DNA of 64,000 nucleotides from Girardia tigrina (Eukaryota). The notes under the pieces were generated by a model. That model had not been told where the DNA came from and searched no databases. It worked only from the letters and a program-made list of their open reading frames with translations. Below are positions 1 to 64,000 of the stretch, one piece after another (position 1 is the first letter of the stretch; each line of letters starts with the position of its first letter). The position numbers were made by a program, and so were the translations under genes. The stretch is from the NCBI GenBank assembly GCA_001938485.1, contig MQRK01212312.1, positions 1-64,000 on the forward strand, written 5' to 3'.

Positions 1-642
1 GTTTGCGACCAGCGTTATTCGTTTTTCTTTTGTAGCCGTCGTTATGGTTTTGCTTTTTTGACATGCTTCACATCGTCCTATTACCTCCTTTATTATATCA
101 TTTTGGTTGGTCATTTCATGATTTTCTGCAATATATTTTGTCACTTTTTCCACACTCGCATGAGAAAGCAAAGTGTGTATCTACATAATCATTTCTTCTC
201 TGTTTGATTCTGGTATCCAAACTTTTCCTTTGTTTGTCTTTATTATACCATCTATAATCACAAGGTTTTTGTTTTTACCTGCCTTTATGTTCATCTTTAC
301 TGTTTCCATGACTCCTTCTTGATATTTATATATATCTGTGATATCTAATACGTTTATCCTTCGTGTCTTGACCTTCTGTGTCTTTGCTTCTTCGTGTGCC
401 ATTAAACATTGTGTGCATGTATCACACTTGTTCCGTGATAACATATCTGCGTTAGAATGGTTCACTCCTTTTCGGTATTCTAGTTGTATATCCAGACTTG
501 ATAAATAGTTTATCCACGTCTGAAATTGCGCTGTAATTGGTTTCTTTGTCTTCAGCATGAATGTAATTGCCTTGTGATGTGTCTGCAGAATGAATCTCTT
601 TCCGTACAAATAGTGGTTAAAATGTTGACAAAAGTAATACAT
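1..642 (-). mobile_element. Ty3/Gypsy pol fragment (RNase H end and start of integrase zinc-binding region)
   Basis: ORF 181..642 has F-x-L-x-T-(D>H)-H-K-A-I and YRKGVNHSNADMLSR (Gypsy RNase H C-terminus). Downstream, in a shifted frame, H..L.HA and C..C integrase-type residues follow. Runs off the window edge. Confidence 0.9.
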
Positions 643-3600
643 CTTATATTTTTACAAAAATGTTACCCTTAAATAATTTACATTTTCTTACGAAAATTTA
701 CAAATTTTTAATGTAACCAAATTTTAATATAACCAAATTCTTACGAAACTTAATCATAAAACTAATTAATTTAAATTTACAATAACCATTTTATTAAAAA
801 ATTATTTCTGAAAATATTAATCTGTTAATTAAAATTTATTTAGCTTATTCTATAACTTTTATTAAAATATGTTAATTGTTATTACTGTAAACATATTTTA
901 AATAAGTATTTATTATCATATTTTTACTTACATTGTAATTGTTAATTTATTTCTTTTAAATTTTCAAATTAAAAAAAATAATAAACTATTTTGGCGAAAC
1001 TTAAAACTAACCCCTCATAATTTTTATGAGAGGTTAATTTAAATTTGCAACTCACCAGAATAATTTATTATTTTTTTAATTTAAAAGGTAAAATATTTTA
1101 ATGTTAATATGCTTATTAAATATTTCAAAATTAAAAATGATATAATAAAACAACTATTAAAAAACAAATACGTATTTAAAAATAAAATATGTTTTTAATG
1201 TGTTTTTTAAATATTTTAAAAATTAAAAATGATGTATTAAAAGAAAATCATAAAAAAAATTAAATATCTATTTAAAAATAAAAAAAATCTTTTTAATGTA
1301 TCTATTAAATATCTTAAAATTAAAAATGATAAGAAAACCATTAAATATTAAATATTTATTTATAAATAAAAATATTTTACAGTCATATGAATTTATATAT
1401 TTTAATAGAAGTTATAAAACAATTTTAAATAAATTTTTAGTTATTATGTGAAAATTATTTAATAAATTTGCAAGATTTTAAAAATTGAATCGAAAAAATT
1501 TAATAGATTAATTTGTGGCGAGATAATTAAATTAACAGAAAAAATTGTTTAAATATGTGAATTGTTGTTATATTAATAAATTTTGGTGTTAAAAAATGAA
1601 TTCTGATATTGTTGTTCCACTTCTCACAATCGTTTTATTCAGAAAACGATTTTTCAAACGTTCACTAAAAAACTTATTTAAAGAAAATTGAATATAAAAA
1701 TTATTTAATATTTAGTTAATTAACTTTTATGTTCCAATAATTGATTTTCATTTTCGAATGATGGATACACAACCAACATTGAATAAATAAATTTCAATTC
1801 TGTTAAAAAGCGTTGTGATCTGTATTTGCATGCTGTGGAGGGAAATTTTATCGGTAAATGTGGGACTCTCATAAGTATTATAAAACATATAAGTAGAACG
1901 AAGTAAAAAGGAACAAGGCAGCTTTCTTGCTTCGGATTAACTACATATCCGTCTATGTGTCTGCCAGTTTCTTATAAGATTAATAAAAGTCGGTTAAAGA
2001 TGTCCATTATTCTGAAACTAAAAATTTCCAATCCCCTAAACCTTCATAGTCCCTCTATCACAATAACCCTATGATAAAAGGTTATCAAAATGTAATCATT
2101 AAAAATAAATCGTCAATTCGATTAAAAAATTTTAAAAATATTGAAATAAATAACAAGAAAAAATAATTTCTAACAAGAAAAAAAGAAACAATAAATTTTA
2201 ATTGTTCATAATTCTCCCAAATGAAATTTCCAAGATGATATTTCTGTTTTCCCGGGGACAAAACCGAACAAACGCAAAAAAAAACAAAATAGAGAAAACA
2301 AAACGGACAAAAGAAAAATAAAATTCATTTTGATTTTCAGAAATTTCAAAAACAAATTTTTTCCCTCTTTTTCTTTTTGAGTGATTTCTACACAATTTCT
2401 ATTGATTTTCCGAAGGAAAAATTGGCTGTTATTGATTAAATGAACGAGAGAGCTTGCATAGAACTACATCATGCTACATAAGAAATAAAGGCAGTGCTAG
2501 AGTGAATAAAGCACCAACCAGTTATTATTTAATCGTTTGCTTCATTAAGCCTATTCCTAACCTGCTGTGTCCCTACAATGATGAATACGAGCCGGCTGCA
2601 ATAGCATTAGCTGCGAGCAGAATTTGCTTATAGCAATTAGGCAAGACTATTGATGCTTGCCTATTTAATTCGTGTCAAAGTTAATAGTTCCTCTAATTGA
2701 CTGATATCCGCGGTTATTAATATTATCTCCACGCAGAGCTATTATCCTCGCGCTTAGCTCTGTCAGCAAAATAAATTGTCAATATCTTCATCTTATTGTT
2801 CTAATTTTCATCATTATTACACAGCTGCAATTGCAATAAATTATCAACATTTACATTAGAAAGCCTTTATATTTTCGTAATATCAATGTGTAAATTTACT
2901 GTCGTGATGAATCTCGGGTAATTGACGTCCCCTAATTCATTCAATCGTTTTCGTTTTTTTTTCTATTCTTCAATTATCTTTCTAAAACATTTATTGTTTT
3001 TTTTATTTAAGAAATTTTTTTTCGCTAATTTCACAAAAAAAATTAACAATAAAAAACATTTTTAATTTTTGGTTATTTTTGGAATCAAATAAATACATTA
3101 ATAAAATTAATTATCGTGAGATTTGGAAATAATTTGCTTTTTGAATTAATTGGATTTTTTTTAATTTAATTTTTAATAATAATAATAATAATAATATTAA
3201 TAAAATTAATAAATGGATTAAGAAAAAAATATAATTTTAAATAATTTTTCTTTGAATTTTTATGATTGGAAAAAGAAACAGGAAAATGAATATTCCATTC
3301 GAATTGAACGCTCGCGATAGAGGAATCGCTGAACAAAATCTCGCTCAAGGGTGTACAAAAGAAGAAAGAAAAAATTATCTAAAATTATTTTATTTATTAA
3401 TTAACAGTTTATTTTTTATTGAAAATAATCAAAACAATTTTTTTTGAAATAAATTTTTGAAGATTTTTTGTATTATATTTCTTTGGATGGACTTCTTTAG
3501 TTACCACCAATAAGGTTATAATTTAATTCTATAATCGTTTTTTTTCTTGAAAAAATTATTTTTTCTTCATTATCCTCTCTATAGAATATAATTATAATTT

Positions 3601-5958
3601 CCTGAATATTACTAATAGTATTTTTGTATTATTCTTTTAGATATTCAAGATTGGGCTGTGGGTCTTTAGATCTCACATATTATATTCCTCATGATTCCCA
3701 GTCCATTCTTATCAAGGGAATTAATATTATTTTTTTTGTTTTTACTAATTTACTTTTTATTATTTTATTTTTTTTCAATTTTACTTTTTTAAAATTTTAG
3801 TATTTTATTTGATTATAACGATTTTAAGAGTAAGAAATACATAATTCATTTAAGTTAATTTAAAAAATATTGATTTTTAACCTATATATATTTATAAAAA
3901 AACAAACAGAGCTAGAGTATTTGAAATTGACTCAAATGTGTAACTAAATAATAATGATTTAACGTCATTCTTATGACTTGAGTAATAACGGACCTAGGTT
4001 AAAACGGACTGGACACAATTCCCCATATATGTATGAATTAAAAGGCGATAGTCATACAATTAATTTAATGTACTTAAGACTTCATTCTCCAGATGTACTT
4101 CAAAGACTTGTGTCATTCTCTGTAACATATGACAATCTGGATTCATATGAATGTAAAACATATCCCACCGATCAACTTCTAGGTGAGAATTATGATTAAG
4201 ATTATAATAATAAATGAAAGTAGATATTACTAAAACCTTTTAAATGGATTTTGCTCACGTATGAACCATTTGAAAATGTACTTCTTTCCACCAATTTACA
4301 TGAAAATATCCAATGGAACATACAAAATCTGTTTGGAATAGGCCACCAAACCATGCTACAATAAAAGTTCATTTATCATTTTTTATTAAAATTATCATTT
4401 TTTATCATTTATTCTTCTATCTATCTTATCTCGAAAGAAACTCAATTGAATGACAATTTCTGTGCTAATTTTATTCGCTTTCGTTATTGTAAATAATTAT
4501 ATAGAAAAAAAGGATATATAATTTAAAAGAAAATAAATGAAAAGTCAAAAAATACGATTTTCATGTTTTGTTTTAACGCTTCAAAAAAGATTCCCGCATA
4601 CGTGACTGATAGGCACTTTTTTTGAATTTTGTAAATTTGTAAATTTGGCTCAAGTTTGTTTGATTTTATCGATTGCGTTTTTAGAGTCGAAATTTCAAAT
4701 TGTAAAATGATAAATAATTCTTGTCAATAACCGATTTTTGATTTGCTATGAATGAATCGTGTGAATGGGTGATTTCGATTTGCTATTAATGAGCTTGATT
4801 GTTGTAAAAATAACAATATTAACCCCGCGTTATGATGAGAAATAATACTGTTATTTTTACTTATGAATGAAATTCTATAAAATGAGAACAAATCGGTTTT
4901 AACAACGATATGTTTAATCGAAACAGTAAAAACTTACATTAAAAAACACAATGTAGGTACATATAGTTAATGACAATGACAAATGATTTGTATCCAAATG
5001 TTATCGTCGTCGGAGATTGAATTGAAATTGGGTTGAAACAGGTTGAATGTATTTAACAACAGGGATTGTCGAATTATAATAATTAACGCGAAATTTCCAG
5101 TCGCTTGGTAAGTTACATAATATTGTTTTTTATTTATATCCAAAATCGTTTATTTTTATTGATCGATTTTTATTCATTATCATAATCATAATAATAATAA
5201 TTGTTATCTCTTCTTACTTTCTTAACTTTATATCTTTATATTTAACTTTATCTTTATATTCTTCTCATAATGTATATCTTCTTCTCTTTCAAAACTTTAA
5301 GAGCCTTCAATTTCTTGAACGCTTTGGATAAAAATAAAACATAACGCGAATCCACTTGTAAAAATTTCAAAATACATAAAAATAAATTACGTCACAAAAA
5401 AGACAAGGCACTTTAACATAACTAAATACATGACTATTAGAATCGCCAAATAGAAAAAAAACGGTATGTGTTCTGTGAGGTTATTACAATTGTTATTTTA
5501 TCTGATGATAGTTTCCAAAAATAAATGTTCCATATAGGATGCATTTATTTTTATTTTGGTTAACGTAATTTGGGTCTTATCATCAGAAATGATAAATTGT
5601 ATATTATATATCAAATTATATATCAACATATCTTAAAGGCTCAATATTTACGTTATTTCTATTGGGATTTGTCGTCAGTTCTCAGTGGCGAAAATTGGCA
5701 TGTCCTCACAATTATTATTTTTCTGGTGACAATTCTGAACTGACATAAGAATAAATGAAGTGATCCAAAATTACTAGATTTTTGCAATTATAACGATGAT
5801 AAGATGTCTTCAACGCTTATGAAAACCCTGTGCTATTTTCTTATAGTTAAATCTCCAGGTTTCACTTCAGGATTCATAATATCAACAATCTTTTTTTTTA
5901 ATATTTACAATCTTTTTTGAATACTTAAACAAATTAATAATCACAACTTTGTCCTCTG

Positions 5959-6095
5959 TTATAATTCGTTATTTACTTTTTTAATCCACTCAATTCTTCG
6001 ACGAATTATGTTTCCATCTTTCAAATTCTGTAGTTTCAATTGGTGTGGCGATATATGTCTTAAAATTTGGTACGGTCCATCGAATGGGAATGAGC
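5959..6095 (-). mobile_element. Gypsy integrase C-terminal (GPY/F) remnant
   Basis: FDGPYQILRHISPHQLKLQNLKDGNIIRRRIEWIKK in ORF 5959..6183. Confidence 0.6.
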
Positions 6096-6921
6096 TCATT
6101 ACAATGAGACTGATCCACTGCTCGGCCCTGTTACAACGGTCCGATTCTCGGGGCAACTTGAAGGTCAGGCGGATCATTGACAAAGATTGAATGAATGCGA
6201 AGTATTTATAAGTTTATGGAAAATAAAAAAGAATAAATAACAACCAATTTAGTAATTTATAAAAGTTTTTTGTCATAACTATTGCAACACAGAAAAATAA
6301 TGATTCCTAAGGGGTTTGAGTCTTATCAAAGACGCAATTAAAATAAATTTTAACAATGATTACACAAAATAAGTAACTTTCTATACTAGATAGAGTTTTT
6401 TTTACATATCAGAAAAGCCTATGACGGAACATAAGTACCTTAAAATACTACGCAGATGCACCAGAAAAATATCACACAGGAATTTAGGAAAATCTTAACA
6501 ATTGTTTGAAACCATTTACGTTTGATAATAATCTGAATCGATAGAAACGTGTTCCTCATGCGATTGTTTAAAAAACTATTAAAAAATCATATTTTTTAAT
6601 ATTTTTAATAAAATTTCACTTTTATTGATGAAAACATTGTGAACCAGTGACTAGTTAAGTCGTCCTTTCACACGTCGGTGAATGTCACACGTTTTATCGT
6701 ACATGTACTTGAATACAAAAGTGAGACTCAATTATGCTAATATTGGATTGAGCTTACACGAGACCAAGAAAATAATTGGGAAGATTAAGATTATACAAAT
6801 TACATTTTGAAAAGGATTCAGAATATTTAGGAGTAGTATTTATAAGAGTATCTAAAATATTACAATAGTGTTAGTTAAATCTACAGTGTAATCGATTTGG
6901 CTAATCGAAAAACTACAAAAA

Positions 6922-7360
6922 ATGAAATCTAGTATTATCGAAAAATCTAATTGTGACTGGTGTAAAAACTCGTACATTAGTGAGACAAATCGTCATCTCA
7001 AAATATGGATTAATGAACACTCACAGTCGAATAGATCAAGTAAGGTTCTGGATCACTGCAAATGTTGCAAAGATAGAACTATATCAATTTCAAAAGATGA
7101 ATTTTCTATTCATCATAAGATTTTTTTATTCACATTATGCAAGGCTGTACTGTGAATCATTACATGATTTGCATCCAAAATAGGAAAAGCAAAGCACTCT
7201 CAATATTAAATATTTTCAATTCATTTATGAAATTTAAAAAATAATAATTTAAATTTTCATCCAATAAGTTTAAATAAATTAACAATAAAACAGTTTCTTC
7301 ATAATTTAAGTACTTTATTTTTTTGATGATGATCAATGATGATCAAAACATGTACAATGA
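6922..7360 (+). mobile_element. Penelope-like element remnant (GIY-YIG endonuclease and degenerate hammerhead motif)
   Basis: CDWCKNSYISETNRHLKIWINEH matches the PLE C..C...YIGET.R.L..R..EH motif. A degenerate (C)TGATGA-GATC..GATC-(G)AAACATGTA core lies at ~7323-7354. Confidence 0.75.
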
Positions 7361-8724
7361 CAATAGTTAAAATATTCTTTATCAAATATTTATTCATTTA
7401 TATTTCTATATACATATATATTCTTATTATACATCATGAAATTTAGATACTGTTTATATATAAAATGTAGTCAGTTTATCTGCCTCTCAGAAGTCAGTTT
7501 AATCAAAGGTCAGTCAAGATTGAACTTCTCAAACCATTCGCTTTACTGACTGCTCAAATGTGATGAAAAACATTCACCTCTAAAATAACTATTGATGTTC
7601 GAAAGCCTTATATTGCCTTCAAGTCATTAAAACAGATAATTATTACTAAATAATTATTAGTGACAATTATTTTTAATAAAATTTAAAGTAATAAACGTTC
7701 TTTACGACTCTTCCTGTACAATAATTGCTATTTAAACCCTCTTTTCAACTCACTTCTTTCAGGTTAGTTTGTTTCAGATGTTTTAGTACAAAAAGTTCTT
7801 AATAGTTTTTTACAATTTTTCTTATCATAACTGTTTTTTTTAAAATGCATTTTTCAATAAAAATTAACTTTTAAATCATTAATGAAAGAGTATAATTATA
7901 GTAATCATTTTACATTCAAATAATGTATTTCTTTTATTTATTTTTATGAAAAGATGAAAGAAATAGGAAAATAATAATAAAATAAATAAAATGAAAGATG
8001 ATCAATAAAATATATAAAAATAATTCAATGCAAATCTAAAGGAAACATTTGTTAGAAAAATAATAACAAAATATAAATGAATGTAATAATTTATGTGATT
8101 TCTATGTAATTTTTATTAAAAAATATTTAAAGATATTACTTATAAATTATATATTCAGATTGCGCAGAATCGAAACATTTACGATGAACTAACATTAGAA
8201 AAGAAATAATAAAGGGGTACATCTGTAAAGGTTAAGGAGATGACCAAATAAAATTATACATAATTCTCAAAACTAAAACTTAAAATAATATATAAATCGA
8301 TTAAAATTTATTCTAAAATAATACACATTGTAAAAATAGCAATTCTTTACAAAACATTTCAAATCTTTTCTAATTTAACATTGAATTAATTTATTTTAAA
8401 ATAATATTCATTTTAAAATTTAGGAAAACATTTTATTCTACAAAATTCAAAATTACTTATTACTCAAATTTATTATTTCTAGAAATTATATACTATAAAA
8501 TATATTTATTTTCAATTAAATTAATCTTTAAATCAGAATTTAATATTAAATATTTTCAAAAAAATTAAAATAATGATTAAAAATTTTGATAATTTCTAAA
8601 TTATTATAATTTGTCAGCGAAAAGAAAACTAACTAACTCCTCATTAAGGGAATGGATTATTGATTTATTATTGGATAATAATAGTGTTTCTTATAATGTG
8701 TTAGTATAATACATGCGTGGATTC

Positions 8725-8760
8725 ACCTGATGATGAAATTGTTATCTCGAAACGCGTCGT
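8725..8760 (+). ncRNA. Minimal hammerhead ribozyme motif (Penelope pseudo-LTR type)
   Basis: CTGATGA (8727), imperfect stem II GAAAT/ATCTC, then GAAAC GCGTC with palindromic ACGCGT stem III. Stem I is weak. Confidence 0.55.
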
Positions 8761-9935
8761 CTTATTTTTATTAAATGTATATATAACAAGTTTGATTAAA
8801 GAATGAAATTCAGATCTAAATGATTTTCAAAGAAAAAATCGGTTGTTTACCATTGATCGAAATCATCATTTCCAGAGTCTCTGAGAACATATTTTTATTA
8901 GAAATCTGAAATCATTTATTATTTACCAGCTGGAATGAAAAAAATCAAAAGTATTCATTTGATTAGAAACTTGACCATTATCCAATTATTCCATCCAACT
9001 TTCCAGACCTATAAACGTTTTAACCGATAAAAACAGAAAAAGAATGATGCGAATGACACTGACGATTGTTTGCACTGGAACACCTAGAGCTTCGTCATCT
9101 TTATGATGTTCAAAGAACAATATTTATCAAAGTGATGATATCAACAAAAATACATTTCATTAAATAAATTATGTTACTTACTTTGACATGTTTCTGAAAA
9201 CCAGAAGTGTGAATACTATTCACTGAATAGTTATACAATGTTTTCGGTTTATTCTATAAATAGTGTATTATTGTGATTAAATGACAAAAAGATCGTTGAA
9301 GAAAGATAAATGAAAAGTAAATAACCTTTCAGTTTGACTGAAATCTTGTTTGAGCAACGAAATTAGATGTATATTATTTTTGTTTAGTGTATTAAAGTCG
9401 ACATGTGTCCGTGAAGAATGTCATCTAGAATCATTGGCACAGTGAAATGACATCGGTCATTCCTGTAAATATACCCTCGGAAAAATAGAAAATAAAGCTT
9501 TAAATTTCAGTTGTTATAAATGGTTTAGATGATGAATTAATCGATGAAGATCAGTCTTGGCCTAGAGGATAAGAGTCTACAGAATGCATGAACATGGAGA
9601 TAACAGATTCTTAATCAAGACAATGATGAAAGGTTTGCCGGCTTCGATAGATCAATAAACTCCCTGAAAGACTTTCAAAAAATTGATTTAATAAAAGCTA
9701 TTTGAAACAGTTTTTCAGTAGAAAACCTTTTTGGATATTTGTGAAAATATCATATGGGCTGTCTAATAAGTTCCCGGAATTGTTTAAAAAAATGTTTAAA
9801 AAAATTGTTTAAAGTATACAAAATTTATTTGAATATTGTTTATAAACATTTTATCTAAACTTTTCGCGGTATAAATAACAAGTTTATCTCAGCTGTGAAA
9901 ATCACTATGCTACAAACTTACTAATTAAATACATA

Positions 9936-11200
9936 TTGGGTTGACCAAAAAGTCATTGCGTTTTTTACTAAAATATTTATTATCAAAAAATGACATGGAT
10001 GCACAAATATTTTTACACGATATATATATCCATTATTTTCAATCACTTTCTTCCACCTTTCCGGTAGCTTCATTATTCCTGATTCATAAAAACCTTTGCC
10101 TTTGTCAGCAAAAAAGATGTCTAGGAACGATTTGATGTCATCATCACTGGCGAATGTTTTTTCTGTTTAAGGAATTCTGCAGTGATCTAAATAAGTGAAA
10201 ATCCGATGGGGTCAAGTCTGGAGAATACGGTGGGTGCGGCAAAACCTCCCAACCCAGTGATAATAGTTTCTGGTGAGTGGTCAAACTTGTATGCGGTCTT
10301 GCGTTATCATGCTGAATTACAACTCCTTTTCGATTTGCCCATTCAGGACGTTCCTGTTGAATTGAATGAGCCAATTTCTCCAGCTAACCACAATATCTGT
10401 CTGAATTGATGGTTTCATTCCTCGGAACGAATTCAAAAAGCACAATTCCTTTAAAATCCCATCAGACGAAAAACATAACCTTTTTTGGTGAATTACTGCT
10501 TTTGGGATCGTTTTGGCAAGCTCACCACGTTTTGTCCATGATCGTCGGTGTTCCACATTGTTGTTAACAATCCACTTTTCGTCACCCGTAATGAAGCGCT
10601 TCAAAAATGGATCACTTTGTTCTCAATTCAAAAGGGAATCGCAAATGTCTATACGTTTCACCAAATGAAATTCTTTCAGTTCATGTGGTAAACACATATC
10701 GAGTTTACTGGCAAATCCAAGTTTCTTTAAATGACTTCCAACACTTGATTTTGATATTTCCAGAGTCTCTGCAACTTCTCTTGTCGTCATATGTGGATTA
10801 GATTTGATCAGTGCTGTTATTTTGTCGCTATCAACTTCAACTGGTCGACCGGAGCGTGGTGCATGTTTCAGATGAAATTTTTCAGAACGAAATTTAGAAA
10901 ACCAGTATTGACACTGTCGAAGTTTTAAGTAGTCACTACCATATACAAAACATATTTTCTTATGAGCTTGCACAGCGGTTTTCCCTTTGCGAAAATAATG
11001 CAACAAAACATGACGAATATGCTCATTTTGATTTTCCATTTCGAATTGACGGTAAAGTAATAAATTAAAACAAAATCAATTAATATTTTGTATAAACAGT
11101 CTGAAAATTGAGGTTTCAGAATATATAATTGAATTTAAATTTTACCACATCGTTTTATATTTTCAAGCTTTTTATTTTCAATGACTTTTTGGCCAACCAA
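9936..11200 (-). mobile_element. Full-length but pseudogenised mariner (DD34D) transposon
   Basis: TIRs TTGGGTTGACCAAAAAGTCATTG / CAATGACTTTTTGGCCAACCAA with TA on both sides, ~1.27 kb. The broken transposase (11039 down to ~10020) retains an HTH region, PRSGRP, (W>C)LPHEL, TGDEKW, HDNARPH and YSPDLTPSDFHLF. Confidence 0.95.
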
Positions 11201-13386
11201 TAATAATTTATATTTTAATCTCATTCTTTTTAACAATATTTAAGCCAATCTTTCATTCGTTTGGTCACCCCATATTTAATACATTCCCATATTTTATCAA
11301 TAATTTGCTTTTTTCGGAAATGTAATTATACTTTTCTAATAAAAATAATTAAAAATTAAGGAACGATAAAATATTTTAAGGAAAAGTGACTTTTGATGTA
11401 ACTAAATAAAAACGAAAATGATGATCGTTGCAATTTCCCGACATCTTTCTTGATAACAGGTCTCGTTCAAGGAATGTGATCTCGAAGCTGACAATGAGTT
11501 TGTTGGTGATAAAACTTACTCCTCACAAAAGTCTTTCATAGAAAGATTACAAAATAACTATGACGGTGTTGGAGTTGTTTCGACAGAATAGGAATTTTTG
11601 AATTTAATAAGAAATTAGGATGCAAAGAAATTTAACTAATTACTACAGAATATCCTGAAAATTAAATTATTACTTAAAATCAATATATTTATAAAACTAT
11701 TAAAAAAAAGAAGTCCAGGGTTTATCGTTAACAAGAAAAGTTCCTAAGAAGTTCAAAGATTTTGATAAAAATTAAATTAAAAAACAACAATTAATTATTA
11801 AAAAATTAATGTTCTTTAAATAATGTCAATTTTTTTGAAAATTGAAAAAAAAGTAATTTTGGAAATAAAAATTTATAATCGATTTTCGTTTTATTATAAC
11901 TGAAGGCATTGTGGTAATTTTTATTCTGTTTAAGTGATTGTTGTTCGGGCTCATGAGTTTTAATTCTGGTTCTACGATTGATGAGCCCAGCGATTCTAAC
12001 AGAAGGTACTATTAAAATCTCGGTATTATTATTGAACATATAATAATATATTATCGATACATATTTATACAGTTAATACAATATTACTCAAATTATCTCA
12101 TTAATTAGAGTTATTCGTTTACTCTAATTTTGTGGAAAAAAATATTATTATTAATACAAATAAAACAGTAATCATAAGTTCACAATATTGTTCTTCCTAA
12201 TTGATACTATACGGAGGATGTTTCTTGCTTACCACAGATAATTATCACGCAGCGTCTTTATATCCACCCTAATTAAAGATATCGGAATTTTTTAGGAATA
12301 AAATAATAAACAGTTGAGTTTTCAATCACAACAACTTATGTTATTATATCCTAATTAATTGTGCAACACAAATTAATCATAAAAGGTAATGTTATTAGCC
12401 GATTAGACAAGTAATCTGTTTTAGGCTATATTTTACTGAACATAATCGCTATTTTGCTCGAACTAATAAAGCAGCTTATTTGAGCGCTTCGGGCGACTTC
12501 CTTTATTGTAAGTAACAATTAAACCGTGATTTTAATTAGTTAATTAGTCTTGACTGAGTTCATTGCAATCTCTAGAAGAATAAGAATGATGTTTTCACCA
12601 TCTCTTCTGTCAGAGTCGTTCTGCTTGATTACCTCACAGAATCATCAGTTCCATCACATGAATCTTGTTATCGGGCATGCTAAAATTTTAATGAATTAAT
12701 TAAGTATTTTTTCAAAACAACTATTAAGCAGTAAGAGTAATATATGTATCATTATTTATTTATTTATATTTTTTTATTTAATTCGTCAAAATAAATTCCA
12801 TTTAGATTCGTTGATAAAACCTTACGTAAAAATTTAATTTCAAAAAAATATGTATAAAAATTAAAAATTAATATTATGTAAAATGTATAATTTTTATATT
12901 AATTAAGATAAAAATATTTTTTTTAAAAAAAAATTAATTTTGAAAGAAATAATTAATGAATTTATTTTCGATTTAATCAGTTTGAAATTTGTTTTTTTAT
13001 AAATTATAATTATTGAATTTCTTTATTGATTATCTCGTCATCAAATTTGAAGTTTGAAGTATTATTAAAAATAATAAAAAATAATTATCAATATCAAAAC
13101 CGAGGGCGGTGTGACAGGATATAAAGAAATATAAATTATTTTGTGAATATGTTTTCTTTAAATATAATATAATATCATAGAACGTATTTTGATGAGTTTC
13201 CTTAGGTCATCATCATCAATAATAATGCTAAAAAAATCAATAGTCATAATAAATCAAAAAATAAAATGTTAAAAGTAAAAGATAAAAACTAAGACACATG
13301 TTATTAAAATTTTGTATATAATAAGTAGTACGAAGCATTAAACCTTTTACTAAACTGCAACGGAAAGAAGTAAAAACGAATATATA

Positions 13387-14190
13387 TTAGGTTGGTCGAA
13401 AAATAATGGCGGTTTTGGGACACAACCTTCAAAGACGTGCAAATTCACAGAAACAAAAGTTTATTAATCAAAGTATGAACCGTTGGAATCAATAAATTTT
13501 TGCCAACGAGAAACAAGTTGTTTTATTCCATCAGCATTAAATGCATCGGCTCAAGAAATGGATCGTTTTTATTGCGAAGATGATTGGCAGAACAAATTTC
13601 ATAGCGTCGGTTCTTTTGATTTTCATTCAAATCATGTGGAACCAATTTATCAAGTTTTTTGATTTTTCCAAGTTGTTTTAAATGATCCAGGACTGTTGAA
13701 TGACTAATACCCAACCCATCTGCAAGTTCTCTGATTGTTGTACGGGGAACTGTTTCCACCATTGTCCTCAAATTGATGTTGTTCACAGCAACTGGACGAT
13801 CACGACCTTCGTCATCTTCAAGGTTTTCATCTCCATCAGAAAATTTTCAGAACCATCGTTGCACTGTGCGCTCAGAAGCTGTTCCCTTGCCAAACACTTT
13901 ATTGATATTACGAGCCGTTTCTGCTACTTTACGACCCAGTTTAAATTCGTACAAGAAAATTGCTCGAATTTTATTTTTTTCCATTATTAATTTAGCACCG
14001 TAAATATTCTAAAAAATAACAGCAATATGNNNNNNNNNNNNNNNNNNNNNNNNNNNNNNNNNNNNNNNNNNNNNNNNNNATAAGATTTCAAATAATATCT
14101 AACACTAATGCATTTAAACTTATATACATATCAAAGTAGATAAACAAATTATAAAGCTCAAAAACCGCCATTATTTTTCGACCAACCTAA
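13387..14190 (-). mobile_element. Internally deleted mariner (catalytic domain lost)
   Basis: Perfect 30-bp TIRs (13387-13416 / 14161-14190) with TA TSD. The N-terminal DNA-binding part (LVPHDL...NDPFLE) is joined directly to the C-terminal GIKQLVSRWQKFIDSNGSYFD*. Contains an N gap. Confidence 0.93.
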
Positions 14191-15470
14191 TATAATAAAG
14201 TATAAATTAAAAAACATCGATCATTTTTCTGTTACCCTTATTCAATCTTAGATTATTTGAGATTGTTTACATTAGTTTTTGATCGATTTTTTTTAAACAT
14301 TACGGAAAAAGATTAGATCATTTTGGATTGCTAAGGTATTTTGGGGCTAACGTTGAATGACCAATACAGAGTGCTTTATAAAGTGCACCAGATCTTCGTT
14401 AATGGGAGCTTTATATTTGAAATAAAATTTGCTATTGTCATTTGTTATTTGGTAAGTTCTCGGGGATCAAATTGTTTTGTGATTTTTAATTGTCCTTTTA
14501 TTTTTTTCGGTTGATTCCGATTCAGAGGGAGGCGTAAATCTGGATGCCATGCCATCGTAGGGACTGGAATAGTGTCAGAGAGAGAATGAGGAGACAAAGC
14601 AGGAGAATTTGCGAATAGAGCGATTTTGTGGTCTGTTGTGATTTTGAAGGGGCGTGTAATGAAAAATCGTCAGTATTTTGTTTTTAAAATAAATTTAATA
14701 GTTATTTTGTGAATTTAACTTTTATTAAAATGTTGTGATTCTAATTTTGATTGTAAATTTTTTGTTATAATTTTAATTCAAAAGAATTTGTATAAATTTA
14801 GAAATAATATTTTGCATTATTTAAATGCAATAATCTTTATGTGGTTGAATTTTGTAGTAAATTTGTAAACAGAAATTAGTAAATAAAGATTATGATGAAA
14901 AATTTTAAGTTTGATTTTAATGGTAAAATATTTTGTTTTGGATATGAGAAAAATGCAAAGGCTGGGTTTAGCAATTCCCTGGCTCATCGGATCGACAAGA
15001 GAGGCCTAGCTCAGTGTGGTAGTCTCGGGGAGCGGACCACACAGAAGGAACGAGTGTGACAAGAAGCTGTTTTTTTCACAGTTTTCAAGACAAAGACGAA
15101 TGATCACGGTGGTGGAGAGTTGCAATGGCACTGCGCAAGCTGCTCTGCGATCAATAATTGTCTTTTAACCATAGCTTTTTGGTGACAACAATAATAATAG
15201 TGACTTAGAAAGTTTTCTTTTCATAATTGAAATTGATTGAAAGATACAACAGTGATTCCGAAAAAAAAAACAATTTTATTAGAAATAATAACAGCTTCCA
15301 AAACTACAGTAATAAATCGATAAAACAACTAAATGACTTCCACCCTAATTTTTTTGTAAAATCTTTCAATAAACAATTTCATTAATTATAATCAATAATA
15401 TATAATTTTTGATTATTTTCTGTGAAATAAATTTTTAAGACCTTGTGAACCTTTAAATCGTGGACTGACG

Positions 15471-18400
15471 TGTGAGGAATATTTTAAATTTTGTATGTTG
15501 AGTTTAGTATTTAGAAATGTGTTTCTCCCATCCAGATGGAAAATTGATATTTTAGATGTTCACGATAAATAATTATTCGAGTATAATTTATATTTTAAAG
15601 TACAGCATAAGATATTTAAAAACATTAAAAATATTAAATCGTTTCAAATTTTAATAATAAAAAATTAAATAAAGTAAATAGCTTTTAACAAAGTTTTTAC
15701 ATAAAATCATTTTTTGAATAGAATTAATATGTAGATAAAATTATTACTAAAATTATAAAATTTGAACTTTAAAAATAAAATCTAAAAATAATGAAAAATT
15801 TGTTCGAATAATTATTTATTAAAAAACATTAACTAAAAGTTATCAATTTAGAACGATGTCAAATTACGAAAGCTTTACTGAGAGTTTTCCAAAAAACAAA
15901 TCTAATTGCATTGAAAATAAAAGTTCGAAAACCCATGTTGGTGTTCTTAATATGGCGACACACGACCACGTGATTCCGAACATCAGAGGTCCGGAGATTT
16001 TTGATGGATCTGAAACAAAGGTTGAGGCATTCATAACGAGCTTTAATGAAGATAATGGGATTTTCAGAGGAGAGGAAAATCTTATTAGCAACACAATATA
16101 TGACTCCGGATGTCATAATAAAATATGAAGCAGCGACAGGTGAAACATGTGAAGAGAAACTAAGATCCGCATTTTCAAAGGAAAAATCTATCCTGGATCT
16201 AATGAATGAACTGGTAGAAATGAGAATTGGATCCAGCGATCCAACAGTAATATTTAGAAAGGCTGACGAAATCATTGAAATGTTAATTGAGAAAAAGTTG
16301 GGTAAAAAGGAACTATCAAATTTGGTCTACGCTAATCTGATAGATGACGAGAACGTACAGAAAGAAATAGCTGTTAGAGGTGTCAAGAAATCTGAAGAGA
16401 TTGAAGACATTCAAACGAGAATGTTCGAATATGATAAAAAGAAAAAAATGCTCCTGTAGCGGCATATAACACGAAAAGAGAAAATGAATGGAGAACAGTG
16501 GAAAATAAAACAAGTACACCAAGACCACAGAACGAGAAATTCATAGAACAAGAAACAAGAAGAAATTTTAAAGTTCGAAAAATTACCTGTTGAGCATGCC
16601 ACGAAGAAGGGCATATTAGAAGAGAGTGTCCAAACGTGAAGTGTAGTCATTGTAATGGAAAAGGGCATTTAAGAACACAGTGTTATGAAAACCCTAATAG
16701 GTTTAGGGAGCGTGATCAATGGAAAAGGGATAATGGAAATAATCGATGGAATAACAGGCAAAATTACTCGAATCAACGGTATAGAGAACGGCCAACATAC
16801 ACGAATAGGAAATACCCAGTAGCAGAAGTGGACGAACTAGATGATGAATTATACATAAGAGAAGAATCTAGAAAAGGGGACTATTCTGAAGGAACGTATA
16901 GAAGAGAAGATGGTAAAAGACTGGAATCTCCCGTAGGTAACAGAAAATTCAGAAATGATCAGGGAAACGAGGACGCACGATCACAGGGAGAAGTGATCAC
17001 TGTGCTACAATAGGAACTCAATGTAGGTGTATGATTGATTGTATGTATGAATGTGTTTGTGATTGTATGTTTGATGATGTGTTTGAAAATATTCCTCTGG
17101 AGATGTGCAGATTAGATAATGAACCTGAAGGACACGATGAAATATGTGCTAATATGGATATAGAAAATGAGAAAAAAATTAAAAAGAATGCTGAAGATGT
17201 ATTGATATTACCGAAGTTTAACATAAATTATGAAGATTTGAAAGATAGACCAAGTATAGAGTTCCGAATAAAGAATAAAAATGTCAATTGCCTGTTAGAT
17301 ACCGGAGCTCGAGTCAACGTTATTAAAGCAGAGATAATTAAAGATATGAAAGATGTCAAGATCAAAGAAATTAAAAGATGAATACATTGTGCGAATGATT
17401 CAGAACTTATAAACTATGGTATTTATAAAAGTAACCCAAAGTTCAGATAAGGTTAACCTGAAGCTACTTTTATATGATATAATAAACGAAATAACAAATC
17501 CGGGAGTGGAAATGATGTTAATTACAAAGAAGAAAAACTATAACGAATAACACATACAATTCAATAACCGTATAACAATTCTTTTGTCTTTTAACTTGAA
17601 AGATGATGTCGGACTTGATGGTTATTCGTCGTTTTTTGAGATTGTCAGGATTGTCTTCTTGGTAGCGTTATTGCATGAGACGAATCTTTAAAAAAACGAT
17701 AAAGGACTTCAATTCTTCGAGAATTTCTTTGTCGAGTTCTTGGGACGTGAGTAACGATTTGTCATCGGTGGTGAGATGGAGAGAGAGTTGTTTGGTGTTG
17801 TTGGAGAGATGATTGAGGATGTTGATACAGTTGCAGTCGATGAGTTTTTGGTTTCAGCTTGGGAATGATTTAATAATAGAATCCACAAAAACTACTGTAT
17901 TTCATTAATTGATCAATATTTCATATTTATTATTTAATTTTTTATTTCTCAATCCAAATATTATTATTTAGCTTGAATTCCATAATAATGTACTTTTACA
18001 GTATTGTTCAACTTAAAGTGATAATTGAAAGAATGCAGAAAACAGTAGATTTCTTTGTGGTCAAAGATTAAGATCCAGAAATGATTGCATGAATGGATTT
18101 CTTGGACAAATTCAGGATTAAGTTAAAGAGAGAACCATCAAATACTAATGAGTTACTGGTAATACGAGACAATCCATCAGACGAGGATAGATTGAGGAGA
18201 ATAAAAGAGCTGTTAGAAAACAAAATTGACAACCAACTAATGGAACTTTTAACACGATTTAAATCAATATTTATGGCCGACAAATGGGATATTGGAAGGA
18301 CATCACTGACCAAACACAAGATCGAAACGCATGGAGAACCGGTTTTAGTGAAACCTTATCGACAACCAAAACATTTCGAGGAAAAACTGAACGATATTAT

Positions 18401-18697
18401 TCGAAATTATGAAGAAAACGATATTATAGAGAAATGCAGTTCACCGTGGAATTTCTCTTTAGTTTGTGTTTGGTTTTTTTGTATGTTGAGTTTAGTATTT
18501 GGAAATGTGTTTCTCCCACCCAGATGGAAAATTGATATTTTAGATGTTCACAATAAATAATTATGCGAGTATAATTTACATTTTAAAGTACAGCATAAGA
18601 TATGTAAAAACATTAAAAATATTAAATCGTTTCAAATTTTAATATTAAAAATTTAAATAAAGTAAATAACTTTTAACTAAGTTTGAATTAAATAAAT
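15471..18697 (+). mobile_element. Internally deleted Gypsy LTR retrotransposon (5' LTR, PBS, gag, protease, start of RT, partial 3' LTR)
   Basis: 5' LTR 15471-15952 followed by PBS-like TGGCGAC. Gag zinc knuckle CSHCNGKGHLRTQC, protease LLDTGA and RT start SSPWN follow. The sequence then jumps at ~18478 into a second copy of the LTR. Confidence 0.9.
17424..18000 (-). mobile_element. Solo LTR of a second family inserted in the Gypsy protease region
   Basis: 5-bp TSD GTATT (17419-17423 / 18001-18005). Minus-strand termini are TGTAAAAGTA...TACTTTTATA. Removing the insert restores the reading ..INYG-IVQLKV.. Confidence 0.8.
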
Positions 18698-20628
18698 GTT
18701 TTTTAAATTTTCTTACTCTTCATTTCCTCTCAAGTAAGGAAGTCTTCCCGAAAGAATGTCTCAGTTGTATATGGATATTAAATAAAGGACAAAAATATTC
18801 AAATCCTCACTACAGTTCGAGAAAAAGCAAAGCGGTAATTTATATCAATAATAAAAATATCGAAGAAAAAATAATAGAGATTGAGTGAACTCAGTCTTCT
18901 ATAGAAAGTAATTAAAAATAAAGTTCTTCGGAACATGTAATTCGAGCATTTGGTAAAGGAATGAAACTGATATTATAATTGCAAACTAGTTAGGGTAGTT
19001 TTCTTTTACATTGTTGCAAAATATTCCCTGAATGAATCAGTGAAAATTTTTTCAACGTAAAGTTGTGTTGCGATTTATGTCGAAGTCTCACGAGACCGAC
19101 TGACTAAATTATCAACATTTGCTGCATGAAATCTCAAATAGTAAAGTAATATTTTTAAAAAAAGATGAAGAAATTTCTTCTTAAAGGGAAGAAAACTCTC
19201 TGGCTCCGAATTTGCTATGGAAATTGATATGTAAAGCCTTAAAAAATGCGCTTTTTGAAGGGGAGTGAATCAGGTTAGGCGACCTTAGAAATAATTTTTT
19301 AATGCATAAATTGGTCGATGAAGGAACGTCGTATCCTTTCTTGTTGGGATCATTCTCCGTTATGAGTCCCTTACTTTCGGCTGTATTACAATAAATGCTT
19401 AAGTGACAAAATACTTCAACTCCTTTTTTCAACATTTTCTCCAATAATCACAGCAATCTTAAAAAAAATTAAAATTGAAAATTTTTAATTCTTTATTTTT
19501 ATTTTTTTATTTTATTTTATTTTTTTAATTTTAACCCTCAGCTGTATCGCATAAGTAGACGTTTGAATTATCCTTAAATATCATAAATATGTTAATTAAA
19601 AAGAAATTTTGTCAATATTTAACGAAAAAGTATAAGCTTTATTGAAATTAAAAATAAATAAAAAGTCGAATCTTTAAGGTTAAAGTTTGACGCACGACCG
19701 TCGTACATCTTACATAAGCTGGGAGTTAGAGTTACATTTACTTATAATACAAATCAAATTGCCATTAAATCCATTCTCAATAATATCTTCAAAGTAAGTC
19801 ATTCTTCCTGATTGATAAATTCATATACTTCCATTCCAAATCCATCAACCTCCATCGGAAAATATTTCTCACATCCCCTGGGTTCTAAACATTTCACCAA
19901 GATCTATAATATACACAAAAATAAAATTAATTTCAAAGATTTGCTGATTTTCCCAATATGCGTACGAGTTCAATTTGTTTGAAATTATTTTAGAAATTCT
20001 CCTACGGATCTCTCTTTTTTTCGGGATGCATATGCGGTATAATACCGTCGGTATTACATTAAAGAATTGTGAACACTTAACAATGTTAAGAAAATAATGA
20101 AAAATTCAACTCTCAATGTTAGGTCGAAATTCTCAGTAGTCAGTTTTATGGAGCTGCAAGGGTTGGGTTAGTGAGATAAGATGGCCACATTTAGCATAAA
20201 GATGGGTTGAAGGGTCTTTAATAGACACCCTCAATTAGGAACATAAATCTAATCGAAAAGATGGTATCTGTAAAAATTATGCCTCCTCTCAAAGTTCTTT
20301 ATTCCGAAAATTAAAAAATTAACAACGACACTCTCTTACAATATACTTTGTATTTGCCTGTAAAAACATTGTTAATAGTAAAATAATGAAAAAATTATTT
20401 AAAATAGGTGGGTAATTAAGATTATTTGCCCTTATTAAATAAAATATTTTAATGTGATCGAATTATTTATTCTAATATTTCCGCATTGTTAGAACCCCTT
20501 AATTAATTATGCTTCGGCGATTATCCTTTCATAATGCGAATCGAAGTGATCCAAATACAATTTTAAAGTAATAATTGTGAAAATGTGAATTTTTAAAAGA
20601 TTTGTAACAAATGACTTTTAGAAAATTT

Positions 20629-21870
20629 TGTCATAATTATAACTTTTTGTTTTTAAGAAAATTTTAAATATGAAGATTAAAAAAGGATCGTTCCCGTCAG
20701 ATATTAAGGAATGTGTTTTCATGGCCGACAAGTACAATAAGGGTTGTGTCTTTATAGCGAAAAAATAACCAACGAAATTGGAGACGCGATGAGAGACATC
20801 ATCGTCACTCGTTAGAGAATATCATCGGAAAGTATAATTTCGCATAGAAAAAGGCAAGAAAGAATATATGATTTTTTTTGGATTTTCTAGAGATAAAACA
20901 CGATCCTCAAGAGAAAGGCATTTCCGAAGACGAAAATCAACTAATTGATCAAGTCACTGTGCGGTGCAAAATAGAGCATTTTAATCGATCTTGGAAATGT
21001 CCACGACCAGGTGAAGTTGGATGAGACTTGACAGAAGAAGACTACTTTTTGACCAAAGAATGGATAATATTATTTTACTAAAATGCTATTTTCACATCTA
21101 GGCTTCAGGAACCTTTTGAGGGATAATAACTAATAACTTTTTGGATGATTTCTTGATATTGACCTAAACCATTGACCACATCACCAAGTACCCAAATAGT
21201 TCTCAGACAAAGTAGAGTGGTCAGATTGAAAGTTACTCAAAAGTCCCAACCCTTTAGGGAGAAAATAAGATTTTTGGGACACTAACAATAACATGAATAA
21301 ACACAGATTCATCAAATGGTTACTACGATTCGGAAGTCCAAAGAGTATACGTCTCTATCGTCAGAATACTTTCCATTAGAAAATCATGAAAGATTTTGTA
21401 ATGAGTTTAATCGCATAGTTCTGTTTTTAACGTCTACCCTATAATAATTTTAACAAAGTGATAGAACAATTGTTCCGGACTACAAGAGATTTAATTAGCG
21501 TAATGTTTTATAATGGAAAAAACTAATTTTTTATAAATCCTTCTAGAAATCGAGCTAGTTTTTAATTCAACCGGACAAGAAACCAAGAGGAAGATGTCGA
21601 GATGAAAAAACCTTAAAAACATTTACAGAGACAGCTCATATCTTTCAGAACAGATATACAGTTCTCTTAGGAAAGATAGTACGATTTCAAGAAGAAAAAT
21701 GTAAAAAGAAGACAGAATTTCGGTTAAGGTGTATGTAAAAAATAAATGACAAGACAAATCTGAAGTATCATATAGAGTTGTAGGGCGAATAGATGATAGA
21801 GGATACGTATTGCAAAGGGAGGACGAAAGGTAGATCGATTGCAATGTTTGAAATTGGGATACGAGAGATT
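20629..21870 (+). mobile_element. Heavily deleted Gypsy remnant
   Basis: Scattered motifs FLDDFLI (~21138), IRFLGH (~21265) and an integrase-tail-like YRVVGRIDDRGYVL (~21770). Boundaries are approximate. Confidence 0.5.
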
Positions 21871-22855
21871 TAATTTTAAAGTACCTTTTAGAAAGAATTT
21901 TCAGAAAAGTTTTTAAATAATTAATTTTTGTTATTAAAAAATTCTGAACTCAAAGTTTGGAATTTAAATATTGAAAAGAAGATCCAAAACTAAAGATGCT
22001 GAATGTTCTTAATAATTATCATACTTTTTATTCAAAGTAAAACTTTCTTGGCACTCTATAACAGGGTTGTCTCTAATCTTGTCTACAATTCTCTACTAAT
22101 TGAGTGTGCTCGGCTATTCTAGTTCGTAGGGGATTCACACTTGCAGTATCTATATTAATAAATCGAATTCAACCGAGTTTTTAATGTTTTAACAAAATAT
22201 TTTCAACTTTTATTAAATAATTAAAGTTATTCTAACAGCAAGAATTCAGTGCTTCAGCTCCATCAGAAAATGATAGGCCTAAATTACATTTCATTAAATT
22301 ACGAACTTCAATTTTTGCTGCTAATGTTTTATTTGGTTTTAAATTATAGATTCCCTATTGTTGTTTATGGGGTCCGTGAGACACTTTCTACTAAATGAAC
22401 CTTTTGAAGAGTATCAATATCCCTATCAGAAACTTTGAGGTAATTCTTTTGAAAACTCGTTTCATGATTATTTTTCTTTTAATTAACATATGTAAGGAAG
22501 GTAACTCATTTGGGAACTTAATATTTAGGTATATGTTTATAAATCTCTTTACTTTTTGTAACGTTCTCATTCTTATTCTCAAATGCATTTTCGAAGAATG
22601 ATGGCTCGTTAGATCGATTTAAAAGTAGAATCTTTTAATTGAATAATTCTCTTGGCATTAATTCTTAAGTAACTGTCGTGGGGCCCCCTATCATAAAAAA
22701 ATCAGAAATTTTTATTGTTTCATTTAAAGAACAAATGTTAAGACTTCTTCTTCGACACTTGGAGACAAATAGAACAGAAGACTTGCAAAATAAATATTTT
22801 ATTAACAGATCAAATAATTACAAATTCGATAATGAAACCGTAATAATTTTCACCT

Positions 22856-23269
22856 TTACATAATGTTCGAATAATTTAGTAATAAATCTGAGTAAGAAAC
22901 AGCTTGGCTATTCTGAAAATTTGATATTCCTGATGGTACCCAGTTGTAAGGGTTTGCGTTGGTCGCGTTCAACCAGTGGGTGGGATCATACGTATTTTTA
23001 TAGAAGGGACATTGATAAATTCCCTGATGAGGGGTCGGGGACGATTCATGCAACGATGCTGGATTACTGGTTGTGGAATTCGTACTGGGTTTATTTTTGT
23101 TCGTTCTGTCACTAATAAAACCTATGGAAATATTTTTCTCGCTTTTCGAAGAAGGATTTGGCGGATTTGATAATTCGTTTTTTTTCGACGAATTTTGGTA
23201 GTGATGAACATCGGAACCGGGATTTTGTTTCTTCCACTTCGTTCGTCTATTTTGAAACCAAATCTTTAC
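22856..23269 (-). CDS. Nkx1: NK1/Nkx1 (slouch/Sax-type) homeobox gene, exon 3 (helix 3 and C-terminus)
   Basis: Acceptor aaatag| then VKIWFQNRRTKWKKQNPGSDV... open for 138 codons to TAA at 22858-22856. KWKKQNPG is the NK1-family signature. Confidence 0.95.
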   Translation of the reverse strand, partial: VKIWFQNRRTKWKKQNPGSDVHHYQNSSKKNELSNPPNPSSKSEKNISIGFISDRTNKNKPSTNSTTSNPASLHESSPTPHQGIYQCPFYKNTYDPTHWLNATNANPYNWVPSGISNFQNSQAVSYSDLLLNYSNIM

Positions 23270-25078
23270 CTATTTCAGGGAAATTTATTATTTTTAAAAA
23301 GTTATAAAACGATAATAAATATTTATATTAATTTTTAAAGCACATGTTTCCATTTAAAGGAATGCTGTATCTCCCTGAATTCTTTACTTAGCATTTCAAT
23401 GAGCCCCATCAGTACAATGTCTTGCTTGTTGTCGTGCAAAATATAAATAAAATTTCCAACAAAAATAAATTATGCATTAATTTTTTTACTTAAAAAATAA
23501 CTTTCTTTAAATATTCTCTCGATATTTATTCAAATGAATTCGTATTGAGATTCAATGGCTTTTAATAAAGTTAGCTCTGCAATTTTCTATAAAATACTTT
23601 TTAATATTTAGAAATAGAAGAGCATTATTAATATTTTATTTATATTTATTTTATTTTTTAATGGATTTTGTTTATTTAATATTGGTCATGTTTTTTTCCT
23701 TATTATTATTGACCTATTATTATTACTTTATATTTACAAGCTTTTATTACGTTTCCTTTGTTTGTTTGTTTGTTTGTCTGTATGGATCAAATCTTGCGAT
23801 CGAAATTTCACCCACTTCCCGTTGTGCTGGTGACTTGAAATTTTCAGGAGTGATGTATTCTAGATGACAATATACTATTTCATTGTCACTGCTTTCCTGC
23901 AGTCAGTAGTTTGTCCGTAAAAAGTCAATAAAGTGCCGTTCTCATGCTTTTCTTAGTAGTAGGCTTTGAAATTTACTAAATTTAATTTCCAAATCGAATG
24001 AGCTTTCGCATGTAGTAATAGTAGGCTTTGATGGTCTGTGTTGAAAATTTAGAATATACCGACAAAATGAGCTCAATGAAGAGTTTAGATTGTCAGTAAT
24101 GCTAACGGCTTTCAATACAGACCACCAAAATAGATACAGAGTGAAACATTTAATAATCAATATAAAAACTTATATAAAAAACATATATAATCCATACAAA
24201 TCACTGCAATCAGGTCTTTTAATATGGGAAGTGGGTGAAATACATACAGATCCGCAAACATTTAACAAATTATAAAAGCTTGTGCACCAAAATTTTTTTT
24301 GGCGTGATAATTCTTTATATATTTTATTTATTAAATAACTTAATGATAAGCAATGGTCTCACTGAATAATAAATTAAATAAATAAATAAATAGGACATGT
24401 TGTGATGAGTTTTCTTGCATGAGCGTCCGTCATTAGAAAGTAATGCAAGTTAATTAAAATAATAAATAAAAAATGGTAAAACTTTTCTTTTGAAATACAA
24501 TTAAATATTTCCAGTATTGAGACGACATTACTTTGTCCATTTCGAATATGAATTAATTGATTGTAGTGTCTTATCAATAATGATTCACTAACTACCGCTC
24601 ATAATGTAAATCAAAACCCTTTTGTAAAACTAAAAACTCATCATATGAAGCAGAAGTGATTTTATTTTTACAGTGTCACCAATGATCAAGAACCTTACTC
24701 GATCGACTCGATTGTGAGTGCTCACTAATCCGGGTTTTGAGATGACGATTTGTCTCTCCAATGTGATCCTCCCTTCGTATATAGGTATTAAGCCTGAGGC
24801 TTTTTACGAGGTTCTAAGACACTTATGGCTTTAAAAAGCCATACCACCATGTTGGAATTTACATGCCTAAGCTCCACCGGCTAACCGGCTTCACAACACA
24901 TCTCACCAAGATTAGAAACCTTGGATCATTGCGAGGTAATCGAACACGCGACTGCAGGGTCACTACTCCTTACAGTCAAGATACTCAGTTTTGCAGCTGG
25001 GCCTTAAAGAAACTGGTTTGCTAGTCTAGTAACGATACACCGGCTGGCGTCCGTTCAAATAGTAAATGGCCCAGCTCA

Positions 25079-25166
25079 GGACGCTTTCGCCTAGAGAAGA
25101 GAGCTCTAGTTTCCCAGGGTTACCACGTGGATGTACATCCAAACTGACCTAGGACTCAGTGACCTC
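25079..25166 (-). ncRNA. Degenerate HDV-like ribozyme, probably the 5' end of an RTE-type LINE relic
   Basis: On the minus strand: P2 GGATGT, P3 ACA, L3 TCCACGT, GGT, AACCCT-GG, P4 CTAGAG/CTCTAG, J4/2 GCGAA, and P2' GCGTCC. P1 and P3 carry mismatches. Confidence 0.55.
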
Positions 25167-26850
25167 TCTGTCTCTCCAATATACGAGTTTTTACACCCGT
25201 GACAATTAAATTTCTAAACTAGATTAGCTTACAATCCACAAACTGTTTTTTATTTATACGAGAGGAAGCTTTGAATGCGGTTGCACTATTTGTTATTGCT
25301 GATTAAATATCTTTAAATTCACAACACTCAATAATAGCATCCTTTGCAGGATATAAAAGTGGTAAAAATAAAATGCAGTTTTCAGGGAGGCATTTATTAT
25401 ATTATGATTAATTGATAATTTGCGATGAAACTAATATTTTCACTATTTCAAATTAAAAGTATTAAAATTATTGCTAATAATAATAATCACATTAATATTT
25501 TTTTCATAAAAATCAATGGAAAATAAATTCTAATAAATGGAAGAAATTTTAATTTTACGATATTAAAATTAAAGAATAAATAAAAGAATTTATTAAGTGA
25601 AAATTAATCGAAAGTTTATTCTTTGAATATTAATTGAAGTAAATTTTTTTAAGGAGAATAAAAGACAGATGGAAATATTTAAGTCAATTAAAATAAAGCT
25701 ATAGTAAATAAATATTTAATAGTCATAAAAATATAAAATAAAAATAAGGCAGCATATTTTGGTTGTCCTCGTCTTTTGAACATAAGACCTTCAACATGGT
25801 CACTAATTTATTGAAGACGTTCCTACCAAGTTATTTTATAAACTTTTTAATGTTGTCAAAATTATTTTCTTCAATCAGCCCCCCTCCGGGGTCATATAAT
25901 CTGATCTAAATTTTCCGAACATAATTAACAGAGAATCATACACAATTCGTATTTATAACATATGATAAACAAATAATTAAAATTTTTAATTACAGTTTTC
26001 ATAAATGCATTTTTATTTGTAAATTAATATATATAATTAATTTTCTTATGGATATTTAATTTTTTTCAATATTAGAAATCGTAACAATGAAGTAATATAC
26101 CCCTAGGGGTGGTTATAATAAAAGGCCTCCCTCAAAATTAACAATAACTTCTTATCTAAAATATCTATATAAATATAATTTTGTAATTCGAAATTATTTA
26201 TGTACTTTAAGTAATAAATAAAGAATAATAATTATTTGAATCATAATTTATATATATAAATATAAATGTATATATAACAATCATTATTAGAAAAATTTAG
26301 TTAGTTGAAGTAAAGTGCCTCCACAAATCTGAGGCCTAGTACCTTAGTTAACTTAAACCCATAAATCCTTCTGTCTAAGAAGGATAACAAGACAAACTAG
26401 ATAGTGTAATTTATTAGAAAGATTAAATATAAACATTAGGGTTATGACATTTTTATATCTTAAAAACTTGGGTTAGAAACAATGAACTTTTATGTCAAGT
26501 GAACGAAAATGACCACCGTTTTGGGGAATTTTACACAGGAAGGCTCAAATATTGAACATAATTGATAAAAAACTGAGTTCACAATTAATTTGGAGTAAGA
26601 TTAATACAAGTAATAAGTTTTCAATAAAACTGAAGAGGTAAAAACATTTAAATGATTATAGTTTTTTAACGTTTATGTATTATGTATAATATGATTAAAA
26701 AATTAAATGGTAACTAAAACCAGCGAAAGTATGTCTTAATTTTATTCTGAGAAAACAACGATTATTAAAGGGCAAGATGCATAATTTATTCAAGAAATAT
26801 TCCAATGAGAACTGTATTCCGAATGCGCATGATTGTGGGGATATAACTCA

Positions 26851-26921
26851 GGGGACAGTCGCAATTCATAAATTGTGGGGGGACACAGTCGCAATTCATA
26901 AATTGTGGGGGACACAGTTGC
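26851..26921. repeat. Short tandem repeat, ~30-bp unit x ~2.3
   Basis: GGGGAC(AC)AGTCGCAATTCATAAATTGT repeated. Confidence 0.8.
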
Positions 26922-28269
26922 CATAAATCCTCCAAGATTAGGTTCTAAGGTAAAGTAATTAACTTACTTAAAATTTTTGATTTATGTGAGTAAAAATATT
27001 TTTAGTGCAAGCTTTTAAATACATATTTACAATTTCCTATTATTAATATTAATAAATAATAAACAATATAAATGTGTATTTAATATATTTTTGATAGAAA
27101 TATTTTTTGTAAATTTACGGAAAATTAATTATGCTCATCATTAAATAAACATCGCCTAAAGTCATTTAAATATAAATTCAAACGATTTGAAGTTCGTAAC
27201 ATATTTTACTATAAATTAAATGTTTTTAAAATATTAATTGTACAAATTAAAAAAAATGTTTTTTAATTGTTTTACTTTAAATTGGAAATATTCTGCGATT
27301 TGACTTTGCTTAGAATATTAAAATGTCAAAATATTACAATATAATATTGATTAAAAAGGGATAATTTAAATTGAAAATATAATAAATTATTTAAAAGTTG
27401 AACATTATCAATTTATAACAGAAAATTGTAATTCTTAATTTCGTGAAGGAAATAATTTTCTTTGGTAACATAATTTATTAAAAATATTTTAATTTAATAT
27501 TAATTTTTATTACAAAATTTATTTAAACAATTTATTAGTAATTTATAAAGTAAAATAATATAATATAATATAATACAATGTAATATAATATAATATAATA
27601 TATAAATATATATTACAATACAATAATTTTCCATTATCATTTTAAACTGATACAATCTTTTGATTTTTCCTATTTCTCTTTATATTACAAAATGTGTCCA
27701 AATCATTAAGTGACTGTAAAATCTATACAATAAAGAACAATTAAAGCTATAACTTTCCTCTCCTTTTATTTATGCTCGAAAGAAATCCTACGAAGTCATC
27801 TTTACTAATCGTATGTGATAGAGGAAAATATTATATTAAATGGCTATTCTCTGAAAATAAATTAATTTTAAATGTGAGACTGGAAAATACATATTATGGG
27901 CGTAATTAGACTTCAAAATAATCGAGGCTCTGTCGGCAGTGATTAAACAAATATTTTGTTTTATTTTCCTTATCTCGCCGAAAAGTATTAGTGATAGAAA
28001 AGACAACTGGATTATGGAGAAATCGATTGAAGTATAAGTCGTAGTGTTTTTAAACTTTAGGTTTTTATCAATGTAGATCTGTCGGAACTTCAGATTCTTC
28101 TGCTTTTTTCTTTACAAAATACTTTTAACGTAAAGAATATGAATCAATCTTTCATGGAGTTCAGAAAAAATGTTATTACTGAAAATCAAAAGTCATGTAC
28201 CTTACTCAAGAATCAGGCTCTGGAATATCGCAATTCAAATATAGTGAGTATATCATAGAATGGGGGAAA

Positions 28270-28530
28270 GAATTCTGCTATCTCAAAAGTATATTGGCCA
28301 CTAATGGTAGCTGCGACCAGGATATTAGTCAACAAATATGAAATGGAATGCGGAGTAACCGCGTCCCAATATTATTGACCAGAAAACTGACTGACACTAG
28401 TATTTTCCCTGCAATCTATTTTGGTAGTGAGTGCTGGGCAACGCCTAAGAATGAAGTTCCACGGTTATAAGCTTTCCATAATTGCTGCACAAGAACGGCT
28501 CTCATAAAGACAAAACTCGACAGGATCCGA
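28270..28530 (+). mobile_element. Non-LTR (RTE-like) reverse transcriptase C-terminal remnant
   Basis: EFCYLKSILATNGSCDQDISQQI, FPAIYFGSECWAT and FHNCCTR resemble the RTE FxYLGS..DI..RI / LYGSE.W / FH..CLR motifs. Confidence 0.65.
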
Positions 28531-31500
28531 ATAAGGAAAAAACGGTTGCACTGACTGCGATAAGAGTGATTCTGACAAAAGGATGCATAGTATTCTATGA
28601 ATACAATTTACGAAGGATGTGAATGAGGTTCAAATAGTTCTAAACTCTGAGATCGCCTCAGAAAATAACAGAATCAGTGGTAGTAAAATGCAACTGATGA
28701 TAGAGTGCATAGCTCGTGATTTGGCAGAATACAGGGAAAGTCTTAACGAAAGAGGGCTTCACGACAAAGATGAGGAATTTAAACACTTGCTCAAAGGAAC
28801 CATATCTGAGCGACTGAAAGAGGTAGTCGAACACGAGAAAGAATATCCGAAAATGTTTCAGTCGCGCATCAAACTATTAGCTTGCACATTCTCTTCTTTC
28901 TTTAAAAAATTTGCTGAGCAGAAGAAACTCAAAAGACACATTAAGAATGTAAATCTGGACACGGCACCGACGACACAGAGAGGTGGTGGTTCATTCATAC
29001 GTCCCATGGGGAACAGTCAAAAAGGTTATAAAATTAAGAGATGGCTACAACAACATTTATTAATTGTTCATCGAATCCAAGGTAATGGTACAACAAACAT
29101 CCAAGTAGTACAAAGAGCAGAAACAGAAAGACATACTGGGCTTTTGAACTTGAACGCCGAACATGATATGCCAGTGTCTGTCGGTGTAACTGATGAGCAC
29201 TGTTCAAGAGCAATCCGTAGTGTGGTGCTGAGTTTTCGGCTGGATAATATAACAGATAAAAGAGTGTTTCATTGCCAATTTCTCCGTCGCACTTAGTGCA
29301 TTTATATAGTTAAAAGCCTCCAGAATCACGGAATTTTGGAACATAACTGGTCATTTATCAGAGGGAAACCGAAGCGTGCCCGTGCATCGAAAGCTTGCAC
29401 TCTTGCATATAAAGTTCTGTGAGAGAATCAGAAAACTTTGTATTTGTCAAATGGTTCCTACCCGATACAGAGTCTATAATTCACTACCCTGTGTGCCAAT
29501 GCTGAGCCTTATTTGTAATACACAGTTATTCTTCACAGTCGAGGGAGACTTACTTGTTGAAAATAAGAAAAGAAATAATCAATATATTTGGTGATCTTTA
29601 AGAGCATTCATATTGCAGTTAGAATTGTTATTTCAATGGTTCTTAAAAACTCTTCCTGTTATCATTAATCATTCAAATGAAATTTTGAGATTTTTTTTAC
29701 TGTTAAAGAACACTGACGTAATTATTTTGACAACATTTATAACTACAACAATGAGAGTTGTCTCCGTGACTGCTGTCGGAAGATCGTGCACAGGTCTGCA
29801 TTCCGGTTATTGAAATTATATTTATGTTTTCTGATTTGTTTTATCATGATTATTCGAACAAAATTGCTTCATTTCTTAATTTTGAAATCTTTGAATAGAG
29901 TTAATTTTGTTACATTTTTTATTTAAACTTTATTAAAAATGTTTTAAATTCTATTAAAGAGAAATATTTCTAAATATTATCTATTTAAATTTTTTCCTCA
30001 AAATTATATTGTTTTCAAAATCAATTTAAATATATTTTTATTTTGTCGTAATTTATCTGTTTTCTTCAAATTAAAATTAAATTTAAAATAAAGTTTAGAA
30101 TAATTTAGATCTATTATATTATTCAGCCATTTGTGGCACTCTATCTTTATGGACGAATAGGGTCCGTAATGTGATCTTATAACATTTTTCAAAGACAAGT
30201 TATTACTTGTTCGTTTTTATCCATTTAATGAATGTAATTACATGTTGGATGACGTACGTCAAGAGTTCTTTGATTCATTCTAATTTAGAAGAATGTATCT
30301 CCATTAGATGATGTAGAGTTTCTTTAGTTTTAATCTTTATATTTTCAATCATAAATTGTTTCAATGAATTCTGAAGTAATCTTGATATTGTGAATTCTTA
30401 AGAAAACTTTGTTCAATATTTTATATTTTAATTTTTCGATAAATAAATCAATAATTCTATCTTCATTCATGTATAAAAAGTCTTTCATTAGCCAAACCCC
30501 GTCGTCTCTCTCTATTCCTGAGTGCGTCCCAGGAAACACAACGAAATTTGTGTTTTCTTAAGTCTCATTAAACAATTTCATTTAAACATCTATTAAAACT
30601 TAAAAGTAAATAAAACATTATTTAAATGTTGAAAAATACATTTACGCATCCTAACATTATCAAAGACATTCGGTAAGGAGATCTGTATAGAAAGAAGGCT
30701 GCGAGGATAACATGGAAACATTTACAACAGATACTTATTTCTAACGGGCTATCGTAAAAGGGCTCGTAAAGCTATATGGCAAGGGTGTGGCTGGCTGTAA
30801 CACCTCGATCCTCCTCGACATCGTTCAATGAGTTACCTTTCATGATTGGCGATGCATTAGGACAAATAATCACAGATGCTCCATCCCAAATTGATTTTTT
30901 TCATTTTAATTTACATCTTTTATCTGAAGATATTCAGATACATCTCAGAGTTGTGCGAGTATGAAACCGGATAATTTTATTTCATTTTGTAGCTCTACAC
31001 GCGGCTCTACGGCTGACAAGTATATATTATCAAACAGGTCTATACTTTTTATTTGAGTACTGAGGTTAATTACCAATCCATTTTTATCAATTTAATTTTT
31101 TATATTTTCTTGAATGAATATTTAAGCGGATTAGACGGAATTTTAATAATATTTTTCTTATTAGGAAGAGGACATTAAGTAATGATAAATATCTGTGAAG
31201 AGATTCCTTGGATCCATAGATGGGATACCTTTCTAGTTCTTTCTGTCAGCAAGGCCCCCAGATGAGTCCCGCCGTTCACCATATTGATCATAGAATGATC
31301 CAGCGTAATGTCAGGTGGCAACCGCATAAAAACCATGATTATTAAGACAAGATCAAATAAATAGTTTGATTTTAAACACAAAACTCCGACAACAAATACA
31401 TTTCAGAATTACTATGTTTTCATATACAACATTAAATTGATTTATAAAATAGCTCCATCAACACCTCAGATGCTCCACAAACGAAATTTTCATTCTTTGA

Positions 31501-31674
31501 ACAGGACAACAGAGATACACATAACCAAAAAAAAGTAAAAAGTCAAATTGGAATCTATAAGATTAAAAAGAACATTCCGAATTTCAAAAATACACCAAAA
31601 TAAAAACATTAATTTATTCGTTTAAGTAACGTTCATAATCTTTTTAAAATAAGAAATAAATAAATAAATAATAT

Positions 31675-32107
31675 TGTGAAGAATATTTTCGAATGATATT
31701 AATTGTATGTTGTGTTTGGCATGTTTTTTGGATTGTGATTCTTCCACCCAGATGGAGGATTGATATTTTGAATGAATGGTTATTCGGACAATTTTGAAAT
31801 GTAAATAACAACTTGAAAATTTAATTAATATATTTTAATTAATTAATATATAATAATATTTTAATAGTGGATTATAACGTAACGTATATTTAAGAAAAAT
31901 TAAAATATTTTTGAAAATAATTTTTAATATTTTTGTAAAAAAATATAATTTAAATTTGTTCAAATAATTAGAAGTTTAGAAATAGAATTAAAATTTGTCA
32001 ATCAAGGACGATGTCTGACTATTTAAGTTTACTGGAGAATCGTCCTGGAGCCAATTTGAGTTGTGATGCGAATAAAATTATTGGTAATCATATTAGTGTT
32101 CTTAATA
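31675..32107 (+). mobile_element. Solo LTR (TG...TA), related to the 15471 LTR family
   Basis: Runs TGTGAAGAATATTTT...GTGTTCTTAATA with 5-bp TSD AATAT. Shares CCCAGATGGA..ATTGATATTTT with the 15471/35659 LTRs. Confidence 0.85.
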
Positions 32108-32278
32108 AATATACTTCCATGAGACTAAAAAAATACAAATAAATTTATATTATTTTATTTTTACCCTAACATTTAAAATGCACAATAATATGTTTTTAAC
32201 TTCAAAAGTTGTTTCCATGAATCCCTATTCAATTATTTTATGGCATAAACATCCTAATGAGAAAGATCCATCTAAAAC

Positions 32279-33786
32279 TAGGAGTTCCGATCTCGGAGCA
32301 TATTTACAATCCAGGGATTTCAGGATTAAATTTTTCCCAATCCCGGGATCCAGATTACATTTTGATATTTTTATTTTAACAATAAAAAAACAAATAATAT
32401 TAAGATATTCATTCGAAAAATAAAAAATTTATAATTAGATAAAAAATCTAATAAATAACATTTATTTGTGACACAAGAATCATAATTCGAAAAGATTTAA
32501 GCGTAGAAAAGATAATTTGTCAAGAGTGTTATCATTCAAATTGGGGCGGATCTTATTGCATAGATATGCAGAGGATGAGAAGACTCTCCAATTCCCCAGA
32601 CATAGGATAAATTGTCAGTAAATATTTAAATGAGGCCCTCGTTTGCGTTACTGAACTGCAATATTAATCTCATAATTAATCAAACTTGAATAGGAGCCGG
32701 TTATGTTGTATGTATTGTAACTGAATTTGAAAAGATAGCCGCAATAAATTCTTGTAGTCGGTACTCCATTGTCAGATGGTCATTTGATGGTGATGACCCA
32801 TTTTGTTCTTTAAAACTCCGAGGAATGTGAGTATTCCGTTCCAAATTTTGTACTTCACCATTTTCTTCTTGCAATGGTTTTAGAAGCATCAGTAGTTTTA
32901 TGCAATAATCTTTTACCATCTTTTTTGGTAACTGTGCTTGCGGGTAGTGCAGATATTAAAAGACAACTGAGGCTTCATTGTACCGCTGTTCTAAAATTTG
33001 TTTGTGAAGGGATTCAAGAAGCTCTACGTTAAGAAAAGGAGATTGTGCTTGCAGGTCCTGTTGATGAAAATTTATTGTGGCTTCTTCAGTCAAAAGCGTA
33101 GCGTCGCTTCTGCAGATTGCTGCCAAAGCTATCTAAAATGGTTTCAGTGTAGAAACAGTTTTCTTCATGATTTCAAAATCTTCATGACTCAAACGAACGC
33201 TCGCATTGACATCAATAAGAGCTTTTTAAACAGGTGACTTTACAATTAGTAATCCCTCCAACATGTTAACTAAACTAACCCGATGTGTTCTATAGTCTAG
33301 AATCAGAGACACATTGCTGGTCGTGCTATTCTCTTGTCGCATGTAATTAAGTACAAATTCTGCTGTGATCGTTTAAATAATTTTACAACCTCTCGAGGTT
33401 TTTTCAGCATTTCTTTTATGTATTCTTTTGAAAATACTTAAGATTGTGAAGTATAATATTTTTTAAGGGTTTTAAAGATTAAAAAATGGTTTTTTATTTT
33501 AAAAGTATTTTTTTTAATAAAAAAATGCTAGAAAATTACTTTTATTTCTTACTAAGCTACATATAACCAGAAAATATTTAAAACCCTTTTTTGGTTATAA
33601 GTTAGTAGCTTAGTATAAATTCAAAATATTTTTAAGCATTTTTTAATAAAAAATTATTTTTAAATCTTACTAAGATAGAAAGTAAACATAAATAAACATT
33701 TTTCATAAACAAAATTGAGAAAGCAATATTAACGAAACCAGTAATCCCGGAATTTCGGGAAACCCATTTGGGTCCGGGATCCCCTA
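32279..33786 (-). mobile_element. Internally deleted hAT DNA transposon
   Basis: TAGG...CCTA termini with ATCCCGG subterminal motifs and a degenerate 8-bp TSD TCTAAAAC/TCTTCAAC. The minus strand has a hAT dimerisation-domain remnant RVFSSSAYLCNKIRPNLNDNTLDKLSFLR (~32500-32590) and LLKPLQE. Confidence 0.8.
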
Positions 33787-34250
33787 TCTTCAACACAGAT
33801 TATTTAGTTGTTTCTTTTATATGTTTCTGCCTACAGAAACTCGAAAAATTGAGGTAATAAGAAAGAATATATAATTGAAAGAACCGAGGTCGTAAAACTA
33901 AAGTTATTTGGTTAGATATATCCTGGGAGAATTGGAAATATCTTTTGTAAAACAGCTTCTCCGAAACGATTTGTAGGGCACGAAAGATAGAAGAATTTCA
34001 TTTTCCAGATTCAATCATCACCCTTTATTTCTTAAAAATATTAAAAATAAAAAAGCAATTTATTTTAGTTTGTTTTCTCTTGCTTTCAGTTTGTAAAATT
34101 TTCAGTGACTTTGAAATGACAAAAAAGATATTATAAAACCCGAACAAGGAATTTCGAGTATATTTCGAAAGAAACTTATTTTTGAATTAGGTCTATAAAA
34201 AGAGTTTGTAAATTATAAATATTCATAAGATTCTTGAAGGTTTTAGGATT

Positions 34251-34953
34251 TGTCATGTTTTAAGACGTTCAGAGGAAACCTTAATGAGTTGAAGAATTGT
34301 GGACAAATTCTACAAATACAAATTATTTGTGTTTTATAAAATCTAATTTAATATTTATAAAAACATCGCAAAACATTACTTAATTTATCAGCTAAAATCA
34401 CATCCCACAATTATCCAGGTCCGAGAGACAAGGTCCCCGGAAGTCGTTCTTTTTTATGCGATTTTTTTTCTTAAATTTTAGAAACAGAAAATAAAAAATT
34501 AAGACTGTATTATAAAATATCTACTAATTTTGGTTTCTATAACGTTATGGAATGGTCAGTGAAAATGAAGGTTGACTTGTCTTACCAAAGGGAAAATGAT
34601 AAAATTTTCGTTGGAGCAAACATTTATTCATTCAACAAAATCCGCAACATTTTTCGTTCTTAATAGAATATCTCAAATTACACAATAATTATTATAAAAA
34701 TAATAACTATTTTTAAATTTTTTTTTAAAAATAAAATTTGGATTTTAAAAGTAGAAATGGTGAGAAGAGAATTTTTCGTTAAATTTGTCAGGAAACAGAA
34801 CATAAAAAAGGAAGAAAGATAGAGATACTTCAATAAGGTCTTTTTTAAGACCAAAGAGGATTATGCTTTGCTGTTCAGGAATTCTATAAATTAAATTTAA
34901 TAATTTTAAAAATCATTTAAATCACTTTTAATTATGACACATCCTCCCTTTTT
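34251..34953 (-). mobile_element. 3' LTR with adjacent polypurine tract (LTR retrotransposon relic)
   Basis: On the minus strand, AAAAAGGGAGGATG is followed by TGTCATAAT...CATGACA (inverted TGTCA/TGACA termini, 34939 to 34251). Confidence 0.55.
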
Positions 34954-35658
34954 AAGGTTTATTAAAAGACTTAAAATGATTAATTTTGAAAGTTAAAAAA
35001 ACCTTAATATAAATTTTCTGTAAGGAATACCCTTGAAGGGTTTGCAGAGTCCCATACGAATTTTTTAATTATAGCAATCAGCCTCCCCGGGTGCGCTGAA
35101 CGACGTAAAAAATCCGTCAAGATAATATTAAAACTTTTAATTAATTTGTTTTTTTTAATTTGTACTTATGAAAATAATTAATTTGTAATTACAGTCCATT
35201 ATTTACATATAAAAATAATAATTATTTTTTTTGCAAATTCATCAATTCTCTTTTTCACTAATATTAATTAATTTTAACTTGATTATTAACCTTTCAACTT
35301 GTTGATATAATAATAAAATAATATTAATTGCGTTATATATACACAAGTATTAAATGTTATTTTTCCGTATTGTGTTTACAGTAGATTCTAAATTGATAAA
35401 ATTGGTTAAGAAGTCATTTGTTTACAAGAGTTTGTTTACAATGTATTTATTTTTTAGGGAACAGCTTACGGGGTTTTGGATTTGTCAAATTACAAGAAAT
35501 ATTTACGAAAGTCGTGTTGCAACGAAAATGGCGTTTGTGAATTAAAATTCGGTAAATATTTAATCATTTGATTTTCTTCTCGAAAATTATAAAAAACAAC
35601 ATTAATAATTACGAGTTACAACAATTTTATTTTGTTTAATAAAAATTATTTTAACAAT

Positions 35659-36156
35659 TGTGAGGAATATTTTGAAATTGGTTTGTTGAATTTTGTATGT
35701 TGAGTTTAGTATTTGGAAATGTGTTTCTCCCACCCAGATGGAAAATTGATATCTTAGATGTTCACGATAAATAATTATTCGAGTATAATTTACATTTTAA
35801 AGTACAGCATATGATATTTAAAAACATTAAAAATATTAAATCGTTTCAAATTTTAATATAAAAATTTAATAAAATAAATAGTTTTAACTAAGTTTTGAAT
35901 TAATTAAATATTCTTTCTTTACATAAAATAATTTTTAAATAAAATTAATACTAAAACTACAAAATTTGAACTTTAAAAATAAAATCTGAAAATAATGAAA
36001 AATTTGTTCGAATAATTGTTTATTAACAAACATTAACAAAAAGTTATCAATTTAGAACGATGTCGAATGACGAGAGTTTTGCTGAGAGTTGTCCAAAAGA
36101 CAATTCTGATTGTATTGAAAATAAAAGTTCGAAAACCCATGTTGGTGTTCTTAATA
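35659..36156 (+). mobile_element. Solo LTR (TG...TA), same family as 15471-15952
   Basis: Highly similar to the 15471 LTR over its whole length, with perfect 5-bp TSD ACAAT (35654-35658 / 36157-36161). Confidence 0.93.
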
Positions 36157-37353
36157 ACAATCATTTTAAAAGAATTTTCTCAAATGATAGTATCAAATAG
36201 AATAGGTTCAAGTAGAACGACACGAATTCGTTCACCGTGTTGCGTTCACCGTCATTCCACAACGAAAGTCCAATCATTCAGAAAATCAAAAATCAGTCAG
36301 AAAAAATCTCATAAATATTTTGTTGATCCGATCGCAAATTCAAATTTAATTTCACAGAAAAAAAATCAATTATGAATATGGACTTTAATATTGTAATAAA
36401 TCAATGTATCATAAAAAACATTTATTTTGTAACAATAATTTATTAGTAATAATAATTTATTATTTAAATAATAATAAAAAAAGTTTTTGATTTCTTTCAA
36501 ATTCGAACAACATGACCCTTTGTTTTGGACATTATTGCCTGAATAAATCAATGATGGTAAATTCCACTCTAAAACGATAAACGATTAGAAATCTCGGAGT
36601 CAAGAACCGCAAATATCAATAAAACGACGCATCGACGCACTGTGAATATCACGCACATACCGGCTCGGCGGCCGAAAACGAGAAAGGAAATAAAATTCAG
36701 ACATGAGAATGTTACTTTCGATTCTTTACTTAACGGGCTTTCACGCCGCCTAGCCACATCGGCCCACCATACAAACCCTCAAAAGGAATACATTTTTATT
36801 AGATGCTAATTTTTATTTCTTTACATTAAAAAGAGAATAAATTATTATTAATATAAAATTTTTCGTTTATAATCATTGCACATTCAAAAACATAAAGATC
36901 TTGAAGAAGAATTGAGATAGGAAGTAAAAAAAATCAGGAGTCGAATGTTATTCAGTTCAATAAAAAAGAGAATATGAGGTATAAAGAATTGATCCCACCC
37001 AGACACGAAAAGGATTTTAGTCATCGTAACGTTGATGATCTTTTTTATAAAATTCTTTTTTTGTTTTATAAAAACCATTTTCATTCTTAAAAAGTAAAAT
37101 ATTTTATTTGTTAAAATATTAAATAATTAATTTGCCTCGAATCTCTACCTAAAACAAATAGTCATTAAAAGTGTCGTCACATAATCATATTAATAAAAAA
37201 TAATATCCTTTAAAATAAAATATCTAAAGCACCGTTTTTAATTTTTTGTTTTAATCTACCGTTGCTTATTTATTGTTTGTTTCGGCGACAATGTCGATTA
37301 ATGAGCAATTAACTTTAAAATTGTCTTTTAATTATATTAGAAATATTTATTTA

Positions 37354-37358
<5 letters not shown>

Positions 37359-37412
<54 letters not shown>

Positions 37413-37462
37413 NNNNNNNNNNNNNNNNNNNNNNNNNNNNNNNNNNNNNNNNNNNNNNNNNN

Positions 37463-37500
<38 letters not shown>
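37359..37500. repeat. (TA)n microsatellite spanning an assembly gap
   Basis: Directly visible, with an N-run inside. Confidence 0.95.
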
Positions 37501-37504
<4 letters not shown>

Positions 37505-37541
37505 AATAAAGAAAAAAACACCATTTTAAAAATTTTATTTT

Positions 37542-37578
37542 ACAAAACATGTTTCGCCATTACGGCATCATCAGTTGT
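37542..37578 (-). ncRNA. Minimal type-I hammerhead ribozyme
   Basis: Minus strand reads ACAA-CTGATGA-T-GCC GTAAT GGC-GAAAC ATGTT-TTGT: intact core, 4-bp stem I, 3-bp stem II and palindromic ACATGT stem III. Confidence 0.75.
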
Positions 37579-38136
37579 GAAGTAAATTTCTTAAATTACA
37601 AGTCATTTACATGGAACATTGACTATTACACAATTAATCTTTTTTTAATTTGAGGAAAGGCCTAATGGAAAAGGTTCCTTTAGGTTTTAAATTTGCGGGT
37701 GATCTTCATAACTAATACACTATCGAGATATTTCTCAAATAAATCAAACACTCCATCGGGTGTCCAAGCTAATCTATTGTATCAATTTAAATGTCACAAG
37801 TGTGAATCCTTGTACATTGGAGAGACAAATCGTCATCTCCGCACTAGAATAGCTGAAAATACCCAATACCCTTGATCACATTAAAAAATGCAGAAATAAA
37901 GATGAGGTTAACTATGAAACTGAATTTACAGTTTTGAAGAAAAATTTTGACACATATCATGAGAGGATAGTCACTGAGGCATTATTAATAAAGCATTTAA
38001 AACCATGCTTAAATGTTCAAAGTGAATTATCCAATCATATTAAAATCTTTTAATATTACAAAAAAAGATTAATTGCGTAATTGTCAATGTGCCATATAAA
38101 TGACTTTTAATTTGAAATTTACTTCACAACTGATGA
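37542..38136 (+). mobile_element. 5'-truncated Penelope-like element with inverted pseudo-LTR copy
   Basis: GIY-YIG motif LLYQFKCHKCESLYIGETNRHLRTRIAE. 37568-37647 is the reverse complement of 38061-38136. Confidence 0.85.
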
Positions 38137-38456
38137 GCGTCGGAGAACTTGTAAATGTAACTTGAGTATAAATGTTCTCTAAATTCTGTGCAAGCATTTT
38201 AATAATTATTGGAAGACTGTCGCGTGAAGATTTGTTAATAAGACCTCGTGATCCTAAAATCAATGCTCAATCGACACTCTAAAAAATTTTTGGCTACTAA
38301 TTTTACATAATAAATTACACAATAAGCCATTTCACATATATACGCATTAAAAACTGATAATCAGTGACTTGAAGATGACGGTAAAAACATCCAAATATAT
38401 TATTATAAAATATATTTTAAAATGGCGTTCGTATCGTTTTTTTAAAAAAATGCCAT

Positions 38457-38770
38457 TGTGAGGAATGTTTGGTATGATGTGTCGTATGTTGCAAAGTATG
38501 TTGTCTACCCAAAATATAATTGCAGAATTTTTAATATAACTTTTAAATGGTTTAAGAAATTTAATTAAATTCAACGGTAGTTAATTAAAATGCATGAAAT
38601 AAAAATAAATTAATGTTTGTCTAAATAATCGAATTCGGCAGTTATTTTAAAAAAGTATTTTCGAAAAGATTTAGAAGATTGAAAAAGAAAAATTAAAATG
38701 CAAAAGAAAATCAGGGACTTTTATCTTAAAAATAAATGTTTAGAAGGTGAAATTTCGACTTCTTCCAACA
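38457..38770 (+). mobile_element. Solo LTR (TG...CA)
   Basis: Runs TGTGAGGAAT...TTCCAACA with AATAAA near the 3' end and perfect 5-bp TSD GCCAT. Confidence 0.85.
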
Positions 38771-39325
38771 GCCATTATTTTTAAAATTCATTTACAATAG
38801 TTCTGTAAGATTCTATGAGTTATCTAGACCGCTAAATTTTTCAAAATTGACTTCAACACATTTTTGAAATAACTTATAATTTTAAAATGATATAATTTAT
38901 TATTTAGAAATAATTTTTCATTATCACAAATATTTGAAAAAAAAATTAAAATGAGTAAAAAATTTTACTTCCTTTCGTTAAGACAGTACATTTATTGCAA
39001 GTTTGAAGTCGCTAACAAGGGAAGATAAGATTTACGAAAATTTAATTTCGAAATTTAATAAGTTAATGATTAAAAATACTAAGTCAAATTCTCAGAGTCT
39101 TTTACTAGCAATACCATATGATAATGGTTGATGGTATCTTTAAATTTTTTATATTTTAAATGAATCCCTCGATCTGACATTTTATGCTATGATCAGAGTA
39201 AGACGACGAATTCATCGATGTAAAATTGAAAAGTTACAAAAAAATATCGAATAACCGCACAAATTTTTTGTCACTGTTTTATCCATTTCCTTTTATTTAT
39301 ATCTGCTAAACAAAAACATGATTTT

Positions 39326-39799
39326 TGTTAAGAGAACTCACACATTTGACAGAACATTTATTACATTCACAATTTTTATCATCTTTATGATGATCAATAT
39401 TATTGCTTTCAATATAATCCATCACTCAATTTTCAATATCTCCCATTATAATCTGAACTATACTTGATAAGATTATTTTATTTAAAAATATTTAATTTAA
39501 ATTGAAATAAATAAAATATTTCTGAAATAAAATATTTCTATAGTCATTTTTAAACATTGATTTGATTTTAATTATTTAAAAATTTACAAAAATAAAATCA
39601 ATAAAATTATTTAAAAGTTTCAATAATAAAAACTAAAAATTTGAATATAAGATCTAAATTTAAATAAATTAGTTTCAGATTATAAAAATTAAATATTGAC
39701 AATCAATCTGGTTAGGAGAGGCACAATCCCAAATCAACATACAACATTTAAACATGCAAACACTACAAAAAAACATCCACACACCAAATATTCCTCACA
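39326..39799 (-). mobile_element. Solo LTR (TG...CA), related to the TGTGAGGAAT family
   Basis: Minus strand runs TGTGAGGAATATTT...CTCTTAACA; TSD ATTTT/CTTTT (4 of 5). Confidence 0.75.
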
Positions 39800-40475
39800 C
39801 TTTTTATATCCTTTTTCTAAATTAATTTCGGAAATGTTTTTTTGTTGGTGCAATCGATTTTTAGACATTGAATAATTAATTAAAATATGGTTTATATATT
39901 AAAATTTGGACAAATTATAATAATGTAATTTTTGAAAATGATTTAATGATTGTGTAAATAAGCGTCACTACAATGATATTAAAGGAACACTGGTTAGAAG
40001 AGTTCTTTTCGCAAGATTTGATATTGCATGACTTTAGGAAGTTATGGAAAAAAGAATAAAGAATCATCTTATTTATTTTCCCCGATCGTTATTAATGTCT
40101 TTGAAAAGAAGTACATGAGCTCAAAAATGGGATCTAATTCAGATCGTAATTAAGTGACTGGAAGTGTATTAAAGAGGGATTCGGAATGTTGAAATTTTGA
40201 AGAACCTTTCGAGTATGTTCTTTCAAGTATGTTTTAAAGCATTTTTACTTCACTTTTTAAGGTGAAACATTTAAAAATAAGTTAAGAAATACTTTGATAT
40301 TGAGAAAGGATTGTATAAGTATACACCCTTGTGACAAGTCTTGTGCCCTAGTTTCCAAACTATGAAGGCGATTGATTTTACACCAAAATTTAATGTCCAT
40401 TGTTGTGTTCATTCAAAATTACTCCTTAAAATAAGACTAAATGTTTTCACAAAGAGTCAAAAATTATAAAATTTA

Positions 40476-40757
<282 letters not shown>

Positions 40758-41397
40758 TTATATTTATAAATCATTCAAATTATTTATTTTTTATAAGGTA
40801 AACCCTTTTGAAGCCTAAATATTTTATCCTTTTCTTTTGAAATTTTAATGTATAAACCATTTAATATTTTTTTTATTATTTTCTTTTGTTGCTACAAAAT
40901 TTTCATTTCTCCTCTCTCACTCATAAACCCTTTACTTACACATTCAAGGGTGCAAAATTCCAAATATAATATACCAATTTTAATTATTTTTTATTTAATT
41001 AATTTCTTTTTTAAACATTAAGAAAAGCATTTTAATAAAAATATCAAATTATTTATAAAACTAAAAAATTTTATGTATTAAAAAATAAACCATTTTGAAT
41101 TTTAAAAAAAACGTTTGCTTAAATATTCTAAAATTCTTTTGTTAAATTTATTAAAATTTTTTTTAATTTTTAAAAAATTACATTTTCCGTCCCTCACACA
41201 TAAAAATCCTTTACTTACTCATTGAATGTTTCGAAAATTACAAATGAACCACATCAATTCGATTTTATTCTTATTAATCAATTAATTTATTCTTACAAAA
41301 AAATATTTTTTTAAAAAAAAAGAATTTCCATAAAAATTATAAAAAAATAATTAAAAAAAAATATTATAAAAATTGCAAAAAATCCCAGAAAATCTAC

Positions 41398-41488
41398 CTG
41401 AATAATGATAGGAATCTTCGAAGGTGGACCCTTCATCGTCGAGCGATTTCGAAAGTAAATTGTCAATTTGAAACGGATGATTAGGCAT
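41398..41488 (-). CDS. Nkx1: Nkx1 exon 1 (eh1/TN repressor motif)
   Basis: MPNHPFQIDNLLSKSLDDEGSTFEDSYHYS-G|gtagat. FQIDNLL fits the eh1 pattern FxIxxIL, phase 1 matches exon 2, and there is an in-frame stop upstream of the ATG. Confidence 0.88.
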
Positions 41489-43270
41489 AGAGGAATCGCG
41501 ACGAAACTGTGTACACTGATTGCAGAAGTCTCACTTATAATCGCTGACGATCAAACTAAATGCTGATAGGTCGCGTTTAATAATTATTTATATTCACTTC
41601 GCAACGATTATTACAAATGGGTAAATAGTATTAATAATAATAGTAATATCTTCCTTCTCATTATCTCTTTTTATCTCTTTAATAGAGAGAATGACAAGCT
41701 CGTTCTTAGGAAGCAGGTGATGTTGAAGCTGATTCAGACTATTTCTTAGTTGTTCTATTGTTCTAATTGAAAATAGCCTGATTTCATATCAACGTGAGAA
41801 TCTCTTAAGTACGCTGACATGCCAGCATCGAGCTAACAGGCATCACAGACACACAGCCGCATTTATCCCCGCGACCCCCCCTCCCCGGCCACACACTCGC
41901 TCCTGCAGACAGTCTTCTGCAAATGTTGTGTATAATTGCTGCTTATTAATTCGCTGGAGGGCGGCAATAAAACCAAATTAATTTGTGAATTCGATCTGCT
42001 AGAGTTCCTTCGCCTCATCTAATATTTGATATAGGAGGCTTAATGAGATATAAGCATTTTTGCTCGTTTGTTGTAAATCTTTGTCCCAATAAATTTATAT
42101 ATTGGAGCTGGAAAAAAAAATTTTTAACCACTAAACAATTAACCGCATTGAAATATTAAACACGTTTCAGGACTCTGCCATTTATTAAATTGAGTAGGCT
42201 AATTATTTGAGATTATGTGGAGATAAATTAATTTTACCACGCAACTAAACTGCTGTAAGCGAGCGCAGCTGACTTCTCGATGTGATTCCTGTCGTCAACA
42301 ATCGCTAATGATTCCATAGTCTTACTGACTGCAAATATGAGAAAATCATTTATCTAGAATTACATTATAGGGAGAATGCACGATGCATTCGCTATCAGAA
42401 TTAATGTGGCTGAGAATAATTGAGGAATGATAATGGGTTTTAAATTACTAGAAATATACGATTGTCGATGCTCCGGTTGCATGCTCCATCATGTGAGTGT
42501 TAAACCTGTCGTCATTCTTCGCTAATGGGTCCGCTTTGTTCAGATATGTTCCTAGCTAATTGCTACAGTCTGTGGATGCTCAATAATTTTCAGTAACCAA
42601 TTCAATCCAATTACATAAAATAATCACTTTATTTTACCGATTATCAAAGGGAAAAAATAATGTATCTAAATGTTTGTCCATTATGGTTTTTTTAATATTA
42701 ATAGTGTTATTTAATTAGTATTCAAAACCGCTTTATCCAATGCTGTTTATTGAATCAATGAATATCTCGTGAAATGTTTCCCCGTCTTCTTTTTGTTCCG
42801 TCCTCGCAAGGATGCGATTCCTCATTATTCTGTCGGTACTCCCAATTTCGGGATCTATCGCCACTCGCCAGATTCATTCAACCAGAAGAGAATGAGTATT
42901 AATTATCCGCGTTGCGGAATTGAGTCACTTTTGGGGAATGTTTTCGATAAGTCATTAAATTTGAATATAAATACGATTAAAATACTCTCACGATACAGAA
43001 GGAAAAATATTTTTTTCGTCTAAAATCAGAAATTATATTTTAAAAATATAATGTTAAATGAATATAAATTATTATCTCTATGAAATCTGATCTTTGGGAT
43101 CAGTTTCTGACGAGCAGGTTCAACTGGACGTCTTATAATCTTATCCTGGCCATTGGGAGTACAAAAGAAACGAGCAACCTTTTTAAAAAATATTATTCAA
43201 TAAAATGAAACGCTTTAATACATTTTTTAGGAATAATAATAAATAAAAAATGCATAGAATTTTTCAGTCA

Positions 43271-44347
43271 TTAAGGGGAAAATGAGCATTCTGCCTACAA
43301 CCCCCCTGAGGGTAACCCGTTGCCATGGCAACATTTGCGGTTACCATAGCAACCGTCACGATCACCCTAGTAACGGTTACGGCTCACTTGGTAACGGTAA
43401 CCAAGGTCTTAGTTACCATAGCAACGGTAACCAAGGGGTGTTTTTCATTAGCAACGGATACAGTGATTCAAGGTTGTTGTAAAAATGGTAACAGTTACCG
43501 AATCCATATCAACAGTGACCCTTTCCTTAGCAACCGTAGAAAAAAGTGCTAATCGATCGCTGCATAGTGCATAGATGTTTTAACCGATACTTTAAAAGTG
43601 CTAATCGATAGTGCACATTGTGCCGCACATTTTTAATTACACATGTGCAAAAGTGCAAAAATCAATACATATAATTTTTAAAAACTAGTGTCAAAAATCG
43701 ATATCATGTGTTTGATGCTCATATGTTTGATTCTCTAACTAAATGTGCAATTAGAATTTTCATATATTGATTACTTTTGCCTATAATTAACATAATGTAC
43801 AAATTTACACAAAATGCACATCGATTTTAGGCCTAGGCAGAGGTACAAGAAAGCTGAATATCAAAAATGTGCTCATACACTTTAATAGTAATTCATATAC
43901 GTACATTCAGATTCCACATCTACATTTTCGAAAAGGTGCTGAAATATCCATTTTTTCGAACATTTCTGAAATTCTCAAAAAAGTGCTTAAAATCGGTGCA
44001 TAGTGCTTTTTTCGTATATACCTGAAACCCATATGTAATATGTATGTTGCTTGTCATCAAACAATACCTCATGAATCGTTTAATGTAGCCCAGCCTAGAC
44101 ATCAACAATCACAAGTACCATGGTTACCGTAACCAAGATACATAATTTTTTATATTATATGTAAAATCTACATTTATAAAACTCCTATCCTACTTAAAAC
44201 GTGCATAGACATGTAAAACGTGCCTAACATGTACATGATCTGCTAAAGTAGATGAGCCTAGACATCAAATATCATATCACCTTGGTTACCGTAACCATGT
44301 TACTATCTTCATGCATTTGTTATGCATCCATCATGTCAACGAGTTGC
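43271..44347 (+). repeat. Left TIR (~1.08 kb)
   Basis: Reverse complement of 50412-51340, e.g. GGGGAAAATG(A/G)GCATT and CACCTTGGTTACCGTAACCATGTTACTATCTTCATGCATTTG. Confidence 0.92.
43319..43425. promoter_or_regulatory. Array of RFX X-box-like palindromes in left TIR
   Basis: GTTGCCATGGCAAC (43319), GTTACCATAGCAAC (43340 and 43412), and degenerate units at 43361 and 43382. Confidence 0.6.
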
Positions 44348-44545
44348 ATTCATTATGTTAACGAAATTTGAATTTAAAATTTGAATTTTAATCAATATTT
44401 TAAATTTCTAATGAGACACCTGTCATTATTTCAAAATCCTGTTAAGAAAATGGTGAGTTTTTTTTTCAGTTCCGTTAAAAAATATTTTTTTTAAAATTCA
44501 AATTTATCCCAATACTACAAATACAATTTCTCTTCACAAGAGGCA

Positions 44546-47500
44546 ATGTACAAAACTAGTTTTGAAGAATTTTACAATGACTATAAACAACATGTAGTTC
44601 CTTCCACCAAATCGAAAAAGCATATATTCAAAGAAAATGTCGAAGATGTTTCAAGAGAAAATTCCTATGAAAATTCAACAATGTTCATTATACAGATGCT
44701 GCATGGCAAATGTTCACAATCCACAAATTTATCATGATACAATGCAGTGTTACTATGGATATGTGTTCAATAGATGTGAGTATTACATTTATCCAGTATG
44801 TCAAAATGCAAGTAGTGGTGACTATCATCAATTTTATGATAGCCACAAGAACCATTTGTGGGACTTTTCAATAAAGTCCAGGAAGACTATCTTCCAATTA
44901 TCAACGTACCAAGTTCTCGCATCACTAAATTTTTCGAATGTTCCAATTGAGAAGAATGTGTTAAATGTCCAAATTGAGAAGAATCTAACAAATACGATAA
45001 AAGTTCCCTTAAAACGTGTAAATGCTACAAATGTTCCAATGGAGATACATGTTTCAAATGCTGCCAAGGCTGCAAATATTCCATCAAAACGTGCAAATGA
45101 TACAAATATCATAAATGTTCCATAAAAAAGTTCAAGACAGGACCAATTCATAAAGCTTCATTGAATAAGAAGGTACGTTAATATGTTATCAAGGCTCCCC
45201 AGGCTAACCTAGACAGCAAGGTTTCAAGTCTCCACGAGTTTCTGGAATATTCCAAGAAGGAAACCATGGAGATTCTACAAGACAACATGTTTGATTTCAA
45301 GGCTATCAAAGTCAACCTTAAATTGGAGGCAACATTCACCAATGTTGATGATGATGTGTCAAATAGAGCCTTCAAGACCAAAAATAGACCAATGTTAGAA
45401 TCCGATGATATTTTGGAGTGGCTCAATGAAGAATATGCCAAGATAATGAAGGAAGCTGATGAGAGCAAAGAAAAGAAGAGTGGATGGACTCTTGCATACG
45501 TTAACCAATTGATAATTCATGTTCATAAATACTCCACAATGAGAGGCAGGTCCTACATACCGCTTCCTGAATGGATAGCTAATAAAAAGGCATGCGTCAA
45601 TGTTTACAATAATGACAGCATGTGCTTCAAGTATGCTTTGCTGTCAAAATTTGTTGAGGATCAGAACCATGCATCACTAGTATGGATATACAACAATCTG
45701 CAGCATCCATATAACTTCAACTGCATAAAATTCTCACCGAACCTGGAAGAAGTCACTAAATTTTGAAGCCACAACAATGTTTCAATCAATAACTTTGGTT
45801 TGGAAAATGAAACATTTTATCCCTTACTTGTATGTAAGGAAAAAATAGGAGATCATCTGGATTTGCTATTGCCAGATGATGGAGAAAAGAGGCATTTTAT
45901 ATGGATCAAAAACTTTGAGCGCCTTCTAAGATCCCAAATATCGAAACATCATGGAAGTATCGAGATTTGTAAACGATTCTTTACACATTTTAATGGAGAT
46001 GATGCGGCAATTAAGTTGGAAGAGCACAATGCTTATTACAATAACAATCATTGCATCAGAGTGGAATTATCAAAGGAAGATTATATCGAATTCAAAGAAT
46101 ATGAAAAGATGCAGAAAGTGCCCATTATCATATATTGTGACTTTGAAGCCATTCTAAGCCCAGTTAAAACATGCAATCCGGATCCATAACTTAGCAGTAC
46201 GACATCATACCAGTATCATGAGCTATCATCATATTGTATGTATGCATTTGGTATTGACAGTGAGGCATTCCTATACAGAGGGCCAGATACAGCAGAATAT
46301 TTTATGAAACGTATGGATAGTTATGCCCACAGAATTGAAGACATGTTGCAGCAACACAAGTTCAACATGATAATTACATGGCAAGAAAAGTGTGGATGGA
46401 GAAAGGCAACACAATGCTACTTGTGTGAAAAACCATTCACAAATGACAATCACAAAGTCAAAGACCATTGTCATTTTACTGGAAAATATCGAGGAGCAGC
46501 ATGTAATAACTGCAATTTGCGATATAAAACATCTACAAATGTTCCTGTTGTATTCCACAATCTTAGTGGATATAACTCCCATTTCATAATAAGAGAACTG
46601 GAAAAATCAGTGGGTATATATACGTTATTCTAAATAGTAAGGAAAAATACATCACATTTACCAAGCATGTGGGTAGAATTAAGCTACGATTCATCGATAG
46701 TTTCCGATTCATATCATCATCGCTGGACAGCCTTGTCAAGAATATTCCTGCAGCTGAACTGAAGGAAACTAAAAAGTTCTTCCCAAATTCATTTGACTTA
46801 GTCAAAAGGAAAGGAGTATTTCCTTATAACTATATAAGATCATGGAGATCGCTGGATGAAACAATATTGCCAGCAAAAGAGGCATTTTACAACAAGCTTA
46901 ATGACACCGACATTAGTGATACTGATGCACAAAATATCTGGCAAGCTTTCAAATGCCAAACACTTGGGAGATATAGTGATGTATACCTCCAAACAGATGT
47001 GCTGCTTCTTACGGATGTTTTTGAGAGCTTTCGGGATGTGACACTTAAGAGCCACAAGTTGGATCCAACTCATTTCTTTACATCACCAAGTATGAGTTGG
47101 GCAGCAATGCTGAAATATACAGGCATAAGGATTCAAATCCTGAAAGATTATGACATGATCCTCATGCTGGAACGGTATGGTGAGGCAAACAATAATACAT
47201 GAAAAATTATGATCCATCCAAGGCATCCTCCTACATAACATTCTTGGATGCTAATAATTTATATGGATGGGCAATGAGTGCTCCATTACCATGACAATTT
47301 CAAATGGGTGGATCAACCTGAAGACATCACGATAGAAAAACTGAACCCTAATGGAGATGTGGGCTACATATTGGATGTGGTAGTTGAATATCCAAAATCC
47401 ATCCATACAAGACATGAGTAGCTGCCTTTTCTGCCTGAGAGCAAATGTGCTCCTAAAGGAAAACATAAGAAGCTGCTCTGTCACTTAGAAAATAAACAAA

Positions 47501-48434
47501 AATATGTAGCCCATTACATCAATGTCCAACAAGCTATAAGGAAATGTCTCATAATCACAAAGATCCATTGGGTTCTTCAGTTTAGTTATTAAAAATGGCT
47601 TAAGCCATATATTGACTTTAACACCAATCTGATGACCAATGCCAAAAACGACTTTGAAAAGGATCAGTTCAAACTGTACAATAACAGCGTTTTTGGCAAA
47701 ATGATGGAGAATATCCGCAACAGAATCAACATGGAACTGGTGTGTGATTTGAAGCGAGCAAAGAAGCTCATTGCCAAATCAAACTTCCACAGTAGTATTA
47801 TATACACTGAAAATCTTGTGAGTATACATATGCTGAAGACATCCCTGGAGTTTGATAAGCCGATATGTGTGGGGATGTCAATCCTTGATCTATCCAAGGC
47901 CTTGATGTACGACTTCCACTATGACATCATGGTCCTTAAATTCCGGGATTTACAGCTAATGTATATGGATACTGATAGCTTTGTCTATCAGATTCATACA
48001 GAAGATCTGTTTGCGGAGTTTTTCAAATGGTTCAACATATGGATATCTCAGACTATTCAAAGGACCATCCAAATTATTAAACATCAAATAAAAAGGTCCT
48101 TGGAAAGTTTAAGGATGAAGTCAATTGTCAAATCATCTCTAGATTCCTGGCACTACGGTCTAAGATGTATGTCATTGATGTGAATGGAAAGATCAAAAAG
48201 ATGGCAAAGGTAGTTCAACGGGCAATGTTAGCAAACCAAATCGGATTCCATAATTATATGAGAGTGCTGCGGGAACAAATCAATATAATTTCTGAAATGC
48301 GAAGGATCCAATCAAGAGGACATCAAGTCTCCACAGTAATGATGCGGAAGAAAATCCTAGACTGGTTCGACGATAAACGACATATTTTGACAGATGGAAT
48401 AAGTATATTACCTCACGGATATTATTTCTTGTGA
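44546..48434 (+). pseudogene. Protein-primed family B DNA polymerase (Polinton/adintovirus type), fragmented by stops and frameshifts
   Basis: ExoI IYCDFEA; EndoVII-like CYLC..DHCHFTGKYRGAACNNCN; ExoII FHNLSGYNSH; FIDSFRF; RKGVFPY; ExoIII YLQTDVLLL; motif A LDANNLYGWAM; motif B KLYNNSVFGK; motif C YMDTDS; GKFKDE. The 44546-45125 part may be its N-terminus or a separate ORF. Confidence 0.93.
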
Positions 48435-48769
48435 ATGATCCACTTGTATATATTGTACATATGTAAATAAATAAATGTTCTTTATAATCTTGTTACGTTT
48501 TAATTCAATTAAAGGTTAATCAAATAATCGTTTCAGAAAGTAATATGTAAAATATTTATTAACGTGATGATAATAATTCAAGTTAATCTATACTATACCA
48601 AAATGCAACAATTCTCCATTCATTTCTAAATTCAGCTTTACTATCTCTAATTCATGTTTTATTTGTGTTTCTATATCCATTTTAACAAATGTATTAATCT
48701 ATTTTATATAAAATCAAGACTAAATTATTACAAGATTTATTAACACAACAATACAACTTGCATCAACAA

Positions 48770-49498
48770 TTAAATACAACGAATTTCTGACAATTTCCAT
48801 ATTTGATTATTTTCTCCATTTCTTTCTTTTCTACCTTGTATGCATATTTTGATAAATGCCATAGTATAATTAGACAAGTCCATTGTTGGTTTTTCATGAC
48901 CCATAAAATCTCTGAATTTTAACCCATCATCTGATCGAAAATATTGTTCTCGATGTTCACTCAGCTTTCCATCTGGTCTTGTTCCAACTTCTTGTAGGTA
49001 AATATTCAAAAGATCATAAATGCGATCACTAATGTCCTTTACATGGTAGCTAAATTTGCTCTTTCTAACATATACCGGATCCCTCAATTTAATTGATTTC
49101 GGATATTTCAACAAGTTAATTTGATATCATCTATATGCTGTTGAAGTAGAAACCCATGGTGAGGAAGATTTTTGTGGAGCATATCTTTGTTTTGGTTGAA
49201 AATAACTAACTTGTTTAGTCTGATTAACCAGGGCTTCAACAATTGGCACTTGAATATCCTTGGCTGTTTGAGTGTCTAGGCTAGCCCGGCTAGCCAGGGC
49301 TACTATTGGTTGTCCAACTAGCCTAAGCAGCCTGATTAGTCTAGGCCGCCCTACTGGTCTGACTGGTTCGACTAGATTAGGTTGATCAGCATTTATCTCT
49401 TCAGTTAATTGGTTAGGTCTATTAATTGTCTCATCATCAATCTTCTTTTCTTCAGTTACCTGGTTAAGTTCATTAAAGGTTTTAAACTTCAACTTCAT
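48770..49498 (-). pseudogene. Unknown ~240-aa ORF with AT-hook-like motif (one internal stop)
   Basis: ORFs 49127..49498 and 48770..49114 are in the same frame, separated by a single TGA. Contains RPVGRPR. No fold recognised. Confidence 0.55.
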
Positions 49499-49760
49499 TT
49501 TAGCAGGAGCAACTTGATTTGTCTAACGGATTTTGAAATAATGACAAAATGTCTTGATGTTGCGATATCTTATAATGTTTATTATATTTATTTTATTTGA
49601 TACATTAAAACAAAACATATCATAATAATATTATTTATATATTACTTTTAATATAATAAAACAAACACTTGTTATTAATTTGTTTTAATGAATCACTATT
49701 AATAAATAGACACAAGGCGGGAATTCGAATTATGATGGATACAGTGACATTCATTTTTAA

Positions 49761-50381
49761 CAAATACTGCGTAATATTAATTATAAAGGATTTACTCAAG
49801 ATTGTCTGAAAGACCTCCATTTTGGTACTAACCCGTACCAATGTGTTTTATACTTGCTAGAGTATACCATTATACTCTTCCGAAACGGAAAATGTCGAAT
49901 AACGGGCTGTAAACTACCAATTGATCCATCCACTTTACCATTCAATCTCACCAATGTCAGTATACAATTTATTACAGTGACTCGTGATTATGGTGATCCC
50001 ATAAATATCAATGCTTTGAAAATGACTACTCCGAATCATTATGAACCTGAAACGTTTCCTTCTATGAGATTAACTTGTTTGAATCCAATATGTATAAATG
50101 TTTCTCGTTCTGGGAAAATTGTAATCACCGGTTTGAGAGATTTAAACTATAAGGATTTTGTTACACGTGTTTTGACTATATTTTGTTTACAATGTTTATT
50201 ACGTAAGTTGTGTTTCAAATATATTGTTGTATCTTCTTCATTCAAAATCTTGTGTATATTAAACATTGTACATATATGTTACAGCTGTACATGCTATTTA
50301 AATAAATGTTTTGTTGAAAATAGTCATGTTATACATGTATTCATTCAAAACCTTGTAAACAACAACTTTTATTATAAATAA
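49761..50381 (+). pseudogene. Divergent TATA-box-binding protein (TBP)-like ORF
   Basis: Two TBP-repeat signatures: TIILFRNGKCRITG, and HYEPETFPSMRL...INVSRSGKIVITG (cf. LIFxSGKxVxTG and YEPELFP). The frame is open from 49761; the likely ATG at 49732/49735 needs a frameshift. Similarity ends near 50180. Confidence 0.82.
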
Positions 50382-50411
50382 TAATGATATATACTATAAA
50401 ATGGTTACTAA

Positions 50412-51340
50412 GCAATATGTTGACATGATGGATGCATAGCAAATGCATGAAGATAGTAACATGGTTACGGTAACCAAGGTGTTTTGATAGTTGATGTCTA
50501 GGCTCATCTACTTTAGCAGATCATATACATGTTAGGTATAATGTCTATGCACGTTTTAAGTACAATAGGAGTTTGATAAATGTAGATTTTACATATAATA
50601 TAAAAAATTATGTATCTTGGTTACGGTAACCGTCGTACTTGTGATTGATGTGAAATCTGAATATACGTATATGGGTTACTATTAAAGTGTATGAGCACAT
50701 TTTTGATATTTTTCTTTTTTGTACCTCTGCTTAGGCCTAAAATCGATGTACATTTTGTGTAAATTTGCACATTATGTTAATTATAGGCAAAAGTAATCAA
50801 TATATGCAAATTCTAATTACACATTTAGTAGAGAATCAAAATATGCATCAAACACATAATATTGATTTTTGACACTAGTACTTTTAAAAAATGATATGTA
50901 TTAATTTTTGCACTTTTGCACATGTGCAACTTAAAAAGCAATATGCTAGCACCTTAAAGATGTGCGACACAACGTGCACTATCGATTAGCACTTTTAAAG
51001 TGTCGATTAGAGCATCTATGCACTGTGCAGCAGTCGATTAGCACTTTTTTCTACGGTTGCTAAGGAAAGGGTCACTGTTTTTATGGATATGGTAACCGTT
51101 ACCATTTTTACAACAGCTTTGAATCACTGTAACCGTTGCAAATGAAAAACGTCCATTCGTTACCGTTGCTATGGTAACTAAGACTTTGATTACTGTTACC
51201 AAGTGTGCCGTAACCGTTACTAGGGTTTTCGCGACCGTTGCTAAGGTGATCTGAACCGTTACCATGGTAATCGGAACAGTTGCCATGGCAGCGGGCTACC
51301 CCTGGGGCGGTTGTGGACACAATGCCCATTTTCCCCATAC
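50412..51340 (-). repeat. Right TIR (~0.93 kb)
   Basis: Inverted copy of the left TIR. It lacks ~43921-44103 and has one extra 21-bp unit plus a ~22-bp insertion. Confidence 0.92.
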
Positions 51341-51948
51341 TTCAGTCAATTAATGTTTAATCGAAACTTTGATCTTACACAATTTACAAATGTTTTCATA
51401 GGAAAATTTGTTTGAAACAATTTTATTTAACATTATTTTGTCTTATGATAAAAAGCGAATAAAAATAAACACTATGTTCCCTCTGTGTACCGAAACACAA
51501 TGCACTGCATGAAGCCTCGTCTGATCCAAACAGTCGTAGAGCTCGTCCCGTCTGTTGTATGAAGTCATTGTACTGTAGTGTTCGGATCGAAGGCCTCAAC
51601 TCATTGGGGATTGTTAGGACTGAGTCAGCGAATTTAACCAACAAGGATCATTTTCGAATGGTATATGCGGTCGATTGCGAGGAAACCACTAGAATCTCTT
51701 TGTCATTCGTTAGGGCAGCAACGGTTTGAGCCGTTCGTTACAACTTGTCATGATTTTTCTTCAAATTCTCGTACATATTTACAATAATCCTTATTTCAAC
51801 AGATAAACACATCAGCATTAGAAATAATAAGAAAAAAGATGAACACTCTGACGTATTTTTCGTTTTTCAAAAACGTGTTTTTGTACATGCGTTCAAAGAA
51901 CTACATTTTATATTGTTATTTTTTATTTTTTTCTTTGTTTTGCATGTA

Positions 51949-54900
51949 CAGTGCGTTCAAAAAGTCTGTTCGCACCCATAAAAATCATCACTTATACAAA
52001 TGTCCTAAGTAAAAAGACGATGAAGTGGAAGTAAATATTATATTTACAAATAAAAATGTTATTTTTAATATTTTGTGTGGTATCCTTTCATCTTGATGAT
52101 TGAAGACACTCTTCGCGGCATCGAATCGACAAGTCGGCGATATAAAGAACTTAATATGTTGTACCATAACTTTTGTATTTCTATCCACATTTTTTCTGAA
52201 TTCAAAGTATCCATATTATTTATTTTTCTCTTTATAATACCCAACAAATTCTCAATTGGATTTACATCTGGTGAGTTGGCAGGCCAATCAAGAATATTTA
52301 TCTTCTTTGTTTTCAAAAAAGACACTGTTGATGCTGATCAATGGCAAGGCGCATTGTCTTGCTGAAATATAAAATTTAGAAGAGGGAATACCAAGCATTG
52401 CCCTGTAATGTCTATGTTATTGACAATTAGGTCTTGATAGTTCTTCGAATTTAAATTCCCGTTTATCCGTTTTAAGATACCAACACCAAATCTGGAGAAA
52501 GATCTCCATACATGAACTTGGGCACCGTGTTGGAGGACCTTCTTAGTACAAATGTCACTAAGCCTTTCATTGTCAAACCTTTTAACGATTTCGCTACGAG
52601 TGTGGCTATACGTGCGGAACATAGATTCATCGCTAAAAACTACATTCGACCACTTATCAATGTCCCAATTTTGTTTATCCCGAGTCCATTCAACTCTTCT
52701 TTTTCGTTGCTTTCCATTCAATAAAGGCTTGCAAACAGCATAATGACTTTTTTAAGCCGTACTTTATCAAAATTCTATTCACTATACTTCGTGATACATT
52801 TTTTTTCAGTGAGCAAAAGTGCCCGGTTTTTACAAAAATAAATTCGCCGCATACATCAACCCAAAGGAATCATCAGCACCGGCCCTGGATTCCACAGGGG
52901 TTCTTTCGCTAATGGCCTCCTCCCGCACCCTTCAATTGGGTGATCGTTTCCGCCGGACCCGACACTTCGCTTATTGCACTAGTAACTCATCATTGGAGGT
53001 GGGTTCCTCCTCCCATGATGAGTTATTTACATCTTCTGATGAATCTCCAATCCTAGATCTAAAAAGTCTTGGGAGTAATTCATCATCGGATGAGTCATCT
53101 TGAGTTTGATCCTCAATCAGAAAAGTTCCCCCATGTTGCACTCTTTCTCTATGACTGAAAGATTGTATGAGTGCATCCAGGGCGGCTGGATCAAAGTCTT
53201 CGACGTCCTCAGGGACAATATGTGCGTAATCGGCTTCTTCCATCATTAACATGCTGTCTTGAGGTCCGTCGTAGCATTCCACATTTATTTTGCTGACTCT
53301 TTGTATCCCGCTTGGGACTATTCCATCCCATTGATAAGACCATTGTGCGGCTGAATACTTGATGTTGGATATTGAGCATCCAATCGCAATTTTTCTTATC
53401 ACCTTCTGCGGGATCTTCAGCGTTGTTAAGATATCCGTGCTCCTCTTTGGCCACGTCCCAAGGCATCCTACTTGGAGAGTAAACACTGTCACTGTTGTTT
53501 CGGGCATTGCCGCCTTACAAGCATTGGCAAGAATCTCATAATGGTCGAGATTCTTTTCATTGCTGTGTTTGATGTTTTTCACTGTGTCAAATGGGCACTT
53601 AACATCAATTAGGTATAGGATCTTTGATCGTGGGACGAATACCTGTAAGTCGACTCGGTCCTGTGATGGGGCATATTGGCACTCAGTATTTATATCTACC
53701 TTGCAATCCAAATACTGAGTGATTTGCTCTCCAATACACTACAGGACCGAGTTATGCCTATAGTTTCTGAAATCCCCACTATAATTACAGTCGGTCAGCA
53801 CGTGAGCCAATGTTTCTTTATCGTGAGGGCATCGGCGACAATGACCTCCATTCTTGGTGATTCCTGGTCGGAAGTTGACTGGCACCGTGTATGTAAATGC
53901 TTTGTGGTAAAAATACCACTCAGCATAGTTGAGCTCCCCCCCATAGGCAGCGCTGTGAAAGCTAATCGTCGATTGCAGGCTTCTTGAAAATCGACCAGCA
54001 CTGTTTTGGACATTCCATTTGTGCGTCCAAGATTTTTTCACTAGTCTTCTTAGTGTCTTGGACACACTGGATTTTAGGAGGGGGGTGAGGAGTATGTTTT
54101 CATGCGTGTCGTCCCGGAAAGTTTCATATTCACCATTGGGTAGTCTCCTCTTCCACACCAGTGATTGGTGAAGGTGTAGACAAATGCCTCTCTCATTCTG
54201 CACCAGACTAGCTGAGATCTGGTGCAGTTCTTTGATTTTGTGGATGGCAAATTTGATCTNNNNNNNNNNNNNNNNNNNNNNNNNNNNNNNNNNNNNNNNN
54301 NNNNNNNNNNNNNNNNNNNNNNNNNNNNNNNNNNNNNNNNNNNNNNNNNNNNNNNTCGCTCCACGTTGAAGGGAGAAGACTGCAGCATCCATCGTTGTCG
54401 CATCACTACACGCAATCATTTGGAAACTATGGGCCAGTGATTGTATCAGGTACTCATCAAGTAGCGATTTGATACCGACTCCCCCATTTTCCCTTGGCGT
54501 GTAGAGATACGCATTCGATGCGTTTTTCTGCAGTCCCAACACTTTGTGGTAAAAATACCACTCAGCATAGTTGAGCTCCCCTCCATAGGCAGCGCTGTGA
54601 AAGCTAATCGTCGATTGCAGGCTTCTTGAAAATCGACCAGCACTGTTTTGGACATTCCATTTGTGCGTCCAAGATTTTTTCACTAGTCTTCTTAGTCTTC
54701 ATCCAGTGTTCCATATGGAATGTAGAAGATCCTGAATGAGAAAACAAGTTTGGAATGTAGATAGACCATGTAAGCGTGCAATTTCTGCCAGGGAAACAGT
54801 ATAGATTCTGTAATCTTAATTGTTTCNNNNNNNNNNNNNNNNNNNNNNNNTACTGGTGCTAACTTAATATTTTCTGAAAAGTGACCTCCCAAATATACAA

Positions 54901-56045
54901 CGAATTCACCCTCCGTAATTTCGGGGATAGCGTTTCCATAGATTTGGATCCTATTGTTTGGATTATGTGGGATAGCTATTCGTGAACATTTGGAAGGTCT
55001 GAATTTAATACCTAAAATGTTGGTAATGTCGACCGCCTTATTGACCATTTTTTGCATATGATCCTGATTATCAGCCAGCAACACAAGGTCATCAGCATAG
55101 GCCAAGCAGCTCACACGGTGATTGGCTATCAACATACCGCCATAAGACTGTTGGTCCAATTCCAATAGGACAGGGTTTATAGCAATGTTGAATAGCAGCA
55201 TTGATAGTGGGCATCCTTGAGTGACTCCCACCAAAATCGGAATTTGTTTGGTCACCGTGTTGTCGCATTTGTATGCCGATGAGCAGTCCCTGTATAGCTG
55301 TCGTATCAGGTCACACGAGTCTGCTCCTACACCCATTCTTCCTAGCAATTTAAGGATGATTTCCACCGACACTGAGCCAAATGCGTCAGCATTGTCTAGC
55401 ATTGTCGCGTGGAATTCGGCTCCTTTTAATTGATAGTAATATTTATCTAGGATGACCCGGATGACAAAGTTGTGTTCAGCACAGCCATCATGAGGACCTA
55501 GACTTTTCTGGAGTGGGTGTAAGAGGTCATTTTCCACAATCCACTTGTTTAGTTGGTCTCTTAAAAGTATAGCCAGCTGCATTGAAAGCTCCTGTTATTT
55601 TATTTATCGACATGCGCCTATTTTTCAAGCATATACGGCGAATAATTCTTTCAGAATGTTTTGGTAATTTTGAAGGTCGTCCACTACGTTTTTTATCTTC
55701 ATATGTACCTAATGTCTTGAACTTATGTACATTTTTTTGAATGCCACGCTTTGAAACAATAATACCATGTCTAACCTTCATAATTTCTTGTATCCGACCC
55801 GTTGAATGACCCTCGTTCATTAATTCTACAATAATAATCCTAACCCTTATATGTATATTTCGAGTTGTCATTGAATCTAAAAGATAAACATTTAATTAAT
55901 TCATCTTAAAATAAGATGTTCTTGATATTTCAATTTTAAATTTACTAAAATTATTTAAATTAAAGCATTTAAACAAATTAAAAAAATTAATAAATAGCAT
56001 AAATCAAAATTTCAATGGGTGCGAACAGACTTTTGAAACGCACTG
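51949..56045 (-). mobile_element. Tc1 (DD34E-type) transposon interrupted by a non-LTR retrotransposon
   Basis: 31-bp TIRs CAGTGCGTT..AAAGTCTGTTCGCACCCAT with TA TSD. The transposase N-terminus (55871-55581, RSGRPSKL) resumes at ~52819 with VFSDES, FQQDNAPCH and WPANSPDVNPIENL. Confidence 0.95.
52823..55580 (-). mobile_element. 5'-truncated non-LTR retrotransposon with restriction-like endonuclease (R2 group, NeSL/R4-like)
   Basis: RT motifs LDNADAFGSV, GVTQGCPLS, LAYADDLV, YLG and PRENGGVGI; zinc knuckle CRRC..ETLAHVLTDC; RHNSV; RLE motif RVDL...LIDVKCP. Confidence 0.92.
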
Positions 56046-56466
56046 TAACTAAAATTTGATTTATTAAAGTGTATCTTTATCTCTAAAAAATCAGAGCACC
56101 ACACCATCTACATGACTTTTCAAGTTTTCTAAAACCTTTTTAATCTTTTGAGTACAAAAATATAGATTTATTGATGTTTCGGAATTCCAAAATTAAAATC
56201 TTAATTTATAATTGTGTATTCTTATTTATATTTCAATGTTCTTCTTTCTTATCCTGAAGACAGTCTTTCGATTCAGATTCAAATCGTTAATTGTTATTCG
56301 AAATCTTTAAAGACTCACTTCGTTTTTATTTTATCTAAGAATGGTTAGAAACTTAAGAAATTTTATTTATAACATAATTTATTCTTATTTCAATTCACCA
56401 GTGTAATTCACAATATTCAAAGAAACACAGTTTTTAATTTAACACTTAATTTATATTTCCCTGTGC

Positions 56467-58270
56467 TCAAGACGCACAAACACATTGAGACTTTTGTGCT
56501 TTGACGTGGTCGCAACATTTGAAATCATCAAATCGAGCTGGTCTTTTAATAATTCTATGAGGACTTTCTTCGGGAATTACATTTAAGTGTTTTTCTGCTC
56601 CATCTGGTTCTGTTTCACCGAGTCTTATCCCACCGACCGTAACTACTTGCGAAACATACGTAATCTCGTTTCCGTCCTGCTGCGGCCGGACCTGGGCCAT
56701 TTTTGGGTGCCCCACCGCTCGTGACTAATTTGAGCATTCTATTTACTTCCACTCGATAAATGGATGGAACTTCGATTATTGTTTCATGCCTCTATTGTTA
56801 CATGCAAGTATATGGAAATTGGTTTTACAAAAACCTGGTCCCTGACTATTAGCTCCTCGCCGACTATAGAATCCTGATTTGATATTCAATGCCGCGTTTC
56901 CGATGTATCAATGCAAATCTTTGGGCAATAACAATCTTCACTTCTGAGGGAAAACTGTTGATTCCGGGATTACTTCGACTGCGTTTAGTGAAGCAGTATA
57001 ATAGGTAACCATTTTACCCACTTTCAGATCTCTCAGAGCTTTCAGAATTCGGTAACTGTGCTTTATGATGCCGTTGCCGCTTGGGCGTTTAACTCCTAGA
57101 TGGTGGAGTTATTTATTAGTTATTTATTTATTTTAGACCGTCAACGGATTCACTCTGGTCCTCTACTGCTACTGTCACTGCCACAATTTGCAGTTTTGCT
57201 GTCAGCATTAATCTTTGGCGCATACCTAAACTGATATTGAGATAGCTTCACACCCCACCCCTTCCTTTTCAACTTTTGGTATTTCCAAGATGACATGAAC
57301 CTGATCCTCTTTTTTAACTCCCTCGACCAATTGCTGTGCTATTGCAAGTACATGCAGTACCACTTCGGTATCCAAACTTCCATCATCCGTGATTTGTTTG
57401 ATCACACTACATGCCGGCCGCAACCATTTGCAAACTGGATAGTGGCCTATCAAACGACTGGTCCATTAAAATAGATTCCAGTTGGTTATACAGTCTGAAG
57501 TTTTGGGATACTGTCATCATGATGGCATAATAAAATCCAATTTGCAGATTCTTTCATCGCTAGGTAGAAAATAGAGTCACCGTCAAGTGACACCAGGGAT
57601 TTTCCATCCAGAACCAAGCCATAAATCAATCTACTTGCGCCTTGGCGGTATGTAATACCCGTCTGAATTAGCATGAACTACTGGATCCGGTTCCAGTACA
57701 TGCTGCAGTACTCTCTACATGACGTTTGGCGTGACACTCAACCCTAATCTTAGCCGTGTTAAATATCAGGACCATACCTAATGATGCACTGCCCGATAAA
57801 ACCATAGTGATTGATCCACTTTGATTAGCAAGTATGCTAGTTGCAAATCGTTAATTACTAACTTACGCCAACCTCTGAGTTTTTGCACACACTAGACTTC
57901 CTGCACTCTGAATCTCAATAGTATCGTTAATTTTCTGATATCTAAACACTGATTGGACATTTTCTTTTGCCTATTGTACAACTGCCCTAAGGGACTACTT
58001 ATGCTACAGCAGGCCTTCCCACTCTACTAGGTACTCCCTTATCTTCCATTTCTACAACTCCGCCTCCAATTCAGCCGCGTGATTTTAGCTGATGCATGTT
58101 CTGTCATACTGTTGGGCACGGGTATGTTGACCACATTTCGAAGAATCGTATACTGTGATTGAGAACCAGTAAGAATATCCGAAATGGACTATATGTTCTA
58201 GCCAAATAATGTCTCCACATTGTTTCTTCGATCTCAAGCAGGCTTTCATTTCTAATATTCTCGTATCATC
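56467..58270 (-). mobile_element. Highly degraded Gypsy-type LTR retrotransposon
   Basis: Remnants TRLRLGLSVTPNVM..VLQHVL (RT, ~57700-57760), GHYPVCKWLRPACS and integrase tail RIIKRPARFDDF. Boundaries are approximate. Confidence 0.6.
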
Positions 58271-61200
58271 CTGCAGTACAAAGAATGACTTTTAAAATAA
58301 AGACAAGAATAAAATATTTGAAAAAGTCGTCATTCAAAAACCTCATTCAATATTTTTACGCTTTTCTATCTCCCTTAATATACGGTAACATTTTATTTGG
58401 GAGGCAATTTATATGGAAGGTAGATCATAAAATCGGGTAGGTTAAACTGTAGTGTTAGTGAAATGTTATGCACAGTAAATCTACTTTAAAATAGAAATAT
58501 AACAAGTGGAGGGAAAGATTTTAAGGTGAGGGGAAATTTTATGCATAAAATTATGTTGCTGGAGGGAAATGTTTTAAAATATCTCGTGACATGGGAGTAA
58601 ATATTTTAAAAAAATTCATGGATGGAGGGAAATTTTATGCCACACCGGTATTTGATTGAGAGAGAGTGTTCTTTGCTACCGAAATATGAAGAGAGAGAAA
58701 TTGGCTGGAGAGATTGGCTAGCTAATCAGAGCAAGTAGTTTGCCAGAGTGAAAATTAATTTTTTATTATTACGAAATTTCACAGTTTACGATTTTTTTGT
58801 ATGAATTTAAACCTTTTATAAATTGAATTAATTTTGAATTTTATCATTGCAATTGTTTGCTGTTTATGATCGAAAATTTTAATTTTCTAATTTCGATTGC
58901 GATTTAGTGATTTGTGTTCTGGTTGTTGAATCAATTTTATTGTCGATTGAACAATTGAACCTTTTTTATTAGCACGATTTAATTTGAGGCAAATTATTAT
59001 TCTCTATTGAACTTTGAAGTCTATTGTTACGATTAAAAGATTATTTTCAAAGACTGAAATTTTTATATCTTTAATGAACTCTCTAAACTACAATACAAAA
59101 TGGCACCAACACAACGAGTTCCAGCTCCATTACTTTATACGTACCTCTGCTATCTCCGTTCGGTCTTCGGGGCAACCTTAGAATCGGACTGAATAATTGT
59201 AATAGTTAATTAACATATTAGAGTTATTTTCTTATTACTTTTTCAACTGAATATCTACCAACAAAAGAAAAACATCAAAAAGAAGAAATATTAACTAAAC
59301 TAACTCAAACAATTTGTAATGAAAATTTGTGGATTGAAAGTAGCTCAGACATTCATTCATTCAGACAGGGTCCACAGAAGGAAAACACAAATCACTTGAA
59401 TCATATCGTAAGTCCAAAATTATAGTCTATATAAATGTCAAAACTGTTTTAAAAACACTTTAAGAGACAAAAGTTTGTTAAAATATATGTTGTTTTGCAA
59501 CGGTTTAAGAAATATATATTCCCCGTGGAATTATAAAGTGATTTTACCAGCAATTGCCGATCGAATTGTTCAATAAATGTTAGAAGTGTTTCTCATAATT
59601 TTAATAATGAAGAAGTTAGGTCTTTGCAAATCTTAAACAAGAAAGAGTGTACAATAGCGGTGTTCTCAAAATTTTATATTTACTGAAGTTTCAAAGAATA
59701 CAAAGTCGATGGGGTAAATTATAAATGGGTAATCACAATTTATTTGTAATATTAGACCCAGCTATACACTGGCATCTTATCAAGTACTATTAATCTATCT
59801 ATATTTATCTATTTGTAGAAAGTCGCAGGCTCGACGAAAGGGCGGCAGAGTCGAAGAAGCTTCTGTCAGAGAAAATAATAAAAACCGTTGATACTATCTA
59901 TATTTTGTTAAGTAAATTAATTACACATTCGTTATTATATTCAAATTATAAATTAATTACATTAATTATATTTTTTTTTAATTTTGTTGCAAATTGAAAT
60001 TGGGAGGAGGGAATTTTATATTTATTGTACTAAAATTTAAAAAATAAATAAAACAATTAATCGGATATTTTCTTTCAATTATATATAGAATGGAAGTGTT
60101 GGAAGTAAACGATGGATTTATAGTAAATTATAAAATTATTAATAGTTTTATAATTTTTTTAATGAAAATTATAAAACTATTAACTTGTAACTAACATGTA
60201 AATAAGTTAAAGGAAAAAAGAGAAAAACATAATTAAAAAGCAGTGAAAGTAGTGACCGAAATCTTTTTTGAGTCTGCTCGAGTTTTTATTTTCTTAGAAT
60301 TTATTTTTATAAAATTCTGAGTGAAATTGATATATTTTATTTATTTTTTATGAAAATAGAATTATATATTCAGAAACTTCCGCTGAGTCTTATGATTTTA
60401 TTCTTGTAAACAACATCCATCAATATATAAATTGATATTCTTTATTTTATTTTTCCTTTACGTTTTCCTTTGGTTTTTAATTACTTTTTCAATTACTATT
60501 TGTATTTTAATTTATTTTTTTTATTACACAGAATAAAATTACTTGAGATTTACATCTAAGTTTTAATACCAAATGAAGGGGACGGAAAAACTGAAATATA
60601 AAATTCAATACTTCATAAATAAATTATTTATTCAAAGCAAAATGTTTTTAAAATTTTATAAATCAAATTTTATGTTTAATAATCAATTTATTTCTGACTT
60701 TTTGTTTTCAAAATAATGAATTAATAAAAAACATTAAAGAAATCGTTTATTAACTCATCAGTACAAATCCATAGGTCATAATTTGTCTTCAAGACTGGTT
60801 CGTTCATTGAAAGATCAAACTTCTTTAGATAATATAATTTCAAAAGAAAATAGTGATCACAGAGCAACAGGTTGAGCGTGATAGCCACCCCCAGAGCTCA
60901 TCGGTTTCCATTTACCGAACTTTTTATAACCTGCAGATTCAGTTTTGACAAGTTCCCGAGATAATCGAATCAGCACCCTCCGATCTAATCAGCTTCCAAA
61001 TTGCGAAACGTGACGTACCACAATCGATGATACTCAAATACTTCATCGGATTATATTTCGTAACATCTATAGCTAATCTCGTTCAAATTTCACTTACATT
61101 CAGCGTTCCCTCTTTTCATTTTATCGAAGTTGGGTCAATCGATTGACATTATTGGCATTTAGAAATTAAATTTTTAAGATCCGTATTTGATTTGGGCTTG

Positions 61201-62298
61201 CCTTGATTAACTATTCTGAATGGCGATGGCGGAATCCAAAATGAATTGTCAAGAATAATTTCGACAGCAAGTAAGTTAAATAAATAATTAATTGTTATAT
61301 ATTAATTTGTTATCGATTAATGGATCGTTTTAAATTTATTTTTATTTCCTAACGACCAAGTCGTTGTTATGAAATTTTATGATTAAAATAATAAATAATA
61401 CATAATATAATACATAATATACCATTTGCATTTCAATTTAATTTTTGAATTTCAATTTTTATGCATTTCAATTTCAATTTTTTGCAAATCAAATTAAATT
61501 TTCAGTCAAAATAAGACACACCCAAACAAAATAAAAAAAACAATTAATGCTGTATAGCATTTTTTATTAATGTTTATTTTTTTCTTAAATCGGATTAAAT
61601 TTCAATCAACATAAATACACATAAGAACACTAACAAAAACAACGAGAAACATTTAATGATGTATATATTCGAGACCTGCTGCACTATTTGTCATGTTGTA
61701 AACAATATAAGAAAAATATCCTGAACAATCTGTATATTATCGCGTATATCTGTATACATCGCGCATATTCTCCTCTTTCGAAAGGCACAGCACCAACTTC
61801 AGCACAACACGTGCAATTCTTTGGATCAAGTTCGATAATTTCATTACAATTGTTGGGTATTTAGTTCGAATTGAATCTGAACACAAAGATCAGAAGGATT
61901 TTTATTGGGTGTTCGACGCTCAATTAACTGACCCAACGTTTATTCACGATGAACTCTTGACTCCAGTAAATAACAAAACTTCTTCAATAAATCTTTATTT
62001 CAAATTACAATTACAATCTTGCACAAGGGTTTATACAACTTGAGTAATTGGAGGCGAGAATATTAAACGCTATACAGCATAAGTTTATTCTAAAATTCCT
62101 ATACAGGAAATAATTCGTGCTTGGATTTTTTCAAAATTTTCAGTTTTATTTCTTCCTCTTCTTCCTCTTAGATAAATAAAAAATATCGCTCTATTTATAC
62201 TAGAGCTACCTATATAAAATATAACATAATATAAAAAAAAAATATATATATTAAATAAAAATTATTTTTATTTTTTGAAATCATTTTTTTAATAGATC

Positions 62299-62550
62299 GG
62301 GCAAAAGCCCATTAATCTTTTTGCCAGCTGACGTTAATGGGAGACCAATGCCCATTAACGTCAGATTAATTGGCAACAGCAGGGGATTAATCCCCGAAAA
62401 TTGTCAACGGGCTAAAAGCCCCAGTTTTTCATTTTTATTTTTGATTTTTGATTTTTTAAAAAAAAGTAAGAATATGCCCGACTCCGGGAATGTCCGGAGG
62501 AATGGAGCATTGATTATGCTCCATTCCCGAGGATACCCCAGGAGTGGGTA
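62299..62550. repeat. GC-rich cluster of hairpins and palindromes
   Basis: Seven inverted repeats in 250 bp, including perfect 14-bp and 12-bp stems. Confidence 0.8.
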
Positions 62551-63323
62551 AATCATCATTTTTTTTTTATTTTTATTATTATATTTAAATAAAATTGTAA
62601 CCCCAACACAATGATCAAGAGCGACTGAAAAACTCTTCTACTTTTCGACTGCATAATTTCGACCAACATTGATATAATTCCTCTCCGTGAAATTCGCCAT
62701 GCAAAACATGAATCAAATAAAAAAAACTCTCCGCGCCAAATTTTTATTATTTGCAACATAAATTTCACAAATCAAATTCTCCCAAAATTTTACAAACAAA
62801 TTAATCTATTTATACAAATTTTTTAAATTGTTATCACGTACACAAATTTCATAAAAAAATTCTTAATTGATATTTTTCTCATTTTTTGTGCTATTTGGCA
62901 TTTTTTTAAATTTCTAATTTTCTTCATATTTAATTAATTTTTTTCCACTTGTTTTAATAATTTAAATTTTTGCTTTTTTTAAATAATTCCAAAGAATTTC
63001 TGATATAGAAAAGTTTGCGATAAAGACGCAATGTACAACGACGAAATAAGACAAGAAGTTACAACAATGTTACTAATATGAATCATGACAAATAATTCAT
63101 AAATGTTTCCAATCATGAATATTGTAATAAAATTTCATCTTTGGTTCTTTCAAATTGATTCTTGAATGTTCCCTTTTCGTTTTTAATTCTCTTTTTTTTC
63201 GCCAGTACATCATTTGACACAATTATCCAAATTTCTTTCCAATGATTTTTGATTTATCTCGTTGGTGATTTTGAATATCATTCCTGATTGTCATTCTTCC
63301 TCAATTTTGTTTCACGATTTTTT

Positions 63324-64000
63324 TTATTTTTTTGGTTTGACTACGATATCGGCCCCCATGTGAATCGAAGAAGTAGGATGACAAAAAATAAAAGGAATAT
63401 CCAAAATCATTGTTATTGCTGCAAGACAATTTCGACTGTAAACCTTAGCATTATTAAGAATAAATGTTGCATATGGCACTCTTTCAATATCTCTTAAATG
63501 TGTACAAAGCTCTCGAAAATAAATTTCAAACACATTTGAGTTGACAGTCGAACTAGTTATGACTTTTCAATAAGTCATTTTTCTATTGCATATACTTGCA
63601 ATTAGCACTGCTAATCTGCCCTTGACTGTCGGAATTATGACGCGTGTTCGGTTCCCTTTCTAGATCTTGCGTGTGATCTTCGGGTTTGAACATTAAACGA
63701 TGATTCATAAATAAAATATAATTTTTCGTAATTTCCCATAAAATGATTGTTAAACCATATTGTATACTCTTTTCTTTTCTCTACTGAGGCAGGGATATTA
63801 ACTCTGTCTAGCTCTCGATGAGCCATTTTTGTTGTAATCTTTAAGGCTCGTTGGTAATTATTGACAACGATAAAGATACTCCAAGATCTTCTTGAACTCT
63901 GCACTTTAAATTTTTTAAGGTTGCCTGGGAATTTTCGCAAATAAGAGTTTCCATAAAATTTAAAATTTCGGGAATGCATTTTGTGTTTCTACACCCACCC
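63324..64000 (-). mobile_element. Degenerate IS630/Tc1-superfamily transposase remnant
   Basis: LYFI(D>Y)ESSFN...ARSRKG and FIL(D>N)NAKV correspond to the first two catalytic motifs. Runs off the window edge. Confidence 0.7.

Follow-up and report, generated by a model that had tools for sequence, protein, structure and literature searches.

The compact element described here is probably one half of a split Polinton, namely its replication segment, complementing in trans with a second segment that carries the integration and virion genes. It lies in a 64,000-nucleotide stretch (the window) of contig MQRK01212312.1 of the Girardia tigrina assembly GCA_001938485.1. We propose that two units, bounded by terminal inverted repeats (TIRs) and drawing on one pool of ends, descend from an ancestral Polinton that carried TBP. 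Segment 1 (8.1 to 8.3 kb) would have retained pPolB, a protein that binds single-stranded DNA (SSB), and a TBP-like factor, and segment 2 (9.0 kb) would have retained the ATPase, integrase, penton, pX, major capsid protein, and protease. By analogy with known pPolB systems, pPolB, aided by the SSB, would use protein priming to copy whatever linear DNA bears these TIRs. The integrase of the TIR-sharing partner would insert either unit, generating a 6-bp duplication; this duplication is seen in both units, and we infer that the same enzyme makes it. The virion genes of the partner could package both units, and the TBP-like protein might, speculatively, help the host polymerase to read element promoters. 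The window copy itself is a dead insertion. Replication by the element's own pPolB, with integration supplied in trans, had been proposed in the initial annotation of this DNA, and we judge that proposal to be right.

Boundaries and genes of the window element

The positions of all features are given in Table 1. The left terminus has decayed in the window copy; most other copies have AGTA there. AGTA precedes 14 of 18 TIR ends (retrieved with a pattern that excludes the terminus; two pairs of rows are duplicates), so that termini of the AG...CT type, as in Polintons/Mavericks, are present in the family. These termini fix the true ends, and the target site duplication (TSD) is therefore 6 bp. 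The initial annotation had correctly recognized TIRs of ~1 kb, but its unit, 43271-51340, was one base too narrow on each side, and its 8-bp direct repeat had counted in one terminal base per arm. An hAT/P/MULE-type transposase acting in trans, considered on the basis of an 8-bp TSD, was dropped once the true ends had been fixed. In all four units with both ends readable, the TSD is 6 bp (6/6, 5/6, 6/6, and 5/6 matches), and lengths of 7 to 9 bp gave at most 3 matches in the same units; C171887, C243296, C237774, L035, and L044 are outside this count because their two ends were not both readable. The arms of the window copy are 90.9% identical over 882 aligned columns, with ~186 bp missing from the right arm. 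The TIR and TSD lengths lie inside the Polinton ranges of 100 to 1500 bp and 5 to 8 bp given in a passage of 10.1101/2023.08.22.554363. The usual Polinton TSD is 6 bp.

Table 1. Features of the element in the window
Feature	Position	Strand	Remarks
Probable split-Polinton segment 1, window copy	43270..51341		~8.07 kb, long TIRs at both ends
Left TSD, TCAGTC, 6 bp	43264..43269	.	6/6 match to 51342-51347
Left TIR, 1,078 bp, internal ~21-bp GGTAAC/GTTACC repeats	43270..44347	+	Arm alignment
pPolB	44450..48434	+	PF02945, PF03175; frames across copies; adintovirus/Polinton relatives
Noncoding stretch 3′ of ORF2	48656..48769	-	Recurs upstream of segment 2 ATPase, 73-81% identity
ORF2, ~240 codons, convergent with pPolB	48770..49498	-	Low-complexity N terminus, C-terminal OB-fold
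Promoter-like stretch upstream of ORF2	49528..49632	-	Repeated upstream of pPolB in copies with inverted architecture
TBP-fold protein, ~145 aa, two-lobed, first repeat shortened	49764..50200	+	PF00352
Right TIR, 930 bp, ends ...ATACT	50412..51341	-	Arm alignment
Right TSD, TCAGTC	51342..51347	.	Sequence

Pfam bore out the pPolB and TBP genes, both assigned to the plus strand in the initial annotation. The pPolB matched EndoVII (PF02945; E = 9e-8) and DNA_pol_B_2 (PF03175; E = 4e-7), and a Cys/His-rich N-terminal part, in frame in other copies, extends it upstream to about 44450. Its nearest named relatives are arthropod adintovirus/Polinton PolBs (about 46 to 58% identity). The TBP frame matched PF00352 (E = 1.6e-10). 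A model of P0001, a natural homologue with 80% identity to the window frame, has a two-lobed saddle fold (pLDDT, 95.7) for which every top Foldseek match was a TBP (E = 1e-9), and such compact TBP homologues form a family. With five in-frame stops and frame changes in pPolB and one in-frame stop in ORF2, the window copy is dead, as had been noted. We also confirmed that integrase, ATPase, protease, and capsid genes are absent from inside the unit.

The convergent ORF of ~240 codons on the minus strand had been described as an AT-hook ORF. The ORF stands, but the AT-hook amounts to a single RPVGRPR motif in the low-complexity N terminus, and the conserved part is a C-terminal OB-fold (about 48773-49147). 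A structure model of ORF2 (pLDDT, 87.8) gave its best fold matches to T7 gp2.5 (Z = 8.9; rmsd, 2.9 over 110 aligned residues), DUF2815 (Z = 8.8), the Enc34 SSB (Z = 8.6), and ASFV CP312R (Z = 7.2). These Z scores are modest, but gp2.5 and its three look-alikes are set off by a gap from the next match (Z = 5.3). ORF2 homologues adjoin TBP in Polintons. We concluded that ORF2 is a predicted single-stranded DNA-binding protein with a T7 gp2.5-like OB-fold and gp2.5-type insertions. Atlas matches, all under 0.9, had pointed to F5/8-type folds; the model lends no support to these hints, Pfam gave no match, and identification as an MBD or galactose-binding domain was rejected. The stretch upstream of ORF2 is a putative promoter, and the noncoding stretch 3′ of ORF2 may be either a relic of shared ancestry or a regulatory element shared with segment 2.

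Copies of segment 1

As the initial annotation had anticipated, the compact integrase-less unit is multicopy. We found a second complete copy, C248235 (8.32 kb), likewise without an integrase, and many partial copies, in two architectures, one of which is inverted. Every copy inspected is broken. Between integrase-less copies, the ratio of second-position to four-fold-site divergence is 0.41 to 0.42 for pPolB, 0.32 for SSB, and 0.50 for TBP, with 1.33 for the TIR control, and dN/dS of the segment 1 genes is 0.28 to 0.48. Four-fold-site divergence between copies is 0.12 to 0.16 for segment 1 genes versus 0.035 to 0.076 for segment 2 genes, and the segment 2 ATPase has a ratio of 0.82, at which selection is barely visible; both observations count against the split-Polinton reading. 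Judged from codon positions, segment 1 is a high-copy family whose genes have diverged under purifying selection.

Three of the sequencing runs consist of contigs, which are unable to show ends, strand, or level. No site at which many molecules start or stop was listed. Because the RNA-labeled run covers both the TIRs and the genes, it may include carried-over DNA. Very little of the element is present in the raw-read run, which has 20 partial reads of it. Shares of the element in aquatic, sediment, and litter metagenomes are small and were given no weight as evidence.

A partner unit with the same ends

Segment 2 is represented by C223974:9435-18479, a unit of 9,045 bp with both TIRs and one 50-N gap. 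Further units are found in C243296, C171887 (1,454 N inside), and C222231 (internally deleted). Segment 2 encodes an rve+chromo integrase and an A32-like ATPase. Its capsid protein was not recognized in Pfam and PDB sequence searches; profile comparison alone matched it to a PF21738-positive major capsid protein (MCP) (probability, 95.6; E = 1e-8). Penton, pX, and protease were assigned by tblastn to the single-piece Polintons L095 and L097 and by position. No pPolB, SSB (ORF2), TBP, or other replicase was seen in segment 2. The segment 2 TSD is also 6 bp, and the unit lengths (8.07 and 8.32 kb for segment 1 and 9.05 kb for segment 2) give about 17 kb for the two segments together.

The TIR is present at the ATPase end of segment 2 in 10/10 contigs and at 8 of 12 ATPase loci, 3 of which overlap with the 10-contig set; of the other 4 loci, 3 are uninformative and 1 belongs to a sister family, M. 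At the capsid end, the TIR follows the last gene at 6 of 12 MCP loci, and the other 6 stop short of that point. The last gene runs into the TIR in 24 of 40 matches, a set whose ranking favors TIR-bearing matches, with the TIR nearby in 3 and no call in 13. The initial annotation had held that longer copies with the same TIRs and INT/ATPase/PRO/MCP genes would make the element an ordinary Polinton deletion derivative. Units with these genes and TIRs do exist, but they are not longer parents: they are without pPolB, ORF2, and TBP and are therefore the complementary half.

TIR identity is 86.9% within segment 1, 87.0% between segments, and 87.1% within segment 2 (28 and 15 arms), and the TIR tree is intermixed by segment (10 label changes versus 12.7 when shuffled). 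The two segments thus draw on one TIR pool. Their essential genes are complementary and nonoverlapping: 44 loci have segment 1 genes, 42 have segment 2 genes, and none has both, and no contig is common to the two lists (203 and 245 contigs). Among these loci and lists, in which family M was traced from one end alone, we found no element that has these ends and is in one piece; because the assembly is broken into 255,254 contigs and the hit lists hold about 150 of 700 to 1,300 candidates, rare single-piece copies could be missed.

Alternative explanations

The element might be a passive, nonautonomous deletion derivative amplified wholly by canonical Polintons, its own genes being irrelevant. 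All inspected copies are indeed broken, and canonical PLA2-type Polintons with integrase abound in the genome (1,335 capsid candidates). We nevertheless regard this reading as unlikely and already largely refuted, given that the codon positions of pPolB, SSB, and TBP bear the mark of purifying selection and that sampled PLA2-type pPolBs are only 25 to 47% identical; blastn of the element against these 20 PLA2-type loci gave only two short TIR-end matches (L081 and L089), and the PLA2-type Polintons in this genome were rejected as its parents. The initial annotation took the element for a minimal replicon or transposon family in its own right, having an 8-bp TSD and no relation to the Polinton structure modules, and this view fits the compact, stable gene set found in many copies and the two architectures. 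However, the element is not distinct from Polintons, because its AGTA ends and 6-bp TSD are of Polinton type and full-length Polintons have TBP and ORF2 among their ordinary accessory genes. Moreover, the genes it lacks are precisely those carried by a unit that shares its TIRs. That view is refuted by the common TIR pool, and we consider it highly improbable.

The main reservation about the split-Polinton reading is family M, on which it depends whether each half strictly requires the other. The M ATPase, found in at least 40 places, has 85 to 87% DNA identity to that of segment 2 (dS, about 0.46). A diverged SSB lies directly upstream of it, TBP adjoins on 6 contigs, and an M-type metagenome contig, L090, carries the same TIR (83 to 96% identity). 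M may be an intact helper if its far end carries pPolB. In that case M would be a complete single-piece element, and segments 1 and 2 would be semiautonomous deletion lineages that each draw on M for the functions they lack and, as a side effect, on each other. Such a helper with satellites is a subcase of trans-complementation in which the two halves have no need of each other, and we give it serious though not majority credence. It is favored by the M gene order (TIR, acidic ORF, TBP, SSB, ATPase), which is that of single-piece relatives, by M matches that are often stop free, and by the window layout, in which SSB converges on pPolB, the arrangement that a single internal deletion in an element of this kind would produce. 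Against it, M is a sister and not a parent, with DNA identities to the two segments of 77% (TBP, to segment 1) and 86% (ATPase). In a tree, all 19 pPolB fragments fall into a single star-like family without any outlier at the level of M, which is a weak test for outliers since they were chosen by likeness to the window; and protease contigs share no member with the pPolB lists (150 against 39), a comparison of low power. The divergent pPolB of L062, tried as the M polymerase, was placed inside the segment 1 family. A truly bipartite Polinton, with two obligately complementing segments, common ends, hundreds of copies or more of each, and M as an older segment 2, is a tentative reading that we put somewhat below even chances.

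Significance

The split Polinton that we favor may be a two-segment form of viruses whose genomes have been described as being in one piece. The open literature searched describes no bipartite or segmented Polinton and no Polinton with TBP or SSB; among the literature surveyed, the sole mention of TBP in elements of this kind is in a figure legend (PMC8502044). Standard Polinton screens, as outlined in part of 10.1101/2023.08.22.554363, demand core genes inside one 20-kb block and would therefore miss split forms. By definition, a Polinton has pPolB and integrase on the same molecule, and their natural separation according to function would be a genomic test that these proteins act in trans via TIRs. 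The split form would be a rare segmented double-stranded DNA (dsDNA) virus genome and would offer an intermediate stage in the evolution that has been proposed to lead from Polintons to linear plasmids without capsids and to segmented bidnaviruses. If it is obligately bipartite, an animal genome records an integrating double-jelly-roll (DJR) dsDNA virus on two segments. Two Polinton accessory genes would also gain functions from their modeled folds, as a compact TBP and a gp2.5-like SSB, and the latter would fill a gap in the strand-displacement model.

Comparison with known systems

Segment 1 alone resembles the fungal and plant pPolB linear plasmids, such as the paired yeast killer plasmids, which are capsid-less and have TIRs and accessory SSB or transcription genes. 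Unlike segment 1, those plasmids are cytoplasmic or mitochondrial and are not integrated with 6-bp TSDs. Tetrahymena Tlr elements are like segment 2 in having integrase, ATPase, and capsid genes without pPolB but, in the portion of PMC4028283 that covers them, have their own superfamily 1 helicase and no described TIR-sharing pPolB partner. Bidnaviridae and the Drosophila Vesanto virus, according to sections of PMC4061559 and PMC8363768, likewise have a pPolB of Polinton origin and segments with related terminal repeats; they are not Polintons, having single-stranded DNA, a parvovirus-type capsid and helicase, and no integrase. The partner unit here has a DJR capsid and an rve integrase instead, and the ORFs scanned contained no parvovirus-type capsid or S3H/NS1 families.

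The single-piece metagenomic Polintons L095, L097, L126, and L131 carry TBP, ATPase, integrase, capsid genes, and pPolB on one contig. They share with the two segments TBP, an SSB-like gene, ATPase (about 70%), integrase (about 50%), capsid (47%), protease, and the gene order of the virion module, and the segment 2 ATPase is placed among these TBP-type elements. Their pPolB is of another clade (32 to 37% identity; 35 to 37% for L095/L097). Since the segment 1 pPolB does not group with those of L095 and L097, an exchange of polymerase must also be assumed. No relatives of the TBP or the segment 2 ATPase were found in the viral contig collection. Taken alone, the window unit differs from Polintons in falling short of 13 to 25 kb and in lacking an integrase, an ATPase, a protease, and both the major and the minor capsid genes. 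With Polintons/Mavericks (adintoviruses, Eupolintoviridae), the units share an EndoVII-domain pPolB (the nearest named one, at 54%, is from a Ladona dragonfly adintovirus), long TIRs, a 6-bp TSD, and, across both units, an rve+chromo integrase, ATPase, penton, pX, DJR capsid, and protease. Polintons are described as single molecules of 13 to 25 kb with pPolB and integrase together, whereas here the former is on an 8-kb unit and the latter on a 9-kb unit, the two units having the same ends.

Results

The TIR-bounded unit that the initial annotation placed in the window is real: its arms (43270-44347 and 50412-51341) are 90.9% identical over 882 columns. Its interior genes are also as claimed, namely, a broken protein-primed DNA polymerase B (pPolB; PF02945, PF03175), a minus-strand ORF of ~240 codons (ORF2), and a TBP-like frame (PF00352; Pfam E value, 1.6e-10). 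An 8-bp direct repeat had been described at its ends. However, AGTA precedes 14 of the 18 printed TIR ends (with a search pattern starting inside the TIR), indicating that each boundary of the unit was out by 1 base; moving both outward leaves a 6-bp target-site duplication (TSD), TCAGTC. The TSD was 6 bp in all four units with both ends readable. AG...CT termini are the Polinton pattern. Polinton TSDs range from 5 to 8 bp and TIRs from 100 to 1500 bp, according to the accessible text of 10.1101/2023.08.22.554363.

We searched the unit's own genome (1.43 Gb in 255,254 contigs), whose host is probably an animal, judging by a homeodomain fragment in the window. The first search returned 7,893 TIR, 1,330 TBP, and 4,910 pPolB candidates, which are not copy numbers. 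Family copies (segment 1) are ~85 to 92% identical and occur in two layouts, which do not separate in a pPolB tree of poor resolution. Second-position relative to four-fold divergence between copies, with duplicate loci and a sister family (family M) left out, was 0.32 to 0.50 in pPolB, ORF2, and TBP, whereas a TIR control treated as if it were codons gave 1.33. We conclude that selection acted on the genes of these lineages as they diversified without an integrase.

Other arrangements were also seen. In a segment 1 variant in L057 (C166036; 4806-5375) and L064 (C237556; 1-627), the promoter region of pPolB recurs as an inverted duplicate that drives a second, diverged SSB-like gene. The pPolB 3′ end passes directly into the TIR in units of L053, L055/L056, and L068; on C181799, a TIR that lies upstream as well suggests pPolB-only units. 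Nested or back-to-back family members are frequent (L013, 1407-3335; L031, 269 and 833; L068, 3092 and 3445; L020). C231591 and C252840 each carry two TBP genes ~2 kb apart and inverted relative to each other; these may represent palindromic mini-elements or be artefacts of assembly.

A natural homologue of the TBP frame has a confident predicted fold (pLDDT, 95.7), with cellular TBPs as its best structural matches. It matches 781 proteins at an E value of ≤0.001, ~100 of which are compact relatives, 40 to 50% identical (E value, ≤1e-10). For the ORF2 C-terminal domain (model pLDDT, 87.8, from an alignment of 9 rows), the best structural match is T7 gp2.5 (Z, 8.9; rmsd, 2.9; 110 aligned), followed by DUF2815, Enc34 SSB, and ASFV CP312R and then by a gap down to a Z of 5.3. 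We read ORF2 as a predicted SSB, with a modest Z. The segment 1 pPolB is nearest to arthropod adintovirus/Polinton polymerases.

Queries from TBP-type Polintons gave 706 capsid, 926 ATPase, and 1,157 protease candidates in the same genome. In all 10 contigs fetched around such matches, the ATPase end bore the TIR of the window unit; pPolB, SSB, and TBP, looked for on these 10, were present on none. The complete copy of this second unit (segment 2) reads TIR, acidic ORF, small ORF, ATPase, small ORF, integrase, penton, pX, capsid, protease, one further gene, TIR. Its integrase and ATPase were confirmed by Pfam and its capsid by profile comparison; penton, pX, and protease were assigned by tblastn to metagenome loci L095 and L097 plus position. 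The window unit alone falls outside Polintons on integrase, virion genes, and length, whereas the pair of segments falls within them.

The TIRs of the two segments cannot be told apart: identity is 86.9% within segment 1, 87.0% between segments, and 87.1% within segment 2, and a weakly supported tree mixes their arms. A 114-bp stretch behind ORF2 reappears ahead of the segment 2 ATPase. No locus had genes of both segments among 44 versus 42 loci (each ≤10 kb; some neighbours or duplicates), and the first match lists (203 versus 245 contigs) had no contig in common, in tests drawn from a fragmented assembly and lists of ~150 matches. Later lists had one contig in common, on which 73 kb separate the two genes.

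Scanning metagenomes with the TBP alignment yielded 43 loci. Four of these exceed 12 kb (L095, L097, L126, and L131) and, along with TBP, carry pPolB, ATPase, integrase, and virion genes; in shorter loci, TBP is adjacent to the region of the ATPase or of the protease, and six have a homologue of ORF2 alongside TBP. One Polinton group thus has TBP and SSB among its ordinary genes. The proposal of a distinct minimal family is therefore not borne out; the window unit is Polinton derived, and its partner makes it more interesting than its compactness does. The segment 1 polymerase lies outside the pPolB clade of L095 and L097; exchange of polymerases between Polintons is documented in the accessible text of 10.1101/2023.08.22.554363.

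Some TBP-type Polintons bear unusual cargo: a ubiquitin-conjugating enzyme (PF00179) in L095 (225-722) and, downstream of TBP in L109 (1897-3327) and L112 (2297-3109), proteins that are rich in Cys and appear to be secreted or membrane bound. An abundant, unrelated second group (L070-L089, e.g., C234723, C220222, and C253197) consists of canonical Polintons with a PLA2-like ORF, pX, rve integrase, ATPase, and PF21738 capsid; many of the capsid frames lack stops. The non-LTR retrotransposon of the window, which we take to be R2/NeSL-like, has a 155-bp duplication spanning an N gap.

Features of the window and locations of related units (C, contigs of the same genome, G000; L, extracted loci)
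Feature	Location	Strand	Remarks
Host homeobox gene exon, homeodomain C-terminus KIWFQNRRTKWKK	window 22856-23269	-	
Ty3/gypsy-like LTR retrotransposon fragments	window 181-651, 16037-18560		gag zinc knuckle, protease, RNase H
Mariner transposase fragment	window 10623-11075	-	Mos1-type HTH
Tc1-like transposase fragment	window 52065-52751	-	DDE_3
Non-LTR retrotransposon	window 52971-55594	-	reverse transcriptase, C-terminal restriction-like endonuclease motif
Segment 1, layout A	window, L031, L032, L037, L057, L058		pPolB convergent with ORF2
Segment 1, layout B	L036, L045, C248235:39843-48159		pPolB module inverted; C248235 copy complete (8,317 bp)
Segment 2, complete	C223974:9435-18479		5/6 six-base duplication, one 50-N gap
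Family M	C174213 (L147), C184596 (L145), C31138, C52247, C63653, C12065, C213113, C237904; L090 (metagenome)		

Discussion

From the observed gene content, predicted folds, common ends, 6-bp duplications on both units, and selection on segment 1 genes, we consider it probable that the TIR-sharing halves complement each other in trans. The pPolB and SSB would replicate any molecule bearing these TIRs, an integrase on a partner with the same TIRs would insert them, and that partner's virion genes may package them. More speculatively, the TBP-like protein could act on a repeated promoter-like stretch ahead of pPolB and SSB.

Strict bipartition, without a complete helper, has in our judgment somewhat less than an even chance, and family M bears on it. 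This sister family makes up 2 of the best 12 ATPase loci. A diverged SSB lies ahead of its ATPase in 40 or more places, most of them close to a contig start, with TBP beside it on six contigs; one metagenome contig of this type (L090) bears the same TIR. Its layout is TIR, acidic ORF, TBP, diverged SSB, ATPase. Two further points complicate the picture: segment 1 is more diverse than segment 2, and its polymerase is not of the L095/L097 clade. If family M has pPolB, it is a complete Polinton that could serve both units, and the system a helper with two complementary satellites; if it has none, it is an older segment 2. Whether bipartition is strict turns on the other end of family M.

Literature searches, with Repbase and Dfam outside their scope, found no split Polinton, and none appears in the accessible text of PMC8502044/preprint 10.1101/697771, PMC11071296, PMC11161782, PMC6431247, PMC12567637, or PMC12220804; in that of PMC8502044, TBP occurs in a figure legend only. 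Segment 1 or segment 2 may possibly have been catalogued earlier as a non-autonomous Polinton. Bidnaviruses and Vesanto virus, as described in the accessible portions of PMC4061559 and PMC8363768, are segmented, with pPolB and common ends, but have ssDNA genomes and no integrase. In Tlr, pPolB is absent, but a helicase of its own is present (PMC4028283, accessible portion). The segment 1/segment 2 pair would work like a Polinton.

Follow-up and report, generated by a model that had tools for sequence, protein, structure and literature searches.

A tandem array of candidate RFX sites in the terminal inverted repeats of an internally deleted Polinton-type element

Binding sites for host factors in the terminal repeats of DNA viruses are known already, RFX at the inverted terminal repeats (ITRs) of adeno-associated virus (AAV) included. 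The adenovirus ITR carries an auxiliary origin, with NFI and Oct-1 sites within the first ~50 bp, next to the protein-primed origin. For RFX, the accessible text of PMC5760533 describes binding of RFX1 and RFX3 to the AAV ITR D sequence, with an effect on expression, and binding of RFX1 to inverted-repeat sites in the enhancers of hepatitis B virus (HBV) and of polyomavirus. The X-box that RFX recognizes is given as GTNRCC N0-3 RGYAAC, and natural X-boxes often combine one strong RGYAAC half with one degenerate half (accessible sections of bioRxiv 2022.11.11.515474 and PMC3414849). The monomer site is GTTRCY, RFX binding either as a monomer or as a dimer (bioRxiv 2022.11.11.515474, same sections). 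Mavericks, or Polintons, have terminal inverted repeats (TIRs), a 6-bp target-site duplication (TSD) and end motifs as their hallmarks; in vertebrates the TIRs measure 46-1,447 bp, the TSD is 6 bp and intact elements are 12.7-24.6 kb long (PMC8097293, in the part available). The open-access literature yielded no report of RFX sites or of transcription factor-site arrays in Polinton TIRs, and where Polintons and RFX were paired the RFX passage concerned host genes. To our knowledge, how Polintons/Mavericks are activated and by what route they reach the germline are open questions. With RFX and Ovo/Myb as the candidates to read it, a short, defined array would make these questions testable.

The element examined here lies in a 64,000-nucleotide stretch of a Girardia tigrina contig, referred to below as the window. 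It occupies 43270..51341 (8,072 bp) and was recognized as Polinton/adintovirus-type from its TIRs, its 6-bp TSD and the remnants of a gene for a protein-primed family B DNA polymerase (pPolB). The TSD, TCAGTC, is exact on both sides (43264..43269 and 51342..51347, plus strand), and a perfect match at a single given offset would arise by chance with a probability of 1.8e-4. On the strength of this exact TSD, these bounds were preferred to a pair of ends at GGGG and a 16-17-bp duplication. The left TIR (43270..44347, plus strand) is 1,078 bp long with the tip ATTAAGGGG, and the right TIR (50412..51341, minus strand) is 930 bp long with a tip that reads inward 5'-AGTATGGGG. A segment of 186 bp of the left TIR (43920-44105) is missing from the right one, and 80 of the 882 aligned columns differ between the two, an identity of ~91%. 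The element is similar to Polintons/Mavericks (Alpha-type adintoviruses) insofar as it has an animal-Polinton-type pPolB, a 6-bp TSD and long TIRs whose lengths fall within 46-1,447 bp. It differs in its length, 8 kb versus the 12.7-24.6 kb of intact vertebrate elements, in lacking ATPase, capsid and protease genes and in having a scrap of an integrase at most. Its right tip starts with an unrepeated AGT and its left tip with ATTAA; the end motifs (AGT)2 and (AG)3, which neither tip carries, are those described for vertebrate elements.

The polymerase gene (45182..48434, plus strand; Endonuclease_7 and DNA_pol_B_2) is nearly full length and broken by stops and frameshifts. Its named relatives, ~60% identical to it, belong to spiders, a scorpion and Nematostella. 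A Cys-rich, loosely repeated stretch at 44900-45180, upstream of the polymerase, had no match in Pfam or by BLAST. A weak, possible rve integrase scrap lies at 48595..48759 (plus strand), where integrases of three relatives gave tblastn E values of 0.014-0.019; a profile built from 15 relatives found no rve integrase in this copy. At 48785..49135, on the minus strand, is a gene similar to single-stranded DNA-binding proteins (SSBs) of the T7 gp2.5/Enc34 type with an OB fold (profile E 5e-11), a family present in 19 of 80 related loci, which are the best 80 of 122 confirmed metagenome loci carrying a TBP-like gene. For a family member from one of these relatives, L038, a structural model was made (pLDDT 92), and a fold search with it returned the Enc34 SSB (Z 8.4, rmsd 2.8, 103 residues aligned) and T7 gp2.5 (Z 8.0, rmsd 2.9, 105 aligned). 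These Z scores are near the level that the tool rates as middling, and the three SSB-type rows rank at the top. For the piece in this copy, the ESM Atlas gave no usable match and a sequence search of the PDB nothing below E 0.4. As modeled, the small gene is predicted to encode an SSB fold rather than a winged helix. At 49761..50381, on the plus strand, is a short TBP-like gene (PF00352, E 1.6e-10, match at 49767-50180). Its family is broad, with 267 representatives at E<=1e-10, metagenomic and linked to Polinton genes; in the 10 clusters examined all members came from ENA, JGI or Logan.

Among the relatives that carry the TBP-like gene, four long loci (L034, L038, L079 and L089) encode pPolB, an rve integrase and an ATPase, together with ORFs that we take to be capsid genes from their size, order and features, Pfam giving no match for these. 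Searches of the present copy by tblastn and with profiles found no ATPase, capsid or protease. Because the packaging ATPase, capsid and protease are absent here yet present in relatives, the element is, on its gene content, an internally deleted Polinton/adintovirus derivative and not an intact member. With its packaging genes missing and its polymerase broken, this copy is a fossil, and any function belonged to its active parents. TBP-like genes have also been noted in the Polinton-like elements known as MELD viruses (available text of PMC8502044 and bioRxiv 697771), a likeness to the present element; unlike it, MELD viruses are listed among elements of non-animal datasets, and in that same text of PMC8502044 TIR motifs are not mentioned for them. 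Viral contigs offered few relatives: none of 19 candidates proved related for the pPolB piece, none of 49 for TBP-like alignment A1, one of 19, weakly, for A2 (L107), and none of 106 for the capsid alignment. In or beside related elements we also saw genes for a ubiquitin-conjugating enzyme, a leucine-rich-repeat protein and RING-finger proteins (L034:222-719, L057:1918-3327, L079:13312-13893).

Each TIR contains an array of short units spanning approximately bases 50-270 from its tip. The left array (43319..43541, plus strand) has nine units, starting at 43319, 43340, 43361, 43382, 43412, 43442, 43479, 43500 and 43521; the right array (51049..51292, minus strand) has ten, one 21-bp unit more. 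The unit reads GTNRCC-NT-RGYAAC-N-GT-NAC with a degenerate 5' half, and T-RGYAAC-N-GT is the part common to nearly all units. A first-pass annotation of this DNA had described 21-bp-periodic X-box palindromes in both TIRs, and every unit and 14-mer that it quoted is where it placed them, its right-hand numbers being the low ends of the 14-mers. Its estimate of ~50 bp from each tip is also borne out, as the first unit begins 49 bases in, at base 50, in both TIRs. The array it reported is real but was drawn too short, since four further units lie inward of it (43442, 43479, 43500 and 43521), with the further 14-mers on the right ending at 51148, 51111, 51090 and 51069. The 21-bp period likewise holds inside an outer and an inner block but not throughout, the steps being 21, 21, 21, (21), 30, 30, 37, 21 and 21; the recruitment in phase that had been proposed is not supported over the whole array, as the steps of 30, 30 and 37 bp speak against it. 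The description of the array as palindromes fits three of the nine left units and one of the ten right units, which match GTNRCC-NN-RGYAAC exactly, and is overstated for the rest; with at most one mismatch the numbers are 4/9 and 4/10.

When units were scored against the published IUPAC consensus rather than an RFX weight matrix, the X-box GTNRCC N0-3 RGYAAC was exact in 4/19 units and within one mismatch in 8/19. The exact ones are GTTGCCATGGCAAC at 43319..43332, beginning at base 50 from the tip; GTTACCATAGCAAC at 43340..43353 and again at 43412..43425 (both plus strand); and the counterpart of the latter at 51165..51178 (minus strand), inside which none of 40 listed copy differences falls. 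The strong half-site RGYAAC is present in 16 of the 19 units. The T of column 8 and the AAC are found in all 19, G16 and T17, two and three bases past the AAC, in 18 each, and the two C's of columns 5-6 in 15 each. Variation in the strong half is confined to R/Y in 18/19 units at each position, and mean pairwise identity among units is 0.80/0.75 for the 3' half, 0.49/0.45 for the 5' half and 0.54/0.55 for the tail. A scan with GTNRCCATGGYAAC allowing two mismatches gave 15 matches, all in the two TIRs (shuffle mean 1.86; 0/100 shuffles reach 15), and RGYAAC on both strands was found 15 times on the left and 11 on the right, as against ~1 in shuffles (0/300 reach either); these motif counts are inflated, because of tandem amplification and because the TIR is present twice, and the 19 units are not independent events. 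No exact X-box occurs in the remaining 55.9 kb of the window. The array had no Rfam match better than E 0.9 and no unusual single-strand fold (z -1.26). Immediately inward, the left TIR holds a second repeated word, AAAAGTGC (43542..43993, plus strand), with copies at 43542, 43594, 43649 and 43979.

From the motif content we judge it somewhat likelier to be right than wrong that the array in these Polinton-type TIRs acts in cis as a cluster of host transcription-factor sites, enhancer-like and perhaps composite, with RFX as its main reader. AAV2, a linear DNA virus, likewise has an RFX-type site in its inverted terminal repeat, in the D sequence (PMC5760533, accessible text), and for AAV an effect on expression has been shown. 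AAV2 differs in being a parvovirus with hairpin priming and one degenerate site per ITR, while the present element, an integrating dsDNA element with protein priming, has some ten candidate units, several of them exact X-boxes. The EF-C/EP sites of HBV and polyomavirus are similarly inverted-repeat RFX1 sites in viral enhancers, but these are single and internal and do not form tandem terminal arrays. With the adenovirus ITR the element would share host-factor sites adjoining a protein-primed origin, candidate sites in the present case; unlike the adenovirus sites, the array runs from base 50 to ~270 and is more enhancer-like. If RFX binds, terminal repeats that employ RFX would be found beyond AAV, in a virus lineage that integrates and is protein-primed; if it does not, the array is a subterminal repeat of one decayed element family.

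Under this RFX reading, a 21-bp unit would have multiplied in tandem, and RGYAAC, its strong half, would have been retained since RFX binds there, with RFX dimers on the complete X-boxes and monomers on the half-sites. Bound RFX might then have an enhancer role, for which the polymerase gene, reading inward from the left TIR, is the most plausible target, or, alternatively, might keep the ends open for the integrase and polymerase; both roles are less certain than the binding itself. A tie to ciliated cells or the male germline, which the first-pass annotation had suggested, is not supported. A role in transcription is a real if less than even possibility, and one in replication or end handling is on the unlikely side. 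Transcription is favored over initiation because the array starts at base 50, past the position of the adenovirus auxiliary origin. The conserved N-G-T tail and palindromes farther in may contribute Ovo/Myb-type sites. The reader would be a host protein: no RFX_DNA_binding or Pox_D5 domain was found in the 13 ORFs of the window (9 in the element), in three read-through frames or in 66 ORFs of relatives, these 66 representing 368, X-containing ORFs and singletons shorter than 130 aa having been dropped.

To compare copies of the family, contigs of four runs were aligned over 50760-51420: X1 (organism A), X2, X3 (organism B) and X8 (organism C, perhaps RNA but giving no sign of expression), so that the TIR is present under three organism labels. 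A 699-bp contig of X1 carries the tip and right flank with 0 differences at depth 135, and X2 spans the right flank with a few differences. The contigs matching the TIR number 32,464 in X1, 26,863 in X2, 529 in X3 and 350 in X8; summed depth is 10^5-10^7 over most of the TIR, a figure that is not a copy number. The tens of thousands of organism A contigs on the TIR suggest that the family is very large or has many derivatives consisting of the TIR only. Joints that step back by one unit or by two are a sign that copies differ in their number of units. In the right array, 15 differences are among the 40 of 109 rows listed, and six of them fall in informative X-box columns. All six of these listed differences turn a misfit here into a fit elsewhere, and none runs the opposite way. 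Five of the improving bases have 51-100% of the depth in all four runs and the sixth 41-100% in three runs; the 41% share of the sixth is in X1, at a place where units may slip register. A loose end in X3 (organism B) carries a near-complete X-box. Conservation of the motif across copies, which the first-pass annotation had named as a check, is thus upheld as a family trait, without this being proof of selection.

Comparison of the left and right TIRs of this copy alone gives no sign of constraint, since the array diverges more than the inner TIR (26/223 versus 43/610) and 3' halves are hardly closer than 5' halves (3/42 versus 5/42 differences). One unit has an identical damaged 5' half in both TIRs, so this loss was tolerated.

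An alternative that we hold to be unlikely makes the units iterons, with a role in origin recognition, end pairing or packaging, whose binding protein full-length family members would encode (a C2H2 finger, a KilA-N protein, a D5-type winged helix or the polymerase N-terminus). The array lies beside a protein-primed origin, in uniform orientation and partly at two-turn spacing, as iterons might. Relatives encode C2H2 proteins (a cluster in 10 loci) and KilA-N proteins, an N-terminal C2H2-like pattern is found in 12 of 87 long pPolB relatives, and this copy has its Cys-rich stretch upstream of pPolB, although that stretch has no Pfam match. Viral D5-type helicase tails can share the RFX-domain fold (PMC10516667 and PMC2777425, in the portions available), yet neither a D5/SF3 helicase nor an RFX-like domain was present among the 66 relative ORFs. 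An element-encoded binder would also make the close fit to the host consensus, degenerate positions included, a coincidence.

The first-pass annotation had named RFX alone as the host reader, and this is not supported, as the unit core also fits the Ovo and A-MYB motifs. In the available text of PMC11410370 the Ovo motifs are given as the core TAACNGT, the SELEX motif AGTAACNGT and the derivative TTACSGTAA, and that of bioRxiv 2024.04.23.590802 describes CCGTTA as common to OVOL2 and A-MYB, in ovary and testis. The units could therefore be mainly germline sites of the Ovo/OVOL or A-MYB type (TAACNGT/CNGTTA), the X-box appearance being a by-product of overlapping GYAAC words, which seems to us slightly more unlikely than the iterons. 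Columns 9-17 read RGYAACNGT and overlay AGTAACNGT and TAACNGT, and the G16 and T17 kept in 18/19 units each are not demanded by the X-box consensus. TAACNGT occurs 5 and 7 times in the two arrays (shuffle mean 0.38; 0/500 reach this), and a relaxed YAACNGT is present in 16/19 units, equal to RGYAAC. The strict core, however, is found on either strand in 8/19 units only, and the perfect 14-bp palindromes and the CC at columns 5-6 are left unexplained. Of the three listed differences of other copies in Ovo columns, none gains fit and two lose it. The motif was, moreover, chosen after the sequence had been seen, and its AAC is common to the X-box. Likeness to the Ovo/OVOL2 and A-MYB motifs is thus in the TAACNGT/CNGTTA and TTACSGTAA words of the array and inner TIR; unlike these, the germline motifs have been described at host promoters and piRNA clusters, and the strict match here is limited to 8/19 units. 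An ORF in one related locus, L099, had a weak Myb_Rap1 match (E 0.012), below the cut-off.

The Ovo derivative motif also bears on sites farther inside the TIRs, where GTAACC/GGTTAC words had been taken as more X-box half-sites. They are not X-boxes: the palindrome GGTTACCGTAACC, at 44122..44134 and 44284..44296 in the left TIR and 50463..50475 and 50619..50631 in the right, matches TTACSGTAA, a motif with two occurrences in each inner TIR and none in the rest of the window. This restriction of TTACSGTAA to four inner sites speaks for Ovo, but the second left site lies within a 162-bp-spaced duplicate of the first, and the two sites per TIR amount to one duplicated event. RFX would account for the 14-bp palindromes and the CC as well as for the direction in which copies vary, and Ovo/Myb for the tail and the inner sites. 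It is conceivable, with the same low probability as the Ovo/A-MYB reading by itself, that the TIR is a composite germline/ciliogenesis enhancer in which RFX X-boxes are overlapped by Ovo/A-MYB sites and joined by Ovo-type palindromes farther in. Such an element would read the germline factor code of the piRNA pathway and work with its own TBP-like protein, and the family would have spread clustered RFX sites that could rewire or titrate the host RFX program. The spread of clustered sites through the genome is proposed in view of the great abundance of related TIR sequence in the host; if RFX binds, so abundant a family would supply RFX sites on a large scale and in mobile form.

Least probable is a neutral minisatellite without a binding function: slippage would have multiplied a 21-bp unit that contained an X-box-like word, and replication would have kept the TIRs and the copies alike. 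The variable unit number, the faster divergence of the array than of the inner TIR between TIRs and the lack of a special single-strand fold (z -1.26) would allow this, but columns 1-7 and 15-21 vary strongly while T, A, A and C are kept in 19/19 units, the degenerate positions vary mostly within R/Y, and the core is unchanged in units that follow the 30- and 37-bp steps.

No comparable array was found in the 80 related loci, which reach at most 6 half-sites per 250 bp and do not demonstrably extend to the TIR tip. The closest locus, L027, is 81-83% identical over part of the TIR, stops before the array and is unaligned over the inner palindromes. In viral contigs an exact 20-mer and a two-unit pattern each gave 0 matches. 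A looser three-unit pattern matched 26 loci and was rejected, as 23 of these have a frame free of stops across the match and 3 have one stop, which we read as 7-residue coding repeats. In the relatives, TRGYAAC occurs 46 times in 82.7 kb of non-coding DNA versus 82 times in 202.7 kb of coding DNA, a slight enrichment that is too little for support. One related locus has an exact X-box (L080:1339). Five others have non-coding tandem repeats with a period of ~50-120 bp, each with TAGTAACA (L041:1111-1360, L044:9-165, L045:5045-5164, L031:4430-4510 and L054:7135-7436). In L031 and L045, TGACGTCA, which we take to be CRE-like, lies ~10 bp upstream of TAGTAACA.

The surrounding window contains other mobile elements. 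A Tc1-like element at 51947-56047 has 49-bp inverted ends and a DDE_3 piece, and a non-LTR retrotransposon remnant (52971-55594) is nested within it; a 155-bp duplication beside runs of N in the Tc1-like element may be an assembly artifact. Elsewhere, at 10623-11075, 181-651, 18093-18560 and 37358-37517, are an ORF, retrotransposon-like pieces and a long (TA)n run, of which the ORF and pieces are presumably mariner-like and LTR-retrotransposon-like.

Follow-up and report, generated by a model that had tools for sequence, protein, structure and literature searches.

The window, by which we mean the whole 64,000-nucleotide stretch of Girardia tigrina DNA that was analysed, holds a Polinton/Maverick element of 8,072 bp (43270-51341), bounded by terminal inverted repeats (TIRs) of ~1.1 kb and a 6-bp target site duplication (TSD), TCAGTC. 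Its parts are listed below.

43264-43269, no strand: left TSD, 6 bp, TCAGTC
43270-44400, + strand: left TIR, ~1.1 kb, with an AGTAG-type end (decayed here)
44637-45125, + strand: Cys/His-rich frame upstream of the polymerase, no Pfam match
45182-48434, + strand: protein-primed DNA polymerase B (pPolB) with an endonuclease-VII domain, carrying stops and frameshifts
48770-49498, - strand: predicted single-stranded-DNA-binding protein (SSB; T7 gp2.5/Enc34-like OB fold), internal stop near 49127
49764-50200, + strand: 145-aa TBP-like gene, broken (start codon lost, Ser at the last Phe, late frameshift)
50412-51341, - strand: right TIR
51342-51347, no strand: right TSD, 6 bp, TCAGTC

The first-pass annotation had assigned the TBP-like gene to a mobile element, which is borne out by the TIRs, the TSD and the broken pPolB. 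Long TIRs, AG/AGT-type ends and a 6-bp TSD are given as hallmarks of Polinton/Maverick elements in PMC8097293, and all of these, together with pPolB, are found in the window element or its copies, the AGTAG ends being seen in other copies. With the adintovirus-type Polintons described in PMC8097293 and PMC8502044 the lineage as a whole further shares an rve integrase, an A32-like ATPase, adenain, and major and minor capsid genes. Ends of the TTAA/TWA cut-and-paste type were also considered and were dropped, as other copies have AGTAG ends and 6-bp TSDs. The pPolB in the window is recognised by Pfam through both Endonuclease_7 (E 1e-8) and DNA_pol_B_2 (E 4e-7), and the Cys/His-rich frame ahead of it is probably either its N-terminal part or a separate small gene. 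The minus-strand frame is homologous to the gene adjoining TBP in relatives (E 7e-7), and was read as an SSB since the model of a relative's protein (pLDDT 91.7) folds like the T7 gp2.5 and Enc34 SSBs (Z 8.1-8.5, rmsd 2.6-2.8, 101-105 residues). The same fold resembles many uncharacterised giant-virus proteins, and in some relatives the first exon of the SSB gene appears to be spliced. No integrase, ATPase, protease or capsid gene was found on the window element and, considering that these are absent from an element that bears pPolB, we regard it as one half of a Polinton (half A of family 1) and not as a complete one.

The TBP-like gene had been described as intronless, with a start near 49732 and a shortened first repeat. 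A single intronless plus-strand frame, extending from stop to stop over 49761-50381, holds all the peptides quoted for it and matches the Pfam TBP profile PF00352 with an E-value of 1.6e-10 (41.1 bits, with a curated cut-off of 22.9; 57.7 bits for a copy with an open frame), as well as PDB TBP sequences down to E 1.3e-10. The proposed start has to be moved: the ATG at 49733 opens a short non-TBP frame, and the reading frame of other copies, which encodes 145 aa, begins at the position of 49764. The window copy itself has lost this start codon, and its frame shifts near 50170. The serine reported at the repeat-2 phenylalanine is real. It is nevertheless decay of the window copy and no family trait, since this last intercalating residue is Ser in 1 of 70 non-redundant copies (the window copy) and Phe in 66 of them, and the family keeps three of the four intercalating phenylalanines, the first one being replaced. 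A structure model of an open-frame copy, built from a 12-sequence alignment (pLDDT 92), retrieved TBP as all of its top Foldseek matches (E 2e-9, ~23% identity), and structural comparison (VIA) gave a Z of 13.8 and an rmsd of 2.4 with 145 of 145 residues aligned. The two-repeat saddle is present in this model, and the first repeat is indeed shortened: it keeps its strands and is devoid of the long second helix. In the genome (1.43 Gb, 255,254 contigs), 152 matches were obtained in the 150 scored of 1,547 candidates, so that the gene is carried by at least 150 scored copies of the element. A search of RNA runs gave only small word shares (0.06-0.20 in 9 of 12 rows), which are no evidence of expression.

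Among the 151 best-scoring homologues, several residues are nearly or fully invariant: R45 (150), M47 (151), R102 (148), C110 (151), N112 (151) and F114 (151), to which F39, F98 and S69 can be added. The acidic stirrup of repeat 2, which in TBP contacts TFIIB, is kept as well (E94 in 147 and E96 in 150 of the same 151). Six of the fixed positions (R45, M47, S69, R102, C110 and N112) are non-canonical, and the family therefore departs from canonical cellular TBP, with its four phenylalanines and canonical DNA-face residues. While it shares with cellular TBP the saddle fold, the YEPExFP stirrup and three intercalating phenylalanines, it is only ~23% identical to it and has lost the first Phe and the repeat-1 helices. 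R102, C110 and N112 align to I152, V161 and L163 of the Arabidopsis protein, which correspond to yeast I194, V203 and L205 (42-residue offset, same table). These are the three altered-specificity positions of the yeast mutant TBPm3 (PMC1636458), at which the Polinton protein has invariant Arg, Cys and Asn. One member has His and Trp at the positions of R45 and M47. The TBP-like proteins of large DNA viruses (Heterosigma akashiwo virus, asfa-like B263R, bacilliform virus) also have the TBP fold, but are 10-20% identical and mostly longer. Most of these viruses encode their own RNA polymerase; no RNA polymerase gene was seen in the TBP-bearing Polintons.

A profile search yielded at least 343 proteins homologous to this family. 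The full library gave 60 clusters at E<=1e-30 and, once weaker matches are counted, which include cellular TBPs, 710 at 1e-10. Another Polinton gene or the TIR accompanies the TBP in 23 of 36 metagenome loci, and 12 of the remaining 13 are no longer than 3 kb. Loci L084 and L086 each encode, on one molecule, SSB, TBP, ATPase, core, integrase, penton, capsid, protease and pPolB, and L308, a Polinton found through its ATPase alone, also encodes a TBP; in these three one-piece relatives the integrase, ATPase, protease and capsid genes thus accompany pPolB and TBP. The annotation had proposed to test whether homologues in other genomes neighbour pPolB genes; they were found within Polintons that also encode a polymerase, an integrase and capsid proteins. 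The TBP gene changes its place, lying either ahead of the ATPase or close to the genes for the protease and the exonuclease-like protein, but stays within the lineage. IMG/VR, scanned with queries for the TBP, the ATPase (two scans) and the capsid, gave no relative. In a Polinton lineage at a greater distance (L309, ATPase 39% identical) there is a near-canonical, full-length TBP-like gene of 185 aa (11568-12122, minus strand), and the TATA boxes look canonical; two types of TBP may exist among Polintons, or TBP may have been captured on two occasions. The Polinton contigs L308, L309 and L311 were found within bacterial MAG records, and are probably misbinned eukaryotic or viral DNA.

Other features of the relatives deserve mention. 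The adenain protease has no in-frame ATG in L084 (9150-9600), L086 (8440-9130) and L136 (7850-8360), where its start seemingly is a tiny spliced exon, and starts normally in L099, L095 and L308. L084 also contains a ubiquitin-conjugating E2 gene (222-719, minus strand, Pfam E 1.7e-12), two penton-like genes and, at 9591-10055, a conserved gene of ~155 aa with no Pfam match, which we take to be exonuclease-like from its acidic motif. A homologue of the latter closes the right end of the half-B elements described below, and in relatives this gene often adjoins TBP.

In the G. tigrina genome, two multicopy element types with the same TIR have complementary gene content. Half A, to which the window element belongs, carries pPolB, SSB and TBP between its TIRs; half B, of ~9 kb, carries the ATPase, core, integrase, penton, core2, capsid, protease and exonuclease-like genes, and has neither pPolB, SSB nor TBP. 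The TSDs of half B match at 5 of 6 positions in two elements and at 6 of 6 in one shortened copy, and the genome contains 796 ATPase and 706 capsid candidates for this half. The pPolB block (44421-48472 in the window) is flipped in about half of the half-A copies (15 vs 14 loci, some counted twice), each orientation having its own junction common to several copies. A second family in the same genome (family 2), whose TBP is 78% identical at the nucleotide level, is one-piece, and its elements are bounded by the same TIR family as halves A and B.

The annotation had held the gene to be too divergent for a recent retrocopy of the host TBP, and had proposed looking at selection among copies. Across 70 TBP copies, private changes comprise 49 synonymous and 207 nonsynonymous ones (N/S 1.09, i.e. 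neutral), while changes common to at least three copies comprise 46 and 55 (N/S 0.31; p 1e-6, and the same without CpG sites). The shared-change ratio follows the same pattern for the SSB (0.21) and pPolB (0.05-0.12). For half B the signal is weaker in the ATPase (0.33, p 0.017) and not significant in the MCP (22 copies, p 0.45), and for the family-2 TBP (8 copies) the shared-variant test was uninformative. Neutral private changes next to constrained shared ones indicate that the TBP gene worked while the element was spreading, and that the copies decayed after insertion. In a tree of 39 rows, the 34 family rows are separated with a support of 100/100 from the other five, of which three are cellular TBPs and two further TBP-like proteins; since the tree held no animal TBP or TRF2, it separates the family from the cellular TBPs included and does not place its origin. 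A host TBP retrocopy decaying neutrally within a transposon would fit the broken window copy and the neutral private changes, but is ruled out for practical purposes by the purifying selection on shared changes, the 343 homologues, the separate branch, the ~23% identity to cellular TBPs and the invariant family residues. None of the results that the annotation had named as refuting its reading was obtained, the comparison with cellular TBPs covering the three in the tree.

The suggestion that the protein drives promoters of the element finds support at the sequence level in a motif, TATAAAC, lying upstream of structural genes. Of 37 structural-gene starts, 28 have it in the 110 nt ahead of them, as opposed to 1 of 22 TBP and 0 of 7 SSB starts (Fisher p 6e-8, a value which overstates independence because the elements are related and the genes behind the 37 starts homologous); this count excludes ten loci that were near-duplicates or truncated, and the background is 0.055 per search window. 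Of the 28 motifs, 16 sit 32-42 nt before the ATG, a distance because of which we read TATAAAC as a putative core promoter. Integrase starts have the exact motif in 1 of 5 cases and ATAAAC in 4 of 5, and the top-ranked heptamer is ATAAACA (31 of the 37 structural-gene starts). Upstream of the TBP starts, the canonical TATAWAW is found in 11 of 22 cases. In one half-B element all 11 copies of TATAAAC lie on the sense strand, at least one of them ahead of every gene; the window half has a single one. Where the motif falls within an upstream coding region, the less common codons for Ile and Asn are kept there; in L308 the motif sits in a different frame. In that relative TATAAAC precedes 7 of 12 ORFs, including a probable SSB gene. 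Controls consisted of two lineages represented by partial elements. Another Polinton family of the same host has the motif ahead of 0 of 31 ORFs (four partial stretches, which may still carry a TBP), and in the lineage of two contigs, one of which encodes the near-canonical 185-aa TBP, it stands ahead of 2 of 20, with canonical-looking boxes instead. The same genome contains an unrelated Polinton family (L312-L315) with many open capsid frames, 1,335 candidates and T-rich/TTAAAAA leaders, as well as a third ATPase lineage outside families 1 and 2 (L185 and L187), of which the L185 leader is without TATAAAC.

Judging from gene content, conserved residues and motif distribution, the TBP family is likely a late-gene promoter factor of this Polinton (adintovirus-type) lineage, predicted to bind TATAAAC and to recruit TFIIB and RNA polymerase II. 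Since half of its promoters bear a canonical TATA box, the TBP gene would be transcribed early by host TBP, and pPolB and the SSB would first replicate the element. The element TBP would then bind TATAAAC, recruit TFIIB via the conserved stirrup together with host RNA polymerase II, and so switch on the ATPase, core, penton, capsid and protease genes after replication. Points against this reading are the single exact motif among 5 integrase starts, the motif ahead of the probable SSB gene of L308, the His and Trp of one member at the positions of R45 and M47, and the geometry: R102, C110 and N112 presumably face the upstream half of the box, whereas the distinctive C of TATAAAC lies in its downstream half, and the link to this C rests on R45, M47 and the lost first Phe. 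In a complex with TFIIB and TATAAACA, R45 and M47 would be expected near the C:G pair. TAF1, Mot1 and Brf1 are host partners bound at the repeat-1 helices of TBP, and the loss of these helices could free the element TBP from the partners binding there.

A comparable arrangement exists in beta- and gamma-herpesviruses, as in KSHV, where a virus-coded TBP-like factor, ORF24, acts with a modified TATA box (TATTWAA) ~30 bp upstream of late structural genes (PMC6541308). By analogy the element TBP, likewise associated with a modified box upstream of structural genes, likely works as ORF24 does on TATTWAA, without the viral complex and from outside the ORF24 family. ORF24 is one of six proteins of a viral complex and contacts Pol II directly (PMC6541308), whereas the Polinton protein is a bare 145-aa saddle with a TFIIB stirrup, and its motif is TATAAAC.

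The main alternative is that the motif is read by a host factor, either the host TBP, for which it would be a weak TATA variant, or a forkhead protein, and that the element TBP is a decoy for TFIIB or a damper of host transcription. ATAAACA is a forkhead-type site as well, and its rank among the heptamers speaks for such a reader, while the near-invariant stirrup and the loss of the first Phe and of the repeat-1 helices would suit a decoy. A decoy, on the other hand, has no need of invariant non-canonical residues on its DNA face; a G following the C, seen at several motif sites, breaks the forkhead consensus; and the other Polinton family of the same host, in which the motif is not enriched (0 of 31 ORFs), is exposed to the same host factors. 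That wild-type TBP can be placed on a box with C at -25 is indicated by the title of PDB entry 1qn3, which speaks for a reading by host TBP. On balance we find this alternative rather unlikely. Quite improbable is a role for the element TBP in replication, packaging or genome condensation through binding to the motif or the TIRs. It would agree with the linkage of TBP to the SSB gene, with its travelling with pPolB in half A, and with the few motifs in the left arm of half B, 416-855 nt from the ATPase, but it is at odds with the strand specificity of the motif, its clustering 32-42 nt before start codons and the retention of the acidic stirrup.

A late-gene promoter factor of the type proposed above would give a direct and testable answer to the question of how Polintons, which do not encode an RNA polymerase, control the timing of capsid gene expression. 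The factor would, in addition, be a naturally occurring counterpart of TBPm3, its specificity altered at the three positions of that mutant, and so a candidate for use as an orthogonal promoter tool. Minimal in size, widespread and matched by a motif of seven bases, it would parallel the herpesvirus TBP mimic by a separate route.

The separation of halves A and B raises a second question. No locus joining the two halves of family 1 was found among 53 SSB, 70 TBP and 48 ATPase loci (assembly of 255,254 contigs). Upstream of the ATPase, 40 loci show the TIR in 27 cases and nothing recognised in 11, the sequence being too short in the other 2. The family-1 TBP has the TIR downstream of it at 33 of 40 and at 16 of 30 loci, and 3' of the exonuclease-like gene the TIR follows in 15 of the 21 loci with the gene, pPolB doing so in none. 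In L295 a TIR separates pPolB from capsid. By contrast with known Polintons, family 1 in this genome was hence seen only as two complementary halves. Half B has the motifs but no TBP and half A has no integrase, which means that B would need TBP, and A the integrase, in trans. As in segmented viruses, complementary gene sets lie on two molecules with common termini. Going by the architecture alone, we rate a true two-segment system about as likely as a pair of derivatives that depend on a helper.

The reading to which we give an even chance is that A and B arose independently by deletion and that each is mobilised by a helper of full length, either family 2 or an unseen full family-1 element. 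A one-piece family does exist in the same genome: TBP, SSB and ATPase are linked in L242, L243, L256 and others, the exonuclease-like gene lies beside pPolB in L265, and the family-2 SSB adjoins a half-B gene in 21 of 37 loci, many of them retrieved by a query that included the ATPase. The TIRs of A, B and family 2 are intermixed at ~86%, so that any of them could be a substrate; because the TIR tree leaves the three unseparated, it cannot tell a partner from a helper. Mobile Polintons lacking polB are reported in 10.1101/2025.02.07.637071, other one-off deletions also carry TSDs, and the weak or non-significant selection on the half-B ATPase and MCP would be in accordance with a helper. Against it stand the exactly complementary gene content, the lack of a joined family-1 locus and the distance of both halves from family 2 (dS 0.74 for TBP, 0.98 for SSB and 0.57 for ATPase). 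Judged by sequence divergence, the halves look similar in age and older than family 2 (within-group dN 0.049-0.064 vs 0.022-0.049). Pure passengers, moreover, would not need the purifying selection seen on shared changes in all half-A genes.

The other reading, which we hold as possible with somewhat less than an even chance, is a Polinton split into a two-segment endogenous DNA virus, with A providing replication and a private TBP, B the integrase and the virion, all genes of B being keyed to this TBP through TATAAAC, and each half depending on the other. The family Bidnaviridae offers a parallel, in that its genome is segmented, one segment bears pPolB and the terminal repeats are shared, although its members have ssDNA, a different capsid and no integrase. 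Both Polinton halves, on the contrary, integrate with 6-bp TSDs and the double-jelly-roll module is kept. If true, this would be a double-jelly-roll virus whose genome is segmented and in which a TBP and its promoters form an orthogonal pair of natural origin, and the complementary halves suggest a route from a one-piece to a segmented DNA virus within a host genome.

Polintons and viral TBP mimics are known already; beyond known Polintons, the lineage has the 145-aa TBP, the T7-like SSB and the common TATAAAC motif. No description of this TBP family, of the motif or of complementary Polinton halves was found in full-text searches of the literature, and as far as our search goes they are undescribed; Repbase or figures may name the gene. 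The label "TBP" does appear among MELD viruses in the legend of Fig. 5 of PMC8502044, with no analysis of TBP found in that legend or in section 3.4, and a supplement file without TBP. Term look-ups in PMC11071308, PMC10748475, PMC11131425, PMC8097293 and 10.1101/2022.07.12.499685 returned no mention of TBP or TATA.

Around the element, the window contains further mobile sequences and a homeobox exon; this exon and the animal type of the transposons point to an animal host. A Tc1-like transposon with 49-bp TIRs (51947-56047) is split by a non-LTR retrotransposon, which is recognised by its RT (E 2.4e-20) and has assembly gaps, a mariner fragment (Mos1-type HTH) lies at 10623-11039 and an LTR-retrotransposon RNase H fragment at 181-642, both on the minus strand. 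An NK-type homeobox exon (40473-40757, minus strand, Pfam E 1.9e-13) is located ~2.5 kb from the left end of the element.
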